NCBI GenBank assembly: GCA_044220955.1
Contig: JBGAQA010000027.1
Span: 1 to 64,000, forward strand
Reading direction: 5' to 3'
DNA from: Sandaracinaceae bacterium
GTDB lineage: Bacteria > Myxococcota_A > Polyangia > Polyangiales > Sandaracinaceae
DNA length: 64,000 bases
Position 1 is the stretch's first letter. The number at the start of each line of letters is the position of its first letter. Under the pieces are notes generated by a model. The model had not been told where the DNA came from. It was given only the letters and a program-made list of their open reading frames with translations, and did no database searches. The translations under genes and the position numbers were made by a program. Positions 1 through 64,000 of this stretch are shown here, piece after piece.

Positions 1-76
1 AGAGCGAGAGCGAGAGCGAGAGCGAGAGCGAGGGCGAGGGCGAGGGCGAGGGCGAGAGCGAGGGCGAGGGCGAGGG
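1..76. repeat. Hexanucleotide tandem repeat (CGAGAG/CGAGGG)n, runs off the window edge
   Basis: About 12 copies visible directly; the minus strand reads CTC/CCC-TCG codons. Confidence 0.95.
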
Positions 77-79
77 CAT
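1..79 (-). CDS. 5' end of a gene leaving the window, N-terminus MPSPSPSLSPSPSPSPSLSLSLSLSL...
   Basis: Minus-strand ATG at 79-77 is in frame with the repeat; a TATCAT -10-like hexamer lies at 97-92; same architecture as the GH114 gene at 63754. Confidence 0.45.
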   Translation of the reverse strand, partial: MPSPSPSLSPSPSPSPSLSLSLSLSL

Positions 80-209
80 CGGACGTACCGGATGATAGGC
101 CTGATCTGCGGCGGGCCCTGCATCGCGGCCCGCCGTCGCGGTCTCCCGTGGGGCCCGGACGGATCTACATCTTCACGAGGCGGGAGTGCTCGGCCGGGTG
201 GCCGAGCCG

Positions 210-2273
<2,064 letters not shown>

Positions 2274-2400
2274 GAACGCTCCTTGGTGGTTCCTTCGGGA
2301 AGGTACCACGCGGAGATCGGTGGTGGCTCGGCTGCGAGCGAGCTTGGGGCGCCTGCGAGCCCTGGGCTATCATCGAGACGACGTGGGGCTCGCAAGCAGT

Positions 2401-5043
2401 ATGAAGACGAGACCGTATCCTCTATCGGCGCTGGGGCTCGTGGCGCTGGGGCTCGTGGCCTGTGACGCTGGCTCGGGTCCGGGCGGTCTGCGGATACGGG
2501 ATGGCGTGACGGTGGTCCACTCGTTCGAGCCGGTGTCCATCGCGTGCCTCACCGAGAGCCCCTGCCCGCAGAACATCGTGCCCGAGATCGCCGACGTCGT
2601 GCACCGCGGCCGCGACTGGCTGATCCTCTACAACTACCGCGTGTGGGTGGACCCGGGCATCGGCGATTGGGCGATGCGCTCGGGGTACTTCGTGAGCCGC
2701 GACGACGGCGCGACGTGGAGCGTCCCGGACTTCTCGACGATCACGCCGCCCTACGGTCCGCGCATCGTGTCCCTCACCCTCTCGTCGGGGCAGGCGTTCC
2801 CGACGGCGCTCTTCGTCGCGGGCGGTGAGATCTACCAGGTGGTGCCGGCCGAGATGGAGCTCGCCACCGGCATCTACACCTGGGACTCGATCTACCGGAT
2901 CGATCTCGACGCGGGCCGCATCGTGCAGACGAGCACGGCGCGCTTCGACTGGCTCCACATCGACCGCGACGCGGTGGCCTCGTACGCCTTCAACGGCGAG
3001 AGCCCGGGGATGCCGACGTACTGGTATCGCTTCGATCCGGCGACGGATCCGTGGACCGCCGGCTTCCTCGAGGAGTCCTTCGAGAACTACGTGGCTCCGC
3101 CGAGGCGTGGCTCGTGCGTTCCGCCGGTGTGGCGGGAGACCGGACGTCTGGCCGAGCAGAGGCCGGTCTACGGTGGACACTGCTCGCGCCAGTACCTCGC
3201 GTCCACGCCCGCGGAGCACTGCTGGTTCACGGCCTCGCCGCCGACGACGCTGCAGCCCGACTGGGCTTGCGTGCCCGAGACGGATTGGCCCGTCCCCACG
3301 GACCTCTCGGCCCACGCGACGACGCTGGGGATCACCGGTCGCTTCGGCGGCGTGATGTGGAACGAGGGCGTTGGCGCCGCGGCCATGACGCGGGCAGTGA
3401 GCATCGCCTCCACCGCCACGACGACCCTGCCCGTCACGTACGACGTCGGCCCCGGGGAGCCGCTCTACACGCTCTCCGACGCCAACTTCGACAGCCGCGC
3501 GTTCGGTGGCGTGGACCATCCGCGCTGGGCCGATCTCGTGGCGCTGTCCGCCGAGACGTCCGACGGCGGCCGGCGCACGACCACCTACCGCTTCACGGGC
3601 CGCGGGTTCGCGGCGACCTCGATGCCCACGCGTCCGTGCGCGGACGGCGTCGACTGCGGATACCGGCCGATCTACATCAACGACGGCTCGTTCTTCCCCT
3701 CGGTGCTGCAGTGGGCGACGCGGGTGTCCGCGGACACATATCGCCTCTTCTACGTCGTGGACGTCGCGACCGAGAGCGAGTCGCGCGTCGTCGTGCTCAC
3801 GAGCGTGGAGCACCTCGAGCACGGGCCCGCCACGCCGGGCAGCGATCTCGAGCGTGCGTGCGTGCTCGAGCAGGGCTGCTTGGGGGGAGCCTTCGACGTC
3901 GCGCAGTGCGTTCGCTCGTGGCTGTCGCCGGCCGAGGCGACGCAGGCCGCGCTCGATCGCTTCCTCGCGGCGCGGACGTGCGCGCAGATCCAAGCCGTCG
4001 ATCCTGCGGCGTTCGCGCCGGGCCGTCCCTGCGCGAGCGCGGGCGTCGTGTGTCAGGACGGCGTCGCCTACTCGTGCGACGGCGCGACGATCCTCGGGAC
4101 GATCGTCGACTGCGCGCGGAGCGGCGCGACCTGCTCGGTGAGGGCCAGCGGAGACGCGGCGTGCGCGCCCTCCGGGGTGGACTGTGAGACATTCGGAAGC
4201 GCGTGTGACGCGAGCGGGCGCGCGGTGCTCTGCGGCCCGAGCCCCGTGTTGGACTGCGCCGCGGCCGGCACTGAGTGCGCGCTCAACACGAGCGGCTATC
4301 CAGAGTGCACGGGCCGCTTCGCGGCGTGCACGGCGCCCGCCCAGACGGTCTGCGACGGTGCCCGCACCGTGAACTGCGAGCAGGTCGGGGTCGGGCAGGT
4401 GTCGCTGGACTGTGCACGCGCCGGTCTCGGCTGCGAGGTCGCCCTCGGCTACGCGGGTTGCTCGGACGGCAGCGGTGCGTGCGACGCCTCGTTCTCGCCG
4501 ACGTGTGACGGGTCCCAGCTCGTCTACTGTCTCGACACCTCGCTGCGCTCGGTCGACTGCGCGTCGCTCGGTCGGTCCTGCGCCATCGACGGGTCGGGCC
4601 GCGGGCGCTGCGTCGACGCGACGATGCCGCCACCGATGGACGCGGGCCCACCGCCGGACACGGGCGGGCCGACGTGCGGATCCGCGGCGCTCGCCGGCGC
4701 GCCGCTCCCCGAGACGGAGACGGCGACGTACCCGACCGCGACTGGCGGCACCATCGCCGACGGGACGTACGTCCTCACGAGCTACGAGCTCTGGTCGTCG
4801 ACGGCGCAGCCCTACACCCACCGGGAGACGCTCGTGATCCACGGCAGCACGTTCGAGCGCACGCAGGAGCACAGCCTCATCGGCACCACGACCACGTCGG
4901 GGTCGCTGACGACCTCGGGCACCGACCTCACGCTGGACGCCGACTGCCCGGCGCCGATGCCGGAGACGCACCGCTACATCGTCAGCGGCAGCACGCTCGT
5001 GCTGCTCCAGAGCTCGTTCATCCGCACTTTCACGAGGATGTGA
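2401..5043 (+). CDS. Large lipoprotein with Asp-box (BNR) region and Cys-rich repeats
   Basis: Lipobox MKTRPYPLSALGLVALGLVAC; Asp-box SRDDGATWS; many CDG..C..C repeats; MDAGPPPDTGG linker. Confidence 0.8.
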   Translation: MKTRPYPLSALGLVALGLVACDAGSGPGGLRIRDGVTVVHSFEPVSIACLTESPCPQNIVPEIADVVHRGRDWLILYNYRVWVDPGIGDWAMRSGYFVSRDDGATWSVPDFSTITPPYGPRIVSLTLSSGQAFPTALFVAGGEIYQVVPAEMELATGIYTWDSIYRIDLDAGRIVQTSTARFDWLHIDRDAVASYAFNGESPGMPTYWYRFDPATDPWTAGFLEESFENYVAPPRRGSCVPPVWRETGRLAEQRPVYGGHCSRQYLASTPAEHCWFTASPPTTLQPDWACVPETDWPVPTDLSAHATTLGITGRFGGVMWNEGVGAAAMTRAVSIASTATTTLPVTYDVGPGEPLYTLSDANFDSRAFGGVDHPRWADLVALSAETSDGGRRTTTYRFTGRGFAATSMPTRPCADGVDCGYRPIYINDGSFFPSVLQWATRVSADTYRLFYVVDVATESESRVVVLTSVEHLEHGPATPGSDLERACVLEQGCLGGAFDVAQCVRSWLSPAEATQAALDRFLAARTCAQIQAVDPAAFAPGRPCASAGVVCQDGVAYSCDGATILGTIVDCARSGATCSVRASGDAACAPSGVDCETFGSACDASGRAVLCGPSPVLDCAAAGTECALNTSGYPECTGRFAACTAPAQTVCDGARTVNCEQVGVGQVSLDCARAGLGCEVALGYAGCSDGSGACDASFSPTCDGSQLVYCLDTSLRSVDCASLGRSCAIDGSGRGRCVDATMPPPMDAGPPPDTGGPTCGSAALAGAPLPETETATYPTATGGTIADGTYVLTSYELWSSTAQPYTHRETLVIHGSTFERTQEHSLIGTTTTSGSLTTSGTDLTLDADCPAPMPETHRYIVSGSTLVLLQSSFIRTFTRM

Positions 5044-7055
5044 TGCGCCTTCGCTCGCTCGTGCTCGCCGCCACGCTGACGGGGCTCGGCTGTCAGACCC
5101 CAGCGACCCCACCGACCGACGCCGGGGCGTCCGACGGGGGCGCGAGCTCGGCCCCCTTGCCCTGCGGCGGGGGTGGCACACGTCTCGAGCTGGTCCGCGG
5201 GCAGATCGCCGCGGTCGCGTGCGGCGTCGCCGCCACCAGCGGTCCGATCGAGTCGGTCACCGTCGCCGCTCCGCCGGCGGGGCTCACGTTCGGCTACGAG
5301 CCCGAGGTCCCGGGCGGGATGGCCCGCACGCTCGGAAACCTGCGCGTCACCGTCTCGGACGACGCACCCCTCGGCGAGTCCCTGATCGACGTCACGACGC
5401 GCGGACCGGGCGGCGAGGCGAGCGCGGTGCTCAACGTGACCATCGTCGAGCCCACGGGGACGGGCATCGTCGTCGGCGTCGGGGCGGCGGAGGTCGCGCT
5501 CCACGGTGGCGACGCGCGCACGGTGCCCGTGCGCGTCGTGTCGTACGGCGGCTATGCGGGCGACGTCGTCCTCTGGGGAGCGGGGCCCGAGTGGGACACA
5601 CGGGCGCTCGGCGCGTCGTTCGCCGCCGCGTCGGGCAGCGTGTCGCCGGGCGTGCCCTTCGACACCGTCCTCACGCTCACCGCGCGTTACCACGAATTCG
5701 GCACGGGTGAGACGGTCGTGGTCCATGCGGCGTCGGGCCGCCACGACGACACCGCGGAGTTCGGCTTCACCCTCGACCCCACGCCGGGCGTCGTCGACGT
5801 GTGGACGACGCTCACGCGGGGCCCGCTCGTCGCGCGCGCGGGCGAGACCGCGAGCGCGATGTTCGACGTGTTCAGCGCGGGGGACGGCTCGGGCCTCGCG
5901 TTCGACGTGTCGGCCCCGAGCGGCTGGACGGGCGCGGTCGTCCCCGGCGCGGCCGTGAACCACGCGCTCGAGGTGACGGCGAGCGCCAGCACGCCGGAGG
6001 GCGGCGCGGACGTGGGCGTCACGGCGAGCAGCGGCGCCGCCCGCTGGACAGGCACCGTGCGGGTGGTGCGTCCTCCGGTCAGCGGCGCGTGGCGGCTCGC
6101 CACCGACGGCCCGATCGGTGCGACCTCGACCGAGACGCTCGACGACGGCAGCGAGCTTCGGCGCGTCATCGATCCGCCGGGCACCTCGGTCGATAGCGGC
6201 GGGATCACCTGGTCGGCCCTGCCGGGCGGGACCTCGGTCACGGTGTTGCGCGGTGGGGGCCCGTTCTCCACGCTCGATGCGGGCGGTCGCAGCGTCCTCG
6301 AGACGGCGATCGTGATGCCGGCGGACGACCACCCGTACGTGATCGCGGCGACGAGCACGGCGGTGCTCGCCTGGCGGTTCCAGGACTTCGGTGTCCTCAT
6401 GAACACGTGGGACATGCTGCCGGTGCTCGACGCCAACGACGGGCACGAGGTTCGGCCGCTCGCGGTGGCGTACCGAGGCGGCCAGCTCCTCGTCGTGTTC
6501 GGCCAGGAGACGCCCACCATGACCAGCGGCGGCCCCTCGTCCATCGTCGCCTACGTCTGGGACGGCTCGACGTGGCGAGGCTCGCTCTTCGTGCTCGGGT
6601 CCGTGTGGCGCACGACGGGCACGAGCGGGGAGCCGCAGCTCGCGGCGGCGTTCGACTCGGCCGGAGTGCCGCTCGTGGCGTGGATCGACGCGGCCGACGG
6701 AGCGACGCACGTCGCGCGCATCACGACCACCGTCGGGGCGCCGGTGCTCGCGTCGATCCCGCCCTCGACCGGCCGCGTCGCGCTCGGCGTCGACCTCGTC
6801 GTACGGCCCGACGACCGGGCGCTCGTGCTCGTACACGAGGGCTCCGATCTCTTCGCGGCCGCCCATCCCGGCGTCGGGGCGAGCGCCCGCCTGCGCGTGC
6901 TCGCCGAGGACGCGAGCTGGACCGAGCTCGAGGACGTCACGCTCCCCGATGCGCAGTCGGCCCCGCGTGTCGCGCTTCTCGGGCTCGGCGCGAGCGCCGC
7001 CGCGCGCGTGGTCTACACGGACGCGAGCGGCACCTACGTGGCCGACCCCCGATGA
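5043..7055 (+). CDS. Hypothetical beta-rich lipoprotein (Ig-like repeats and propeller-like C-terminus)
   Basis: TGATG overlap with the upstream stop; lipobox MRLRSLVLAATLTGLGC; TDAGASDGG linker. Confidence 0.78.
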   Translation: MRLRSLVLAATLTGLGCQTPATPPTDAGASDGGASSAPLPCGGGGTRLELVRGQIAAVACGVAATSGPIESVTVAAPPAGLTFGYEPEVPGGMARTLGNLRVTVSDDAPLGESLIDVTTRGPGGEASAVLNVTIVEPTGTGIVVGVGAAEVALHGGDARTVPVRVVSYGGYAGDVVLWGAGPEWDTRALGASFAAASGSVSPGVPFDTVLTLTARYHEFGTGETVVVHAASGRHDDTAEFGFTLDPTPGVVDVWTTLTRGPLVARAGETASAMFDVFSAGDGSGLAFDVSAPSGWTGAVVPGAAVNHALEVTASASTPEGGADVGVTASSGAARWTGTVRVVRPPVSGAWRLATDGPIGATSTETLDDGSELRRVIDPPGTSVDSGGITWSALPGGTSVTVLRGGGPFSTLDAGGRSVLETAIVMPADDHPYVIAATSTAVLAWRFQDFGVLMNTWDMLPVLDANDGHEVRPLAVAYRGGQLLVVFGQETPTMTSGGPSSIVAYVWDGSTWRGSLFVLGSVWRTTGTSGEPQLAAAFDSAGVPLVAWIDAADGATHVARITTTVGAPVLASIPPSTGRVALGVDLVVRPDDRALVLVHEGSDLFAAAHPGVGASARLRVLAEDASWTELEDVTLPDAQSAPRVALLGLGASAAARVVYTDASGTYVADPR

Positions 7056-7064
7056 AGTCGTGAC

Positions 7065-8054
7065 TCAGGCGGTGGCGCTCGGGGTCGTGGCCAGCGCCGC
7101 CCCGAACCGGCGCACGATCTCGGCCGCCGGCTCCACGCGCTCGATGCCGGCCACGCTCTTGCCGGCCTGGAAGTACGGCTCGTAGCCGCCGCCGCGGAGC
7201 GAGGCGCGCTTCAGCTTCCAGACGCTCTGGGCCGAGTAGAACATCCGCGCGTAGTGCTTGAGGCGCGGGTGCCGGAGCATGCGGCGCATGACCGGGCCAG
7301 CCTTCGTGCCGACCTTCTTCACGTACTCCGTGGCGATCACCGCGACGGGCACGCCGCTGATCTTCTCGCTGAGCACGACGTCGTCCGCGTCCGCCTCGAC
7401 GATCGCGCGCTTGTAGTCGTCGTGCGCGCGACACTCGGGCGTGGCGATGAAGCGCGTGCCCATCTGCACCCCCGCGTAGCCGAGCGAGAGCATCCGGCGG
7501 AACGTCTCCGGGTCGCCGACGCCGCCGGCGCAGATCAGCGGCAGGCCGAGGCCGCCGAGCTCCTCCACGAGGCGCTCGGGCGAGCGGTTGCCCGCGTGGC
7601 CGCCCGCGCGCTCGTTCACGCAGATCAGGCCGTCGACCCCGGCGGCGAGCGCCTTGTCCGCCCACTTGCGCTCCGTCACGTCGTGGTAGACGACGCCCCC
7701 GCGCGCGCGCACGGCCTCTACCACCCAGCGCGGATCGCCCAGCGCCGTGACGAAGAAGCGCACGCCCTCGTCGAGCGCGACGTCGACCCACTTCTTCATC
7801 CGGTCGAGGTACACGCGGGAGCTGGCCTCGACGAGCGCGTTGAAGCCGATGGGCTTGTGCGTGGTCCGGCGGATGAGCCGGATGCCCTCGCGCAGATCGT
7901 GCCGGTGGACGTAGGTCATCGAGATGGGCTGGACGATCCCGATGCCGCCGGCCTCGGACACGGCGGCGATCAGCTCGGGGTTCGAGCACGGGTACATCGC
8001 TCCGCAGATCAGCGGGATCTCGATGCCGGCGTGCTCGGTGAAACGGGTCTTCAT
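7065..8054 (-). CDS. Nitronate monooxygenase / FabK-like flavin oxidoreductase
   Basis: AGGHAG, LICAGGVGD and GVQMGTRFIATPEC motifs. Confidence 0.88.
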   Translation of the reverse strand: MKTRFTEHAGIEIPLICGAMYPCSNPELIAAVSEAGGIGIVQPISMTYVHRHDLREGIRLIRRTTHKPIGFNALVEASSRVYLDRMKKWVDVALDEGVRFFVTALGDPRWVVEAVRARGGVVYHDVTERKWADKALAAGVDGLICVNERAGGHAGNRSPERLVEELGGLGLPLICAGGVGDPETFRRMLSLGYAGVQMGTRFIATPECRAHDDYKRAIVEADADDVVLSEKISGVPVAVIATEYVKKVGTKAGPVMRRMLRHPRLKHYARMFYSAQSVWKLKRASLRGGGYEPYFQAGKSVAGIERVEPAAEIVRRFGAALATTPSATA

Positions 8055-8116
8055 CGCGTGCGCCTAGCATCGCGCGCCGCTCGACGCCCGGGGCGGGTAT
8101 CCTGGCCGCGAGGGGC

Positions 8117-9643
8117 GTGAAGAGGGCGGACCATTTCCTCGCAGAGCTCGCCCACGACTCCACCGCCGACGCGGCGCGGGCCGTGCGAGACGCGATCCTG
8201 ACGAGCCTGGGCGCGGCCGACGACGCCGAGTCGCTCGCGCTGGCCGCCGCGGCGCTCGACCGACGGACGCGCGCCGCGACGCTCGCCGGGGTGTCGTGGG
8301 CGCTCTCGCACCGCGCCCTGCCGCTCGGGCCCCACGCGCTGTCCCTCACGCGCGACGGCGCTGCGCTCGCCGAGATGGAGAGCGCCGGCCTCGACGGTGA
8401 GCCGCTGCGAAGGCTCGTGCTGGGCTCGGGCCCGAGCGCGCTCGATGCCTACGAGCTCGCCATGAAGATCCGGGCCGGAGAGCTGCGCGTGGCGGAGGTG
8501 CGCGAGGCGGCGGCGGCCGAGCTGGCACGCGCGAGGATTGCGGCCGATGCGCAGTTGAGCGCGAACCGCGCCATGGCCGACGCAGCCAGGGCGGAGGCTG
8601 CGCGACTCGTGGCCCTGAGAGATGCGCGGCGCGGGATCGAGGGCGCGGCGCCCCCCGGACCTCCGCCGGCCCGCGCCGCGGCCGCGCCCATCGCGCCCGT
8701 GACGGCCGCAGCCTCCGCCATGCCGCATGCTGGGCGCGCCGCGCTCGAGCTCGGATCCCAGGCGCTCGCGAGCGTCACCTGGAGCACCGGCGCCGCGCTC
8801 GCACTCGTGCCGCTCGCCGCGTGGCTGCGCACGGGCGCGCTGCTTCGGCCGGACCTCACGCTGCCGCGGATCGTGCCCGGGCTCGTCGTCCTCGTCGTCG
8901 GTGTGCTCGCGGCGCGCCGGGTTCTCCGCATGCGAGCGCCGGCCGCTGCCTCCGTGGCCTGGGACGAGCGCGGCATCACCGAGCGGCAGGGCGAGCGCGT
9001 GCGCGCCTCGATCGCGTGGTCGACCGCGACGCGCGCGCTCCTCCCTCTCCATCGCTGGGTCCGCGTCTCCCGGCGTCGCTCGAGGGCCGTGCACGCGGGC
9101 GACGTCGTGCAGCTCGCGGGTCCGGACGGGGCGCGCATCACGCTCTGGTCCGCTCACGGAGCACACCCGCCGACCTGGCTCCTGCGGAGGAAGGCGGCGA
9201 TCGAGCCCGCGAGCCTTCGTGCGCTCCTCGACGCGACCGCGAGCCTTCCGGCGGCGCCTCGGATCGAGCCCGACCGCGAGGCGCGGCGCCGCCTGGCCGG
9301 TCCGGTCGCCGGCCTGGCGACGCTCCTCGGGTACGGGACCGTGACGTTCGTCTCGCTCGCACCGTTCTTCGGCTGGCTTCCGGAGGCGCTCTACGTCCTT
9401 CCCGGCGGGCCGCAGGTCGTCATGGGGCTGGTCACGCTCGCGGCGCTCGGCCTCCGCGCGCTGGTGCCGGCGTTCGAGCTCGCCTCGCTGACCTTCGGGC
9501 GGGAGGCGGGGGACGCGAGTGACGGCGAGCGATCGCTCCGGGCCGCCGTCGCGATCGAGACGACCTGCCGCCTCGCCTTCGCGCTCGCCCTCGGGACGGC
9601 CGTCGCCGGGCTCCCGCTGGCCTCGCTCCTGCTCGGCGGGTGA
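8117..9643 (+). CDS. Hypothetical multi-pass membrane protein
   Basis: 508-aa ORF filling the gap; about 5 hydrophobic segments; TATCCT at 8098 and GAGGGG SD before the GTG. Confidence 0.6.
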   Translation: MKRADHFLAELAHDSTADAARAVRDAILTSLGAADDAESLALAAAALDRRTRAATLAGVSWALSHRALPLGPHALSLTRDGAALAEMESAGLDGEPLRRLVLGSGPSALDAYELAMKIRAGELRVAEVREAAAAELARARIAADAQLSANRAMADAARAEAARLVALRDARRGIEGAAPPGPPPARAAAAPIAPVTAAASAMPHAGRAALELGSQALASVTWSTGAALALVPLAAWLRTGALLRPDLTLPRIVPGLVVLVVGVLAARRVLRMRAPAAASVAWDERGITERQGERVRASIAWSTATRALLPLHRWVRVSRRRSRAVHAGDVVQLAGPDGARITLWSAHGAHPPTWLLRRKAAIEPASLRALLDATASLPAAPRIEPDREARRRLAGPVAGLATLLGYGTVTFVSLAPFFGWLPEALYVLPGGPQVVMGLVTLAALGLRALVPAFELASLTFGREAGDASDGERSLRAAVAIETTCRLAFALALGTAVAGLPLASLLLGG

Positions 9644-9691
9644 TGAGACGCTGCGCGGTCTGCGGCGCACGAGCGTGATAGCCTGCGGCGC

Positions 9692-11182
9692 GTGGGTCAG
9701 CTGCCGCTCCCGCTCGCCCGGCCGAAGGGCGAGGCGCCCGCTCCGGTACCGCGCGGGCAGCGCGTCTACGTGAACCGCAACCTGCGCCTCGACCAGATCA
9801 CGTGGGCCGGGTTCGACATGGACTACACGCTCGCGATCTATCGCCAGGACGCGATGGACCGCATCAGCATCGAGCAGACCGCCAAGAAGATGGTCGAGCG
9901 CGGCCGGCCCGAGTCGCTGCTCTCGCTGCCCTTCGACACGGGCTACCCGATCCGCGGGCTCTTCGTGGACAAGAAGCTCGGCAACGTCCTGAAGATGGAC
10001 CGTTACCGCTACGTGAAGCGCGCCTACCACGGCCTGCGCCGCCTCACGCGCGACGAGCGGCGCCAGCTCTACGCGTCGCGCCCGATCCGCCCCGGGACCA
10101 AGCGCTTCCACTGGGTCGACACCCTCTACGCGCTGCCCGAGGTCACGCTCTACGCGGCGGCCGTCCAGCACCTCGAGGAGCTCGGCCAGCGCGATCTCGA
10201 CTTCGGCGCGCTCTTCGACGAGGTGCGCGAGTGCATCGACCTCTGCCACCAGGACGGCAGCATCGTCGACGTCATCGCCGACCATCCGGACGAGTACCTC
10301 GTGCGCGATCCGAGCCTCGGGCCTGCGCTCCACAAGCTGCGCTCCTCCGGCAAGCGCCTGTTCCTGCTGACGAACTCGCGCCCCGGCTACACACGGAAGA
10401 TCATGAGCTACCTGCTCGACGGCGCGCTGCCCGAGTACGCGCGCTGGCAGAGCTACTTCGACGTCATCGTGTGCGCAGCCAAGAAGCCGCGCTTCTTCAC
10501 GGACTCGGGGATCCCGTTCGTGCCCGGCGAGCCCGACCTCGCGCCGCCGACCGAGCGCTTCGAGGACGGGCGCATCTACGAGGGCGGCTGTCTGAGCGAG
10601 CTCGAGCGACTCCTGGCCGGCACCAACGGCGGGCCCATCGCCGGTGACGAGGTCCTCTACGTCGGAGATCACATCTACGGTGACGTGCTCCGGACGAAGA
10701 AGGAGACCGCCTGGCGCACGATGATGATCGTGCAGGAGATGGACGCCGAGATCGCCGTCCACGACGCGCGGGCCGACGACCTGGCGCGGCTCGACGCGCT
10801 GCACGAGGTGCGCGAGCAGGTGCTCGACGAGCTCCGGGGCCACCAGAGCCAGCTCAAGGCGGTCGAGCGGGCGATCGAAGAGGCGGGTCGCGCGACGGCC
10901 ACCCTCGGCGCCAGCAAGGTGGCGTTACGGAAGGCCATCGACCGCGGCAAGGGACGCCTCGCCGAGATCGACGCGGAGCACGACGAGCTGGACGCGTCCA
11001 TCGACCGCGCCTTCCACCCCTACTGGGGGTCGGCTTTCTCGACGGGCGAGGAGCTCACCGTGTTCGGCGACCAGGTCGAGCAGTACGCGTGCCTCTACAC
11101 CGGCCGGGTCTCGAACCTGCTGTCGTACTCGCCGACCTACTATTTCCGGGGGCCCCGCGACCGGATGCCCCACGAATACTGA
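9692..11182 (+). CDS. HAD-IG family 5'-nucleotidase (NT5C2-like)
   Basis: GFDMDYTLAIY, FLLTNS, AKKPRFF and YVGDHIYGDV motifs; C-terminal MPHE. Confidence 0.93.
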   Translation: MGQLPLPLARPKGEAPAPVPRGQRVYVNRNLRLDQITWAGFDMDYTLAIYRQDAMDRISIEQTAKKMVERGRPESLLSLPFDTGYPIRGLFVDKKLGNVLKMDRYRYVKRAYHGLRRLTRDERRQLYASRPIRPGTKRFHWVDTLYALPEVTLYAAAVQHLEELGQRDLDFGALFDEVRECIDLCHQDGSIVDVIADHPDEYLVRDPSLGPALHKLRSSGKRLFLLTNSRPGYTRKIMSYLLDGALPEYARWQSYFDVIVCAAKKPRFFTDSGIPFVPGEPDLAPPTERFEDGRIYEGGCLSELERLLAGTNGGPIAGDEVLYVGDHIYGDVLRTKKETAWRTMMIVQEMDAEIAVHDARADDLARLDALHEVREQVLDELRGHQSQLKAVERAIEEAGRATATLGASKVALRKAIDRGKGRLAEIDAEHDELDASIDRAFHPYWGSAFSTGEELTVFGDQVEQYACLYTGRVSNLLSYSPTYYFRGPRDRMPHEY

Positions 11183-11270
11183 CGGGCGCGGCCGCCGTCA
11201 AAGATGGACACCGCCGGGCGGTAGCCGTATACAAGTTGAGAGGTCCGAGGGAGAATCTCCCGCCCCGTCC

Positions 11271-12008
11271 ATGCGCCTCGCCATCTTCAGCGACGTCCAC
11301 GCCAACATCGAGGCGCTCTCGGCGGTACTCGAGGCCTACAGGCGCGAGAACGTCGACGTCCATTATTGCCTGGGCGACGTGGTCGGCTACGGCGCCAGCC
11401 CCAACGAGTGCGCGGACCTGGTCCGCAAGCTCGCCAAGGTCACCATCCTGGGCAACCACGACGCTGCCGTCGCCGGCCGCATGGACTACTCGTACTACTA
11501 CGAGGCCGCCCGCCAGGCGCTCGACACGCACGCGCGGCAGCTGACCAAGGAAAACCACGAGTGGCTCAAGCAGCTGCCGTACAAGCACGAGCTGCGCGAG
11601 ATCGGCCTCACGCTCTGCCACGGCTCGCCGGTGCGGCTCGAGGAGTTCGAGTACATCTTCGCGCCCGAGCAGGCGCGCGAGTGCCTCTCCATCTGGGACG
11701 ACCTCGCGGACCTGACGCTCATCGGACACTCGCACCTGTGCAAGGTGTTCGCCCTTCGTCCCGGCGAGGTCGAGGAGCTCCCCGCCAAGCGGTTCACGTT
11801 GCGTAAGGGGTGGAAGTACGTCGTGAGCGTCGGCTCGGTCGGCCAGCCGCGCGACTACGACAACCGCGCCAGCTACACCCTCTACGACACCGAGTCGCGC
11901 GAGTTCGAGTTCAAGCGCGTCGAGTACGACATCGAGAGCGCCGCCACGAAGATCTTCGAGGGCAACCTCGAGCGGAACTTCGGGCACCGCCTCTTCATCG
12001 GCGTGTAG
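11271..12008 (+). CDS. Metallophosphoesterase (calcineurin-like)
   Basis: SDVHAN, LGDVVGYG, GNHD, CHGSP, GHSH and GSVGQPRD motifs. Confidence 0.92.
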   Translation: MRLAIFSDVHANIEALSAVLEAYRRENVDVHYCLGDVVGYGASPNECADLVRKLAKVTILGNHDAAVAGRMDYSYYYEAARQALDTHARQLTKENHEWLKQLPYKHELREIGLTLCHGSPVRLEEFEYIFAPEQARECLSIWDDLADLTLIGHSHLCKVFALRPGEVEELPAKRFTLRKGWKYVVSVGSVGQPRDYDNRASYTLYDTESREFEFKRVEYDIESAATKIFEGNLERNFGHRLFIGV

Positions 12009-12016
12009 CTCGTGCT

Positions 12017-12053
12017 CCCTCTCCCACGAAGTGGGAGAGGGCTGGGGTGAGGG
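12017..12053 (+). repeat. REP-like palindromic element, copy 1
   Basis: CCCTCTCCCAC-GAA-GTGGGAGAGGG hairpin followed by CTGGGGTGAGGG, between convergent genes; near-identical copy at 59661. Confidence 0.8.
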
Positions 12054-12068
12054 CCACGAGGCCGCAGG

Positions 12069-13274
12069 TCACCCCACCCGGACCAGGCCGTGCCAGGGTG
12101 CGACTCCGTCCGTGGCCGCGAGCAGGGGCGGGCGCTGCATCTCGCCAGGGGGACAGAGCCGCGGCGAGAGCGGCGCGGGCAGCACCAGGCGCTCCGGGTC
12201 GCCAGCGACGGCGACGACCTTGAGGTGCGCTCCGTAGATCGCCAGGCGCGCCGCGAGCTCGGCCGGCGTGTCGAACGCGTGCACGGCGATGTTCCGGTAG
12301 CCGGGGGTCGGGCGAACGGCGAGGCCCTGCTCGAACGAGGTCGCGTAGCCGTCGCCCTCGAAGAGCTCGTGCAGGCTCGACGCGAGCCCGCGCCACTGCA
12401 CCTGCTGGGCGCCGATCTCGATCGGCAGCGCGCCGCGCGGCATCGTGATCGCGAGCAGCGCGAGGCCCTGCGTCGCGACCAGCGAGGCGAGGTCGCGCGG
12501 GCTCAGCTCACCGCCCTTCTCGACGAAGACCACCTGCGGCGAGAGGCAGCCCCGCTGATCGTAGGCGGCCACGTCGCGCGCGATCGCGGCGGCGAGCGCG
12601 GGCAGGTGCGACGAGAGTGCCGTCCGGAGCACGACGATCGCCCCGAGGCCGTGGCCGTGCGCCACGAACTCGGTGCTCGGCGAGGTGGCCGCGCGCATCT
12701 GCCCGATCGCGTGATCGCCACCGTGCGCCGAGACCAGATCGACGCGCGCCGCCAGCCGCGCGTAGATCGGAGCGGACTCACCCCGCGGCCAGAGCACCGC
12801 GACGCTCGCGCCGAGCTCGGGATCGGCGGCCGAGAGCGCGACCCCGAAGAGCTCGGCGAGCCCGTCGTCGTGTGTCGCGACCTTCACCAGGACGGGCACG
12901 CGCGCGAGCAGCGACCACACCATCGGCCGCAGGCACGCGGTGAACACGCTCTGCGCAAGCACGAGCGCGTGCGCACGGACCGGCGTCGTCCGGTACGGCC
13001 CGAGCGAGCGGCGCATGGCGGTGAGCGCGTCGTCGAGCGCCGAGCGCCGGAGCTCGGCGAGCGTCGTGTCGAGCCCCCACGCCGCGCCCCCGGGCGAGAG
13101 CCCGGAGCGCTCCGCGATGGTCGTGCGGGCCTCGCGTCCGACGGGGGATCGGGGATCGGCCAACGCGGTGACCGCTGCGTCGAGCCAGGCGAGCACGCGC
13201 TCGTCCGGGGCCGCACGGAGCGCCGCCCCGGCGTCGGTCACGCGTCCGATCACCGCGTCGTTCGGCTCGCTCAT
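12069..13274 (-). CDS. luxC: LuxC-like acyl-CoA/acyl-protein reductase
   Basis: Starts MSEPNDAV with ATGA overlap; ALDH-like fold cues (LVKVAT, AHGGDHAI, FVAHGHGLG); catalytic-Cys motif DVAAYDQRGCLSPQ. Confidence 0.82.
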   Translation of the reverse strand: MSEPNDAVIGRVTDAGAALRAAPDERVLAWLDAAVTALADPRSPVGREARTTIAERSGLSPGGAAWGLDTTLAELRRSALDDALTAMRRSLGPYRTTPVRAHALVLAQSVFTACLRPMVWSLLARVPVLVKVATHDDGLAELFGVALSAADPELGASVAVLWPRGESAPIYARLAARVDLVSAHGGDHAIGQMRAATSPSTEFVAHGHGLGAIVVLRTALSSHLPALAAAIARDVAAYDQRGCLSPQVVFVEKGGELSPRDLASLVATQGLALLAITMPRGALPIEIGAQQVQWRGLASSLHELFEGDGYATSFEQGLAVRPTPGYRNIAVHAFDTPAELAARLAIYGAHLKVVAVAGDPERLVLPAPLSPRLCPPGEMQRPPLLAATDGVAPWHGLVRVG

Positions 13275-14341
13275 CGCCTCTTCCCGACCGCCTCCTCGAT
13301 CGCGAGGGAGCACCCGCGCGGCGTCGCGCCGGGCGCCCGGCCGAGCAGGATCACGCGCTCGCCGTCCATCCGCCCGACATCGGCCGTCTGGATTGCACAG
13401 CACGAGTCCACGTTCGCGAGGTCGTCGATGCGCAGCACCCCGGGCTGGCCCGCGGGGACCGGGCGCAGTGTCTCGGGATCGCATGGCGTGACGCGCACCC
13501 AGGGCGGGACGATGAGGCGCTCGACGCCGTCCTGCGGCAGGCGGCCCTCGCGCAGACCGTCGCCGTAGAGCTGCGAGCTGAGCTCGGTCATCCCGTACTC
13601 GCTCACGATGCGGTGCTCGGGCAGCGCGAGCGTGCGGGCGAGCTCGCGCCGGAGATCTCGCGCGCTCACCTCGCGCGAGCGGCCCTTGAAGCCGCCCGTC
13701 TGCATCACGAAGCTGCCCTCGCGCAGGGGGATCGTCGCGCCGTCGAGGGCGTCGAGCAGGTGCACGAGCGCGAACGAGGTCGCGCACACTCCGAGCGGCT
13801 CCGCGGCCGTCTCGAGCGCGGCGCGCGCCGCAACGAGGTCGAGCGTGTGATCGCCCCACGCCCAGCTCGCCTGGGTCGCGAACGTGGCCTCGAACATCTC
13901 GAGCATGAACGAGAGCGAGGAGTCGGGCGCTTCGATCGTCATGGGCGCGAGCATCAGGAGCGCGCGGCGGCCGCCGCCGAAGAGCGCGTGCGCCGCCATC
14001 AGCTCGGCGGCCCGCTGGTAGGTGTACACGTGCCGCAGCGGGTGCGTGCCGCGCGCGCCGCTCGTCGTCCCCGAGGTGTGGAAGACGGTCATGTCCTCCT
14101 CGGGCGGGTGCGCGGCCACGCGCGCGAAGCGGAACACGTCCGTCGGGAGCGCGGGCCAGCCGTCGGGGCCGCGATCGAAGCGGCCGCCGCGCGCGCGGAC
14201 GAGCCGCCCGAAGGGCTCCACGTGCTCGGCCTGCCACGCCGCGAGCTCGGCGAGCAACGCGTCGCGCTCGAAGCGCACGTCGCGCTCGAAGACGCTCGGC
14301 TCGAGGAACGCCTGCACCTTGGCCGCGATGCGCTCGCTCAC
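13271..14341 (-). CDS. luxE: LuxE-like acyl-protein synthetase
   Basis: GTG start overlaps the upstream TGA; FHTSGTTSG, MQTGGFKG, EYGMTELSSQ, IQTADVG motifs; C-terminal PRGCSL. Confidence 0.86.
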   Translation of the reverse strand: MSERIAAKVQAFLEPSVFERDVRFERDALLAELAAWQAEHVEPFGRLVRARGGRFDRGPDGWPALPTDVFRFARVAAHPPEEDMTVFHTSGTTSGARGTHPLRHVYTYQRAAELMAAHALFGGGRRALLMLAPMTIEAPDSSLSFMLEMFEATFATQASWAWGDHTLDLVAARAALETAAEPLGVCATSFALVHLLDALDGATIPLREGSFVMQTGGFKGRSREVSARDLRRELARTLALPEHRIVSEYGMTELSSQLYGDGLREGRLPQDGVERLIVPPWVRVTPCDPETLRPVPAGQPGVLRIDDLANVDSCCAIQTADVGRMDGERVILLGRAPGATPRGCSLAIEEAVGKRR

Positions 14342-15657
14342 GACCGGTCCTCCAGGGCGAGCACGAGGTCGAGCGCGTCGACGAACGCGTCGAGCTGCGC
14401 GGGCGCGATGCAGAGCGGCGGCGTCAGCGAGAGCACGCTGGCGTCCGCGCCGGCGGCCAGCGTGATGAACCCGCGCTCGAGCAGGGCGGCGGCCACCCGC
14501 AGCGCAGCGCCCGGCTGCCGGAGCTGCACGCCGAGCAAGAGTCCACGCCCGCGGATCTCGGCCACGGAAGGATGCTCCGTGGCGAGCCTGCCGAGGCGCG
14601 TGGCGAGATCCGCCCCGACGCGCGCGGCGCGACCCACGAGATCCTCCTCCTCGATCACGTCGAGCGCCGCGAGCGCGGCGGCGCAGGCGAGCGGCTGCCC
14701 GAAGAAGGTCGCCGTGTGGATCGATTCCTGGTCCGGCGTGCCCCACGCCTGCATCACCATGTGCGGCGCGAGGCAGGCCGAGACGGGCATCCCGCCGCCG
14801 AGCGCCTTGCCGAGGCAGAGGACGTCGGGGACGACGCCCTCGCGCTCGCAGGCGAAGCGCGCCCCGGTGCGGCCGAGGCCGGTCATGATCTCGTCGACGA
14901 CGAGGAGCGCGCCCTGCTCCCGCGCCAAGCGCGCGAGCGAGGCGAGCCAGCCGTCCGGCGGCACGACGACGCCGCCGCGCCCGAGGATCGGCTCGACCAC
15001 GACGCAGCCCACGCTCGAGCCGCGCAGGTGCGCGCCGATCACGTCCATCGGGGCGCCGTAGGCCTCGAACAGCACGTGCGGGTTGAGCTGTGCCGCGAAG
15101 GGCGCGCGGAAGCGCTCGGCGTAGCCCGAGATGGCGAGCGGGCCGTGCGCGAGGCCGTGGTAGCCGCCGTGGAAGGCGAGCACACCTGGGCGGCGCGTGG
15201 CGAGCATGGCTGTCTTGAGCGCCGCCTCGATCGCGTCGCCGCCGTGCGCCCCGAGGATCACGCGCGCCTCGGGGAAGGGCGCGAGCGCGCCGAGCCGCTC
15301 GCAGAGCTCGATCTTCACGTCGGATGGATGCACGTCGCCGAGCGCATGGATCAGCCGCTCGCTCTGCTCCCGGATCGCGCGCACGACGGCGGGATGCCCG
15401 TGGCCGATCGAGGCCGCGCCGAACCCGGCGACCATGTCGACGAGCACGTTCCCGTCGGCGTCGACGACGTTGCTGCCGCGCGCCGCGGTCCACACGATGG
15501 GGTCCTGCGGCGCTCCCACGGCCTCTGCCCGCCGCTCGCGTCGCGCCGTCAGCGAGGGGCACTCGGTGCGCGCGAGCACCTCGACGAGCGCGCGCGAGCG
15601 ACCCCCCGGGATCGGGACGGAGACGGCGGGAACGCGCGATCCGAGCTCGCCGGTCAT
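14338..15657 (-). CDS. Class III PLP-dependent aminotransferase
   Basis: DMVAGFG..SIGHGHP, FHGGYHG, DEIMTGLGRTG and GKALGGG (PLP lysine) motifs. Confidence 0.92.
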   Translation of the reverse strand: MTGELGSRVPAVSVPIPGGRSRALVEVLARTECPSLTARRERRAEAVGAPQDPIVWTAARGSNVVDADGNVLVDMVAGFGAASIGHGHPAVVRAIREQSERLIHALGDVHPSDVKIELCERLGALAPFPEARVILGAHGGDAIEAALKTAMLATRRPGVLAFHGGYHGLAHGPLAISGYAERFRAPFAAQLNPHVLFEAYGAPMDVIGAHLRGSSVGCVVVEPILGRGGVVVPPDGWLASLARLAREQGALLVVDEIMTGLGRTGARFACEREGVVPDVLCLGKALGGGMPVSACLAPHMVMQAWGTPDQESIHTATFFGQPLACAAALAALDVIEEEDLVGRAARVGADLATRLGRLATEHPSVAEIRGRGLLLGVQLRQPGAALRVAAALLERGFITLAAGADASVLSLTPPLCIAPAQLDAFVDALDLVLALEDRS

Positions 15658-15740
15658 GGGCCGCGTGTCGTAGCCGGTTTCGCGCGTCTTCGCATGCGGG
15701 TGCTACGATCCGAGTCTCTTCTCTTCCTGCGAGGTGCGCG

Positions 15741-16211
15741 ATGCGTGTGACGGGGCTCTCGATGGTTCTCGCGGTCTCGGTGCTCGGCTGCGGCGGCAGC
15801 ACGCCTCTCGGCGGGACGGACGCCGGCGCCGGGAATGACGCGGCGACGGGCGTGGACTCGGGGACCGACGGCGGTGGACCGGGCGCGGACGCCGGCGACC
15901 CCTGTGCGTACGTCGACGCGATCGACCGCACCTGCTCGACCGACGCCGACTGCGCGATCGGGCTGCACCAGATCAACTGCTGCGGCAGCTCGGTGATGAT
16001 CGGCTACCGGAGCACGCAGACCGGCGTGCCCGCGAGCGAGTCGGCCTGCATGGCGAGCTACCCCGGCTGCGGCTGTCCGGCGATGCTGCCGACGACCGAC
16101 AGCGGCGAGACCGTCACCGACACCGGCGCCGTGCAGGTCGCCTGCGTGACCGTGGGCCCGACGGCCGTCTGCCGCACCTACGTCACGATGCGCCCGCCGA
16201 ACGGGCGCTGA
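15741..16211 (+). CDS. Small Cys-rich lipoprotein
   Basis: Lipobox MRVTGLSMVLAVSVLGC; DAG linker; C..D.DC...CC..C..C.C pattern; GAGG SD. Confidence 0.78.
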   Translation: MRVTGLSMVLAVSVLGCGGSTPLGGTDAGAGNDAATGVDSGTDGGGPGADAGDPCAYVDAIDRTCSTDADCAIGLHQINCCGSSVMIGYRSTQTGVPASESACMASYPGCGCPAMLPTTDSGETVTDTGAVQVACVTVGPTAVCRTYVTMRPPNGR

Positions 16212-16224
16212 TCCACGACCCCGA

Positions 16225-16668
16225 CTACTCGATCCGGACGGAGGCGCTCGCGACGCACGCCCCCGCGCAGCCGTGCTGTCCGCGGTCGGGCTCCTCGCGG
16301 TACGCGTAGCTCAGCGCGCCCGTGTGAAGGCTGCCGGTGATCTCCTGCTTCGTCGTCCAGTGGCAGCCGTCGCTGAAGTCGAACCCGGTCTGGATCTGGA
16401 TGTCGACGTCGCCGGTGCTGCTGACCGTTCCGTCGAAGCGCGATCCCCCGAACGAGGCGGACGCCCGACCGCCTGCGCACGGGTAGGTGAGTCGCGCAGG
16501 CGCCGCCGTGACGCGCTCGTCGATGCGGCAGCCGGAGCGCACCTGGACGTCGTACACGACGAGCATCGCGCTGCACGTCGCCCCCGGCGGCGGTGGCTGC
16601 GCGATCGTGCGCGAGTCGGACGAGGCGAAGACCAGCAGGGGCACGAGGACCAAGAGAGCGCGCTTCAT
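16225..16668 (-). CDS. Small secreted disulfide-rich beta protein
   Basis: Signal-like MKRALLVLVPLLVFASS; 6 Cys; TATCCT 6 nt upstream of the ATG. Confidence 0.72.
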   Translation of the reverse strand: MKRALLVLVPLLVFASSDSRTIAQPPPPGATCSAMLVVYDVQVRSGCRIDERVTAAPARLTYPCAGGRASASFGGSRFDGTVSSTGDVDIQIQTGFDFSDGCHWTTKQEITGSLHTGALSYAYREEPDRGQHGCAGACVASASVRIE

Positions 16669-16688
16669 GCCGCGAGGATACCAGGCGC

Positions 16689-17302
16689 CTACCTCCAGCG
16701 AACCTCCGCCACGCACTCGTGCGCGCCGTGGCTCACGCAGTGGGTGCGCCGCGCGCTCACGTCCTTGGCGCCCGTCAGCTCGAAGATGGCGCACATCGTC
16801 TCGATCGTGACCTCGCAGAGCAGCACGTGGTGGCCGGGCCAGTCCCACGTGCGCGAGATCGCCTGGCCGGGGCGGGGGATCACGATCTCGCGCGAGCCGC
16901 CGTCGTGGAGCATCCGCCAGAGGCGCTGGATGTTCCGCGCGTAGAACCCCGGCGTCACGATCTGTCCGACGACGAACCGGTACACGCCGTTCATCGAAGT
17001 CCGGACCGCCTCGCGCGCCGCCGTTCGGATCAGCGCGTGTCGCTCCCCGGCCGGGTGGGGCGCCACGATGGCGTCGAGCAGCGCATGCACCAGGGCCGCG
17101 TCGTACCAGCTGCTCGCGATGAGCCCGAGCGCCTCGTCGCGTGGGTCGAGCTGCGCGGCGATCTCGGGCGGCATCTGCGCGACGGCCGCGGCGAGCGCGT
17201 CGCTTCCGTGCGCCCGCGCGTACCAGCGGACCACCTCGCGAATCGCGGCGCCTTTGACCTTGGCGGGAGTGCCGGGCGCGGCTCGGCCGTTGATCGTGGC
17301 CA

Positions 17303-17303
<1 letters not shown>
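16689..17303 (-). CDS. Hypothetical protein, possible V4R/H-NOX-like small-ligand-binding fold (myxobacterial family)
   Basis: GTG overlaps the yeaH stop (TAGTG); KVKG..., ASSWY and C-terminal CVSHGAHEC.. W pattern. Confidence 0.65.
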
Positions 17304-18415
<1,112 letters not shown>

Positions 18416-18475
18416 CTTGCCCCCAGGGTAGCAGATCGGGATCGGGGACGAGAGCGAGGTCGAGAGGTCGAGAGA

Positions 18476-19945
18476 TCAGCGACAGCGGACGGTGTAGCCC
18501 GTCTCCTCGACGCGCGTGCAGATGGTCGACACCATCGGGAACGAGATGGTGCGGACCTCGCAGTGACTCTCGCTGACGGACGCGCCGCACGCCTGCGTGC
18601 TGGTCGCGATGTACCACGCGTCCCCCGAGCAGATGGAGGTGCCGTGGCCCGGCACGAACGCACACGTCGAGGAGTTGCCCCGCGGCGTGTTCCCGCTCGC
18701 CGCGTAGGATAGCTCGCGCTCCTGGCTGGCGTTGCAGTTGTAGTCGAACGTCGGCGAGAGCCCCGTGAGGTTCGCGCTGAAGTAGGCCGTCTGGGTCGGT
18801 CGTGCGCTCGAGCTGGTGTCGAGGCAGTCGTGCGAGGCTGGGGTCGGCGCGACCGACGTCCAGGAGCCGCTCGAGCACGTCGCCGGCGCGGCGGGCGTCG
18901 TGCAGCTCGACATCGAGGTGCCGCCCGTCGGGGCGAATCCGTCGCGGTCGCAGTCGATGTACCAGGTCGGGGGCGTGCCCACGCTGCCGTCGCAGTTCAG
19001 GTCGGTCGCCGACCCGCAGGGCTCGGCGGCGCCGGGATACCGGTTGCCGTTGGTGTCGTCGCAGTCGTCACCGCCGCACGACGCGCTGATCGCGAAGTGC
19101 CCGTCGCTGTCGAGATCGACGAGCACCGGCTGGTTCACACACCCGGTGGCGTTGTCACAGGTGTCCGTCGTACACGGGTCCATGTCGTCGCACTCGAGCG
19201 GCGCCGTCGCTGCGCCGCACGCGTGCGTGGCGGCGTTGCAGACCTCGTTCCCGTTGCAGGCGTTGCCGTCCTGGCAGGTCGAGTCGTCCGTGCACGAGTA
19301 GGTGCAGTCCATGTCGCAGCCGTCGCCGTCGTTGAGGTTGTTGTCGTCGCACTCCTCGCCGGCGTCCGTCGTACCGTCCCCGCACACGCCGGCGCGGCAC
19401 ACGCCGCCCTGGCATCGGGCGGGCGTCGCCCCGACCATGCACACCGTGGGAGGCGAGTCCGGCACGACGGTGCCTGGCTCGCAGGTGTGCATCGCGCCGC
19501 AGGTCTCGGTACCGTTGCAGAGCTCGGCATCGTCGCAATCGCCGTCGACGTGGCAGCTGAACGTGCAGTCGCCCTCGCAGCCATCTCCGGACGTCGCGTT
19601 GCCGTCGTCGCACTCCTCGGCGCTGTGCGTGCCGTTCGAGCGCGAGTCCGGCAGGCCGTCGCCGCAGCGCGAGAGCTGGCAGATGCCGTCGAGGCAGACG
19701 AAGGGCTCGTCGATGCCGGCGACGAGGCAGTGCACCCCGTCGGGAAGGCCGGCGCACGCCGAAGGCGGTCCGCCGTCCGGGCCGGCGTCCACCGGCATCG
19801 TCCCCATGTCGACCGGTCCGGTGTCGTTCCCCGGGCTGCCGGCGTCCATGCCTCCGCGCCCTGCGAGCGTGCCCTCGACGAGCGCGGTGCAGCCCGCGCC
19901 GAGCGTGAGAAGACAGGTGGTCAGGAAATAGAGCGTCGAGCGCAT
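18476..19945 (-). CDS. Cys-rich lipoprotein with myxobacterial cysteine-rich repeats and DxDxDG-type putative metal-binding motifs
   Basis: Lipobox LGAGC; two CGDG...EECDD.N...GDGC repeats; CNG.E.C repeats; DLDSDGH..DCDD..RYPGAAE.C motif; GAGGAG SD. Confidence 0.85.
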
Positions 19946-19993
19946 GAACGACTCCTCGGTCGAGAAGAAGAAGAAAGTCCCACCAGCGAGCGA

Positions 19994-20875
19994 TCAGAAC
20001 GTGACGGCGAAGCCGTTCGGCGTGAGCCGGAGCGCAGACTGCGTCTCGGCACTGCCGCCCGAGCCACCGGGCATCACGAGCGTGAGGATCAGCGCCGTGA
20101 CGGCGCACGCAGCCGCCACGCCGAACATGACGTCCGAGCCCAGCGCGAGCCCCCGCGCCGAGCTCGCCTCCGAGCTGGTCGCGCTGGGGGCGGCCCCCGG
20201 GGGCTATCGCGCCCCGCCGCCCTGCCGGGCGCCCGCTATCGGGGGGGCGCCGGCCCCCGACCAGACGATGACCGGGACGACCGGGATCTCGCCGCCCCCG
20301 CCGCCGCTGCCGCCGCCGCCCGTGCTCGCGCTCGCCGTCATCTCCACCGGGACCTCGGTCTGCTGGCCGGCCGGCACGACCACGGTCGAGGTGAAGTCCG
20401 CGTAGCCAGCCGCCCTCACCACGATCCTGTGCGAGCCCGGCGTCACGTGGAAGGCGTCCGGCCGCGGCAGGCGCCCGGCGTCGGCGCCGTCGAGCGTGAC
20501 GACGGCGCCCTCGGGTCCGCCGTGGAGCATGATCCCCGTCGCCTCGATGCGCGTCCGGATGGCGCCGAGTCGCGCGCGCGCCTCGGCCTGGTGCTCGTCG
20601 GCGGGATCAGCGTGCTCGAGGAAGAGGTTGAGCGCCGTCGCCGCCTCGTCGAGGCGCCCGAGCCGCTCGTAGGCCTGCGCGAGGTTCCACTGGAGCAGCG
20701 GGCGTGGGTCGAGCGCGTAGGCCTGCGTCCAGGTGCTGATGGCCGCGTCGTAGTCGCCTTGCGAGTACGCGACCTGCCCTCGCTGGAAGAGCGTCCGCGC
20801 GTCGTCCTGGGCGAGGGCGGTCGTGGTGAGCGCGACGAGGGTGACGAGAGCGATCCCGAAGGCCAGGCGGTTCAT
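19994..20875 (-). CDS. TPR + PEGA domain exported protein, interrupted by an in-frame TAG at 20206-20204
   Basis: Signal peptide; TPR (LFQRGQVAYSQGDY..WNLAQAYERLG); PEGA (GAVVTLDG..PGSHRIVVRAAGY). The same frame resumes after the TAG with a hydrophobic helix and ends ..LTPNGFAVTF-TGA at 19994. Confidence 0.75.
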
Positions 20876-20949
20876 CGGGGCGAATGGTAGCAGCGAATGC
20901 GCGTCGTCACCCAGCCCCGTCGACGCCGCGCGCAGGGTAGCATCGAGCG

Positions 20950-21321
20950 ATGTCCTCCGACCCGGCCCCGGCCCCGATCGTCACGCGCGGCCTCGCGCGG
21001 GCCGGCCTGGCGATCGGGGTCGGCTCGTACGTCCTGCTGCTGGGGGCGGGCTGCCTCATCCCGTTCACCGCGGGCGTCAGCGCCGTCCTGATGCTCCCGT
21101 GCCTGATCGGCTGGCCGATCGCCGCGCTCATCGGCTGGCGTGGCGTGCGCGTGCTGAGGCCGGGTGACCCCGCGCGTCCGTGGGCGCAGGGCGCGCTCCT
21201 GGCGGGAGGCGGTGGCCTTCTCCTCGTCACCGCGACGCTCGGGCTGCTCTTGCTGTCGATTCTCATGGGCGTCGCGATCGCCGAGCTCGCGCCCGGTCTC
21301 GTCCGCCCCCACCACCATTGA
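20950..21321 (+). CDS. Small membrane protein (3 TM)
   Basis: Three hydrophobic segments; TAGCAT 6 nt upstream of the ATG. Confidence 0.65.
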   Translation: MSSDPAPAPIVTRGLARAGLAIGVGSYVLLLGAGCLIPFTAGVSAVLMLPCLIGWPIAALIGWRGVRVLRPGDPARPWAQGALLAGGGGLLLVTATLGLLLLSILMGVAIAELAPGLVRPHHH

Positions 21322-21335
21322 CGGTGCGCGCCGGG

Positions 21336-22115
21336 TCAGCGGCCCGGGCGCGCGCGATCGAGCAGCTCGCCGAAGAGCGGGCGCCAGGTCGCCCAGCCGT
21401 GATCGCCGGGGATCGTCACGACGTGGTCCTCGGGCTGCATCGAGGCGAGCACCCGGTCGGCCTCGCCGAGTCGGTCGTCGTCGCCCCAGCCGATGTAGAG
21501 CGGCGGCATCTCGTCCTGATCGGTGGCGTAGCCGCGCAGCCACGCCCAGAGGTGCGCCGTGTAGTTGTCCTGGGTCCAGGGGGTGCTCGCGAGGCCGCCC
21601 GGCGGCTCCCAGGCCTCGGGACCGCCCGCCGCCTGGATCTCGCGCACGACCGACTCCTCGCCGACGAAGGGCGCGAGCAGGATCACACCGGTGACCAGCT
21701 CCGGGTGGCGCTCGGCCGTGAGCAGCGCCCCGAGCCCGCCCATCGAGATGCCGACGAGCCAGATCTCCTCGTAGCCGCGCGCGGTCGCGGGCTCGAGGAT
21801 GTCGTCGAAGACGATGTTCGCCACGCCCTGTCCCGCCGCAGGCGTCTCCCCGTAGTAGCGGTAGTGGAGGTCGATCGCGACGGAGTCGCAGGGCGCGCCA
21901 CGGGTCAAGAGGTCGCTCGGGAAGCCGTGTTCGAGGAAGTTGTCCGGCCCGTCGAGGAAGCCCGGCACGAAGACCACCAGGCAGTGCTCGCGCGTGATCG
22001 AGCTGCGCCGGAACTCGAGCGCCGGGAGCGGGCGGCTGGGCGAGCGCGTGAAGTAGCAGCCTGCGACCGCGCACGTGAGCAGGACGACGGAGAGCGATAC
22101 CGCGAGACGCCGCAC
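21336..22115 (-). CDS. Alpha/beta-hydrolase lipoprotein
   Basis: Lipobox VAGC; FVPGF oxyanion loop; GISMGG nucleophile elbow; GDHGW His motif. Confidence 0.83.
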   Translation of the reverse strand: MRRLAVSLSVVLLTCAVAGCYFTRSPSRPLPALEFRRSSITREHCLVVFVPGFLDGPDNFLEHGFPSDLLTRGAPCDSVAIDLHYRYYGETPAAGQGVANIVFDDILEPATARGYEEIWLVGISMGGLGALLTAERHPELVTGVILLAPFVGEESVVREIQAAGGPEAWEPPGGLASTPWTQDNYTAHLWAWLRGYATDQDEMPPLYIGWGDDDRLGEADRVLASMQPEDHVVTIPGDHGWATWRPLFGELLDRARPGR

Positions 22116-22176
22116 GGCGCGGACCCTGGCACGCCGGGGGCGCCCGCGCGAGCGCCGGTGGCCCCTCGGCCCAGCG

Positions 22177-22205
22177 TTGACACCCCCGGACGCCCCGCGT
22201 AGAAC
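22177..22205 (+). promoter_or_regulatory. Putative sigma70 promoter of the nuo cluster
   Basis: TTGACA-N17-TAGAAC about 90 nt upstream of nuoA. Confidence 0.65.
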
Positions 22206-22297
22206 GGTCCGCGCTCGGCGCCCCCCCGCGGCGTGCCGTGTCGCGTTTTGCGCGTGTTTCCCGGACATTCCGCGGACACCGCGCGGCAGGAGAGCCA

Positions 22298-22660
22298 ATG
22301 TTCGAGGCCTACCTCCCGATGTTCCTCATCCTGGCGATCGCCGTCGCGGTCCCGGTGCTCCTCTACGTCCTCGCCTCGTCCCTCGGGCCGAAGGACCCGC
22401 CCAACGAGGAGTTCCTGATCCCCTACGAGTCGGGGTCGGAGTCGACCGGAGCCCGGCACGTCAAGCTCTCGGTCAAGTTCTACCTGACCGCGATCCTCTT
22501 CGTCGTCTTCGACATCGAGGCCGTGTTCCTCTATCCGTGGGCCGCCCGCTTCCGCGAGCTCGGCTGGTTCGGGCTGGTGGAGATGGTCCTGTTCCTCGGC
22601 GTGCTCGGCGCCACGCTGCTCTACGCCTGGAAGAAGGGCGCCCTCGAGTGGGAGAAGTGA
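22298..22660 (+). CDS. nuoA: NADH-quinone oxidoreductase subunit A
   Basis: PYESG and FYLTAILFVVFDIEAVFLYPWA motifs; KKGALEW; AGGAG SD. Confidence 0.95.
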   Translation: MFEAYLPMFLILAIAVAVPVLLYVLASSLGPKDPPNEEFLIPYESGSESTGARHVKLSVKFYLTAILFVVFDIEAVFLYPWAARFRELGWFGLVEMVLFLGVLGATLLYAWKKGALEWEK

Positions 22661-22663
22661 CGC

Positions 22664-23362
22664 ATGGGTGAAGCGAACAAGCCGTCGACGATGACGATGG
22701 GCGGTGGCGACGCCGGCTTCGTCACGACTCGCCTCGAGGATCTCGTCGCCTGGGCGCGCAAGTACTCCCTGTTCCAGTACCCGTTCGTCACGGCCTGCTG
22801 CGGCATGGAGTTCATGTCGCTCAACGGGCCGCGCTACGACGGCCTCGCGCGCTTCGGCGCGGAGGCGCCCCGCTTCTCGCCGCGCCAGGCCGACCTCCTC
22901 TGGGTCGTGGGCACCGTGTCGCAGCGCCAGGCGCCCGCGCTCAAGCGCATCTACGAGCAGATGGGCGACCCGAAGTACGTGCTCGCCTTCGGCACGTGCG
23001 CGAGCTGCGGCGGCTTCTACGACAACTACGCGACCATCCCCGGAATCGACAAGGTCATCCCGGTGGACGTCTACGTGCCCGGCTGTCCGCCGCGTCCGGA
23101 GGCCGTGATCGACGGGCTCAACCTCCTCATGGAGAAGATCGGCAACAACAACCGCGAGCCGCTGGTCGTGCCGCCGCGCGAGATCCCCGTGATGACGCAG
23201 CTGCGAAAGAAGGGCTCGCCCGTCTTCTTCGGGCAGGAGCGCATCCGAGAGCAGCGCGCGCAGCTCGGCGTCGGCCAGGTCACGCTCGACGATCTGCTCG
23301 GCACGGGCGAGCGCAAGGTGGAGACGACGGCCGTCCTCTCGGAGGGCGATCACGATGAGTAA
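22664..23362 (+). CDS. nuoB: NADH-quinone oxidoreductase subunit B
   Basis: TACCGMEF, SPRQAD and YVPGCPPRPE motifs. Confidence 0.96.
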   Translation: MGEANKPSTMTMGGGDAGFVTTRLEDLVAWARKYSLFQYPFVTACCGMEFMSLNGPRYDGLARFGAEAPRFSPRQADLLWVVGTVSQRQAPALKRIYEQMGDPKYVLAFGTCASCGGFYDNYATIPGIDKVIPVDVYVPGCPPRPEAVIDGLNLLMEKIGNNNREPLVVPPREIPVMTQLRKKGSPVFFGQERIREQRAQLGVGQVTLDDLLGTGERKVETTAVLSEGDHDE

Positions 23363-24023
23363 GGCAGTCGTCGCAAGGCTGAAGGCGCAGCTCGGCGCCA
23401 AGATCCTCGAGACCAGTGACTTCCGTGGCGACGAGACGGTCGTCGTCGGCAGGGGCGACTGGCAGGCGGTCGGGACCTTCCTGCGCGACGACGCCGAGAC
23501 GCAGATGGACATGCCGGTCGATCTCACCGCCGTGGACTACCCGGAGCGCGCGCAGCGCTTCGAGGTGATCCTGATGGTGCGCTCGCTGGCCAAGAAGCAC
23601 CGTGTCCGCGTCAAGACGCGCCTCGCCGACGGCGAGAAGCTCGGCACGCTGATCGGCGTGTGGGAGGGCGTGAACTGGCCCGAGCGCGAGGTGTACGACA
23701 TGTTCGGCATCTCGTTCGAGGGGCACCCCGACCTGCGCCGCATCCTGATGTACCCGGAGTTCGAGGGGCACCCGCTCCGCAAGGACTACGACATCGCGAG
23801 GACGCAGCCGCTCGTGACGTATCGCGACGTCGGCGAAGGGAAGTTCGCCCCCTTCGATCACCACGAGGGCCAGCCCTGGTCGCGCGTCGACTGGCAGGAG
23901 CGCGCGCACGGGCGCGACATCCAGGTCTCTCCCGCGATCGGCCTGCAGGAGAAGCAGCGTCCGACGCTCAGCAAGGGCCACGAGTACGTCGCCCCGGCGG
24001 TCTCGGCCGACCCGGAGGAGTAG
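23355..24023 (+). CDS. nuoC: NADH-quinone oxidoreductase subunit C
   Basis: WPEREVYDMFGISFEGHPDLRRILM..GHPLRKDY motif. Confidence 0.96.
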   Translation: MSKAVVARLKAQLGAKILETSDFRGDETVVVGRGDWQAVGTFLRDDAETQMDMPVDLTAVDYPERAQRFEVILMVRSLAKKHRVRVKTRLADGEKLGTLIGVWEGVNWPEREVYDMFGISFEGHPDLRRILMYPEFEGHPLRKDYDIARTQPLVTYRDVGEGKFAPFDHHEGQPWSRVDWQERAHGRDIQVSPAIGLQEKQRPTLSKGHEYVAPAVSADPEE

Positions 24024-24027
24024 CGCA

Positions 24028-25248
24028 ATGGAGCCGAACTACGAAGATCTCGCCGAAGAAGGCGGCGTGCTCGAGCTCCCGGCCGAGCCGATGCGCCTCA
24101 ACATGGGGCCGTCGCACCCGGCGATGCACGGCACCATCCGCATGGTGCTCGAGCTCGACGGCGAGACCGTCGAGGAAGTGGACGTGCAGCCGGGCTACCT
24201 CCACCGCGGCTTCGAGAAGAGCTGCGAGCGCGGCACCTGGACGCAGGTGTACCCCTACGTGGATCGCCTCAACTACGTCTCGCCGATGCTCAACAACGTC
24301 GGCTTCTCGCTCGCGGTCGAGAAGCTCTGCGACATCAAGGTGCCCGAGCGCTGCCAGTGGTACCGCATGATCCTCGGCGAGCTCGCGCGGATCAGCGACC
24401 ACCTCACGTGCAACAGCGCCGGCGCGATGGAGCTGGGCGCGTTCACCCCCTTCCTCTGGTGCGTGAAGGTCCGCGACTGGGTCTGGGACATCCTCGAGCA
24501 GGAGACGGGCGCGCGCCTGACGCACTCGTTCGGTCGCATCGGCGGGATGGCCAAGCCCCCGACCCCATACCTGAAGGACTCGGTCCGCGCGATCATCCCG
24601 CAGGTGCACGAGGTGCTCGCGGAGACCGAGTCGCTGCTCCTCAAGAACCGCATCTTCCTCGACCGCATGCAGGGCATCGGCAAGCTGAGCCGGGAGCGCG
24701 CGCTGGCCCTCGGCGTCACCGGCCCCGTGCTGCGCTCGACGGGCGTCGACTACGACGTCCGCAAGGCGACTCCGTATCTCCTCTACGACAAGGTCGATTT
24801 CGACATCCCGATCGGCCACGACGGCGACAACTACGATCGCTTCATGGTGCGCTTCGAGGAGATCCGGCAGTCGCTGCGCATCCTCGAGCAGTGCATCGAC
24901 AAGATGGCCGACGAGGGCTCGGTCAACGTCGACGACCCGCGCGTCGTCCTCCCCGAGAAGGCCGCCGTGTACTCGACCATCGAGGGCACGATCGCGCACT
25001 TCAAGCTGGTGATGGAGGGCTTCAAGCCCCCGGCGGGCGAGGTCTACGCGTACACCGAGGGCGGCAACGGCGAGCTCGGCTTCTTCATCGTGAGCGACGG
25101 CAGCGGCACGCCTTACCGCGTGCGCGCGCGGCCGCCGTGCTTCTACAACCTCCAGGCCACGCGGGAGATGATCTGCGGCGAGATGATCGCCGACATCGTC
25201 CCCACGTTCGGGTCGATCAACATGATCGGCGGCGAGTGCGACAGGTAG
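24028..25248 (+). CDS. nuoD: NADH-quinone oxidoreductase subunit D
   Basis: NMGPSHPAMHG, GYLHRGFEK and DRLNY motifs; C-terminal GECDR. Confidence 0.97.
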   Translation: MEPNYEDLAEEGGVLELPAEPMRLNMGPSHPAMHGTIRMVLELDGETVEEVDVQPGYLHRGFEKSCERGTWTQVYPYVDRLNYVSPMLNNVGFSLAVEKLCDIKVPERCQWYRMILGELARISDHLTCNSAGAMELGAFTPFLWCVKVRDWVWDILEQETGARLTHSFGRIGGMAKPPTPYLKDSVRAIIPQVHEVLAETESLLLKNRIFLDRMQGIGKLSRERALALGVTGPVLRSTGVDYDVRKATPYLLYDKVDFDIPIGHDGDNYDRFMVRFEEIRQSLRILEQCIDKMADEGSVNVDDPRVVLPEKAAVYSTIEGTIAHFKLVMEGFKPPAGEVYAYTEGGNGELGFFIVSDGSGTPYRVRARPPCFYNLQATREMICGEMIADIVPTFGSINMIGGECDR

Positions 25249-25252
25249 TCTG

Positions 25253-26839
25253 ATGCCCAACTTCAAGCTGGATGGCAAAGAGCTTCCCTACGAGCCGGGC
25301 GACACGATCATCCGCGCCGCGTGGCGCGCGGGGATCGAGATCCCGCACTACTGCTGGCACCCGGGGCTGAGCATCGCGGCGAACTGCCGCATGTGCCTCG
25401 TCGAGATCAAGAGCGCGCGCCCGATGGCGCTGCCGATCCTCGCCTGGGACGACAAGAAGAAAGAGTACGTCGAGGCAACGAAGAACAAGCTCCAGCCTGC
25501 CTGCCAGCAGGAGATCACCGAGAACATGGAGGTCATCAGCAAGGGCCCGGCCGTCGAGAAGGCGCAGGGCGCCGTGCAGGAGTTCCTGCTCCTGAACCAC
25601 CCGGTCGACTGCCCGATCTGCGACCAGGCGGGCGAGTGCAAGCTCCAGGACTACTGGCTCGAGCACCAGAAGAAGCTCAAGCGCAAGACGGACGAGCCCG
25701 TGCACAAGCCCAAGGGCGTGCGCTTCGGCCCGACCATCGTCTACGACGCCGAGCGCTGCGTCATGTGCACGCGCTGCGTGCGCTTCTGCGACGAGGTCGT
25801 GGGCGACCACGTGCTCGACATGCGCGAGCGCGGCAACCGCAACGAGATCTGCCTCTCGCCGGGGCGCGAGCTCGACCACGCGTACACGCTGATGACCGAG
25901 CACGTCTGTCCGGTCGGTGCGCTCACGAGCCGCGACTTCCGGTTCAAGGCGCGCGTGTGGTTCCTGCGCAGCGCGGCCGGCGTGTGCACGGGCTGCGCGA
26001 CGGGCTGCAACAGCTGGGTCGACTACGACCCGCGCCAGGACCGGGTCTACCGTCTGCGTCCGCGCGACAACGCGAACGTGAACGAGTTCTGGATGTGCGA
26101 CGACGGCATGATGACCTACAAGCGCTTCCACGAGGATCGCATCCTCACGGGGCGCGTCCGCGAGGGCGACAAGGTCGTCGAGGTCACGCGCGAAGAGGCC
26201 ATCGCCGCGGCCGGCAAGGCCATCTGGGGGAAGCTCAAGCTCGCGATCGTGCTCAGCGCCCAGCACGGCAACGAGGACAACTTCGTGCTGTCTCGCCTCG
26301 GCGGCTCGCTCGGCGCCTCGCGCGTGTTCCTCGCCGCCAAGAGCGCGGCGGGCTGGAAGGCCGACGCGATCCTGCGTGACGCCGACCCGAACCCGAATCG
26401 CCAGGGCGCGCTCGCCGTGGCCGGCGGCTCGGCGCAGAGCACCGCCGCGCTGGTCGCGGCCGTGAAGGCGGGCGACGTGGACGCGATCCTCTCGCTCGGC
26501 TGGGCGGCCGAGGAGAGCGCGGCCGAGCTCGCGGCGCTCACGGGCGTGCCGCACGTGAACCTGAGCACGAACATCGGCCCGCTCACGCAGTCGGCGACGA
26601 TCGTCGTCCCGGTCGCCACGGTGGCGGAGGCGAGCGGCACCTTCGTCAACGGCAAGGGCGTCGCGCAGCCTTACGCCAGGGCCGTGAGGGCGCCGCTCGG
26701 GATCAAGTCCGCGTGGGAGACGCTCGCCGAGATCGCCGAGAAGGCGGGGACCGAGATCACCTGGAAGAAGCTGCCCGAGGTGCGCGCCGCCATGCCGTCG
26801 TTGCCGACGGCGGCGCCGGCGAACGGGGCGGGGGCCTGA
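25253..26839 (+). CDS. nuoG: NADH-quinone oxidoreductase subunit G (short form)
   Basis: IPHYCWHP..ANCRMCLV, HPVDCPICDQAGEC, CVMCTRC..CPVGAL and CTGCATGC..C Fe-S motifs. Confidence 0.9.
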   Translation: MPNFKLDGKELPYEPGDTIIRAAWRAGIEIPHYCWHPGLSIAANCRMCLVEIKSARPMALPILAWDDKKKEYVEATKNKLQPACQQEITENMEVISKGPAVEKAQGAVQEFLLLNHPVDCPICDQAGECKLQDYWLEHQKKLKRKTDEPVHKPKGVRFGPTIVYDAERCVMCTRCVRFCDEVVGDHVLDMRERGNRNEICLSPGRELDHAYTLMTEHVCPVGALTSRDFRFKARVWFLRSAAGVCTGCATGCNSWVDYDPRQDRVYRLRPRDNANVNEFWMCDDGMMTYKRFHEDRILTGRVREGDKVVEVTREEAIAAAGKAIWGKLKLAIVLSAQHGNEDNFVLSRLGGSLGASRVFLAAKSAAGWKADAILRDADPNPNRQGALAVAGGSAQSTAALVAAVKAGDVDAILSLGWAAEESAAELAALTGVPHVNLSTNIGPLTQSATIVVPVATVAEASGTFVNGKGVAQPYARAVRAPLGIKSAWETLAEIAEKAGTEITWKKLPEVRAAMPSLPTAAPANGAGA

Positions 26840-26840
26840 G

Positions 26841-28280
26841 ATGGAGCACGCTCTCGACGCCTCGACGGCAGAGTCCCTCGGCCTTGGCTGGATGCTCCTC
26901 GCGTCCGTCCTGAAGATCGCGTTCATCCTGAGCGTGTCGCTCCTCTTCTTCGCTCCGGTGTTCGTGCTCTTCGAGCGTCGCCAGAGCGCGATGGTGCAGG
27001 ACCGTGTCGGGCCGATGCAGGGCGGCATCAAGCTGCCGCGCATCGTCATCGACAACATCCAGAACCTCCAGCTCGGCGCCCTGCTCGTCGCGGTCGTCTG
27101 CTCGATCATGACGGTCGTGTGCCTGGTCCAGCTCGCGCTGGGGAACGGCGAGTCGGCGATCTTCACCGAGCCGCTCTTCGGCATCGCCCACACGTGGAAC
27201 GGTCTCTTGTTCCTCTTCGCGATGCTCGCGCCGGTGCACTTCGTGGCGTGGTTCGTCCTGCCGGAGCTCTTCACGCACGATCGGCTCACGATCTTCGGCG
27301 GGCTGCATGCGCTCTTCGACGCCGTGAAGTCGTTCACCAAGCGCGACTTCGTCCCGCCGCACGGCGACAAGCTCCTCTTCGCGCTCGCACCCATGATCGC
27401 GATGTTCCCGGCGTTCGCCCTCGGCGCGGTGCTGCCGTTCGGGCCGACGCTCTATCCCGGTCATCTGCTCGAGCAGGCCCCGCCGGGCGGCTTCGGCGAC
27501 GGCACCGCGATCCCGCTCCAGGTCGCCTCGCTCAACGTCGGCATCCTCTACATGTTCGCGCTCGGCGGCACCGGGATCATCGGCGCCGCGCTCGCCGGCT
27601 ACGCCAGCGACAACAAGTTCGCGCTCCTCGGCGGCCTGCGCGCCGCCAGCCAGATGGTCAGCTACGAGGTCACGCTCGGTCTCGCGCTGGTCGGCTGCTT
27701 CATGGTCTACGACTCGCTGCGCCTCGAGGACATGGTGCAGTGGCAGGCCGACCACGTCTGGGGCGTGCTCGTGCAGCCGCTGGGGTTCGTCCTCTTCCTC
27801 ACCGCGTCCATCGCCGAGTACAAGCGCGTGCCGTTCGACGCGCCCGAGGGCGAGAGCGAGATCGTGGCCGGCTACTTCCTCGAGTACGCCTCGGGCAAGT
27901 GGCTGATGTACATGATCGGCGAGTTCCTCGAGGTCGCGACGAGCTCGATGCTCATCGCCGCGCTCTTCTTCGGCGGCTGGGACGTGCCCTTCCTGCAGGA
28001 CGGCGGCTGGGAGGCGTTCGGCCACCGCTTCGACCTGCTCGGGACGAACTTCGCGATCCTGAGCGAGGTGCTCAACTCGCACCTCGTCGTGACGGCGATC
28101 CGGGTCGGGGCGTTCGTCGGCAAGGCCTTCCTGCTCGGCGTGCTCAGCATCCAGATCCGCTGGACCTTGCCCCGCTTCCGCTACGACCAGATCATGAGCC
28201 TCTGCTGGAAGCTGATCCTGCCGCTCTCGCTCGTGAACGTGCTCGTGACCGGCATCTTCATCCTCGCTTTCCAGGACTGA
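26841..28280 (+). CDS. nuoH: NADH-quinone oxidoreductase subunit H (elongated)
   Basis: ERRQSAMVQDRVGP, LRAASQMVSYE, PFDAPEGESEIVAG and RWTLPRFRYDQ motifs. Confidence 0.95.
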   Translation: MEHALDASTAESLGLGWMLLASVLKIAFILSVSLLFFAPVFVLFERRQSAMVQDRVGPMQGGIKLPRIVIDNIQNLQLGALLVAVVCSIMTVVCLVQLALGNGESAIFTEPLFGIAHTWNGLLFLFAMLAPVHFVAWFVLPELFTHDRLTIFGGLHALFDAVKSFTKRDFVPPHGDKLLFALAPMIAMFPAFALGAVLPFGPTLYPGHLLEQAPPGGFGDGTAIPLQVASLNVGILYMFALGGTGIIGAALAGYASDNKFALLGGLRAASQMVSYEVTLGLALVGCFMVYDSLRLEDMVQWQADHVWGVLVQPLGFVLFLTASIAEYKRVPFDAPEGESEIVAGYFLEYASGKWLMYMIGEFLEVATSSMLIAALFFGGWDVPFLQDGGWEAFGHRFDLLGTNFAILSEVLNSHLVVTAIRVGAFVGKAFLLGVLSIQIRWTLPRFRYDQIMSLCWKLILPLSLVNVLVTGIFILAFQD

Positions 28281-28293
28281 GCGGAGTCGCACC

Positions 28294-28881
28294 ATGGCGT
28301 ACAAGATCCACAAGCCTGCGCGCACCGTCGGTGATCAGGTCTACGTCGTCGAGGCCGCCAAGGGGCTCGGCGTGACGTTCTCGCGCCTCTTCACGAACCT
28401 GTTCTCGGCCGAGGAGAACAAGAAGATCGCGACGATTCGCTACCCCGACGAGACGCGCGACTACCCGGAGCGCTTCCGCGGCGTGCATCGCCTCACGCAC
28501 CGCACCGACGGCAGCCCTCGCTGCGTCGCGTGCCTCTGCTGCAGCACCGCGTGCCCGGCGCAGTGCATCCACATCGAGCCCGCCGAGTACGAGCCGGGGG
28601 ACGCGCGCTACGGCTACGAGCGCTTCCCGAAGGCCTTCGTCATCGACGAGCTGCGCTGCATCTTCTGCGGCTTCTGCGTCGAGGCGTGCCCCTGCGATGC
28701 CATCCGCATGGACACGGGCACGCACGTGCCGGGCTCGACGAGCCGGCAGGACTTCTTGTTCGACAAGGAGACCCTGATGAGCATCCCCGGCCGCGACGGC
28801 ACGTACGTCACGGCGAACCCGCGCCACGAGCCGGGCGATCCGGGGCACCCGGGGATCGACCGCGAGCACGGCGGGCATTGA
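28294..28881 (+). CDS. nuoI: NADH-quinone oxidoreductase subunit I
   Basis: Two 4Fe-4S motifs (CVACLCCSTACP, CIFCGFCVEACP); RFRG.H. Confidence 0.95.
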   Translation: MAYKIHKPARTVGDQVYVVEAAKGLGVTFSRLFTNLFSAEENKKIATIRYPDETRDYPERFRGVHRLTHRTDGSPRCVACLCCSTACPAQCIHIEPAEYEPGDARYGYERFPKAFVIDELRCIFCGFCVEACPCDAIRMDTGTHVPGSTSRQDFLFDKETLMSIPGRDGTYVTANPRHEPGDPGHPGIDREHGGH

Positions 28882-28926
28882 CCTGACCCGACGCGGGTCA
28901 TACGGTTTGCAGCAGAACGTATGACC
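28878..28926 (+). promoter_or_regulatory. sigma70 promoter and inverted-repeat operator of the vapBC module
   Basis: TTGACC(28878)-N17-TACGGT(28901); inverted repeat GGTCATACG(28896-28904)/CGTATGACC(28918-28926); second inverted repeat TGACCCG-ACG-CGGGTCA(28884-28900). Confidence 0.72.
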
Positions 28927-29157
28927 GCCCGGACCATCAAGCTCGACCCCGCCCTCGACCGCGACATCGACGCGCTCGCCAAGAGCCGGAACGTCTCGCG
29001 CTCCGTGATCGTACGCGAGGCGCTCGCCGAGTACGTGCGGCGCGAGGGGAAGCCCCGCTCGTTCATCGACGCGGCGGGCGACCTCATCGGAAGCATCGGG
29101 GGCGGTCCTCGGGATCTCTCGACGAACCGCAAGCACATGCGCGGCTACGGCGAGTGA
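28921..29157 (+). CDS. vapB: CopG/ribbon-helix-helix antitoxin
   Basis: RTIKLD..DALAK..SRSVIVREALAEY RHH pattern; C-terminal GSIGGGPRDLSTN. Confidence 0.85.
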   Translation: MTARTIKLDPALDRDIDALAKSRNVSRSVIVREALAEYVRREGKPRSFIDAAGDLIGSIGGGPRDLSTNRKHMRGYGE

Positions 29158-29163
29158 TCGCGC

Positions 29164-29583
29164 GTGGGACTGATCATCGACACCGGGCCGCTGGTCGCTG
29201 CTCTGCGCGCGCGCGATGAACACCACGCTTGGGCCGTTCGCGCCCTCAGCATGGTGCGGCCACCGCTCGCGACGTGCGACGCCGTCGTCTCCGAGGCTTG
29301 TTTCCTCCTCGAGCGCGCCGGGCGCAACGACTCCTCGGCGCTCCTCTCGCTCGTCCTCGACGGCCTGATCATCCCGACGTTCCGTTTCGCAGACGAGGTC
29401 CGAGCCGTGGACGCCCTCATGCGGCGATATGCCAGCGTACCGATGTCGTTCGCGGACGCATGTCTCGTGCGGATGGCCGAGCTCGATCGGGATCCCACGG
29501 TGGTCACGCTCGACGAGGACTTCCGTGTCTATCGCCGCAACGGACGCGGTCCGATCCGCGTGATCGCACCCTGGAGCGCGTGA
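29164..29583 (+). CDS. vapC: PIN-domain toxin
   Basis: IIDTGPLVA, VVSEACFLL, MSFADACLV and TLDEDFRVYR acidic catalytic residues. Confidence 0.92.
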   Translation: MGLIIDTGPLVAALRARDEHHAWAVRALSMVRPPLATCDAVVSEACFLLERAGRNDSSALLSLVLDGLIIPTFRFADEVRAVDALMRRYASVPMSFADACLVRMAELDRDPTVVTLDEDFRVYRRNGRGPIRVIAPWSA

Positions 29584-29585
29584 GC

Positions 29586-29978
29586 ATGGCCTGGGTCAAG
29601 GTTCCGCGGGAGCATCACCCGATCTTCCGCGCCGCGCTGCCGAAGGATCCGCGCATCGAGACGCTCGCCATGTTCGGCGGCGTCGCGGCGAAGGTGAACG
29701 GCAACTTCTTCGCCGGCCTCTTCGGGCGCTCGGTGATGCTCGACCTGCCCGAGAAGGATCGCGCCGAGGCGCTCGCGCTCGAGGGCGCCGGCCCCTTCGA
29801 CCCGATGGGCGACGGACGCGCGAAGAGCGACAAGGTGATGCTCCCCGAGGCCTTCATGGAGGAGCCTGCCGAGCTGCGCGCGTGGCTGAAGCGCGCCTTC
29901 GACGCCGCGGCGAGGTTGCCGCCGAAGCTGCCGAAGAAGGCAGCGGCGAAGAAGACGCCAGCGGCGAAGAAGAAGTAG
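29586..29978 (+). CDS. TfoX/Sxy N-terminal domain protein
   Basis: MFGG...VNGNFFAGL, PFDPMG and WLKRAFDAAARLPPK motifs; Lys-rich tail. Confidence 0.8.
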   Translation: MAWVKVPREHHPIFRAALPKDPRIETLAMFGGVAAKVNGNFFAGLFGRSVMLDLPEKDRAEALALEGAGPFDPMGDGRAKSDKVMLPEAFMEEPAELRAWLKRAFDAAARLPPKLPKKAAAKKTPAAKKK

Positions 29979-30007
29979 CCGCTGACTCGTAGTACCGTGC
30001 GCCCGCC

Positions 30008-31213
30008 ATGAGCGACGAGAAGGACGACCAGTTCGCGGGGCAGACCTCCGCCACGCGCGCCGTGCACGGCGGCGAGGCGCGCGATCGTGACCACGCGGGG
30101 CACCCGCTGGCCGAGCCGATCATCCAGACCGCCACGTACACGTTCGAGACCACCGCGGCGCTGGTGGCGCTGATGGAGGGCAAGACCGAGCGCGAGGAGT
30201 ACGGGCGCTACGGCAATCCGACCGTCCGCACGCTCGAGAAGAAGATCGCCTCGCTCGAGCAGACGCCCGACGCGATCGCGTTCGCGAGCGGCATGGCGGC
30301 GGTGACGACGTCGATCCTCGCGCTCACCAAGAGCGGCTCGCACGTGGTCCTGTTCTCGGACTGCTACCGCCGCACGCGGCAGTTCGTGAGCAAGGTGCTC
30401 GATCGCTTCGGCGTCACCTCGACGCTGGTGCCGCCCGCCGACCTCGACGCGCTCGAGAAGGCGATCCGCAAGGAGACGCGGCTCATCGTCAGCGAGGCGC
30501 CGACGAACCCGTACCAGAACATCGTCGATCTCGAGCGCCTCTCGAGGATCGCGAAGGCCGCGCGCATCAAGACCCTGATCGACGCGACCTTCGCGACGCC
30601 GGTCAACCTGCGCCCCGCGGAGCACGGCATCGACCTCGTCGTGCACAGCGGGACGAAGTACCTCTCCGGGCACAACGACGTGCTCGCGGGGTTCGTCGCC
30701 GGGCCGGAGAACCTCGTCGCGCTCGTGCGCGATCTACGGCACGTGCTCGGCGGCGTGCTCGACCCGCACGCGGCGTACCTCGTGCTCCGCGGCATCAAGA
30801 CGCTCGACGTGCGCGTGCAGCGGCAGAACGCCACCGCGCTCGCCCTCGCGCGCACGCTCGAGGGGCACCCGCAGATCCGCAAGGTCTGGTACCCGGGGCT
30901 GCCCTCGCACCCGCACCACGAGGTCGCGCGCCGGCTCATGACCGGCTTCGGCGGCGTCGTCACCTTCGCCGTGTCGGGCGACCTCGCGCGGGGCTCGCGC
31001 TTCGTCGACGCGCTGCGCATCCCGCGGATCGCCCCGAGCCTCGGCGGCGTCGAGTCGCTCGTCGAGCAGCCGGCGCTGATGAGCTACTTCGAGCTCTCGA
31101 CCGAGGAGCGGGAGGCCATCGGCATGACCGACGACCTCGTCCGCTACGCGGTCGGGCTCGAGGACGCCGACGAGCTCATCGCGGACGTGCTCCGGGCCCT
31201 CGAAACCGGCTGA
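30008..31213 (+). CDS. metB: Cystathionine gamma-synthase-like PLP enzyme (Cys/Met metabolism family)
   Basis: YGRYGNPT, FASGMAA, DATFATP, HSGTKYLSGHND (PLP Lys) and SLGGVESL motifs. Exact specificity not provable from sequence. Confidence 0.82.
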   Translation: MSDEKDDQFAGQTSATRAVHGGEARDRDHAGHPLAEPIIQTATYTFETTAALVALMEGKTEREEYGRYGNPTVRTLEKKIASLEQTPDAIAFASGMAAVTTSILALTKSGSHVVLFSDCYRRTRQFVSKVLDRFGVTSTLVPPADLDALEKAIRKETRLIVSEAPTNPYQNIVDLERLSRIAKAARIKTLIDATFATPVNLRPAEHGIDLVVHSGTKYLSGHNDVLAGFVAGPENLVALVRDLRHVLGGVLDPHAAYLVLRGIKTLDVRVQRQNATALALARTLEGHPQIRKVWYPGLPSHPHHEVARRLMTGFGGVVTFAVSGDLARGSRFVDALRIPRIAPSLGGVESLVEQPALMSYFELSTEEREAIGMTDDLVRYAVGLEDADELIADVLRALETG

Positions 31214-31334
31214 TCCCCGAGGTGCCGGCATCTTCGTCCGGCGGGACGATCCGGGCCTGGATCCTGCGTTTTGCCGCGTCTATGCTGCGCCGCCCGATCC
31301 CGGGCCGGCCGCACGCCAGGCAGCGACGTACCAG

Positions 31335-34300
31335 ATGAGCGACGACACCAAGGAAGACGGCCCGAAGCCCGCGGACGAGAGCGCCGCCCCCACGGAGGCG
31401 CCCGCCGCCGAGGCTCCGGCCGAGACGGCTGCCGCCGAGGCCCCCGAAGCGAGCGCGGGGGCGGCGGCGCCCGAGGCTCCCGAGAGCGCGGGCACCGCGT
31501 CCGGCGCCGAGGACCGACCCGCCAAGAAGTCGAAGAAGAAGAAGAGCGCCGAGGGCGATGCGACGGACGCCACCGCTGCGGCCACGGCCGAGCCCGCCGC
31601 ACCGGAGGCCGCCGCTCCCGCGCCCGCCGGTCCCGCGCCCGGGAAGCGGACCGACGCCCGCTGGCCGGGCTGGGTGCTGATGGTGGCGAGCCTCGCCGGG
31701 CTCTTCATGCTGATGGCCTATCACGAGCAGCTCCCGCGCGGGCCGCTCTGGGGCATCGGCCTGACGCTCCTCGCGACGCTCGGCTTCGTCGACGTCATGG
31801 GCCTCTTGCGCAGCTCGTCGCTCGACGCAGCGGATCGCGCGAGCGCGATCGACTGGCGCAAGACCTGGCTCGCGCCGATCGACGCGGAGCCGATGTTCTT
31901 CGCGCCGGCCGTGTCGATCCCGACGGCATTCGCCGTCGCGGTGATCGGCGCGCTGCAGCCGAGCTGGGACCGGCTGCCGATCTTCATGATCGCAGCGCTC
32001 GCCGTGCTCGCCCCGGCGGCGATGCGACGCCCCGCGCTGCTCGTGTTCGTCGTCGGCTCGGGGATCGTGCTCCCGTTCCTCGGCGCGTACGGGCTCTGGG
32101 ATCCCTGGGAGACGCACTACGGCGAGGTCGCGCGCGAGGTGCTCTCGCGCGACGACTGGATCAGCACCTGGTGGGCCCACGAGGAGTGGTTCTTCAGCAA
32201 GCCCGTCTTCATCTTCTGGATCGAGGCGCTCTCGATGGGCGCGCTCGGGGTGAACTTCCATCCCGACGGGATGATCGCGCCGGTCGACGGCGTGTTCCCG
32301 CACCCCGAGTGGGCGCTGCGCTTCCCGCACTACGTCCTCACGCTCGGCGCGCTCGTCGCGATCTACACGCTGATCTCCCGCGTCTACGGCAAGCGCGCCG
32401 GCGCGCTCGCGGGGATCGTCGTCGCGACGCTGCCGCACTTCTTCATGCTCTCGCACCAGGCGATCACCGACATGCCGCTCGTCAGCAACATGACGATGGC
32501 GATGAGCATGTTCGGGCTCGCCGTGGCCGAGCGCGCGGACCGGCAGGTGCGGGTCTACCGCCTCGGCCCCGTCGCGATCTCTGCGCGCACGCTGGCTCTC
32601 GGTCTGCTCTTCGCGGTCTGCGTCCCGCAGATCCTCTACCTGGCGACGCGCAACGTGACGCTCGTGACGGGCGGGTTCTCCTGGCACCACGACTCGTTCC
32701 TCTTCGGGTCCGGCGGCGGCAACGCGGGCAACCCCGGTAACCCGCCCCCGCGCACGGTCGAGCCCTACCTGCAGGGCCTGGGCGCCGAGCCGATCGCCCA
32801 GGCGCTCTACTGGTCGCTGGGCCTGTTCGCGATCGTGTGGGCGTACCGCAAGGAGAAGCGCGCGCAGGCCATCGCCATGCTCGGCTTCTACGTCTTCTGC
32901 GCGTTCGCCTTCATGGCGAAGGGCATCGAGGGCTTCGCGCTCCCCGGCATGGTGGCGCTCTTCTTCCTCGTGGCCTCGCGCCGGTGGGAGCTGCTCCTCG
33001 AGGGCCGGCTGCGCGTCGCGCTCGGCATGCTGATCGTGATGGTCGTGGGCGCGCCCTGGTACGTGGCGATGTTCATCCGCCACGGCAACGCGTTCACCGA
33101 TCGCATCCTCATCCACGACCACATCAACCGCCTCACCTCGGGCGTGCACGGCGACAACGCGAGCATCGAGTACTTCTTCGAGCAGCTCGGCTACGGCCTC
33201 TTCCCGTGGATCGCGCTCGCGCCGCTCGCCATCGCCGCGTGGATCCGCTTCGGCACGCGCAAGCGCGAGGAGGCGGGGCAGGACCGCGTCGCGGACGCGC
33301 AGCGCGACGTGATGATGATCATCGGCCTCTGGGGGACGAGCGCGTTCGTGCTCTTCTCCGCGATGACGACGAAGTTCCACCACTACATCTTCCCGGCCGT
33401 GCCCGCGGCCGGCATTCTCGTGGGCCTCGCGCTCGATCCGCTGCTCGGCAAGGACCCCGCGGAGCTCGGCAAGCGCGTCCTCGGCACGCTCGCCGCGATC
33501 GTCGCGCCCGTGCTGGTCATCCTGGGCGTCGCGGGCTGGTACGGGGATCCGCGCGGCCTGACGCCGCTGACGGAGGAGCACCCGGCCGACTGGGTGCTGG
33601 CGCACCCCTGGCCCTCCACCGTCGTCTGGGGTCTGGTGCTCGGCGGCGTCGCGCTCGCAGGGCTCGCGTGGTGGGTGCTGCGCCCGAGCGAGAAGGCGGA
33701 CTTCACGTCGCGCGAGGGCTGGCTGGCGAGCACGGCGCTGCTGATGGCGCCGCTCTTGCTCTCGATGATCGGCCGCGACCTCGCGTGGTCCACGGAGTCA
33801 CATCCCTGGGGTATGGAGCGGCTCATCCACCTCTTCGTCTACAACTACCAGCGCCCCTGGCCGCCGCACTTCGACTACCGGCCGATCCTCACCGGCTTCG
33901 CGATCGTGGCGAGCGTGACGATCGGCCTGGCGGCGATCCGCGAGCTGCGCCCGGTGATGATCCGCGCGTTCCTCGGGACCGCGCTCGCGCTCTCGGTGTG
34001 GAGCCTCGACTTCTACCTCGTCGACCTGGCGCCGCACTGGGGGCAGCGCGAGATCTTCGCGCGCTACTACGAGCTGCGCGAGGAGGGCGAGCACGTGATC
34101 GCCTGGCAGATGAACTGGAAGGGCGAGAACTTCTACACCGGCAACGCGGTGTACACGTTCGTCGACCTCGACACGCGGCCGCTCACCGAGTGGGTCTCGC
34201 ACCACCCGGGCGAGCGCGTCTTCGTGGCGCTCGAGCACTCGCGCGTCGGCAGCCTGCGCAGCACGCTGCACGGCGCCGAGGTCACGCCCATCACGACCGA

Positions 34301-34376
34301 GCTCGACGACAACAAGTTCGGCATCGTGCAGGTGCAGCTCCCGGGCACGAGGCCCGTCACGGCCGAGCCGCACTGA
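31335..34376 (+). CDS. GT-C fold glycosyltransferase (ArnT/PMT family)
   Basis: LWDPWETHYGEVARE, FFSKPVF..W, WALRFP, AITDMP and TKFHHYIFPAVP motifs; many TM helices; low-complexity N-terminus. Confidence 0.88.
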   Translation: MSDDTKEDGPKPADESAAPTEAPAAEAPAETAAAEAPEASAGAAAPEAPESAGTASGAEDRPAKKSKKKKSAEGDATDATAAATAEPAAPEAAAPAPAGPAPGKRTDARWPGWVLMVASLAGLFMLMAYHEQLPRGPLWGIGLTLLATLGFVDVMGLLRSSSLDAADRASAIDWRKTWLAPIDAEPMFFAPAVSIPTAFAVAVIGALQPSWDRLPIFMIAALAVLAPAAMRRPALLVFVVGSGIVLPFLGAYGLWDPWETHYGEVAREVLSRDDWISTWWAHEEWFFSKPVFIFWIEALSMGALGVNFHPDGMIAPVDGVFPHPEWALRFPHYVLTLGALVAIYTLISRVYGKRAGALAGIVVATLPHFFMLSHQAITDMPLVSNMTMAMSMFGLAVAERADRQVRVYRLGPVAISARTLALGLLFAVCVPQILYLATRNVTLVTGGFSWHHDSFLFGSGGGNAGNPGNPPPRTVEPYLQGLGAEPIAQALYWSLGLFAIVWAYRKEKRAQAIAMLGFYVFCAFAFMAKGIEGFALPGMVALFFLVASRRWELLLEGRLRVALGMLIVMVVGAPWYVAMFIRHGNAFTDRILIHDHINRLTSGVHGDNASIEYFFEQLGYGLFPWIALAPLAIAAWIRFGTRKREEAGQDRVADAQRDVMMIIGLWGTSAFVLFSAMTTKFHHYIFPAVPAAGILVGLALDPLLGKDPAELGKRVLGTLAAIVAPVLVILGVAGWYGDPRGLTPLTEEHPADWVLAHPWPSTVVWGLVLGGVALAGLAWWVLRPSEKADFTSREGWLASTALLMAPLLLSMIGRDLAWSTESHPWGMERLIHLFVYNYQRPWPPHFDYRPILTGFAIVASVTIGLAAIRELRPVMIRAFLGTALALSVWSLDFYLVDLAPHWGQREIFARYYELREEGEHVIAWQMNWKGENFYTGNAVYTFVDLDTRPLTEWVSHHPGERVFVALEHSRVGSLRSTLHGAEVTPITTELDDNKFGIVQVQLPGTRPVTAEPH

Positions 34377-34915
34377 TGCGCCGGCGGCAGGTCCTCGGCG
34401 CCGCGCTCGGGGCCCTGGTGCTCCCGCGCGTCGCGTGGGCCCAGGACGCCGCGGTGCCCGAGCACAACCGGGCCTCGCTCACGGCGCCGCCCCCGCGCCC
34501 GCCCCTCGGAGCGGCGGCCGAGCGCGCGCGCCGTCTGTTCGAGGCGATCGCGAGCGACGACCCGGCGCGCGCCGACGACTTCTTCCTCTCGCGCGAGGCG
34601 TTCCGTCTCATCAAGGCGGTCCCCAGCCCCGATCCGCTCTGGGAGCGGCTCCACGCCGCCTACGTGCGCGACATCCACGCCCTGCACGCGACGACGCCGG
34701 ATCTGGCGGGGGCCGCGTTCGAGCGGCTGCGCTTCACCGGCCGTCGCGGGTGGGTGGTCGTCGGTGAGGAAGCCAATCGCCTGCCGTACTGGGCGCAGCG
34801 GCACTCGTCGATCGACTACGGCGTCGGGGGGCAGGTCCGACACATCGAGGTGCGGACGATGATCACGTGGGACGACCAGTGGTACGTGACGCACCTGTCG
34901 GAGTTCCGGCACTGA
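34376..34915 (+). CDS. Tat-exported hypothetical protein
   Basis: MRRRQVLGAALGALVLPRVAWA-Q twin-arginine signal; TGATG coupling to the glycosyltransferase. Confidence 0.72.
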   Translation: MRRRQVLGAALGALVLPRVAWAQDAAVPEHNRASLTAPPPRPPLGAAAERARRLFEAIASDDPARADDFFLSREAFRLIKAVPSPDPLWERLHAAYVRDIHALHATTPDLAGAAFERLRFTGRRGWVVVGEEANRLPYWAQRHSSIDYGVGGQVRHIEVRTMITWDDQWYVTHLSEFRH

Positions 34916-34963
34916 AGGCGCCCACTTTCGTTCCACGGGATGCCCGGAGCGGGCGTGGCGTCT

Positions 34964-36493
34964 TCAGTGCGCTTCCGGCATCAGGGACGCGCGGTGTACG
35001 CCCTCGAGCTCCAGCGTGATCCCTCGCCGCACCGCCAGCGCTTCGAAGTCCCGCAGCGTCTCGCGCACGTCCTCCGATACGAAGTCGGCGCGGCCCTTGG
35101 CGACCACGATGCGCTTGGTGCCTTCGGGCGCGCCGTTCAGCGCGTCGAGCAGCTGCGCCTTGTGGAAGAAGTACGCGTCCTTGCTGAACGAGATCCGCCG
35201 GATCTCCCCGCGGTCCTCGATCGTCAGGAAGTTCCGCATCGACTCGCGCAGCGTGAGGACGACGCCCACCGCGAGGCCGACGACGATGCCGATCAGGAGA
35301 TCGGTGAACAAGATCGAGACGATGGTCACGAAGTAGGGCGCGAAGACGCGCGGGCCGCGTCGCCACATCGCGATGAAGGCCCGCGGATCGGCGAGGTCGA
35401 GGCCGGTGACGACGAGGATCGTCGCGAGCGCTGCCAGCGGGACGTGGCGCAGCGTGGACGCGAGGAAGAGCACCGAGACGAGGATGAGCACGCCGTGCGT
35501 GAACGCCGCAGCGCGCGTCCGCGCGCCTGCGCTCACGTTCGCGCTGCTGCGGACGATGACGCTCGTCACGGGCAGTCCGCCGAGCGCGCCCGAGATGAGG
35601 TTGGCGGCGCCCTGGGCGAGCAGCTCGCGATCCGGATCCGAGTGGCGCTTCTCCGGGTCGAGCTTGTCGACCGCGCCGAGCGAGAGCAGCGACTCCAGTG
35701 TCGCGACGATCCCGACGACGAGCCCCATGCGCCACGTGCTGAAGTCCGAGAAGGGCGCGAGGCTCACGGGCACGAGCGCTCCGGCGGCGTCGAGCGGTAC
35801 GTCCACGAAGTGTCGCTCGTCGAGCGAGAGCTCCGGAGCCCAGAGCTCGTAGCTCCACGCGATCGCCGTTCCGATGAGCACGACGACGAGCGGAGCGGGC
35901 AGCCACGCGACCTTCTTCCACGCCGTCCGGCGGTGCACGAAGAGGATCACCAGCGCGATCGCGCTCACGGTCACGGCGGTGGGCTCGATCGCGCCGAGCG
36001 CGTGCGCGAGCAGAGAGAAGGTGTTGCCCTCGCCCTCCACGAAGAACTCGTCGCTGTCGAAGGCCTCGTGGTCGTAGCCGACCGCGTGCGGGAACTGCTT
36101 GAGCACGAGCATGACGCCGATCGCGGTCAGCATGCCGCGGATCACCGTCGAGGGGACGAACGCGGTCACGACGCCGGCCCGGAGCGCGCCCAGCCCGAGC
36201 TGGAGCAGGCCCGCGACCATCGTGGCCGCGCAGACGGCGCCGAACCCGTGCTGGCTCACGCCCGCCGCCACGATCGCCGCCAGGCCCGCAGCAGGTCCGC
36301 TCACGGAGAGCGCCGAGCGGCTGATGAGCGGGACGACGAGCCCTCCGACGCAGCCGGCCACCAGGCCTGCGACGAGCGGCGCGCCCGAGGCGAGCGCGAC
36401 GCCGAGACAGAGGGGGAGGGCGACCAGAAACACCACGAGCCCGGCGGGAAGATCCCGCCCCAGCGTCGTGGTCCAAGCTTGCGTCTTGCTCAC
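34964..36493 (-). CDS. SulP/SLC26 inorganic anion transporter
   Basis: DLPAGLVVFLVALPLCLGVALASG, SVSGPAAGL and ELLAQG..N..GGLPVTSVIVRSSAN motifs; GTGA overlap with the upstream gene. Confidence 0.93.
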   Translation of the reverse strand: MSKTQAWTTTLGRDLPAGLVVFLVALPLCLGVALASGAPLVAGLVAGCVGGLVVPLISRSALSVSGPAAGLAAIVAAGVSQHGFGAVCAATMVAGLLQLGLGALRAGVVTAFVPSTVIRGMLTAIGVMLVLKQFPHAVGYDHEAFDSDEFFVEGEGNTFSLLAHALGAIEPTAVTVSAIALVILFVHRRTAWKKVAWLPAPLVVVLIGTAIAWSYELWAPELSLDERHFVDVPLDAAGALVPVSLAPFSDFSTWRMGLVVGIVATLESLLSLGAVDKLDPEKRHSDPDRELLAQGAANLISGALGGLPVTSVIVRSSANVSAGARTRAAAFTHGVLILVSVLFLASTLRHVPLAALATILVVTGLDLADPRAFIAMWRRGPRVFAPYFVTIVSILFTDLLIGIVVGLAVGVVLTLRESMRNFLTIEDRGEIRRISFSKDAYFFHKAQLLDALNGAPEGTKRIVVAKGRADFVSEDVRETLRDFEALAVRRGITLELEGVHRASLMPEAH

Positions 36494-38820
36494 GTCACTC
36501 CCTCCTCGACCTCGAGCGGAGGCGGCGCGCCGCTCAGCCGCACGCTGCGCTCGATCGGCTCCCCGAGCGGCAGGTACTTCTCGTGCTCGTCGCTCCACTC
36601 GAGCACCTCGGCCCGCTCGACGTCGTAGAACCAGGCGGCGAGCGTCAGCCCTCCGGCACCGAGCGCGCGCTGCACCACGGGGTAGGTGCGCAGGTGATCG
36701 ATCTGCTTGAGGCAGCTGGCGCGCGCGAGGTCGTCGACCGAGGGATGCGCCTTCGGGTCCGACGCCAGCGCGACGGCGCCCTCGGCCCAGTGCCGGAGCG
36801 CGCCGAGGTTCTCGGGGAGGTGCCCCTTCTTGAGAGCGCCCATCGCCCCGCACTTGGCGTGTCCGCAGACGACGACGTTGCGAACGCCGAGCACTTCGAT
36901 AGCGTACTCGAGCGCCGCGCCCTCGTCGTTCAGGGTGTCGCTGCCGTACGGGGGCAAGAGCGCACCGATGTTCCGGACGACGAAGAGCTCGCCCGGCTGG
37001 GTTCCCGTGAGGAGCGACGGCACGACGCGGCTGTCCGCGCACGTGAGCATCAGCGTGTGGGGCGCCTGCCCTTCGGCCAGCTCCGTCAAGAGGGGCGAGA
37101 GCTGGTCGCGGTGATCGCGCCGGAAGCGGCGCACGCCGCGCGCGAGCTCGGCGCGTCCGCGCGGCGCGCTCGTCACTTCGAGCAGCTTACCGAGGTCGGC
37201 CTCCCGCGCGATCATCAGCCCGGCGAGCGCGGGCCGGCCGACGCGGATCTCGCTGGCGATGTCGGCCTGCGCGCCGAGCAGCGCGACCTTGGCGCCGCGC
37301 TGGTGGAGCGACTCGACGAGCGCACCGAGCGCGTCGAGCGCGCTGCCGTCGACGCCCTCGACCTCGCGCAGGTCGATCACGAACCCTGGCGCCGCCGGCA
37401 AGCGCGCGAGCTGGCGCGCGAGGGCGTCGATCCGGGCGTTGGCGAGGAACGTGAGCGAGCCCGTGAGCGCCGCGTGGTGGGGGCGACCGACGGCTCCTTC
37501 CTCCACGTCGGCGCGCGCGCGCGTGACCCGCACCAGCGCGACGGCGAGGGCGATCACGACGCCGGTCTGCACGCCCGGGCCCACGTCGAGGGCGACCATG
37601 GACAGCGCGGTGGTCGCGAACACCAGGCGGTCGCTGCGTGGCGCGCGCGCGATGTCACCCCAGCTCTCGCCCGCGAGCATCCGGCCGGCCAGGCCCAAAA
37701 GGACGCCCGCGAGCGCCGGCATCGGCAGCTGTCGAAGCCAGGGCGCGGCGGCCCAGCTCACGCCCGCGATCACCACCGCGGTCAAGAGGCCCGCGCGCCG
37801 CGTGCGAGCGCCGTTGCTCCAAGCGAGGCGCGAGCGCTCGGTGGCGGCGGTCACCGGGACGCCGAACGCGGCCGCGATCGCGACGTTGGCCACGCCGTGG
37901 GCCACGAGCTCCTGATCCGGATCATGGGGGGGCTCGCCCGGCCGCTCGCGGTCGCGCGCGGACGCCCGCGTGAGCGCCTCGATCGACGCGATCGCGAAGA
38001 TCGCGAGCGAGTCGAGCACCAGGTCGGACGCGTCGGTCGGCCACGCTCGCGCGGGCCAGCTCGCGAAGGGCGGCAGCGCGTCGCGGGTGAGCGGCACCTC
38101 GGTCGTGCCGACGCCCAGCCACGCGATCGCGGCTGCGGGCACGGCGACGCCGACGAGCGCCCAGGGAACGCGCGGCAGGTACGAGGGGCCCAAGCCCATC
38201 GCCAGCGCTCCGAACGCCGCGCAGGCCATCGCCGGGCCGTGCGCGCGCGACGCGTAGCGCGCGAAGTGTACCAGCACGTCCAGCACGTGGGACTCGTCGG
38301 TGGGCGGCAGCCCGAAGGCGCTCGGCAGCTGGCCGACGACGAGGGTGAGCGCGATGCCGGCCGCGAACCCCTGCACGACGGTGGGCGGCACCGCGCGGGT
38401 GAGGCGGGACGCGCCGAGCATGCCGACCGCGATCTGCGCCATCCCGGCGACGCCGCCGACGAGCGGCAGCACGGCGACCCCGTGCCGGTCGACGATCTGA
38501 CCGACGAGCACGGCCATGATCGCGGCGGGGCCCGTCACCTCGACGCGGGTGCTCCCGATCGCCGCGGTGACCAGTGCGGCGATCACCGCGCTCGTGAGCC
38601 CGAGCCCCGAGGGCACGTCGGTGGCCACCGCGATCGCCATCGAGAGCGGGATCGACGCGAGCCCGACCACGAGGCCGGCGCGGACGTCGCCGACCAGGTT
38701 GTCGCGCGTGAACGCGGCCTTCCACTCGGCGCGAAGCCGGCTGCGCGTGCGGTCGAGCCGCGAGCCGATGTGGGAGACTCCCGGAGGCAGGGACAGCGTC
38801 GAAGGTCGAGCGGAAGGCAT
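36490..38820 (-). CDS. SulP-STAS-beta carbonic anhydrase fusion
   Basis: N-terminal SulP motifs; STAS (IDLREVEGVDGS); beta-CA zinc ligands TCADSRV and GHAKCGAM; GELFVVRNIG. Confidence 0.92.
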   Translation of the reverse strand: MPSARPSTLSLPPGVSHIGSRLDRTRSRLRAEWKAAFTRDNLVGDVRAGLVVGLASIPLSMAIAVATDVPSGLGLTSAVIAALVTAAIGSTRVEVTGPAAIMAVLVGQIVDRHGVAVLPLVGGVAGMAQIAVGMLGASRLTRAVPPTVVQGFAAGIALTLVVGQLPSAFGLPPTDESHVLDVLVHFARYASRAHGPAMACAAFGALAMGLGPSYLPRVPWALVGVAVPAAAIAWLGVGTTEVPLTRDALPPFASWPARAWPTDASDLVLDSLAIFAIASIEALTRASARDRERPGEPPHDPDQELVAHGVANVAIAAAFGVPVTAATERSRLAWSNGARTRRAGLLTAVVIAGVSWAAAPWLRQLPMPALAGVLLGLAGRMLAGESWGDIARAPRSDRLVFATTALSMVALDVGPGVQTGVVIALAVALVRVTRARADVEEGAVGRPHHAALTGSLTFLANARIDALARQLARLPAAPGFVIDLREVEGVDGSALDALGALVESLHQRGAKVALLGAQADIASEIRVGRPALAGLMIAREADLGKLLEVTSAPRGRAELARGVRRFRRDHRDQLSPLLTELAEGQAPHTLMLTCADSRVVPSLLTGTQPGELFVVRNIGALLPPYGSDTLNDEGAALEYAIEVLGVRNVVVCGHAKCGAMGALKKGHLPENLGALRHWAEGAVALASDPKAHPSVDDLARASCLKQIDHLRTYPVVQRALGAGGLTLAAWFYDVERAEVLEWSDEHEKYLPLGEPIERSVRLSGAPPPLEVEEGVT

Positions 38821-38891
38821 CAGGCACCGATCCGGACGGAGGTCGCGTGGTGGCGCCCGGGCAAGAGCTCCCGGTGGCGCCGCGTGTCGAC

Positions 38892-39239
38892 TCAGTCCGC
38901 GATCGGGGGGCGCAGCGTGTCTTCGAAGTGAGGTGCGCGCGGGCAGCGCGCATCGTGCATGGGCCAGGGGCGCGCGTCGGTTCCGGGCAGGAATGCTCGC
39001 CCGCCGACGGCCACCACGGCGACCAGCTCGTCGAGGTCGTCGAGGCGCTCGTCGAGGTCGTCGTCTTCTTCGGGGGCCGGCTGCGCATCGCCGGGCGTCG
39101 CGGCGTCGTGGGCCCCGCCCCCGTCCCCGTCCCGGGCGATCTGCGGGCGATCGTCTCCCGTGGCGCTGGCCATCGCCGCCGGCAGCGACGCGGCGGCGGC
39201 TGCGACCGCCAGGGATGCCAGTACTGCCACCAGGCGCAT
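38892..39239 (-). CDS. Small uORF with signal-like N-terminus, acidic spacer and Pro/Arg C-terminus (candidate leader/arrest peptide)
   Basis: GGAG SD; MRLVAVLASLAVAAAAA..; EEDDDLDERLDDLDE; ends CPRAPHFEDTLRPPIAD. Confidence 0.5.
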   Translation of the reverse strand: MRLVAVLASLAVAAAAASLPAAMASATGDDRPQIARDGDGGGAHDAATPGDAQPAPEEDDDLDERLDDLDELVAVVAVGGRAFLPGTDARPWPMHDARCPRAPHFEDTLRPPIAD

Positions 39240-39274
39240 CGGGGCTCCACAGATAGGGGGCCGCGTCGATCGCG

Positions 39275-39739
39275 TCAAGAGGGGCCGCGCGCGAACTCCC
39301 CTATCGTGAGCCCCGCCGCGCTGCTGGCGCGGCAGCTCCGCGAGACGCCGGCGACGTAGCGCCAGCCGGTCCCGTCGTGCGCGAAGCTGGACAGCTCCGC
39401 GAAGCTGGCGTCCCTGCCGTCGCGGCGCATGGTCACGTGGAACAGGACCCGCGCGATTCCGTCGGCGTCCGGCCCGTCCCGGTCGATCACGACGAGCGTG
39501 TCGTACCGGTTGCGTCGCGCGCCGCGCGCGAGCTCGGCACGGAGCGCGCGCTCCCCGGCCGCGTGGTCGTCGTGATCCGGGTGGAGCGTCCGGAACAGGT
39601 ACGCGTGCTCGCCGCGCACGAACGCCGAGAAGCGCGACCGCATCAGCGCCTCCGCATCGGGGGGCTCGTCACCGGCGTGAAAGGGCTCGCAGCACGCCAG
39701 GTAGGGCCGTCCCGATCCGCAGGGGCATGCGTCGCTCAT
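39275..39739 (-). CDS. ychJ: YchJ family (SEC-C motif) protein
   Basis: CPCGSG..Y..CC, AEALMRSRFSAF and ELSSF....WRYVAG motifs. Confidence 0.9.
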   Translation of the reverse strand: MSDACPCGSGRPYLACCEPFHAGDEPPDAEALMRSRFSAFVRGEHAYLFRTLHPDHDDHAAGERALRAELARGARRNRYDTLVVIDRDGPDADGIARVLFHVTMRRDGRDASFAELSSFAHDGTGWRYVAGVSRSCRASSAAGLTIGEFARGPS

Positions 39740-39787
39740 CGGCCACCAGCATGGCACCGCCGCGCCCGCGGGGTAGGCTCGCGCTCC

Positions 39788-40318
39788 GTGGACGAGCGCC
39801 GCACACGCGCGATCCTGGCCGCGGCCGCGGTCGCGTTCGGGCTCTCGTCGTCGGCCGCGGCGATCGTGCCCGGCGCGGCCTGGCGGCAGGGATCGACGGC
39901 GCTCGCGGCCGCGCCGGAGCTGGGCGCGGGGCGGGTGCTCGACGGCGAGACGGGGCTCACGGTGACGCGGCTCGAGGGCGGGGCCGTGGACGTGACCACC
40001 GGCGACGGTGGCGGTGCGGGCACCGTCCTGGGCCTTGACGCGGGCCGGCTCCGCGCTCGGGCGGTCACCGCGGGCGTGTTCGAGATCGGGACCGAGCCCG
40101 GCCGGCCCTCGGTGCTCGTGGACCGCAGCGGCGTGCGGCTCGAGGACGGGATGCTCGACCGACTCCGCGCTCGGATGCTCCCGGAGCCGGCGCTGCTCGC
40201 CCTCGGGGCGCTGGTGCTGCTCGTCCTGCGGTCACGCGCGCGCCGTCCGGTCCCGGCCTGGCTCGCGCCGGCCCTGCTCGCGCTCGCAGCGTTCGTGCTC
40301 GCCCGCCGGACGGGCTGA
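39788..40318 (+). CDS. Small exported protein with C-terminal membrane anchor(s)
   Basis: Signal peptide ..ILAAAAVAFGLSSSAAA; tail LPEPALLALGALVLLVLRSRARR followed by a second hydrophobic helix; TAGGCT 8 nt upstream. Confidence 0.62.
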   Translation: MDERRTRAILAAAAVAFGLSSSAAAIVPGAAWRQGSTALAAAPELGAGRVLDGETGLTVTRLEGGAVDVTTGDGGGAGTVLGLDAGRLRARAVTAGVFEIGTEPGRPSVLVDRSGVRLEDGMLDRLRARMLPEPALLALGALVLLVLRSRARRPVPAWLAPALLALAAFVLARRTG

Positions 40319-40353
40319 GCACTGCGCGTCGGCGCGCGAATGCTCCGTGGATC

Positions 40354-40833
40354 TCAGCGGCGTCGCAGGATCTCGTACGCGGCCTTCGCGTCGAGAATTC
40401 GCGCCTGCACCGCGCCCACCACGATGGTCATCCCCGGCCGCACCGGCTCGGCCCGCTGGGGCGTCAGCGGCGCCGCCCCGATCTTGGTGTCGTTGTGGGA
40501 CCCGACGTCCGTCAACGTGAGCCCCCCGGGCTCGTTCCTGAAATGCGCGTGCAGCTTCGAGACCGACGAGTGACGGATGCACACGTCGCTGTTGCGGGCC
40601 CGCCCGACCGAGATGCGGTCGGGAAACGGGCTCTGGGCCCGCTTGGCGATCGGCGCGACGACGACGTGCTTGCGCGTCCGCGGCACGTCCCCGAGCTCCG
40701 TCATGAAGTGCAGATCCTCGTCCTCCTCGGGCGCGTCGAACGAGAGGAACGCATGCGGGTGGCGAGCTACGAACTCGGCCTCGGTGCAGCGGGCGGCCTC
40801 CCGCTCGAGCGATTCACCGTCCTGCGCGGTCAC
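40354..40833 (-). CDS. FHA domain protein
   Basis: ISVGRARNSDV...SVSKLHA and DVGSHNDT motifs. Confidence 0.88.
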   Translation of the reverse strand: MTAQDGESLEREAARCTEAEFVARHPHAFLSFDAPEEDEDLHFMTELGDVPRTRKHVVVAPIAKRAQSPFPDRISVGRARNSDVCIRHSSVSKLHAHFRNEPGGLTLTDVGSHNDTKIGAAPLTPQRAEPVRPGMTIVVGAVQARILDAKAAYEILRRR

Positions 40834-40839
40834 TCACTT

Positions 40840-40869
40840 GCCGTACCGAGGGCGGGCAGGGGGTGTCAA
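40840..40869 (-). promoter_or_regulatory. Putative sigma70 promoter of the FHA gene (probably leaderless)
   Basis: TTGACA(40869-40864)-N18-TACGGC; GTG start 6 nt downstream. Confidence 0.5.
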
Positions 40870-40884
40870 GCGCCTCGCGGAGGA

Positions 40885-42663
40885 TCACAGGGTCTCGAGG
40901 AACGCGGTGAGCGGATCGATTCGCTCGGCGATGGCGTCGAAGCCGACCACGTGGGCGTCGATCCCGCCGGCCACGCGCGGGTCGGGGGCGAGCATCCGGA
41001 TGCGCGCGTAGTGGTCCACGACGTCGCGCAGGCGCGCGAAGGTGCCCGCGTGTCCATAGGGTGCGGTGCGCGAGAGCGCGCGGAGCGTGGGCGTCCGGAA
41101 CGCGCCGAGGGTGGAGGGGTCGAACGCGCCGACTCCGGCCAGCGGGTCGGGCGCGCCGGGGTCGTCCGAGAAGGCGCCCTGCCTGCGGAACGGCGAGGCG
41201 CTCAGCGTGGCGAGCGCGGCGGCGCGGCCGGTGTCGAGCGTCGCGCCGGTCCCGGCGCCCGGCATCGCGATGGCGTGGAAGGCCGAGTCGCTCATCGCCG
41301 GGCCGTGGTGGCAGTCGGCGCAGCCCTCGAGGACGAACTCGTGAAGGCCGTCGCGCTCGAGCTCCGTGAGCGCGCTCGTGTCTCCCGCGACGTAGTCGTC
41401 GAAGCGGGTGCGAGGGGGCGCGAGCGTACGCTCGTAGGCCTCGATGGCCTTGCCGACGTCGGTGAAGACGCGCGTCACCAGCGCCTGGTCGGCGGCGCTC
41501 ATCGACTCCCAGGCGGGATCTCCCGGCGCGCCCGCGGCCGGAAAGCGCGTCGCGTCGGAGAGATCGGGCATCGCGCCGAACACGGCCTCGAAGGAGGCGC
41601 GGTGCGCTACGGCCACGCGGTGCGCGACGACCAGCCGGCTCGAGCCCATCTCCCGCGCGTTCTCCACCGGTCCGAGCGCCTGGGCCCAGAGCGAGTCCAC
41701 GCGCCCGTCCCAGAAAGGCCAGCGGACGAACGCCGAGGCGTAGAGCGTCGGCGTGTGGCGGGTCACGTCCGCCACGCCGTGACCGAGGGCGCGCGCGTCG
41801 CCGAAGCCCTGCGCCGGATCGTGACACGTCGCGCAGGCGACGCCGGCAGGCGAGAGGCCCGTGTCGGCGAAGAGGGCGGCTCCGAGGGCGGCGGCGGCGG
41901 GATCGTCGGCGCGCGCGTTCGAGAGATCGGGCGGCGGCGTGGCTGGATACGCCATGCCCTCGATCAGATCCCACTCGTCCTCGCTGAACCGGCCGTCGAC
42001 CAGCGTCGGCGAATATGGTCCCGGCGCCGGCGAGGCGTCCAGCATCGAGAGCACGACGTCGATGGTCTGCTCGAGCTGACCGGCCCGCGCGCCGAAGAGC
42101 AGGCGCAGCAGGCGCAGCGAGCGCGCGTCGATGATCGCGATCGCAGGCAGGCGAGCGCCCGCGCTCGTCAGCGACGCGAACGTCTCGTCCGGATCGAGGC
42201 CGACGACGTCTGGCATCACGTCGTAGAGCGGGCTCGCGGCGGCGAGCGATCGCACCTGCGCCGGCAGGGCGTCTTCGTCCTCGAGGACCAGGTCGACGAA
42301 GTGCAGCCGCGCTCGCTCGGGGTGCGAGAGTAGGCGCGAGGTGTGCCCGAGGTGCCATCGGGAGTGGCCGGACCAGAGCGCGATCTCGCGGACGACGATC
42401 AGCTCGGCCCGCGGCGCGCAAGGGACGTGGAAGTCCGTGAGGGAGGCGCTCCCGTCCGCGGTGGTGAAGGTGAGGTCGGGCAAGAGCGCGCCTGCGGCCA
42501 CGCGACGCTCGCCCGGGAGCTCGCCGGCCGTGGCGGCGCACGCGGCGTCGGGCGCCGGGGCGGCGTCGGAACCGCCGTCGCCAGGGGCCGCGTCGCTCGG
42601 CACGGGCGCCGCCTGGCAGGCCAGCAGCGCGGTCACGAGCAGCACGAGCCATCTCCTGGGCAT
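40885..42663 (-). CDS. Di-heme cytochrome c peroxidase/MauG family lipoprotein with N-terminal thioredoxin-like domain
   Basis: Lipobox LLAC; heme motifs CATCH and CADCH; FWDGRVDSLWAQALGP; FRTPTLR..TAPYGHAG. Confidence 0.9.
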   Translation of the reverse strand: MPRRWLVLLVTALLACQAAPVPSDAAPGDGGSDAAPAPDAACAATAGELPGERRVAAGALLPDLTFTTADGSASLTDFHVPCAPRAELIVVREIALWSGHSRWHLGHTSRLLSHPERARLHFVDLVLEDEDALPAQVRSLAAASPLYDVMPDVVGLDPDETFASLTSAGARLPAIAIIDARSLRLLRLLFGARAGQLEQTIDVVLSMLDASPAPGPYSPTLVDGRFSEDEWDLIEGMAYPATPPPDLSNARADDPAAAALGAALFADTGLSPAGVACATCHDPAQGFGDARALGHGVADVTRHTPTLYASAFVRWPFWDGRVDSLWAQALGPVENAREMGSSRLVVAHRVAVAHRASFEAVFGAMPDLSDATRFPAAGAPGDPAWESMSAADQALVTRVFTDVGKAIEAYERTLAPPRTRFDDYVAGDTSALTELERDGLHEFVLEGCADCHHGPAMSDSAFHAIAMPGAGTGATLDTGRAAALATLSASPFRRQGAFSDDPGAPDPLAGVGAFDPSTLGAFRTPTLRALSRTAPYGHAGTFARLRDVVDHYARIRMLAPDPRVAGGIDAHVVGFDAIAERIDPLTAFLETL

Positions 42664-42707
42664 CGCGCCGAGCTTGCCACGCGGCGCCGCGGTAGGCTGC
42701 GTGGGTC

Positions 42708-45518
42708 ATGAGCATCCTCGATCGCGCGGCGCGATTCCTCGATGACGTGCTCCTGCTCCCGGAGGAGCTGCGCACGCGCGTCGAGCGGGCCGAGCAGGCG
42801 CTCGCCGAGGGGCGGGCGGCCGACGCCGAGCGGGGCTTCCGCGCCGCGCTGGAGGCGCGCCCGGGCCTGCATCGCGCGCAGGTCGGCTGGGCGCGCGCGC
42901 TCCTCGGGTCGGGCGAGGTCGAGAGCGCGCGCATCGCCATCGCGGAGGCGCGCCTGACGGACCCGGAGGATCCGGCGCTCGCGGTTCTGGCCGGTCGCAT
43001 CGCGCTCGAGGCGGGGGACGTCGCGACCGCGATCGTGGCCTCGCGCGAGGCACTCCGACGCCTGGCGCCGGACCAGGGCGCGCTCGTCGCCGAGGCCTGC
43101 GTCGTGCGCGCGCGTGCCGAGTGGCGTCGGGGACGCCCGGACCGTGCGGTGCGCGAGCTACGCAAGGCGATCGCCGCCGCGGGCGAGCGCGCGACCGAGC
43201 TACCCATCGAGCTGGTCGAGGCGCTCGTCGACGCGGGCGAGGTCTCGCAGGCCGTGCGGACGGCGCGCGGGCTCGTCTCCCGGGAGCTGTCCGACGTGCT
43301 GGCGCGGCGGCTCGGTCTCGCGCTCACGAAGGCAGGGGAGAGCGAGCTCGCCCAGGCTCTCTTGTCTCGGGCCGCAGCACAGGGTGACACCGAGGCGCTC
43401 GCCGCGTCGGCACGCCTGCACGTCGCGCGCGGCGACCTCGAGACCGCGCAGGCGCAGGCGCGGATGGCGGTGGCGCGGGGCGGCGGCGCCGGGGCGCTCG
43501 TGCTCCTGGCCGACGTGCTCGAGCGCTCCGGGCGCGAGGCCGAGGCCGCCGAGGCGCTCCACACGGCGGCCGCGAGCAGGACGCCGGTCGATCGAGGTCT
43601 GCTCGTGCGCGCCGCGTCGCTCGTCCCGCTCACCGACGCTGGCGAGGTCGTGCGCTACGCGGACGCCCTCTCCGCGCTCGTCCCGCCCGAGCCGCTCGCG
43701 GACGCGCTCCGGGCGGCCGCCCTCGTGCTGAGCGGCGATCCCGCGGCGGCCGCGCTCCTCGAGCGCCACGGGACGACGAGCGCGCGCGCCTCGATCGCCG
43801 ACGCGCTCACGCTCGTGCGCGGCGGTCGCACGCTCGAGGCCCTCGCCGCCCTCGATCGCGCCGAGCTCGATCCCGCCCTGCGTCCGGTCGGCAGCGACCG
43901 CGCGCTGCATGCGGCGCTGCGACGCGAGGCCCTGCGCGCGCTCTGGACCCGCAAGGACGGCGAGGTCGATCTCGCGGCGGCCATCGACGGCGCCTCGACG
44001 TTCGCGCGCGAGCGCGGGCTTCCGGATCTCGAGCGGCGTGCGCAAGGCCTGCGCGACGAGCTCGATCGGCCGCTCCTGCTCGCCATCCTCGGCGAGTTCA
44101 ACGCGGGCAAGAGCACGCTCGTCAACGCCATCGTCGGCGCGGACGTCGCGCCCACGGGCATCCTGCCGACGACGGCGACGCTGAACCTCCTGCGCGGCGG
44201 CGCCGAGCGCCGCGTGCGCGTCGTGCGCAAGGACGGCACCACGCGCGAGGGCAGCTACGGCGACGTGAAGCTCCTGCTCGCCGACGCCGAGACCGAGGGC
44301 GCGATCGTCGATCACGTCGAGATCGTGCTCCCCTCGGAGCTGCTCGAGCGGGTCTGGATCCTCGACACGCCCGGGAGCAACGCGCCGCACCCCGAGCACG
44401 AGGCGCTCGCTCGCGAGGCGCTCCACCGCGCGGACGCGGCCCTCTGGATCTTCGACGCGGGCCAGGCGGGCAAGGCGACCGAGGGGCGCGTGCTCGAGAG
44501 CATCGTGAAGAGCCGCCGCGAGGTCGTCGCGGCGCTCAACAAGGTCGACCGCCTGCGCGGCACCGAGCTCGAACAGGTCATCGACGCGCTGGCTCGCGAC
44601 GTGCCCGCGCTGCGCACCAACGCCCCCGTGGCGCTCTCGGCGCGCGCCGCGTTCAAGGCCCGCGTCGCCAGCGACGAGGCGGCGCTGCGCCAGAGCGGCT
44701 TCTCGGCGCTGATGGACACGCTCGAGCGCGCGGTGTTCTCGCGCTCGCGCGAGCTGAAGCACCGGGCATGCGCCGGTCGCCTCTCGCAGCTGCTCGACGA
44801 GGCCCTGGCGACCGAGCCGGGCGCGCTGGCCGTCTTCGAGGAGCGAGCGCGGGCCCTCGGCGCGGCCGCCAAGCGCATCGCGGCCACGGAAGGGGCGGTG
44901 TCGGCAGACCTGGAGCAGGCGATCGAGGCGATCGAGGCCGGTCAGTCGCAGGCGTTCGTGGACGCCGCGCGTGAGGTGCTCTCTTTCGTTCGACCGCGGA
45001 CCAGCCGGCTCGGCACCCATGCCACCGACCCGGAGGACCGCGCGTTTCTGCGGGACGCGATCCAGGCGCGCCTCGAGCTCGCCGCGGAGCGTGCCGGCGG
45101 CGAGCTCGTCGACGCGATCGTGCGGCGTCTCGACGAGGCCGCGAGCGGGACCGACGTGGCGGCGACGGTCCGGCTGCGGGCACGCGCCGCGATAGGGCCC
45201 CCGCTCGCGGCGCTCGCCGGTCACCAGGCGGGTCTGCTCGCGGGAGGCGCGCTGCGGCGCTTCTTCGACGAGATCCTGCCGACGGCGGAGCTCGAGGTCA
45301 CCGGCATCGCCGAGGCCCTCTCGGCGGCGCGCGCGCACCCGCGGGAGCTGCTGCGGCCCCCGCTCGAGACCAGCCTCGCCGAGCTGCTCCGCGGGCTCGC
45401 CCAGGAGGCGGAGGCCGCCGCCCGCGAGTCACTCGTGCTGCGCGACCGCGAGCGCTCACGCACCTACACGCCGCTTCGCACGCTGCGCGAGGCGCTCACC
45501 GAGCTCATCGGTACCTGA
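42708..45518 (+). CDS. TPR-repeat dynamin-family GTPase
   Basis: G1 GEFNAGKST, G2 PTT, G3 DTPG, G4 NKVD; about 440-aa N-terminal TPR-like helical region. Confidence 0.87.
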   Translation: MSILDRAARFLDDVLLLPEELRTRVERAEQALAEGRAADAERGFRAALEARPGLHRAQVGWARALLGSGEVESARIAIAEARLTDPEDPALAVLAGRIALEAGDVATAIVASREALRRLAPDQGALVAEACVVRARAEWRRGRPDRAVRELRKAIAAAGERATELPIELVEALVDAGEVSQAVRTARGLVSRELSDVLARRLGLALTKAGESELAQALLSRAAAQGDTEALAASARLHVARGDLETAQAQARMAVARGGGAGALVLLADVLERSGREAEAAEALHTAAASRTPVDRGLLVRAASLVPLTDAGEVVRYADALSALVPPEPLADALRAAALVLSGDPAAAALLERHGTTSARASIADALTLVRGGRTLEALAALDRAELDPALRPVGSDRALHAALRREALRALWTRKDGEVDLAAAIDGASTFARERGLPDLERRAQGLRDELDRPLLLAILGEFNAGKSTLVNAIVGADVAPTGILPTTATLNLLRGGAERRVRVVRKDGTTREGSYGDVKLLLADAETEGAIVDHVEIVLPSELLERVWILDTPGSNAPHPEHEALAREALHRADAALWIFDAGQAGKATEGRVLESIVKSRREVVAALNKVDRLRGTELEQVIDALARDVPALRTNAPVALSARAAFKARVASDEAALRQSGFSALMDTLERAVFSRSRELKHRACAGRLSQLLDEALATEPGALAVFEERARALGAAAKRIAATEGAVSADLEQAIEAIEAGQSQAFVDAAREVLSFVRPRTSRLGTHATDPEDRAFLRDAIQARLELAAERAGGELVDAIVRRLDEAASGTDVAATVRLRARAAIGPPLAALAGHQAGLLAGGALRRFFDEILPTAELEVTGIAEALSAARAHPRELLRPPLETSLAELLRGLAQEAEAAARESLVLRDRERSRTYTPLRTLREALTELIGT

Positions 45519-45636
45519 TCGATCGAGCGGCGCGCCACGCGAAGCACTGCGGCCCGTCACGATCCGATGCAAATACGGTTCCCTTGTCCGGAAGGGATCA
45601 CTATCATTCAGGTTTAGGTACCCCAGGCAGACACCG

Positions 45637-47133
45637 ATGGAGATCAAGCAGCAGCTCCGCCAGTCCCAGCAGCTCGTGATGACGCCGCAGCTGCAGCAGG
45701 CCATCAAGCTGCTGCAGATGTCGCGCATGGAGCTGGTGGACATGGTCCGCGAGGAGATGCTCGAGAACCCGATCCTCGAGGACCAGGCCGAGACGGGGGA
45801 GGTCTCCCCGGCGCCCGTCGTCGAGAACCAGGTCAACGCCGAGACGCACACGATCGACGCTGCCGTGGCCCAGGACGACCGGGCGAGCGAGCAGAACGCC
45901 TCGGCTTCCGAGAAGAAGGTCGACGAGATCGACTGGGAGCGATACCTCGAGAACCACGCGATGCAGGCGCCGATGCCCTCGGGCGGCCGCATGTCGGACG
46001 AAGATCTGCCCGGCGTCGAGGCCACGCTCACCAAGCGCGAGGATCTGGTCGAGCACCTGGCCTGGCAGATCCGGATGGCCGACTTCAACGACGAGGAGCT
46101 GAAGTTCGCCGCCCTCGTCATCGGCAACCTCGACGACAACGGCTACCTGAAGCTCGACGCGGTGCCTCCCGAGGAGGAGGTCCCCAAGGACCAGATCGTC
46201 CCGCGGCTGGCCGCCGAGGCGGGCCTCGACCCCGAGGACGCCGAGGAGGTCCTGAAGATCATCCAGAAGATGGACCCCATCGGCGTCGGCTCGCGGGACC
46301 TGCGCGAGTGCCTGATGGTGCAGGCCGAGCTGCACGGCATGGACCCGCTCGTCATCCAGGTGCTGGACCAGCACGTGCCGAACCTCGAGCGGAAGAACTA
46401 CGCCGCCATCGCGCGTGATCTCAAGGTGGCCGTCGAAGAGATCTACGACGTCGCCCAGGTGATCGCGGACCTGGAGCCGCGCCCCGGCCGTGACTACGTC
46501 TCGGAAGAGCCTCGCTACATCGTGCCGGACGTCTACGTGCTCAAGATGGCCGACAAGTACGTCGTCCAGGCGAACGACGACGGCATGCCACGCCTCAAGA
46601 TCAGCGGCTTCTACCGCGCCGCGATGCAGGGCGACCCGAAGGCCAAGGAGTACATCCAGACCAAGCTCCGCTCGGCCCAGTGGCTGATCCGCAGCATCGA
46701 CCAGCGCCGCAAGACGATCGTCCGCGTCACCGAGTGCATCGTGGACAAGCAGCGCGAGTTCTTCGACCTCGGCATCGAGTACCTCAAGCCGATGATCCTG
46801 CGTGACGTCGCCGAGACGGTCGGCATGCACGAGAGCACCATCTCTCGCGTCACGAGCAACAAGTACGTCGCCACGCCCCGCGGCGTGTTCGAGCTGAAGT
46901 ACTTCTTCAACTCGGCCATCCGTCGCGAGACGCAGGAGGACATCGCCTCCGAGAGCGTGAAGCAGGCGATCAAGAAGATCATCTCGGAGGAGGACACCTC
47001 CGATCCACACAGTGATCAGAAGATCGTGGAGATCCTCGCCCAGCAGGACATCGTGATCGCGCGGCGCACCGTCGCGAAGTACCGCGAGATGCTCGGCATC
47101 CTCAGCTCGGGTAAGCGCAAGAAATACTTCTAA
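45637..47133 (+). CDS. rpoN: RNA polymerase sigma-54 factor
   Basis: MTPQLQQAIKLLQ, MHESTISRVT and RpoN box ARRTVAKYRE. Confidence 0.99.
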   Translation: MEIKQQLRQSQQLVMTPQLQQAIKLLQMSRMELVDMVREEMLENPILEDQAETGEVSPAPVVENQVNAETHTIDAAVAQDDRASEQNASASEKKVDEIDWERYLENHAMQAPMPSGGRMSDEDLPGVEATLTKREDLVEHLAWQIRMADFNDEELKFAALVIGNLDDNGYLKLDAVPPEEEVPKDQIVPRLAAEAGLDPEDAEEVLKIIQKMDPIGVGSRDLRECLMVQAELHGMDPLVIQVLDQHVPNLERKNYAAIARDLKVAVEEIYDVAQVIADLEPRPGRDYVSEEPRYIVPDVYVLKMADKYVVQANDDGMPRLKISGFYRAAMQGDPKAKEYIQTKLRSAQWLIRSIDQRRKTIVRVTECIVDKQREFFDLGIEYLKPMILRDVAETVGMHESTISRVTSNKYVATPRGVFELKYFFNSAIRRETQEDIASESVKQAIKKIISEEDTSDPHSDQKIVEILAQQDIVIARRTVAKYREMLGILSSGKRKKYF

Positions 47134-47174
47134 CGATCCAGCGAAGATCCATTCACCAGAAAGGGAGAGCGCAT

Positions 47175-47531
47175 ATGGAGGTCGCGTTCACGTTCCGCAA
47201 CGTCGAGTCGTCCGAGGGCGTCAAGACGTATGCGAAGGACAAGCTCGCGCGTCTTCAGAAGTACGTCCGCTCGCCGATCATGGCCGACGTGGTCCTGTCG
47301 CACGAGCGGCACCTGCACAAGGTCGAGATCTCCGTCCGGTCGGACGCCGGGCGCTACGCGGGACTGCACGAGTCCGAGGACATGTACGCCAGCATCGATC
47401 TGGTGATCGACAAGCTCGACCGCCAGCTCCGCGACCACAGCGATCGCAACGCCACCGACCGCAAGAAGCACTCGGGCGGCGTGACGCAGCTCAGCGGCAA
47501 GAGCGATCGCTTCGGAAGCAACGAGCGCTAG
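47175..47531 (+). CDS. hpf: Ribosome hibernation promoting factor (short HPF)
   Basis: DMYASIDLVIDKLDRQL motif; position directly after rpoN. Confidence 0.93.
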   Translation: MEVAFTFRNVESSEGVKTYAKDKLARLQKYVRSPIMADVVLSHERHLHKVEISVRSDAGRYAGLHESEDMYASIDLVIDKLDRQLRDHSDRNATDRKKHSGGVTQLSGKSDRFGSNER

Positions 47532-47563
47532 CCGGACTTCGGGCGGGGGCTGGAACGGAACCG

Positions 47564-48028
47564 ATGAAGCTGTCGGAGATCCTCACTCTCGAACGCATCG
47601 ACACTCACCTCGACGCCCAGGACAAGCCGGACGTGCTCCGGGCGTTGTCCCGGCTGATCGTGCGCGAGGCCGCGGGCGCGACCGAGTCGCCGGCCGAGAT
47701 CGAGAAGGTGCTCGACGAGCGCGAGAAGCTCGCCTCGACGGGGATCGGAGACGGCGTCGCCATCCCGCACGGGCGCGTGGCGGGTCTCGACCACTTCGTC
47801 GCGGCGCTCGCGATCCGCCGCGAGGGCGTGCCCTTCGATGCCATCGACGGGCGGCCGGCGTCCATCTTCTTCGCGGTCGTCGGTCCCGAGCGCGCGGCCG
47901 GCGAGCACCTCAAGTGCCTCGCGCGCATCGGCCGCGTGCTCCGCGACGACGCAGTGCGCTCGCGCCTGCTCTCTGCGACCGGACCGGCGGACGCCCTCGC
48001 GATCGTGACCAGCGCCGACGGTCCCTGA
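47564..48028 (+). CDS. ptsN: PTS IIA nitrogen-regulatory protein
   Basis: EREKLASTGIGDGVAIPHG motif with the phospho-His; synteny with rpoN-hpf. Confidence 0.92.
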   Translation: MKLSEILTLERIDTHLDAQDKPDVLRALSRLIVREAAGATESPAEIEKVLDEREKLASTGIGDGVAIPHGRVAGLDHFVAALAIRREGVPFDAIDGRPASIFFAVVGPERAAGEHLKCLARIGRVLRDDAVRSRLLSATGPADALAIVTSADGP

Positions 48029-48052
48029 CCCGATCCAGGGCGATCGGCGGGG

Positions 48053-48910
48053 TCAGCGTCGCATCGGGAGCCCGAGCGCGCGCAGCGTCTCGGCGAGCGT
48101 GCGCGCCGGCACGTCGTGGTGCGGGACGCGGATGCGCGCTCCGACGACGAGCCTCGGTCCGGGCGGCGGGAAGCCCGCCGGCCACGCGGTGGGCGCGAAG
48201 ACGGCCTCGGGCGCTCGCCGCCGCGCGTCCGCGAGCAGCGCCTCCGTCCGCGTCCACGTGCGCCCGCCCGTCGCGAGCGAGACGAGGGTGCGCGGCCGTC
48301 CCTCGGTCCCCCCCGCGGCCCAGTCGAGGAAGGCGGGCCCGCCCGAGTAGAGCGCGTCGAAGAGCACGACGTTGCGGACCTCGATCCCGCCGTGGCGCAG
48401 GATCGCGAGCGTCGTCTCGAAGGCGGCGCTGTGCGCCGCGATGGTGATGCTCGCGACGGTCCGATGCGTGAGCGTCGCACCCAGCACCGGAGCGAGCGCC
48501 GCGAGCGACTCGTCGATCATGCGCGCCGCCTCGCCGGCGATCGTCAGGCGCTGAGGGGATCCGTCGCGCGCCCGCCACGCGAGCTGCGGGATGAGGAGCA
48601 CGCTGCGCGTCCCGGCGGCCTCGTGCGCGTCGGCCCAGCCGAAGCCCGGCTCTGCGCGGTCCCGCGGACGACACTGCGCGTCCGGGGCATGGCTGGCCAG
48701 CACGCGGGCGCAGCCGGAGTAGCCGTGCAGCATGACGACCAGGGCGACCGGGCCGCTCGCGTCGAGACCCTCGGGAACGTGCGCGATCGCCTCGGGCGCG
48801 TCTTGCCGGATCGTCGCGCCGTGCGCGAGGTCGAGCTCGATGGTGCGCCCCTGCGCTCCGGCCGGGGCCGCTGCCGCGAGCACGAGCAGCGCGAGCGCCG
48901 CGTGCCTCAC
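48053..48910 (-). CDS. Exported alpha/beta-hydrolase-like protein
   Basis: GTGA overlap with the FHA gene; signal ..LALLVLAAAAPAGA-Q; MLHG, AAHSAA elbow, LFDALY and PHH motifs. Confidence 0.68.
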   Translation of the reverse strand: MRHAALALLVLAAAAPAGAQGRTIELDLAHGATIRQDAPEAIAHVPEGLDASGPVALVVMLHGYSGCARVLASHAPDAQCRPRDRAEPGFGWADAHEAAGTRSVLLIPQLAWRARDGSPQRLTIAGEAARMIDESLAALAPVLGATLTHRTVASITIAAHSAAFETTLAILRHGGIEVRNVVLFDALYSGGPAFLDWAAGGTEGRPRTLVSLATGGRTWTRTEALLADARRRAPEAVFAPTAWPAGFPPPGPRLVVGARIRVPHHDVPARTLAETLRALGLPMRR

Positions 48911-49833
48911 GCCGAGACGACGCGCTGGATGCCCTCGAGCCGTTGGAGCAGGAAGCGCTCGTTCGGTCCGAGCTCGGCCTCCCTCTCGCGCATCTTGTCG
49001 AGGTAGCGGCGCATCGGCGCGCTGCCCGGATAGCGCAGCTTCCGCACGATCTCGTGGAGCTTCTCGATCTCGTCGCCTCCGAGCAGCTTGCCCGTGGCCT
49101 CGTGCACGTCGAAGACCCAGTCGATCCAGAGGTTCTTCTTCGTGCCCTCGGCGAGGCGCAGCGCGTACTTCGTGGCCTCGCTGAGCCGCGCGGGCAGCAT
49201 CGCCTGGCCCGCCTTGGCGCGGGTCAGCATGTCGGCGAGCAGGCGCGAGAGGACCCGCTCTGCCTCGTCGTAGCGACCGAGCGCGAGCGCCTTGTCGGCG
49301 ATGCTCGCGAGCAGCTGCTGCGACGCGGTCGACTCCTCCTCGACCCTGGCGGTGGGGGGCGGCGCGCTCGAGGGGGCCGTCTCGCGCGGTACGAGGCCGA
49401 GCGCCCCGAGCCCCTCGACGTTGCTCAGCGTCATCCCGACGAGCGTGGGGCTCCCACGGTGGATCGAGGCGCCGCACTTGAGACAGTTCGAGGCGCTCGG
49501 CGCGTTGGCCGTGCCGCAGTTGTCGCAACGCGACATCGACTCGCCACGGTCGGACACTTCGACCAGCACCATGTCGTGCGAGCCCACCGTCACGCGGTCG
49601 AGGTGCGAGAGGCGCGTCGGGCCCGGGATGCGGTTGCCGTTCACCACCACGCCGTTGCGGCTGCCGAGATCCTCGACCCAGACCCCGTCGCTCTTGTTGG
49701 TGATCGTGGCGTGCCGGCGCGAGACGAGCGCGTCGTCGAGCGAGAGGTTGCAGGTCGAGCTGCGCCCGATGACGAAGGCCCCGGGCGGAAGCTCGAGGTC
49801 CGAGCCCTGGTAGCGCAACCGATAGCGCGGCAC
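48907..49833 (-). CDS. FHA domain + zinc-ribbon protein
   Basis: IGRSSTCNL..VSRRHA..DLGSRNG; CDNC..CLKC; TATGAT 9 nt upstream of GTG 49833. Confidence 0.87.
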   Translation of the reverse strand: MPRYRLRYQGSDLELPPGAFVIGRSSTCNLSLDDALVSRRHATITNKSDGVWVEDLGSRNGVVVNGNRIPGPTRLSHLDRVTVGSHDMVLVEVSDRGESMSRCDNCGTANAPSASNCLKCGASIHRGSPTLVGMTLSNVEGLGALGLVPRETAPSSAPPPTARVEEESTASQQLLASIADKALALGRYDEAERVLSRLLADMLTRAKAGQAMLPARLSEATKYALRLAEGTKKNLWIDWVFDVHEATGKLLGGDEIEKLHEIVRKLRYPGSAPMRRYLDKMREREAELGPNERFLLQRLEGIQRVVSA

Positions 49834-49939
49834 GACGGGCCGATCATAGTCCACCCACGATCGGCGGGCCCCAAAAAAGCCTACGCCCCCGGTCGCATGA
49901 GCGGCCCGGGGGCGTCGTGCCGGTCTGCCGTGCCCGCGC

Positions 49940-51382
49940 TCAGAAGGCCGTGACTTCCTGCAGGCTCGCGATGTCACCCAGGGACGTGGTGAGGCGCCCC
50001 TGGACCTCGATGGTCCCCGTCATCAGCGTGCGGGTCTCGGTCAGGGCCTGGACGTACGTACGGAACGAGCCGAGCCGTTCGCCGAGCACGCCTGCGCTGT
50101 TGCCGCCGTTGATGACGATCGCGTGGGTCGCCGTGGCGGTGACGGGCGTCTCGGGCGTCCACAGCTCGACGGGCGTGCCGGCGTCGCCCGGCGCGAGGTG
50201 CATCAAGATGTGGCCCGTCGGCTCGTGCGACGTCGCGTCGAGCTCGGGCTCGGCCATCCGTACCGCGCCTCTCACGGCGCCATCGGCGCCGGTCGAGAGG
50301 GCGGCGACGTACTGGGCCTGCGCGGCCGTGGCCGTGGCCTCGGCGGCAGCCTGGATCGCAGCACGCGCCGACGCCTGGTCGTGGCCGCGCGAGATGGGGC
50401 AGATGGCGACGGCGGCGAACGCGTCGACCGACGGGCGCTCGGCGGGCCCGGCAGCGATGACGCTGAGCCGCTGGAACTGCCGCCAGAGCTCGTGGATGTT
50501 GCTGTAGTACGTGAAGAGGTCGTCGACCGCGCCCGGCTGGAACGCGTTGTAGTAGCGATCGGAGAAGGCCGACGCGGGCAGCGGGTTGGGCATCGCCGTC
50601 AGCGCGTCGATCTCCTCGTAGTTCACCGAGGGGTGGCCCGTGGCCCCGCCGCCGGCCGAGGTCGCGATGGCCTCGATGTGTCCCTGCGCCTCGAGCACGG
50701 CGCGGCTGGCCGTGTCGACGGCGGCGTAGATGGCGTGACCGTCGGTGACGGTCTCGTTGTAGAGCCTGCGGCGCCCGTTCATCGTGCCGACTCCCGCGCC
50801 GAGCGACGCGCCGACGAGGAGCGATGCCGCCACGACGAGGAAGACGCGTCCCGTCTGCCGGCGGCCGACCTCCGCGTCGTCGACCGGCCCCTTGTCGTCG
50901 ATGACGAGGCGGACCTCCTGGGGCTGCACCGCGGCCGCGGCGAAGGGATCGACCGCGCGCTTCTTCGGCTCCGGCTTCGCTGGCTCCGCCGGACGTGCGA
51001 AGGGCGGTGGTGCGATGTCCGCGCCACCGAACGGCGTCCGGCCGGCGGGTCCTCCGATCGGAGGCGCAGCGATCGGAGGCGCGGCGATCGGAGGCGCGGC
51101 GATCGGAGGCGCAGCGATCGGAGGCGCGGCGATCGCGGTCGCCGCGTCGGGCGCCGCGACCGGAGGCGCGGCGGCCGGCGGTGCGGCGAGCTCACCCGGG
51201 GTGCTGGCGGCCGGCTTCGCGGCCACCGGCGGTGGCGTCGCGGCCGCAGGCGCCTTCGGCGCGCCGGCGGGCGGTGCGATGATGCCGCCGGGGGCCGCGA
51301 TCGGCGGCGCGCCGGGCGTCTGGGGGGAGATCGTGCGCCCGAGGCGCGCGCGCAGGTCCTTCTTGGGCTTCTGGTCCGACAT
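49940..51382 (-). CDS. Hypothetical single-pass membrane protein with Pro/Ala-rich N-terminus (paralog 2)
   Basis: MSDQKPKKDLRARLGRTI; TM VFLVVAASLLVGASLGAGVG; TGATG coupling to paralog 1. Confidence 0.8.
   Translation of the reverse strand: MSDQKPKKDLRARLGRTISPQTPGAPPIAAPGGIIAPPAGAPKAPAAATPPPVAAKPAASTPGELAAPPAAAPPVAAPDAATAIAAPPIAAPPIAAPPIAAPPIAAPPIGGPAGRTPFGGADIAPPPFARPAEPAKPEPKKRAVDPFAAAAVQPQEVRLVIDDKGPVDDAEVGRRQTGRVFLVVAASLLVGASLGAGVGTMNGRRRLYNETVTDGHAIYAAVDTASRAVLEAQGHIEAIATSAGGGATGHPSVNYEEIDALTAMPNPLPASAFSDRYYNAFQPGAVDDLFTYYSNIHELWRQFQRLSVIAAGPAERPSVDAFAAVAICPISRGHDQASARAAIQAAAEATATAAQAQYVAALSTGADGAVRGAVRMAEPELDATSHEPTGHILMHLAPGDAGTPVELWTPETPVTATATHAIVINGGNSAGVLGERLGSFRTYVQALTETRTLMTGTIEVQGRLTTSLGDIASLQEVTAF
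51056..51130. repeat. Five copies of a 15-bp tandem repeat encoding IAAPP
   Basis: GATCGGAGGCGC(A/G)GC x5. Confidence 0.92.
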
Positions 51383-52722
51383 CAGAATGCGAGCTCTTCT
51401 TGGATGTTGTGGATCTCGCCGAGCGCGGCCAGGAGGCGCTCCTGGATCGCGATGGTGTCTCTCATCAGCGTCCGCGTCTCCTCCAGGGACTGAGCGAACG
51501 AGCGGAACGCGCCGATGCGATCCCCGAGGACCGCGGTGCTGGCGGGACCGTCGATCGGGACGACGTGCTGCGCCACGGGCGAGCCCGGCGTCCACGTGTC
51601 GAACGGGCGCCCCGGGCCCGCTCGACCGGCGCGCATGAAGGTGCGGCCCGTCGGCTGGTGCGTCGTCGCGTCGAGATCCTGCTCGGCGAAGCCGAGCGAG
51701 CCCTGGATCGTACCGTCGTCGGCCGTGTCCAGGAGGGCCACGTACTGCGCGTTGGCGCTGTCCGGCGTCGCCGCCAGCGCCGCCTGGATCGCCGCCGTCG
51801 CCGAGCCGTCGTCGTGACCGAGGTCGGCCGGACACACGGTCGCGGCGGCCGTCGAGTCGAGCGTCGCCCGGCGCGCGGGGCCCGACGTGATCGCGTTGAG
51901 GCGGGTGAAGTCGTCCCAGAGCTCGTGGATGTTGTGGTCGTAGTTGAAGAGGTCGTCGACCGTCGCGGGATCGAACCGGTTGTAGTTCTTGCGCGAGAAG
52001 GCGCCCGCGTGGAGTGGGTTCTCGAGCGCGGTCAGCAGCGCGATCTCGTCGTAGTTCACCGTCGGGTGGTGATCTGCGCCGCCGCCCGAGGCCGCCGTGG
52101 AGATCGCCTCGACGTGCTGCTGCGCCTCGAGCACCACGTGGCTCGCCGTCTCGACGACGTCGTGAACGTCGTGTCCGTCCCGCACGGTGATGTTGTAGAG
52201 CGTCCGGCTCCCGTTGACGGTGCCGCCGACCGCGCCGAGCACCAGGCCGACGGCGATCGAGACGGCGATCACCGCGGCATTGCGGCTTCGGCCGCGGCGC
52301 GCGGCGCCCTCGTCGGCTGGCTTCTCGTCGAAGACGAGGCGGACCTGATCGGAGGTGGCCGGGCCAGCGGCGAACGGATCGGCGGAGCGCTTGCGCGGCT
52401 CGGGCTTCGGCGCCTCCGCGGCGGCGGGCCGCGCGAACGGCGGCGGCGCGATGTCGGGGCCGAACGGCATCCGGCTCGCGGGTGCGGCCGGCGGCGGCGC
52501 GACCACGGGCGGCGCGACCGGCGGCGCGACGACGGCCGGCGCCGCGACCTCACCGGGCGAGCTGGCCGCTGCCGGTGCGGCCGGCGCGCTCGCAGGCGCC
52601 GCTGCCGGCGGCGCGATCACGTTGCCGGGCGCCGTGATCGGCGGCGCGCCCGGCGTGTTCGGCGCGATCGTGCGGCCGAGGCGCGCACGAAGGTCCTTCT
52701 TGGGCTTCTTGTCTTCGGACAT
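51382..52722 (-). CDS. Hypothetical single-pass membrane protein with Pro/Ala-rich N-terminus (paralog 1)
   Basis: MSEDKKPKKDLRARLGRTI; TM AAVIAVSIAVGLVLGAVGG; colinear similarity to 49940-51382. Confidence 0.8.
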   Translation of the reverse strand: MSEDKKPKKDLRARLGRTIAPNTPGAPPITAPGNVIAPPAAAPASAPAAPAAASSPGEVAAPAVVAPPVAPPVVAPPPAAPASRMPFGPDIAPPPFARPAAAEAPKPEPRKRSADPFAAGPATSDQVRLVFDEKPADEGAARRGRSRNAAVIAVSIAVGLVLGAVGGTVNGSRTLYNITVRDGHDVHDVVETASHVVLEAQQHVEAISTAASGGGADHHPTVNYDEIALLTALENPLHAGAFSRKNYNRFDPATVDDLFNYDHNIHELWDDFTRLNAITSGPARRATLDSTAAATVCPADLGHDDGSATAAIQAALAATPDSANAQYVALLDTADDGTIQGSLGFAEQDLDATTHQPTGRTFMRAGRAGPGRPFDTWTPGSPVAQHVVPIDGPASTAVLGDRIGAFRSFAQSLEETRTLMRDTIAIQERLLAALGEIHNIQEELAF

Positions 52723-52815
52723 TCTCTCTCTTCTCGTACCGTGTCGGGCCCGCGGGTGAAGCTTGCGGTGGAGCGGAATCCATCTGGAATTCCGCGCCAG
52801 ACTCGAAGCCGCCGA

Positions 52816-52845
52816 ACGGTATCCACCTGGCCCGAGGGGTGTCAA
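52816..52845 (-). promoter_or_regulatory. Putative sigma70 promoter for the paralog pair
   Basis: TTGACA(52845-52840)-N18-TACCGT(52821-52816). Confidence 0.6.
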
Positions 52846-52927
52846 TGGGGAACCCCCGGAAAGCCGCGACCGACCGCCCGCACGAGGCGCCCATCTCCGA
52901 CCTTTGCGCGGGGTATGCTCCCGCGCC

Positions 52928-53389
52928 GTGATCGAGCGGGCGAAGGTCGACGGGCTGTCGGCGGGCCAGAAGCGGGACGCGCGCGCGTTCGCGGAGGCGT
53001 TCTTCTCCCGCGACGGCGGCCCCGTGCCGGTCGAGCGCCTCGACGCGTTCGTGGCCGAGCTGGCCGACTTCTTCGGGCACGTGCGGGGGCGCGCGCGCTG
53101 GCTCTTCCTCGCCTGCCTCGCGACCGCGACCTGGGGGGCGCCGCTGCTCGTCGGGCGTCCCTTCACGCGCCTGTCGGCGATGGCCGTGCCGGCGCGGCTC
53201 GAGGCGCTCGAGGCGCTCGAGCGCTTCCCGGTCGCCCAGCTCGCGCTCTTCGCGGTGAAGGCCGTGACGAGCCTGGTCTACTACGAGCATCCGGACGCGA
53301 TGGAAGAGCTGCGCTGGGACCAGCGCTGTCACGGGAAGAAGGCGCTCCCGGTCTTGTCGTCGTCGTCGGCGGCGGAGGCCGACGCGTGA
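52928..53389 (+). CDS. Small partner protein of the GMC oxidoreductase (gluconate 2-dehydrogenase subunit 3-like)
   Basis: RPFTRLS..ARLEALE and K..TSLVYYEHP motifs; GTGA-coupled to the GMC gene. Confidence 0.65.
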   Translation: MIERAKVDGLSAGQKRDARAFAEAFFSRDGGPVPVERLDAFVAELADFFGHVRGRARWLFLACLATATWGAPLLVGRPFTRLSAMAVPARLEALEALERFPVAQLALFAVKAVTSLVYYEHPDAMEELRWDQRCHGKKALPVLSSSSAAEADA

Positions 53390-54909
53390 GCGGGCGCATC
53401 GAGAGCGGCCGGGCGCAGCGCGGCGACCTCGACCTCGACTGCGACGTCGTCGTCGTCGGCTCCGGCGCGGGCGGCGCCGTCGTCGCGACCGAGCTCGCGC
53501 TCGCCGGCCAGCGCGTGATCGTCGTCGAGGAAGGCAAGGAGGTCCCGGCGTCCGAGCACGGCGCGATGACCCAGAGCCAGTCGCTGCGCCACGTGTGGCG
53601 CGAGGGCGGGATGACGACGGCCATCGGCGTCGGGGGCGCCCCGACCGTGAACCTCACCATGGGGCGCGTCGTCGGTGGCTCGTCGATGCTCACCGGCGGC
53701 GTGTGCTTCCGCGTCGCCGACGAGGTGCTCGCACGCTGGTCGAGGGAGATGGGCCTCGCCGAGCTCAGCTCCGCCGCCGTCGACCGCTGCTACGCCCACG
53801 TCGAGAAGGCGATGCACGTCGAGGAGGTGCCCGCGAGCATGCGCTCGCGCTCCACGGCGCTGTTCGCCGAGGGGGCGAAGAAGCGCGGCTTCGAGCTCGC
53901 GCCCATGCACCGCAACACCGACGGCTGCGACGGCTGCGGGCGCTGCAACTTCGGCTGCCCCCACGGCGCCAAGCGCTCGGTCGATCTCAGCTACCTGCCC
54001 CGGGCGCTCGCGGCGGGCGCGACGATCTGGTCGGAGTGCCTCGTCGAGCGGATCGTGCTCGAAGGCGATCGCGCGGTCGGCGTGCGCGGCCGCATGCTCG
54101 ACGGTCCCGACGGCGGTCGCGCGGGCCGCTTCACCGTGCGCGCGAAGAAGGTCGTGGTCGCCTGCGGCGGCGTGCACTCGGCGCTGCTGCTGCGCGCGAG
54201 CGGCATCGGCGGCATCGGCGGCCACGTAGGCCGGAACCTCACGCTCCACCCGGGCTGCCGGGTCTTCGCGCGCTTCGACGAGGAGGTGCGCGGCTGGGCC
54301 GGTGCGATGCAGAGCGCGTTCTCGACGGCGTTCGAGCACGAGGGCGTGCTCATGAACTCGCTGTTCATCCCCGCGAGCGTGATCGCCGCGACGATGCCGG
54401 GGAGCGGTCCGCGTCACGCGCGCCTCGCCGAGCAGGTCGCGCACATCGCGATGTTCGGCGCGATGGTGCACGACGACGGCGGCGGCCTCGTCGTGCGCAA
54501 CCCGCTCGGCCGCGAGCCGCTGCTCTTCTACCGCTGCTCGCCGCGCGACGTGGCGGCGCTTCGTCGGGGGATTCGTCTCGTCGGCGAGGTGTTCCTCGAG
54601 GCGGGCGCGCGCGAGATCTTCCTGCCCATCCTGGGGGGCGAGGGCCTCACGCCCGACGCGTTCCGACGCTTCGACTTCGACGCCATCCCCATGGTTCGCC
54701 TCGAGTGCGCCTCGCAGCACCCGCTCGCGACCTGCCGCATGAGCCGGACGGCACAGGACGGCGTGGTCGACGCCTGGGGGCGCAGCTGGGACGTGAAGAA
54801 CCTCTACGTCGCCGACGGCAGCGTCCTTCCTTCCAGCCTCGGGGTGAACCCGCAGCTCACCGTGATGATGATGGCCACGCGCATCGCATGGCACATGGCC
54901 GAGGCGTGA
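53386..54909 (+). CDS. GMC family FAD oxidoreductase
   Basis: VVVGSGAGG, GRVVGGSSML, CDGCGRCNFGC, HPLATCRM and DGSVLPSSLGVNPQLT motifs. Confidence 0.92.
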   Translation: MSGRIESGRAQRGDLDLDCDVVVVGSGAGGAVVATELALAGQRVIVVEEGKEVPASEHGAMTQSQSLRHVWREGGMTTAIGVGGAPTVNLTMGRVVGGSSMLTGGVCFRVADEVLARWSREMGLAELSSAAVDRCYAHVEKAMHVEEVPASMRSRSTALFAEGAKKRGFELAPMHRNTDGCDGCGRCNFGCPHGAKRSVDLSYLPRALAAGATIWSECLVERIVLEGDRAVGVRGRMLDGPDGGRAGRFTVRAKKVVVACGGVHSALLLRASGIGGIGGHVGRNLTLHPGCRVFARFDEEVRGWAGAMQSAFSTAFEHEGVLMNSLFIPASVIAATMPGSGPRHARLAEQVAHIAMFGAMVHDDGGGLVVRNPLGREPLLFYRCSPRDVAALRRGIRLVGEVFLEAGAREIFLPILGGEGLTPDAFRRFDFDAIPMVRLECASQHPLATCRMSRTAQDGVVDAWGRSWDVKNLYVADGSVLPSSLGVNPQLTVMMMATRIAWHMAEA

Positions 54910-55062
54910 TGCGCGCGCCGCGTCGCGCGGCTCCTCGCGAGCGCGGTCCCGGCGGCCGTCGCCGGCTGGCCGTGGAACCCGAGCTCGCCCCGGGTGTCCG
55001 CCGAGGGTGGGAGGCTCCGTGGGGGTGACAGGGGCGGGCCGCTCGGCTACGAGGAAGGCGGG

Positions 55063-56391
55063 TTGAGCGCGACGGAGCAGAGCTGGGGCGAGCGAGTTCG
55101 GCGCTGGGGCCGGGCGGCCATCGCGGCCGAGCGGCGGTTCTCGGACTGGCTGCCGATCACGCCGCTCGGTCTCTCGATCGCGATCTTCGGCGCCGTGGTG
55201 CTGAAGCTCTTCGCCTACCCCGAGATGGACCTCGTGCTCCTCGTCATCGGCTACGGCTGCCTCGGGCTCGTCGCCGTCGCCGCGCTGCTCGTGATCGGCG
55301 GCGCCATCCGCCTCAAGCTCGCCTCGCGGCACTACCGCGGGCCCGACGAGCGGACGCTGGAGACGGGGCGATCGCTGCCGACGGGGCTCTCGCTGCCCTC
55401 GCTCGCGCTCGTTCCCTTCGTGCTCGTGTGGTGGGAGTGGCTCCGGCCGGTGGGCGCCGCGGTCGAGCTGCGCTCGCGCGGCCTCTCGCTCGAGGAGGAC
55501 GTGCACCTCGAGGAGCGCGGCCACGTGCGCGGCATCGTGCGACGGATCGTCGTGCAGGACGTGTTCGGCCTCGCGCGCCTCGCGATCCGCCACGAGGATC
55601 CTGCGCGCCTCACGGTGCTCCCGAGCTGCGGCGCGCTGAAGGAGATGCCCGTGCTCGTGACGCTCTCGGGCGGCGAGGACATCCCGCACCCGATGGGCAT
55701 CGCCGACGGCGACCGCGTGGAGCTGCGGCGCTACGTTCCCGGGGACCCCGCGCGCTTCATCCACTGGAAGGTCTACGCACGCGCCCGAAAGCTCGTGGTG
55801 CGCGTGCCCGAGCGCGCGCTGACCCGCTCGCGCAGGACCGTCGCGTACCTCGTGGCGGGCCCCGGCGACGAGCCGGTGGCGGGCGCGGCACGCGTCGCGA
55901 TCGAGTCGGGAACGCTCGGCGCCGAGTGGGTGTTCGGCGCGGACGGGACGGCGGGCGAGACCGACGAGGTGGGCCCGGCCGTCGAGAGGGTCGTGCGCTC
56001 CATCGCGTCCAGAGAAGAAGGTGCCGGCGGCCTGCGCGCGTTCGTGGACCGCGCGGAGAAGACGGGCCCGGCGGCGCTCGTCCTCTTCGTGCCCCCCGTG
56101 CCGGGGCCCTGGCTCGAGCGGGTGATCGCGCTCGTCAAGCACCGCGCGCATCGAACGCGCGTCATCGTCGCGACCGACGGCGTGGACGTGGCGCGGCCGC
56201 GCGCGCGGTGGTGGAACCTGCTGGCCCGGGACGTGGAGAGGCGCGGGACGTACGCCGAGGATCTCGAGGCCGTGGTGCGGGGGCTCTCCGGGGCGCGCGT
56301 CGAGGTGCTCGTGCTCGATCGCGCGACGGGGCGAAGGCTCGGCGACGCGCACCGGGCGGCGATGCGCGCGCTCGCGACGAGGGCGGCCTGA
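55063..56391 (+). CDS. DUF58 domain protein (MoxR-associated)
   Basis: LRRYVPGDPARFIHWKVYAR motif; two N-terminal TM segments. Start uncertain: TTG 55063 after GAGGAAGG, or GTG 54994. Confidence 0.87.
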   Translation: MSATEQSWGERVRRWGRAAIAAERRFSDWLPITPLGLSIAIFGAVVLKLFAYPEMDLVLLVIGYGCLGLVAVAALLVIGGAIRLKLASRHYRGPDERTLETGRSLPTGLSLPSLALVPFVLVWWEWLRPVGAAVELRSRGLSLEEDVHLEERGHVRGIVRRIVVQDVFGLARLAIRHEDPARLTVLPSCGALKEMPVLVTLSGGEDIPHPMGIADGDRVELRRYVPGDPARFIHWKVYARARKLVVRVPERALTRSRRTVAYLVAGPGDEPVAGAARVAIESGTLGAEWVFGADGTAGETDEVGPAVERVVRSIASREEGAGGLRAFVDRAEKTGPAALVLFVPPVPGPWLERVIALVKHRAHRTRVIVATDGVDVARPRARWWNLLARDVERRGTYAEDLEAVVRGLSGARVEVLVLDRATGRRLGDAHRAAMRALATRAA

Positions 56392-58586
56392 TGGCGGAGC
56401 CCGCCAAGCGGCGAGCCGCGGCCGAGCCGCCGCCGACCACCAACCCGGAGAAGCTGCCCGAGCCGCTGCTCGCGACGCTGCTCCGCATGTTCGTGTACAC
56501 CGTGACCGCGGGCGTGTTCGCCTGGCCGCTCACGGTGCCGGAGAGCGCGCTCGCGGCGGCATGCGCGGCCGGGATGGCGTCGGTCGTGGGCCGCGCCCTC
56601 GCCGCGACGCGCGCGCGGACGTGGGTGATCGCGGCGGGCGCGTTCGCTGCGCTCCTGTTCTCCCTCTGGCTCTCCGGGGCGCTCGTCGGCAGCGCCGCGG
56701 TCGCCGCTGCGCTCGGCCCCGCCGTCGCTCTGCGCATCGGCGAGGTCCTCGCCTTCGGGCTCGGCGCGCTGACCATCGGTACCGGCGTGCGGGCCGCGTC
56801 CTCGCGCCACCGCAACGCGGCGCTGCTCGAGGCCACCTTCGTCGCGGTCGCGTTCGGCACGCTCGTCGTGGCCCACCGGCACGGCGCCATCCACCGACCC
56901 TTCGAGATCGCCGACTGGTTCCTCGAGCGCGGCTCCGATCCCACGATCGCCGTCCTCGCGATCGGCACCGTCGCCGGGATCGTCATCGGGCTCCTCTTGC
57001 TGAGCGAGCGCAAGCTCTGGCGCTCCATCTTCCACGTCCTGTTCGTGCTCCTGCTCCTGCTCGGCGTGTTCGCCACGACGCAGGTCGTCGGCCTGCCGTC
57101 GCCGCCACAGACGGGCGACGGCCTCGGGCTGCGTGACGACCAGCACGACCAGCACGACGGCATCCACCAGCCCGGCGGGCCCGAGTTCCAGGACGAGTAC
57201 GATCAGTCCGGCGGGCAGGCGCCCGTCGCGATCGTCGTGCTGCACGACGACTACTCGCCGCCGACCGGCGTCTACTACTTCCGGCAGGACGCCTACAGCC
57301 AGTACAACGGCCACCGGATGGTCGCGGCGACGATCGCGGGCGTCGACGACGACGTCGCGCCGGGATATCCGACGACGCGCATGGTGTCGATCGCGCACGC
57401 CCCCGAGGCGGGAGCGTACCGAGGCACGGTGGAGACGACCGTCGGCCTGCTCGCCGATCACCCGCGGCCCTTCGCGCTCGAGTCGCCGATCGCGCTGATG
57501 CCCATCACGAACCCGAACCCGGCCCGCTTCCGCCGGACCTACCGGGCGCGCTCGGCGGTGCTCACGGCCGACGAGTGGTCCCTCGTGGACGCGCGCGCGG
57601 GCGATCCGAGCTGGTCGCCCGAGATCCTGGCTCACTACACCCACGGTCCGCCGGATCCCCGCTACCACGAGCTGGCGCTGCGCATCGTCGGGGATCTGCC
57701 GCCGCAGTACCGCGAGAGCCAGTACGCGCAGGCGCTCGCGATCACGAGCTACCTCGGCACCAACGGCATCTACTCGCTGCGGAGCCGTCACGCCTCGGCT
57801 GCGGATCCGGCGGCGGACTTCCTCTTCGGCGACATGACGGGCTACTGCGTGCACTTCGCGCACGCGACCGTGTACTTGCTGCGCTCGCTCGGCCTGCCGG
57901 CGCGGGTCGCGACCGGGTACATGGTGCCGGAGTCGTCGCGGCACGGCGGCAGCGCGGTGCTCATCGACGGGCGTGCGTCGCACGCGTGGCCGGAGATCTA
58001 CCTCGACGGTGTCGGCTGGGTGGTCGTCGACGTGGCGCCCGAGCGCTCGCTCGACTCGGCGCCGCCCCCGCCCGACGAGGATCTGCAGCAGCTCCTCGCG
58101 GAGCTGCTGCGGGGCGAGACGCCGCTGCCGACGGACGGGTCGGAGGCGCCGCAGCCGCTCGACGAGCTCGCGCGCGACATCACCCGGCCCCTCGTGCGCG
58201 GCCTCCTTTCACTGATCGTCCTCGCGATCGTGCTCGGGTACCTGGGCAAGCTCGGGCGGCGCGCCGCGCCCGCGTTCGCGGCGGAGGGCACGCTGCCTCG
58301 GGTCGCCTACCGAGCGGCGCTGGACGTGCTGGGCGAGGCCGGGATCCGCCGGGAGCCAGGCGAGTCGCGTGAGGCGTTCGCGCTCCGGGTGAAGACCCGG
58401 ATCCCGAGCCTCGCGCCGCTGACCGACGCGCACGCGGCCGTCGCCTACGCGAGCCGGACGCGGCCGGCGATCGGCACCGTGCGCGCGGCGGCGCGCGCGG
58501 TGCGGCGCGAGCGCGCGAAGCACGTTCCCTTCTGGCGGCGCCTGCTCGGCCTCGCCGATCCGTTCTCGTGGATCTGGACACGTTAG
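56391..58586 (+). CDS. Membrane transglutaminase-like protein (TgpA-type)
   Basis: Multiple N-terminal TM segments; GYCVHFA, RVATGY and HAWPEIY..GWVVVD triad; DUF4129-like C-terminus. Confidence 0.9.
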   Translation: MAEPAKRRAAAEPPPTTNPEKLPEPLLATLLRMFVYTVTAGVFAWPLTVPESALAAACAAGMASVVGRALAATRARTWVIAAGAFAALLFSLWLSGALVGSAAVAAALGPAVALRIGEVLAFGLGALTIGTGVRAASSRHRNAALLEATFVAVAFGTLVVAHRHGAIHRPFEIADWFLERGSDPTIAVLAIGTVAGIVIGLLLLSERKLWRSIFHVLFVLLLLLGVFATTQVVGLPSPPQTGDGLGLRDDQHDQHDGIHQPGGPEFQDEYDQSGGQAPVAIVVLHDDYSPPTGVYYFRQDAYSQYNGHRMVAATIAGVDDDVAPGYPTTRMVSIAHAPEAGAYRGTVETTVGLLADHPRPFALESPIALMPITNPNPARFRRTYRARSAVLTADEWSLVDARAGDPSWSPEILAHYTHGPPDPRYHELALRIVGDLPPQYRESQYAQALAITSYLGTNGIYSLRSRHASAADPAADFLFGDMTGYCVHFAHATVYLLRSLGLPARVATGYMVPESSRHGGSAVLIDGRASHAWPEIYLDGVGWVVVDVAPERSLDSAPPPPDEDLQQLLAELLRGETPLPTDGSEAPQPLDELARDITRPLVRGLLSLIVLAIVLGYLGKLGRRAAPAFAAEGTLPRVAYRAALDVLGEAGIRREPGESREAFALRVKTRIPSLAPLTDAHAAVAYASRTRPAIGTVRAAARAVRRERAKHVPFWRRLLGLADPFSWIWTR

Positions 58587-58594
58587 GAGAAGAC

Positions 58595-59626
58595 ATGGAA
58601 GCGACGACGACCGACGAAGCGCCGAAGGCGAGCGAGACGAAGGGCGAGGGAGCGACGCTCGATCGCGCCAAGTCCGTCGCCCAGCGGCTCACCAAGCGCC
58701 TCGCCGCAGCCATCCGCGGCCGGGACGAGGTGATCGAGCTCGTGCTCACGGCGCTGCTCGCCGACGGGCACGTGCTGCTCGAGGACTACCCCGGATCGGG
58801 CAAGACGACGCTCGCGCGCGCGCTCGGGGCGGCTGTCACGGGGGGTGGAGACGCCATCGCCTCGTTCCGCCGCATCCAGTTCACGCCCGATCTGCTCCCG
58901 AGCGACATCACGGGCACGAACGTGTTCGAGCCCGAGCGCTCGCGCTTCGTGTTCCGGCGCGGACCGATCTTCGCGCACGTGGTGCTCGCCGACGAGATCA
59001 ACCGGACCTCGCCCAAGGTGCAGGCCGCGATGCTCGAGGCGATGGCCGAGAAGCAGGTGACGGTCGACAACGAAACGCACCCGCTCGACACCCTCTTCTT
59101 CGTCATCGCGACGCAGAACCCGCTCGACCTCGCGGGCACGTACCCGCTCCCGACGCCGCAGCTCGACCGCTTCCTGTTCAAGATCCGGATGGAGCACATC
59201 GCGCGCGAGGCGGAGCTCGAGGTGCTCGCGGCGTACCCGCGCCCGCACCTCTCGCTGGCCGAGGATCTGCCCGGCGTGACGCGGGACGAGCTGATCGGTG
59301 CGCGCGAGGCGATCCGAAACGGGGTGCGCATCGACGTCGCGTTCCAGAGCGCGCTGGTCGACCTCGCGCGCGGTCTGCGCGCCGACAAGCGCGTGCTCCA
59401 GGGCGCCTCCACGCGCTCGCTCGTGCTCCTGCTCCCGGCGCTGCAGGCGCACGCGCTCGTGAGCGGTCGCGACTACGTCTCGCCGCGCGACCTCGAGGTG
59501 CTCGCGCCCTACGTGTTCGGCCACCGCCTCGAGTGCGCGCCGGGCGTCGACGACGTGATGAGCGTGGTCCGCGAGCACACCGGCATCGAGATCGAGCGTC
59601 TCGCCCGCAAGAGCCTGGCGCGCTGA
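58595..59626 (+). CDS. moxR: MoxR family AAA+ ATPase
   Basis: GHVLLEDYPGSGKT, RIQFTPDLLPSDITG, LADEINR and ATQNP..GTYPLP..QLDRF motifs; AGGAG SD. Confidence 0.95.
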   Translation: MEATTTDEAPKASETKGEGATLDRAKSVAQRLTKRLAAAIRGRDEVIELVLTALLADGHVLLEDYPGSGKTTLARALGAAVTGGGDAIASFRRIQFTPDLLPSDITGTNVFEPERSRFVFRRGPIFAHVVLADEINRTSPKVQAAMLEAMAEKQVTVDNETHPLDTLFFVIATQNPLDLAGTYPLPTPQLDRFLFKIRMEHIAREAELEVLAAYPRPHLSLAEDLPGVTRDELIGAREAIRNGVRIDVAFQSALVDLARGLRADKRVLQGASTRSLVLLLPALQAHALVSGRDYVSPRDLEVLAPYVFGHRLECAPGVDDVMSVVREHTGIEIERLARKSLAR

Positions 59627-59660
59627 TCGTGCCAGCCTCCCGCGCGAGACGGAGCTCGAT

Positions 59661-59698
59661 CCCTTCTCCCACCGGGTGGGAGAGGGCCAGGGTGAGGG
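59661..59698 (+). repeat. REP-like palindromic element, copy 2
   Basis: CCCTTCTCCCAC-CGG-GTGGGAGAGGG-CCAGGGTGAGGG; matches 12017-12053. Confidence 0.78.
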
Positions 59699-61788
59699 CG
59701 CGTTCCCTCGGGCTCGCGCTGGCGTCGCTCGCGCTCTCGGCGGCGCTCGTGCATGCGCAGGGCGAGCCACCCCCGCCCTCGACGGACGTCCCCGACGACG
59801 CGCCGCCGCCGGACGAGACGCCGGGAGAGGACGCTCCACAGGACGACATCGTCATCGGCACGGGCGACTTCGATCCTTGCACGCTCATCGGCCCGGGCGA
59901 CGGCGAGGACTCGACGCCCGAGGAGTACCGAGCGTGGTGCAACGCCGATCAGGGCAACTACATCCGTGCCCGCGAGCTCGCCGAGGCGGTCGTGCGCGCG
60001 CGCCCGACCTCGTACGTCGGCAACTTCGTGCTCGGCTACGTGCACCACATGGGCGAGGCGAACGCGCCGCGCGCGCTCTTCTACCTGCGCATCGCGCTCC
60101 AGCAGTACACGCACGCTTGGGGCGATCCGCCGATGCCGAGCGGCCCGTGGCGCTGGCACGCGCGCATGCTGCAGGAGATGGCCTTCGTCGAGGGCGAGCT
60201 CGAGCACTACACCGAGCAGCTCGCGTGGATGGACCGCTACAACGAGCAGTACGACCCCGACATGGCCGCGGAGGCGGCGTGGCCGCTCATGAAGATGCGC
60301 CGCTTCGACGACGCGCGGCGCGTGGCGCAGGCGGCCCTCTCGGAGGGCTCGCCCTGGCAGGTCGAGGTGGCGCTCAACGCGCTCTGCGCGGTCGAGTTCG
60401 AGGCGGGCGACGAGCAGCGCAGCCACACCGCGTGTCGCGCGGCGCTCGACCTGCACGGCGCCGATCCGGATCGACAGAGCGCCGTCGACTTCACGAACTT
60501 CGCCGAGTCTTCGCGCTCGCTCTTCCAGCTCGATGAGGCCGAGGAGATCGGCCTGCAAGCGACGCGCGCGCAGGTCGCGTGGTTCGGCAATCCCTTCGTC
60601 GAGCTCGCGGAGCTCTACGTGCGCGAGGCGCGCTTCCCCGAGGCGCTGGACATGCTGCACCAGGTCCACCCGTACCGGCTGCGACGGCCGCCGCACGTGC
60701 AGGACGCCGATCGCAACGAGGCGCGGCGCGCGCTCAGCGAGTTCTTCGTCGTGGTCGGCCGTGGTGAGGAGGCGGTGCGCATCACCAGCAAGGCCGTGAA
60801 CGCGCCGGATCGACGCTCGCACAACAGCCGTGATGCCGCGCAGGATCTCGCGGTCGCGGCGATCCTCGATCGCGTGGCGCGCCGCATCCACGCCGACGAG
60901 ATCGAGCGGGCGGCGCTGGGCGAGCCCTTCTTCGAGCGCGTGATCGCCAGCGGGCAGGCGGCGCTCGAGCGCTGGGAGGCGTGGACGAGCGGACGGCAGG
61001 CGGCGCGGGCGCTCTCCGACACGAACCGGCTCGTCGGCATCTTCCAGATCGGCCGCGCGCGCAGCGGGATCCTGCCGCCCTGGCTCGCGGGCGAGCTCGC
61101 GTCGGTGCTCGGTGCGGGCGTCACGATCGAGGCGATCCGGCGGGCGCGCGCCGAGGATCCGAGGGCAGGCGCGGGCGCGTACTACGACGCCTTCGAGGCC
61201 GAGGCGGAGCTCGAGGCGGGCGATGCCGCGCGCGCGTACGAGCTGGCCCGCCGCGCGCACGACGCGCTCGCGCCGGCGGAGGCGCTCCTGCGCGCGAGGA
61301 CCAGCGCGATCGCAGCCGAGGCGGCGATGCGCGAGGGACGCGAGACGGACGCGCTCGCCGCGTACGACGAGGCCTTCCAGATCGATCCGGGGATCTGGGT
61401 GCGCATGGATCTCACCGTGCCCGTGCGCGTCGTCTCGCGCGGCGGCGCCATCGCGGCCGAGACTGCGGACCTGCTCGCCGGCAGCGCGCGCTTCGACGTC
61501 GCAGACATCGGCCTCACGATCGACGTCGAGGCCTCGAGCGCACACGGCCGCGCGTGCCTCACGAGCAGCACGGGTGCCGTGCTCGGCTGCGGCGAGCTCG
61601 ACCCCGAGACGGACGAGACGAGCGACGCGTTCGCGGCGCGCCTGGCCCGGGCGCTGATCGAGACCGCGTTCGCCCCGCGCATCGACATGAGTCAGACGGA
61701 CGCCGCCGGCCTCGACGGCAGCAACGTCACGGCCCAGGGCGGCCTCCGCACCCTGCTCGACCAGGGCGCCGCCCTCGACGAGCCCTAG
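59692..61788 (+). CDS. Exported TPR-like helical repeat protein
   Basis: Signal (V)RARSLGLALASLALSAALVHA-Q; acidic Pro-rich linker; TPR-like helices (..ALAAYDEAFQIDP). Confidence 0.75.
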   Translation: MRARSLGLALASLALSAALVHAQGEPPPPSTDVPDDAPPPDETPGEDAPQDDIVIGTGDFDPCTLIGPGDGEDSTPEEYRAWCNADQGNYIRARELAEAVVRARPTSYVGNFVLGYVHHMGEANAPRALFYLRIALQQYTHAWGDPPMPSGPWRWHARMLQEMAFVEGELEHYTEQLAWMDRYNEQYDPDMAAEAAWPLMKMRRFDDARRVAQAALSEGSPWQVEVALNALCAVEFEAGDEQRSHTACRAALDLHGADPDRQSAVDFTNFAESSRSLFQLDEAEEIGLQATRAQVAWFGNPFVELAELYVREARFPEALDMLHQVHPYRLRRPPHVQDADRNEARRALSEFFVVVGRGEEAVRITSKAVNAPDRRSHNSRDAAQDLAVAAILDRVARRIHADEIERAALGEPFFERVIASGQAALERWEAWTSGRQAARALSDTNRLVGIFQIGRARSGILPPWLAGELASVLGAGVTIEAIRRARAEDPRAGAGAYYDAFEAEAELEAGDAARAYELARRAHDALAPAEALLRARTSAIAAEAAMREGRETDALAAYDEAFQIDPGIWVRMDLTVPVRVVSRGGAIAAETADLLAGSARFDVADIGLTIDVEASSAHGRACLTSSTGAVLGCGELDPETDETSDAFAARLARALIETAFAPRIDMSQTDAAGLDGSNVTAQGGLRTLLDQGAALDEP

Positions 61789-61801
61789 CTCGACCGCGCC
61801 T

Positions 61802-61946
61802 GGGGTCACTCCACACCCATCCAACCTCGCGAAATCACGCCGGACTGGCGGCAAGATGCGCTGTACACAATTCGCGAAAGTGTTCAGCGCATCTTGCCGC
61901 AGGATCGGAGTGAATTCAGGTCGTTACCTGGGTGTGGAGTGACCCC
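61802..61946. mobile_element. 145-bp palindromic element (MITE/REPIN-like, or structured RNA)
   Basis: Perfect 18-bp terminal inverted repeat GGGGTCACTCCACACCCA; perfect inner 16-bp inverted repeat at 61848-61863/61885-61900; lower GC than the flanks. The structure is certain, its class is not. Confidence 0.55.
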
Positions 61947-61962
61947 GCTCAGCGGTCCCCGC

Positions 61963-62688
61963 TCAGCCGAGGTTGTGGAAGACCTTCTGGACGTCGTCGT
62001 CCTGCTCGAGGGCGGAGACGAGCTCCATGACCTCCTTCACCTTCGCGTCGTCGTCGAGCGTGGTGAGCGTCTGGGCGACGTACTCGCTCTCGGCGGAGAG
62101 GACCTCGATCCCGCGGCGCTCGAGCTCGGCCTGCACGCGGCCGAAGTCCTTCAGCGCGCAGCGGATGAGCAGCTGAGGCTCGCCCTTGTCCCCCGTGGTC
62201 TCGCCCATCTGCTCGAGGCCGTGGTCGATGAGGTCCAGCTCGAGCGCCTCCGCGTCGATTCCCTCGGGCGAGAGCCGGAACACACCCATGTGCTCGAACA
62301 TGAACGCGACGCTGCCCGTCTGCCCGAACGAGCCGCCCCAGTCCTTCATGATCGCGCGGACGTTCGCGACCGTGCGTTGCGGGTTGTCGGTCGCCGTCTC
62401 GATCACCAGGGCGATCCCGTGCGGCGCGTAGCCCTCGTACACGACCGTCTCGAACGTGCGCCCGTCCGTGCCGGCGGCCTTCTTGATCGCGTTCTCGATC
62501 TTCTCGCGCGGCATGTTCGCCGCCCGCGCATTCGCGATGGCTCGGCGGAGCGCCGGGTTGCTGTTCGGATCGGTGCTGCCCGAGCGCATCGCCATCGCGA
62601 TCTCGCGCCCCGCGCGCGTGAACGCCTTGGCCATGCGGTCCCAGCGCGCGAACATCGTCGTCTTCCGCTTCTCGAAGATCCGGCCCAT
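61963..62688 (-). CDS. yebC: YebC/PmpR family protein
   Basis: NPALRRAI..A...[18 protein letters not shown] and [13 protein letters not shown] motifs. Confidence 0.96.
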
Positions 62689-62746
62689 GACGCTCCGAAC
62701 CTACTACGGCGGCGGCGGTGGATCACGCGCAACGCGGGTCGTCGCG

Positions 62747-63754
62747 TCAGCAGCCGTCGTAGACGTAGCCGCTCGAGCCAGCAGGCACGAGGTTCAGGTC
62801 GCGCAGCACGATCGAGCTCGATGGGTACGCGCTGCACCCCGTCGCGAAGTCGCCGCGGCGATACTCGATCATCAGCACCTCGTCGTAGCCGCCGAGGTAC
62901 ACGTCGCACTCCGAGTAGCGGTTGCACTCCTCGGCGACGACGAAGTCCGTTCCCATCTCGGCGCGACGGCCGACGATCTCGCTCGCGTTCTTCTGGGCGA
63001 TCGCGAGGCCGGCCGCGTGGGCGCGGTCCGCGAACATCCGGACCATCCGCACGTTCTCGTCCTCGGTGACCAGACCCATCGAGCGCGAGTACGTATCGAG
63101 GTTGTCGATCTCGACGGCGTCGAAGCCGTCCGCCGCGCAGCCGTCGATCCACGGGCCGATCACCGCCATCACCTCGCCGCGCGTCGCCGGCGTGCGCGTG
63201 TCGAGCAGGATCTCGTTCCAGTCGGCGTCGATGACCGGATCGCCCGCCGCGTCGCGGAGGATGGCGCTCGGGTGATCGCGCATCCACATCGCCTGTTCGC
63301 CCGGCTGGATCTGGAAGCCGTTCACGTAGCAGATGTTGTAGAGCCCGCTCGCGGGCGCCTCGGTGCGATCACGCGAGACGATCGTGACGCCGGTCGGGGG
63401 CGCGTAGGCGCCGCCCAGCTGGTAGTCGAGCGGGCCGTTCGCGGGCGGCAGGACGAAGGCAGGGGGGGTGCCTGTGTCGGTCGTGCCGAACGCGTCGATG
63501 GCAGAGGCCGCGTCGTCGCCCGTCGCAGCGTCGTCGCCCGGGCCAGCGTCGTCGCCTGGGCCAGCGTCGTTGCCTGGGCCAGCGTCGTTGCCCGCGCCCG
63601 CGTCGGCTCGGCTCGCAGCGTCGTTGCCCGGCCCAGCGTCGGCACCGCCGCTCGGGGACGAGCAGCCCGAGAGCGAGAGCGAGAGTGAGAGTGAGAGCGA
63701 GAGTGAGAGCGAGAGTGAGAGCGAGAGCGAGAGTGAGAGCGAGAGCTTGCGCAT
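62747..63754 (-). CDS. Endo-alpha-1,4-polygalactosaminidase (GH114) lipoprotein
   Basis: DYQLGGAY, ICYVNGFQIQPGE, GFDAVEIDNLD, AQKN and AEEC..Y.EC motifs; lipobox LSGC. Confidence 0.88.
   Translation of the reverse strand: MRKLSLSLSLSLSLSLSLSLSLSLSLSLSGCSSPSGGADAGPGNDAASRADAGAGNDAGPGNDAGPGDDAGPGDDAATGDDAASAIDAFGTTDTGTPPAFVLPPANGPLDYQLGGAYAPPTGVTIVSRDRTEAPASGLYNICYVNGFQIQPGEQAMWMRDHPSAILRDAAGDPVIDADWNEILLDTRTPATRGEVMAVIGPWIDGCAADGFDAVEIDNLDTYSRSMGLVTEDENVRMVRMFADRAHAAGLAIAQKNASEIVGRRAEMGTDFVVAEECNRYSECDVYLGGYDEVLMIEYRRGDFATGCSAYPSSSIVLRDLNLVPAGSSGYVYDGC
63510..63640. repeat. Degenerate 18-bp tandem repeat encoding a (D/N)DAGPG linker
   Basis: About 7 units such as CCAGCGTCGT(C/T)GCC(T/C)GGG. 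Confidence 0.8.
63668..63745. repeat. 13 copies of hexamer (C/T)GAGAG encoding (Leu-Ser)13 in a signal peptide
   Basis: Directly visible; the protein reads MRK(LS)13GC. Confidence 0.95.
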
Positions 63755-64000
63755 CAGAGGCCTCCGACGAGCTGATCCATCGGCACGAGCAGCCGCGCCT
63801 GGTGCGGCGCGACCATCACGTCGAGCGTGCCGCCGCCCGACACCGTGAACGTGTCCCCTCCCAGCGCGTCGACGAGCATCGCCCCGGCCGGCGCGATCAC
63901 CGTCATCGTCGTCGTCCCGTCGGTCGTGTGCGCGGCGTGCCGCGACTGCGTGTTGATGACCGCGAGCGCGTAGTCACCCTCGGGCGTCGCGCGCTCGAAG
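63754..64000 (-). CDS. 3' end of a gene, alpha-amylase (GH13) C-terminal beta-domain-like
   Basis: My translation FERATPEGDYALAVINT..LVDALGG..GTLDVMVAPHQARLLVP..GL-TGA; the TGA overlaps the GH114 ATG (TGATG). Confidence 0.6.
   Translation of the reverse strand, partial: FERATPEGDYALAVINTQSRHAAHTTDGTTTMTVIAPAGAMLVDALGGDTFTVSGGGTLDVMVAPHQARLLVPMDQLVGGL

Follow-up and report, generated by a model that had tools for sequence, protein, structure and literature searches.

A conserved aminotransferase-LuxE-LuxC operon of Myxococcota is a candidate QueC/QueF-independent route to the queuosine precursor preQ1

The window analysed here, a stretch of 64,000 nucleotides from a Sandaracinaceae bacterium, contains three consecutive minus-strand genes. 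They encode a class III (PLP) aminotransferase (14338..15657, 439 aa; PF00202), a LuxE-like adenylate-forming acyl-protein synthetase (13271..14341, 356 aa; PF04443), and a LuxC-like acyl (thioester) reductase (12069..13274, 401 aa; PF05893). The first-pass annotation of this DNA described the genes as joined by 4-nt stop/start overlaps, and ORF calls together with direct reading of the junctions confirmed this: the aminotransferase and LuxE-like genes share the four bases GTGA (14341-14338), and the LuxE-like and LuxC-like genes share ATGA (13274-13271). All three frames agree with the codon-position GC pattern, and the cysteine motifs pointed out earlier, PRGCSL in the LuxE-like and YDQRGCLSPQ in the LuxC-like protein, are both present. 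The reported absence of luxA, luxB, and luxD also held, in that Pfam searches of 49 other candidate window genes (22 + 27), a subset of ORFs because candidates were selected by codon-position GC score, found no LuxA/B or LuxD family; with no luciferase family among the scanned genes, the LuxE-like gene lacks luxAB adjacency. The trio is flanked in the window by PrkA, DUF444, a metallophosphoesterase, and the nuo operon. A promoter and terminator scan of positions 11800-16400 gave nothing exceeding shuffle expectation. In the source genome as a whole, the LuxE family has one match and the LuxC family one strong match.

The LuxE-like protein belongs to Pfam LuxE PF04443 (47.7 bits; gathering score 24.9), and its sole solved relative is LuxE (7xc6_E, E 1.5e-9). 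Both the adenylate-forming motifs and the C-terminal Cys expected of the family are found: the SG of TSGTT, TGG.KG, and R342-G343-C344-S345 are invariant in the alignment (A1), YGMTE is mostly conserved, and the Arg-Gly-Cys of RGCS occurs in 66/66 aligned sequences from relatives. In Vibrio LuxE, the C-terminal Cys is the residue that carries the acyl group. The LuxC-like protein belongs to Pfam LuxC PF05893 (103.6 bits; gathering score 21), and Asp239, Gly242, the catalytic Cys243, and Pro246 are conserved in 50/50 orthologs; phmmer searches of solved chains gave no match at E<=0.01. Scores against the lux-operon equivalogs were far lower than their cut-offs, with 38.5 bits vs 550 for the LuxE equivalog NF052244 (long-chain-fatty-acid--protein ligase), and 29.7 bits vs 750 for the LuxC equivalog NF052251.

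The aminotransferase is a member of Pfam Aminotran_3 PF00202 (311.3 bits), and the PLP-binding Lys284 and Asp255, which binds the pyridine nitrogen, are each present in 64/64 orthologs. No NCBIfam equivalog cut-off was reached, the best match being acetylornithine transaminase (298 vs 457), and the best solved relative is PigE (4ppm_A, 227.6 bits). The omega-amino-acid:2-oxoglutarate aminotransferases of the ArgD/GabT/OAT type share a signature of the HGR-motif Arg, the QGEGG Glu, and a C-terminal Arg before PPL. When the protein is aligned to solved ArgD and GabT, this signature proves to be absent: Leu169 stands at the Arg position (61/64 orthologs), Arg227 at the Glu-switch position (64/64), and the C-terminal Arg position is occupied by Q, S, T, V, A, or I in the 64 orthologs (Ser410 in the window protein). 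The next-best paralogs in the same genomes keep all canonical ArgD/GabT residues. The enzyme represents a distinct clade without either of the two carboxylate-binding arginines of ArgD/GabT-type enzymes. The missing Arg for the distal carboxylate of GABA, ornithine, or acetylornithine fits a carboxylate-free aldehyde as the putative substrate. The donor alpha-carboxylate Arg of its relatives is missing as well, which makes even transamination a predicted activity. The source genome carries separate ArgD-, HemL-, BioA-, and GabT-like genes, and replacement of ArgD, HemL, or BioA by the trio enzyme was ruled out for this reason. The separate paralogs and the active-site signature also answer the earlier concern that the gene could be a plain ArgD/GabT ortholog.

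Conservation of the three-gene order had been suggested as a check, and the order aminotransferase-LuxE-LuxC is indeed kept both in relatives of the source organism and across Myxococcota. A LuxE-like match was found in 39 of 41 relatives. The trio is a core operon present in near single copy, and it persists down to a genome size of 1.8 Mb (G128). In one family (f26) the aminotransferase gene is unlinked, and an ortholog with the same active-site signature is found elsewhere in 5/5 genomes. Gene fusions also occur, including a LuxE-LuxC fusion of 773 aa (G160) and, among 34 longer database homologs, 2 aminotransferase-LuxE and 32 LuxE-LuxC fusions. Together, the fusions, the kept gene order, and the unlinked ortholog indicate that the three proteins belong to one pathway. 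The ESM Atlas yielded only LuxE-family clusters, most frequent in Verrucomicrobiota and Gemmatimonadota.

Several genes of queuosine synthesis are present in the source genome. The product of QueE, 7-carboxy-7-deazaguanine (CDG), is a carboxylic acid, preQ1 is its aminomethyl analogue, and QueA acts on preQ1 in tRNA. QueE (TIGR04508, 348.1 bits; cut-off 240) and QueD (TIGR03367, 99 bits; cut-off 89.25) are encoded in one operon on contig C295, and the genes for Tgt and QueA adjoin on C234. In the same genome, the search for QueC yielded no more than a weak, partial match (E 5.7e-4) and that for QueF none, and none of the trio proteins matches QueC PF06508 or QueF PF14489. This gap is not an assembly artefact: in the set of relatives, which includes complete genomes and assemblies of 1, 2, and 8 contigs, QueC was found in 1/41 and QueF in 0/41, while the LuxE-like match is nearly universal among them.

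The same pattern extends over the phylum. Phyletic counts were made in one sample of 201 Myxococcota genomes, 169 of which have a LuxE-like protein. Full-length QueC was found in 29/32 LuxE-negative vs 2/169 LuxE-positive genomes, and strong QueF in 25/32 vs 1/169, counts without tree correction that overstate independent events because related genomes are not independent. The QueC holders cover at least 14 family labels. Family f40 illustrates the alternation at close range, with a LuxE-like protein in 4/5 genomes and adjacent QueC and QueF instead in G170. In-place replacement of queC-queF by the trio was considered and dropped, the G170 queC-queF locus and the trio locus of G230 (same family) having no common ORF. 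QueA is present in 195/201 genomes, and 193 of the 195 have a LuxE-like protein or QueC, the exceptions with neither being G043 and G222. A QueD match (E<=1e-15, counted by hand) was found in 136 of the 169 LuxE-positive genomes; in the other 33 there was none at this threshold. Cx14CxxC-type QueE, the one type that the search covered, was found in 32/201 genomes, and QueE was dropped as a phylum-wide marker on this ground. Genomes with both QueC and a LuxE-like match are G224, G182, and one relative of the source organism (G025). Sub-cut-off QueC-like ORFs occur in two LuxE-positive genomes (G187 and G185), and a sub-cut-off QueF-like gene in six genomes of family f42. Within this sample, the distribution of the trio and that of the canonical preQ1 enzymes QueC and QueF complement each other almost perfectly.

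The surroundings of the operon were also inspected. In Myxococcota the trio does not lie in an operon with queuosine genes. Proximity to queD is confined to Polyangiaceae, where the trio is followed two genes downstream by queD in 10 Sorangium records, and Minicystis rosea has queD close by. Flanking genes vary among distant genomes and none is informative, and they were dropped as a functional clue. PAPS reductase, SUF genes, and HPPK recur as neighbours in one group of related loci only. Neither lipid, ACP, or secondary-metabolite genes nor a DNA transglycosylase context was seen beside the trio among the window candidates and at the distant loci. In a search for a preQ1 riboswitch, window positions 11000-18000 had no match to Rfam at E<=1, and 11 loci including queE-queD and tgt-queA gave none at gathering score. 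The LuxE-like protein had no match in 50,697 phage records (tblastn), and viral contigs contained no confirmed relative. More distant LuxE-LuxC pairs from metagenomes occupy other contexts, and no queuosine genes were found (tblastn; Pfam on chosen ORFs) at nine metagenome loci related to a Chthoniobacteraceae LuxE-LuxC fusion.

We propose that the trio quite probably provides a route to preQ1 that is independent of QueC and QueF; preQ1 is the free base from which the tRNA nucleoside queuosine is made. Since the trio is kept in most Myxococcota and almost only in genomes without QueC and QueF, it likely makes preQ1 from the carboxylic-acid precursor of this base. In the predicted pathway, the LuxE-like enzyme would adenylate CDG with ATP and load the acyl group on its C-terminal Cys344, from which it would move to Cys243 of the LuxC-like reductase. 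Reduction of the CDG thioester with NAD(P)H would yield 7-formyl-7-deazaguanine, and the PLP aminotransferase would convert this aldehyde to 7-aminomethyl-7-deazaguanine (preQ1); Tgt would then put preQ1 into tRNA, to be extended by QueA. The conversion of CDG to preQ1 is the likely function by genomic inference rather than by family membership, and CDG as substrate, an aldehyde intermediate, and preQ1 as product are likewise likely predictions. The chemistry fits, the step from CDG to preQ1 being exactly COOH to CH2NH2. The prevalence of QueA supports a demand for preQ1, and that of QueD supports a supply of the acid. The first-pass annotation had suggested a self-contained module leading from an acid via an aldehyde to a primary amine, and this core of the idea gains from the synteny, the aminotransferase-LuxE and LuxE-LuxC fusions, and the aminotransferase signature. 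The product it had in mind, an unknown or fatty/acyl amine acting as lipid building block or signal, gives way to preQ1 made from CDG, which is favoured because of the phyletic pattern of QueC/QueF and the queuosine gap in the source genome. The predicted intermediate 7-formyl-7-deazaguanine is known as a stable by-product formed by QueF variants (PMC13740343). No paper describing this route to preQ1 was found in a literature search covering a limited set of papers.

Compared with the canonical enzymes, the trio would perform the same net conversion and act at the same point of the pathway, after QueE and before Tgt, and apart from a few exceptions the presence of the two systems is mutually exclusive in the sampled genomes, yet there is no homology between them. 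QueC and QueF proceed via an amide and a nitrile, whereas the intermediate of the trio is predicted to be an aldehyde; its nitrogen would come from an amino donor via PLP, and that of QueC comes from ammonia. QueC uses two ATP and QueF two NADPH; for the trio, one ATP and one NAD(P)H would suffice. The LuxC-LuxE fatty acid reductase of luminous bacteria (PDB 7XC6) shares with the trio pair the families PF05893 and PF04443, the adenylation motifs, the C-terminal LuxE Cys, and the catalytic LuxC Cys. In contrast to that system, which acts on myristic acid, the trio lacks luxA, luxB, and luxD, is coupled to an aminotransferase, and is predicted to act on a 7-deazapurine acid. The logic by which an activated acid or thioester is reduced to an aldehyde that then undergoes class III amination is the same as in PigE (prodigiosin MAP, PDB 4PPM), TamH and TabE/TabA (tambjamines), and MxcL (myxochelin B). 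In the MxcL system, a reductively released aldehyde meets a class III aminotransferase, and a reductase/transaminase role has been proposed for TamH. These enzymes belong to secondary-metabolite clusters and handle aliphatic chains, whereas the trio is a core, near single-copy operon, and PigE keeps the QGEGG Glu and the C-terminal Arg that the trio aminotransferase lacks. TabE is described as LuxC-like (bioRxiv 10.1101/2025.08.11.669332). Orphan luxC-luxE genes without luciferase, like those of the trio, are also found in flagellin glycosylation islands of Aeromonas, where their function is unknown; their neighbours are ACP, 3-oxoacyl-ACP reductase, and glycosyltransferases, they are thought to feed a lipid-like glycan part, and, unlike for the trio, the source describes no class III aminotransferase that is dedicated to them and fixed in gene order (PMC7874193).

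The family names and the LuxE/LuxC precedent, including the 7xc6 match, would suggest a fatty or other acyl amine pathway, in which a fatty or aliphatic acid is converted via an aldehyde to a primary amine serving as lipid building block or signal. PigE, the best solved relative of the aminotransferase, aminates an aldehyde from a reductase domain, and TabE/TabA make dodecylamine in tambjamine BE-18591 synthesis (bioRxiv 10.1101/2025.08.11.669332); the missing distal-carboxylate Arg is also compatible with a hydrophobic aldehyde. However, we regard this pathway as very unlikely, given that it leaves unexplained both the near-restriction of the trio to genomes without QueC and QueF and its status as a near single-copy core operon in a 1.8 Mb genome, that lipid, ACP, and secondary-metabolite genes were not seen beside it, and that the LuxE and LuxC equivalog scores are far under cut-off. 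The complementarity with QueC/QueF is equally unaccounted for by an amino-acid semialdehyde route, in which a side-chain or alpha carboxylate of a glutamate-, aspartate-, or aminoadipate-like compound would be reduced and the aminotransferase would act like ArgD, OAT, LysJ, DABA-AT, or HemL. Its best NCBIfam matches are indeed of the acetylornithine, GABA, putrescine, and LysJ types, all under cut-off, but the source genome has its own ArgD-like, HemL, BioA, and GabT-like genes. In addition, the trio enzyme has neither the Glu/Arg switch pair nor the HGR-motif Arg with which enzymes of the ArgD, GabT, OAT, and LysJ types bind the substrate carboxylate. The paralogs that score second-best in the same genomes retain every one of these residues; such a route is highly improbable.

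An alternative closer to our proposal is that CDG or a related 7-deazapurine acid is the substrate but the product is not preQ1 for tRNA, the trio instead making an aldehyde or other amine for DNA modification or a secondary metabolite, with preQ1 or queuine being salvaged. G224, one of the genomes with QueC as well as a LuxE-like match, is an example of 7-deazaguanine genes occurring in two sets. Against this stand the near-universal presence of QueA, the lack of a DNA transglycosylase context near the trio or of a phage relative in the searches above, and the retention of QueD in most trio genomes and of a confirmed QueE in the source genome, which count against salvage because salvage would make both enzymes needless. 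We consider this alternative unlikely, and the synthesis of preQ1 for tRNA remains the reading that we favour.

The accepted teaching, to our knowledge, is that bacteria make queuosine by one route only, via the nitrile preQ0, with QueF cited as the sole enzyme family reducing a nitrile to an amine. It now seems likely that most Myxococcota, and probably lineages of other phyla too, follow a nitrile-free path to queuosine. In this view, QueC and QueF would be replaced by an acid reductase of the LuxE/LuxC type plus a dedicated aminotransferase whose active-site arginine is relocated, and 7-formyl-7-deazaguanine would be a true metabolic intermediate. If the preQ1 route is true, the trio aminotransferase would define a new class III aminotransferase subfamily, and a large clade of orphan luxC/luxE genes would gain a function. 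The route would also provide a short enzymatic path from 7-deazapurine acids to amines. Genome-based predictions of which bacteria make queuosine precursors and which salvage them would need correction, and the "missing queC/queF" gap would be filled for a whole phylum.

The trio of a class III aminotransferase, a LuxE-like and a LuxC-like gene is best explained, and in our judgement probably so on the sequence comparisons presented here, by nitrile-free synthesis of the queuosine precursor preQ1 (7-aminomethyl-7-deazaguanine), independent of QueC and QueF. The carboxylic acid made by QueE would be converted to an aldehyde and then to preQ1, the aminomethyl analogue of that acid, and the chemistry from acid through aldehyde to aminomethyl group fits this reading. 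The first-pass annotation had proposed an acid-to-aldehyde-to-amine module producing a fatty or acyl amine; its logic, which is also that of the PigE and TabE/TabA reductase-transaminase pairs, is retained, but its product class is not. The aldehyde between QueE's acid and preQ1 is known as a by-product of QueF variants (PMC13740343), and a November 2026 review of QueF continues to give the nitrile route. The full-text literature searched yielded neither a link of LuxE or LuxC to queuosine nor an aldehyde route to preQ1.

All three genes lie on the minus strand of the window, which has a G+C content of ∼72%. They encode the class III aminotransferase (14338-15657, 439 aa; Pfam Aminotran_3, 311.3 bits), the LuxE-like protein (13271-14341, 356 aa, GTG start; Pfam LuxE, 47.7 bits vs. 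a cut-off of 24.9), and the LuxC-like protein (12069-13274, 401 aa; Pfam LuxC, 103.6 bits vs. 21). The codon-position GC pattern backs the three reading frames, and stop/start overlaps are present at 14341-14338 (GTGA) and 13274-13271 (ATGA). A Pfam scan of the 49 other candidate genes in the window detected no luciferase or LuxD; the overlapping operon without luciferase genes was thus recovered as first annotated, in ORFs, overlaps and Pfam families alike. A convergent metallophosphoesterase gene (11271-12008) limits the trio downstream, and upstream a gap of ∼570 bases is followed by small ORFs without family match. None of the three proteins reached an NCBIfam equivalog cut-off. The LuxE- and LuxC-like proteins share Pfam families with their lux-operon counterparts but fall outside those orthologs (NCBIfam LuxE 38.5 vs. 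a cut-off of 550; LuxC 29.7 vs. 750), and the aminotransferase belongs to the class III family but to none of the named equivalogs.

Several other genes in the window were recorded. Genes for PrkA and DUF444 proteins usually occur together; here PrkA kinase (210-2309, minus strand) and a YeaH-like DUF444 protein (17303-18415, minus strand) are encoded ∼15 kb apart, with the trio in between. A nuo operon (22298-28881, plus strand) encodes subunits A to D, followed by a NuoG-like Fe-S protein and subunits H and I; of the ORFs scanned, none of NuoE/NuoF type intervenes between D and G. One gene (36490-38820, minus strand) fuses a SulP-type sulfate permease to STAS and beta-carbonic anhydrase domains, and a second SulP gene adjoins it (34964-36436).

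The catalytic residues of the trio are well conserved. A 15-sequence alignment of the LuxE-like protein shows no variation in SG of TSGTT, in TGG.KG or in RGCS at the C-terminus, and YGMTE is largely kept; Arg-Gly-Cys of RGCS was found in 66/66 aligned sequences. Asp239, Gly242, Cys243 and Pro246 of the LuxC-like protein are present in 50/50, and the PLP lysine Lys284 and Asp255 of the aminotransferase in 64/64 orthologs. Alignment to PigE, ArgD, GabT and putrescine aminotransferase reveals four positions at which the trio aminotransferase differs from these relatives of solved structure; we take the functional roles of these positions to be those of GabT and OAT. Arg or Lys of the HG(R/K) motif is replaced by Leu169 (L in 61, V in 2, M in 1 of 64), Glu of QGEGG by Arg227 (64/64), Gln of DEVQTG by mostly aromatic or hydrophobic residues (n = 64), and the C-terminal Arg before PPL by Q, S, T, V, A or I (62/64 among the six commonest residues listed). 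The usual alpha-carboxylate Arg is missing, which bears on the amino donor and counts against the preQ1 reading. Because its active site departs in this way while the next-best paralogs of the same genomes retain FHGRT, QGEGG, DE(V/I)Q and Arg, the enzyme is assigned from its residues to a distinct subfamily. Plain GabT/ArgD orthology, raised as a check, is contradicted by this signature and by separate ArgD-like and GabT-like genes, besides HemL and BioA, in its own genome.

The trio stands up as a genuine, conserved and unusual feature. Its own genome (7.5 Mb assembly, 301 contigs, 88% complete) has one copy of the LuxE-like gene, which also occurs in 39/41 relatives, in all 29 high-quality ones, and in 169 of 201 Myxococcota genomes sampled evenly across the phylum. 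By source names, its close homologs and 80 related loci are Sandaracinaceae/Polyangiales, including Sorangium cellulosum So ce56, Minicystis rosea and Polyangium species. Gene order bore out the synteny expected: the aminotransferase adjoins the LuxE-like gene in 20/20 relatives' loci (own included) and in 44/48 further loci across the phylum. A LuxC-like gene is present in 18 of the 20 (one miss is a truncated locus) and matched in 40 of the 48, with two more recognized through Pfam. The four loci without an adjoining aminotransferase all belong to family f26, and each of the five f26 genomes searched has an unlinked ortholog elsewhere (43-47% identity vs. 33-35% for the next paralog, over the tblastn alignment). 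Fusions tie the three genes together: one genome (G160) encodes a LuxE-LuxC fusion of 773 aa, and among 34 longer database homologs LuxE is fused to LuxC in 32 and to a class III aminotransferase in 2. No flanking genes are conserved between the trio loci of distant genomes, and this context gave no functional clue.

Steps on either side of the proposed reaction are encoded in the own genome. queE (TIGR04508, 348.1 bits vs. a cut-off of 240) overlaps queD (TIGR03367, 99 bits vs. 89.25) on contig C295, and tgt adjoins queA on C234. Only a weak partial match to QueC was obtained, and none to QueF. Among the 41 relatives, which include assemblies of 1, 2 and 8 contigs, QueC was found in 1 and QueF in 0. 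In addition to the queA beside tgt, a further and weaker QueA-family match (E 6.9e-41) lies beyond the window at C282:16646-17662.

Presence and absence were compared over the same 201 genomes, with counts that include related, non-independent genomes, so that a Fisher value computed from them does not serve as a probability: full-length QueC occurs in 29/32 LuxE-negative vs. 2/169 LuxE-positive genomes (G182, where the LuxE match is weak, and G224), and strong QueF in 25/32 vs. 1/169. QueA is present in 195/201, and 193 of these 195 hold the LuxE-like gene or QueC; G163 lacks all three. QueC holders span at least 14 family labels, and within family f40 one genome (G170) has adjacent queC and queF and its four relatives the trio. 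QueD was matched in 136/169 LuxE-positive genomes (hand count; E≤1e-15). The other 33 gave no match at this threshold, and neither did the QueC/QueF holders G129, G170 and G173, so the threshold misses real QueD. The phylum-wide QueE check covered one of several QueE types. Against the preQ1 reading, queuosine genes do not share an operon with the trio in Myxococcota, and no riboswitch was found at the loci examined. In its favour, queD lies two genes downstream of the trio in 10 Sorangium records, and close by on the other strand in Minicystis rosea.

Exceptions occur in both directions. Both routes are held by G224, G182 and G025 (a relative), and neither by G043 and G222, which have QueA. 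The G224 cluster (L175, C41:82000-90000) contains FolE2, QueE and two QueC without strong QueF, and may reflect a second, preQ0-type use of 7-deazaguanines. Two trio-bearing genomes carry QueC-like ORFs below the TIGR00364 cut-off of 150.3 (L185:1901-2635 in G187, 36.5 bits; L186:1255-1845 in G185, 87.1 bits), one of them directly following queD; these could be remnants of a displaced queC or functional variants. A QueF-like gene that stays below the NCBIfam cut-off (72.8 vs. 86.9; e.g. L173:1615-2274 in G184) is present in six f42 genomes with the trio and without QueC.

Distant LuxE-LuxC pairs on metagenome contigs have other partners, and no queuosine genes were found on those contigs. At L181:1510-6121 and L183:3275-8168, LuxE and LuxC precede a 430-470 aa DACNV-domain protein and an AlkZ-like DNA glycosylase, with no class III aminotransferase; this is another use of such pairs, unlike the trio, and the proposed function should therefore not be assigned to all orphan luxCE genes. 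The trio itself would stand in for QueC and QueF, alike in proposed function although the proteins are unrelated.
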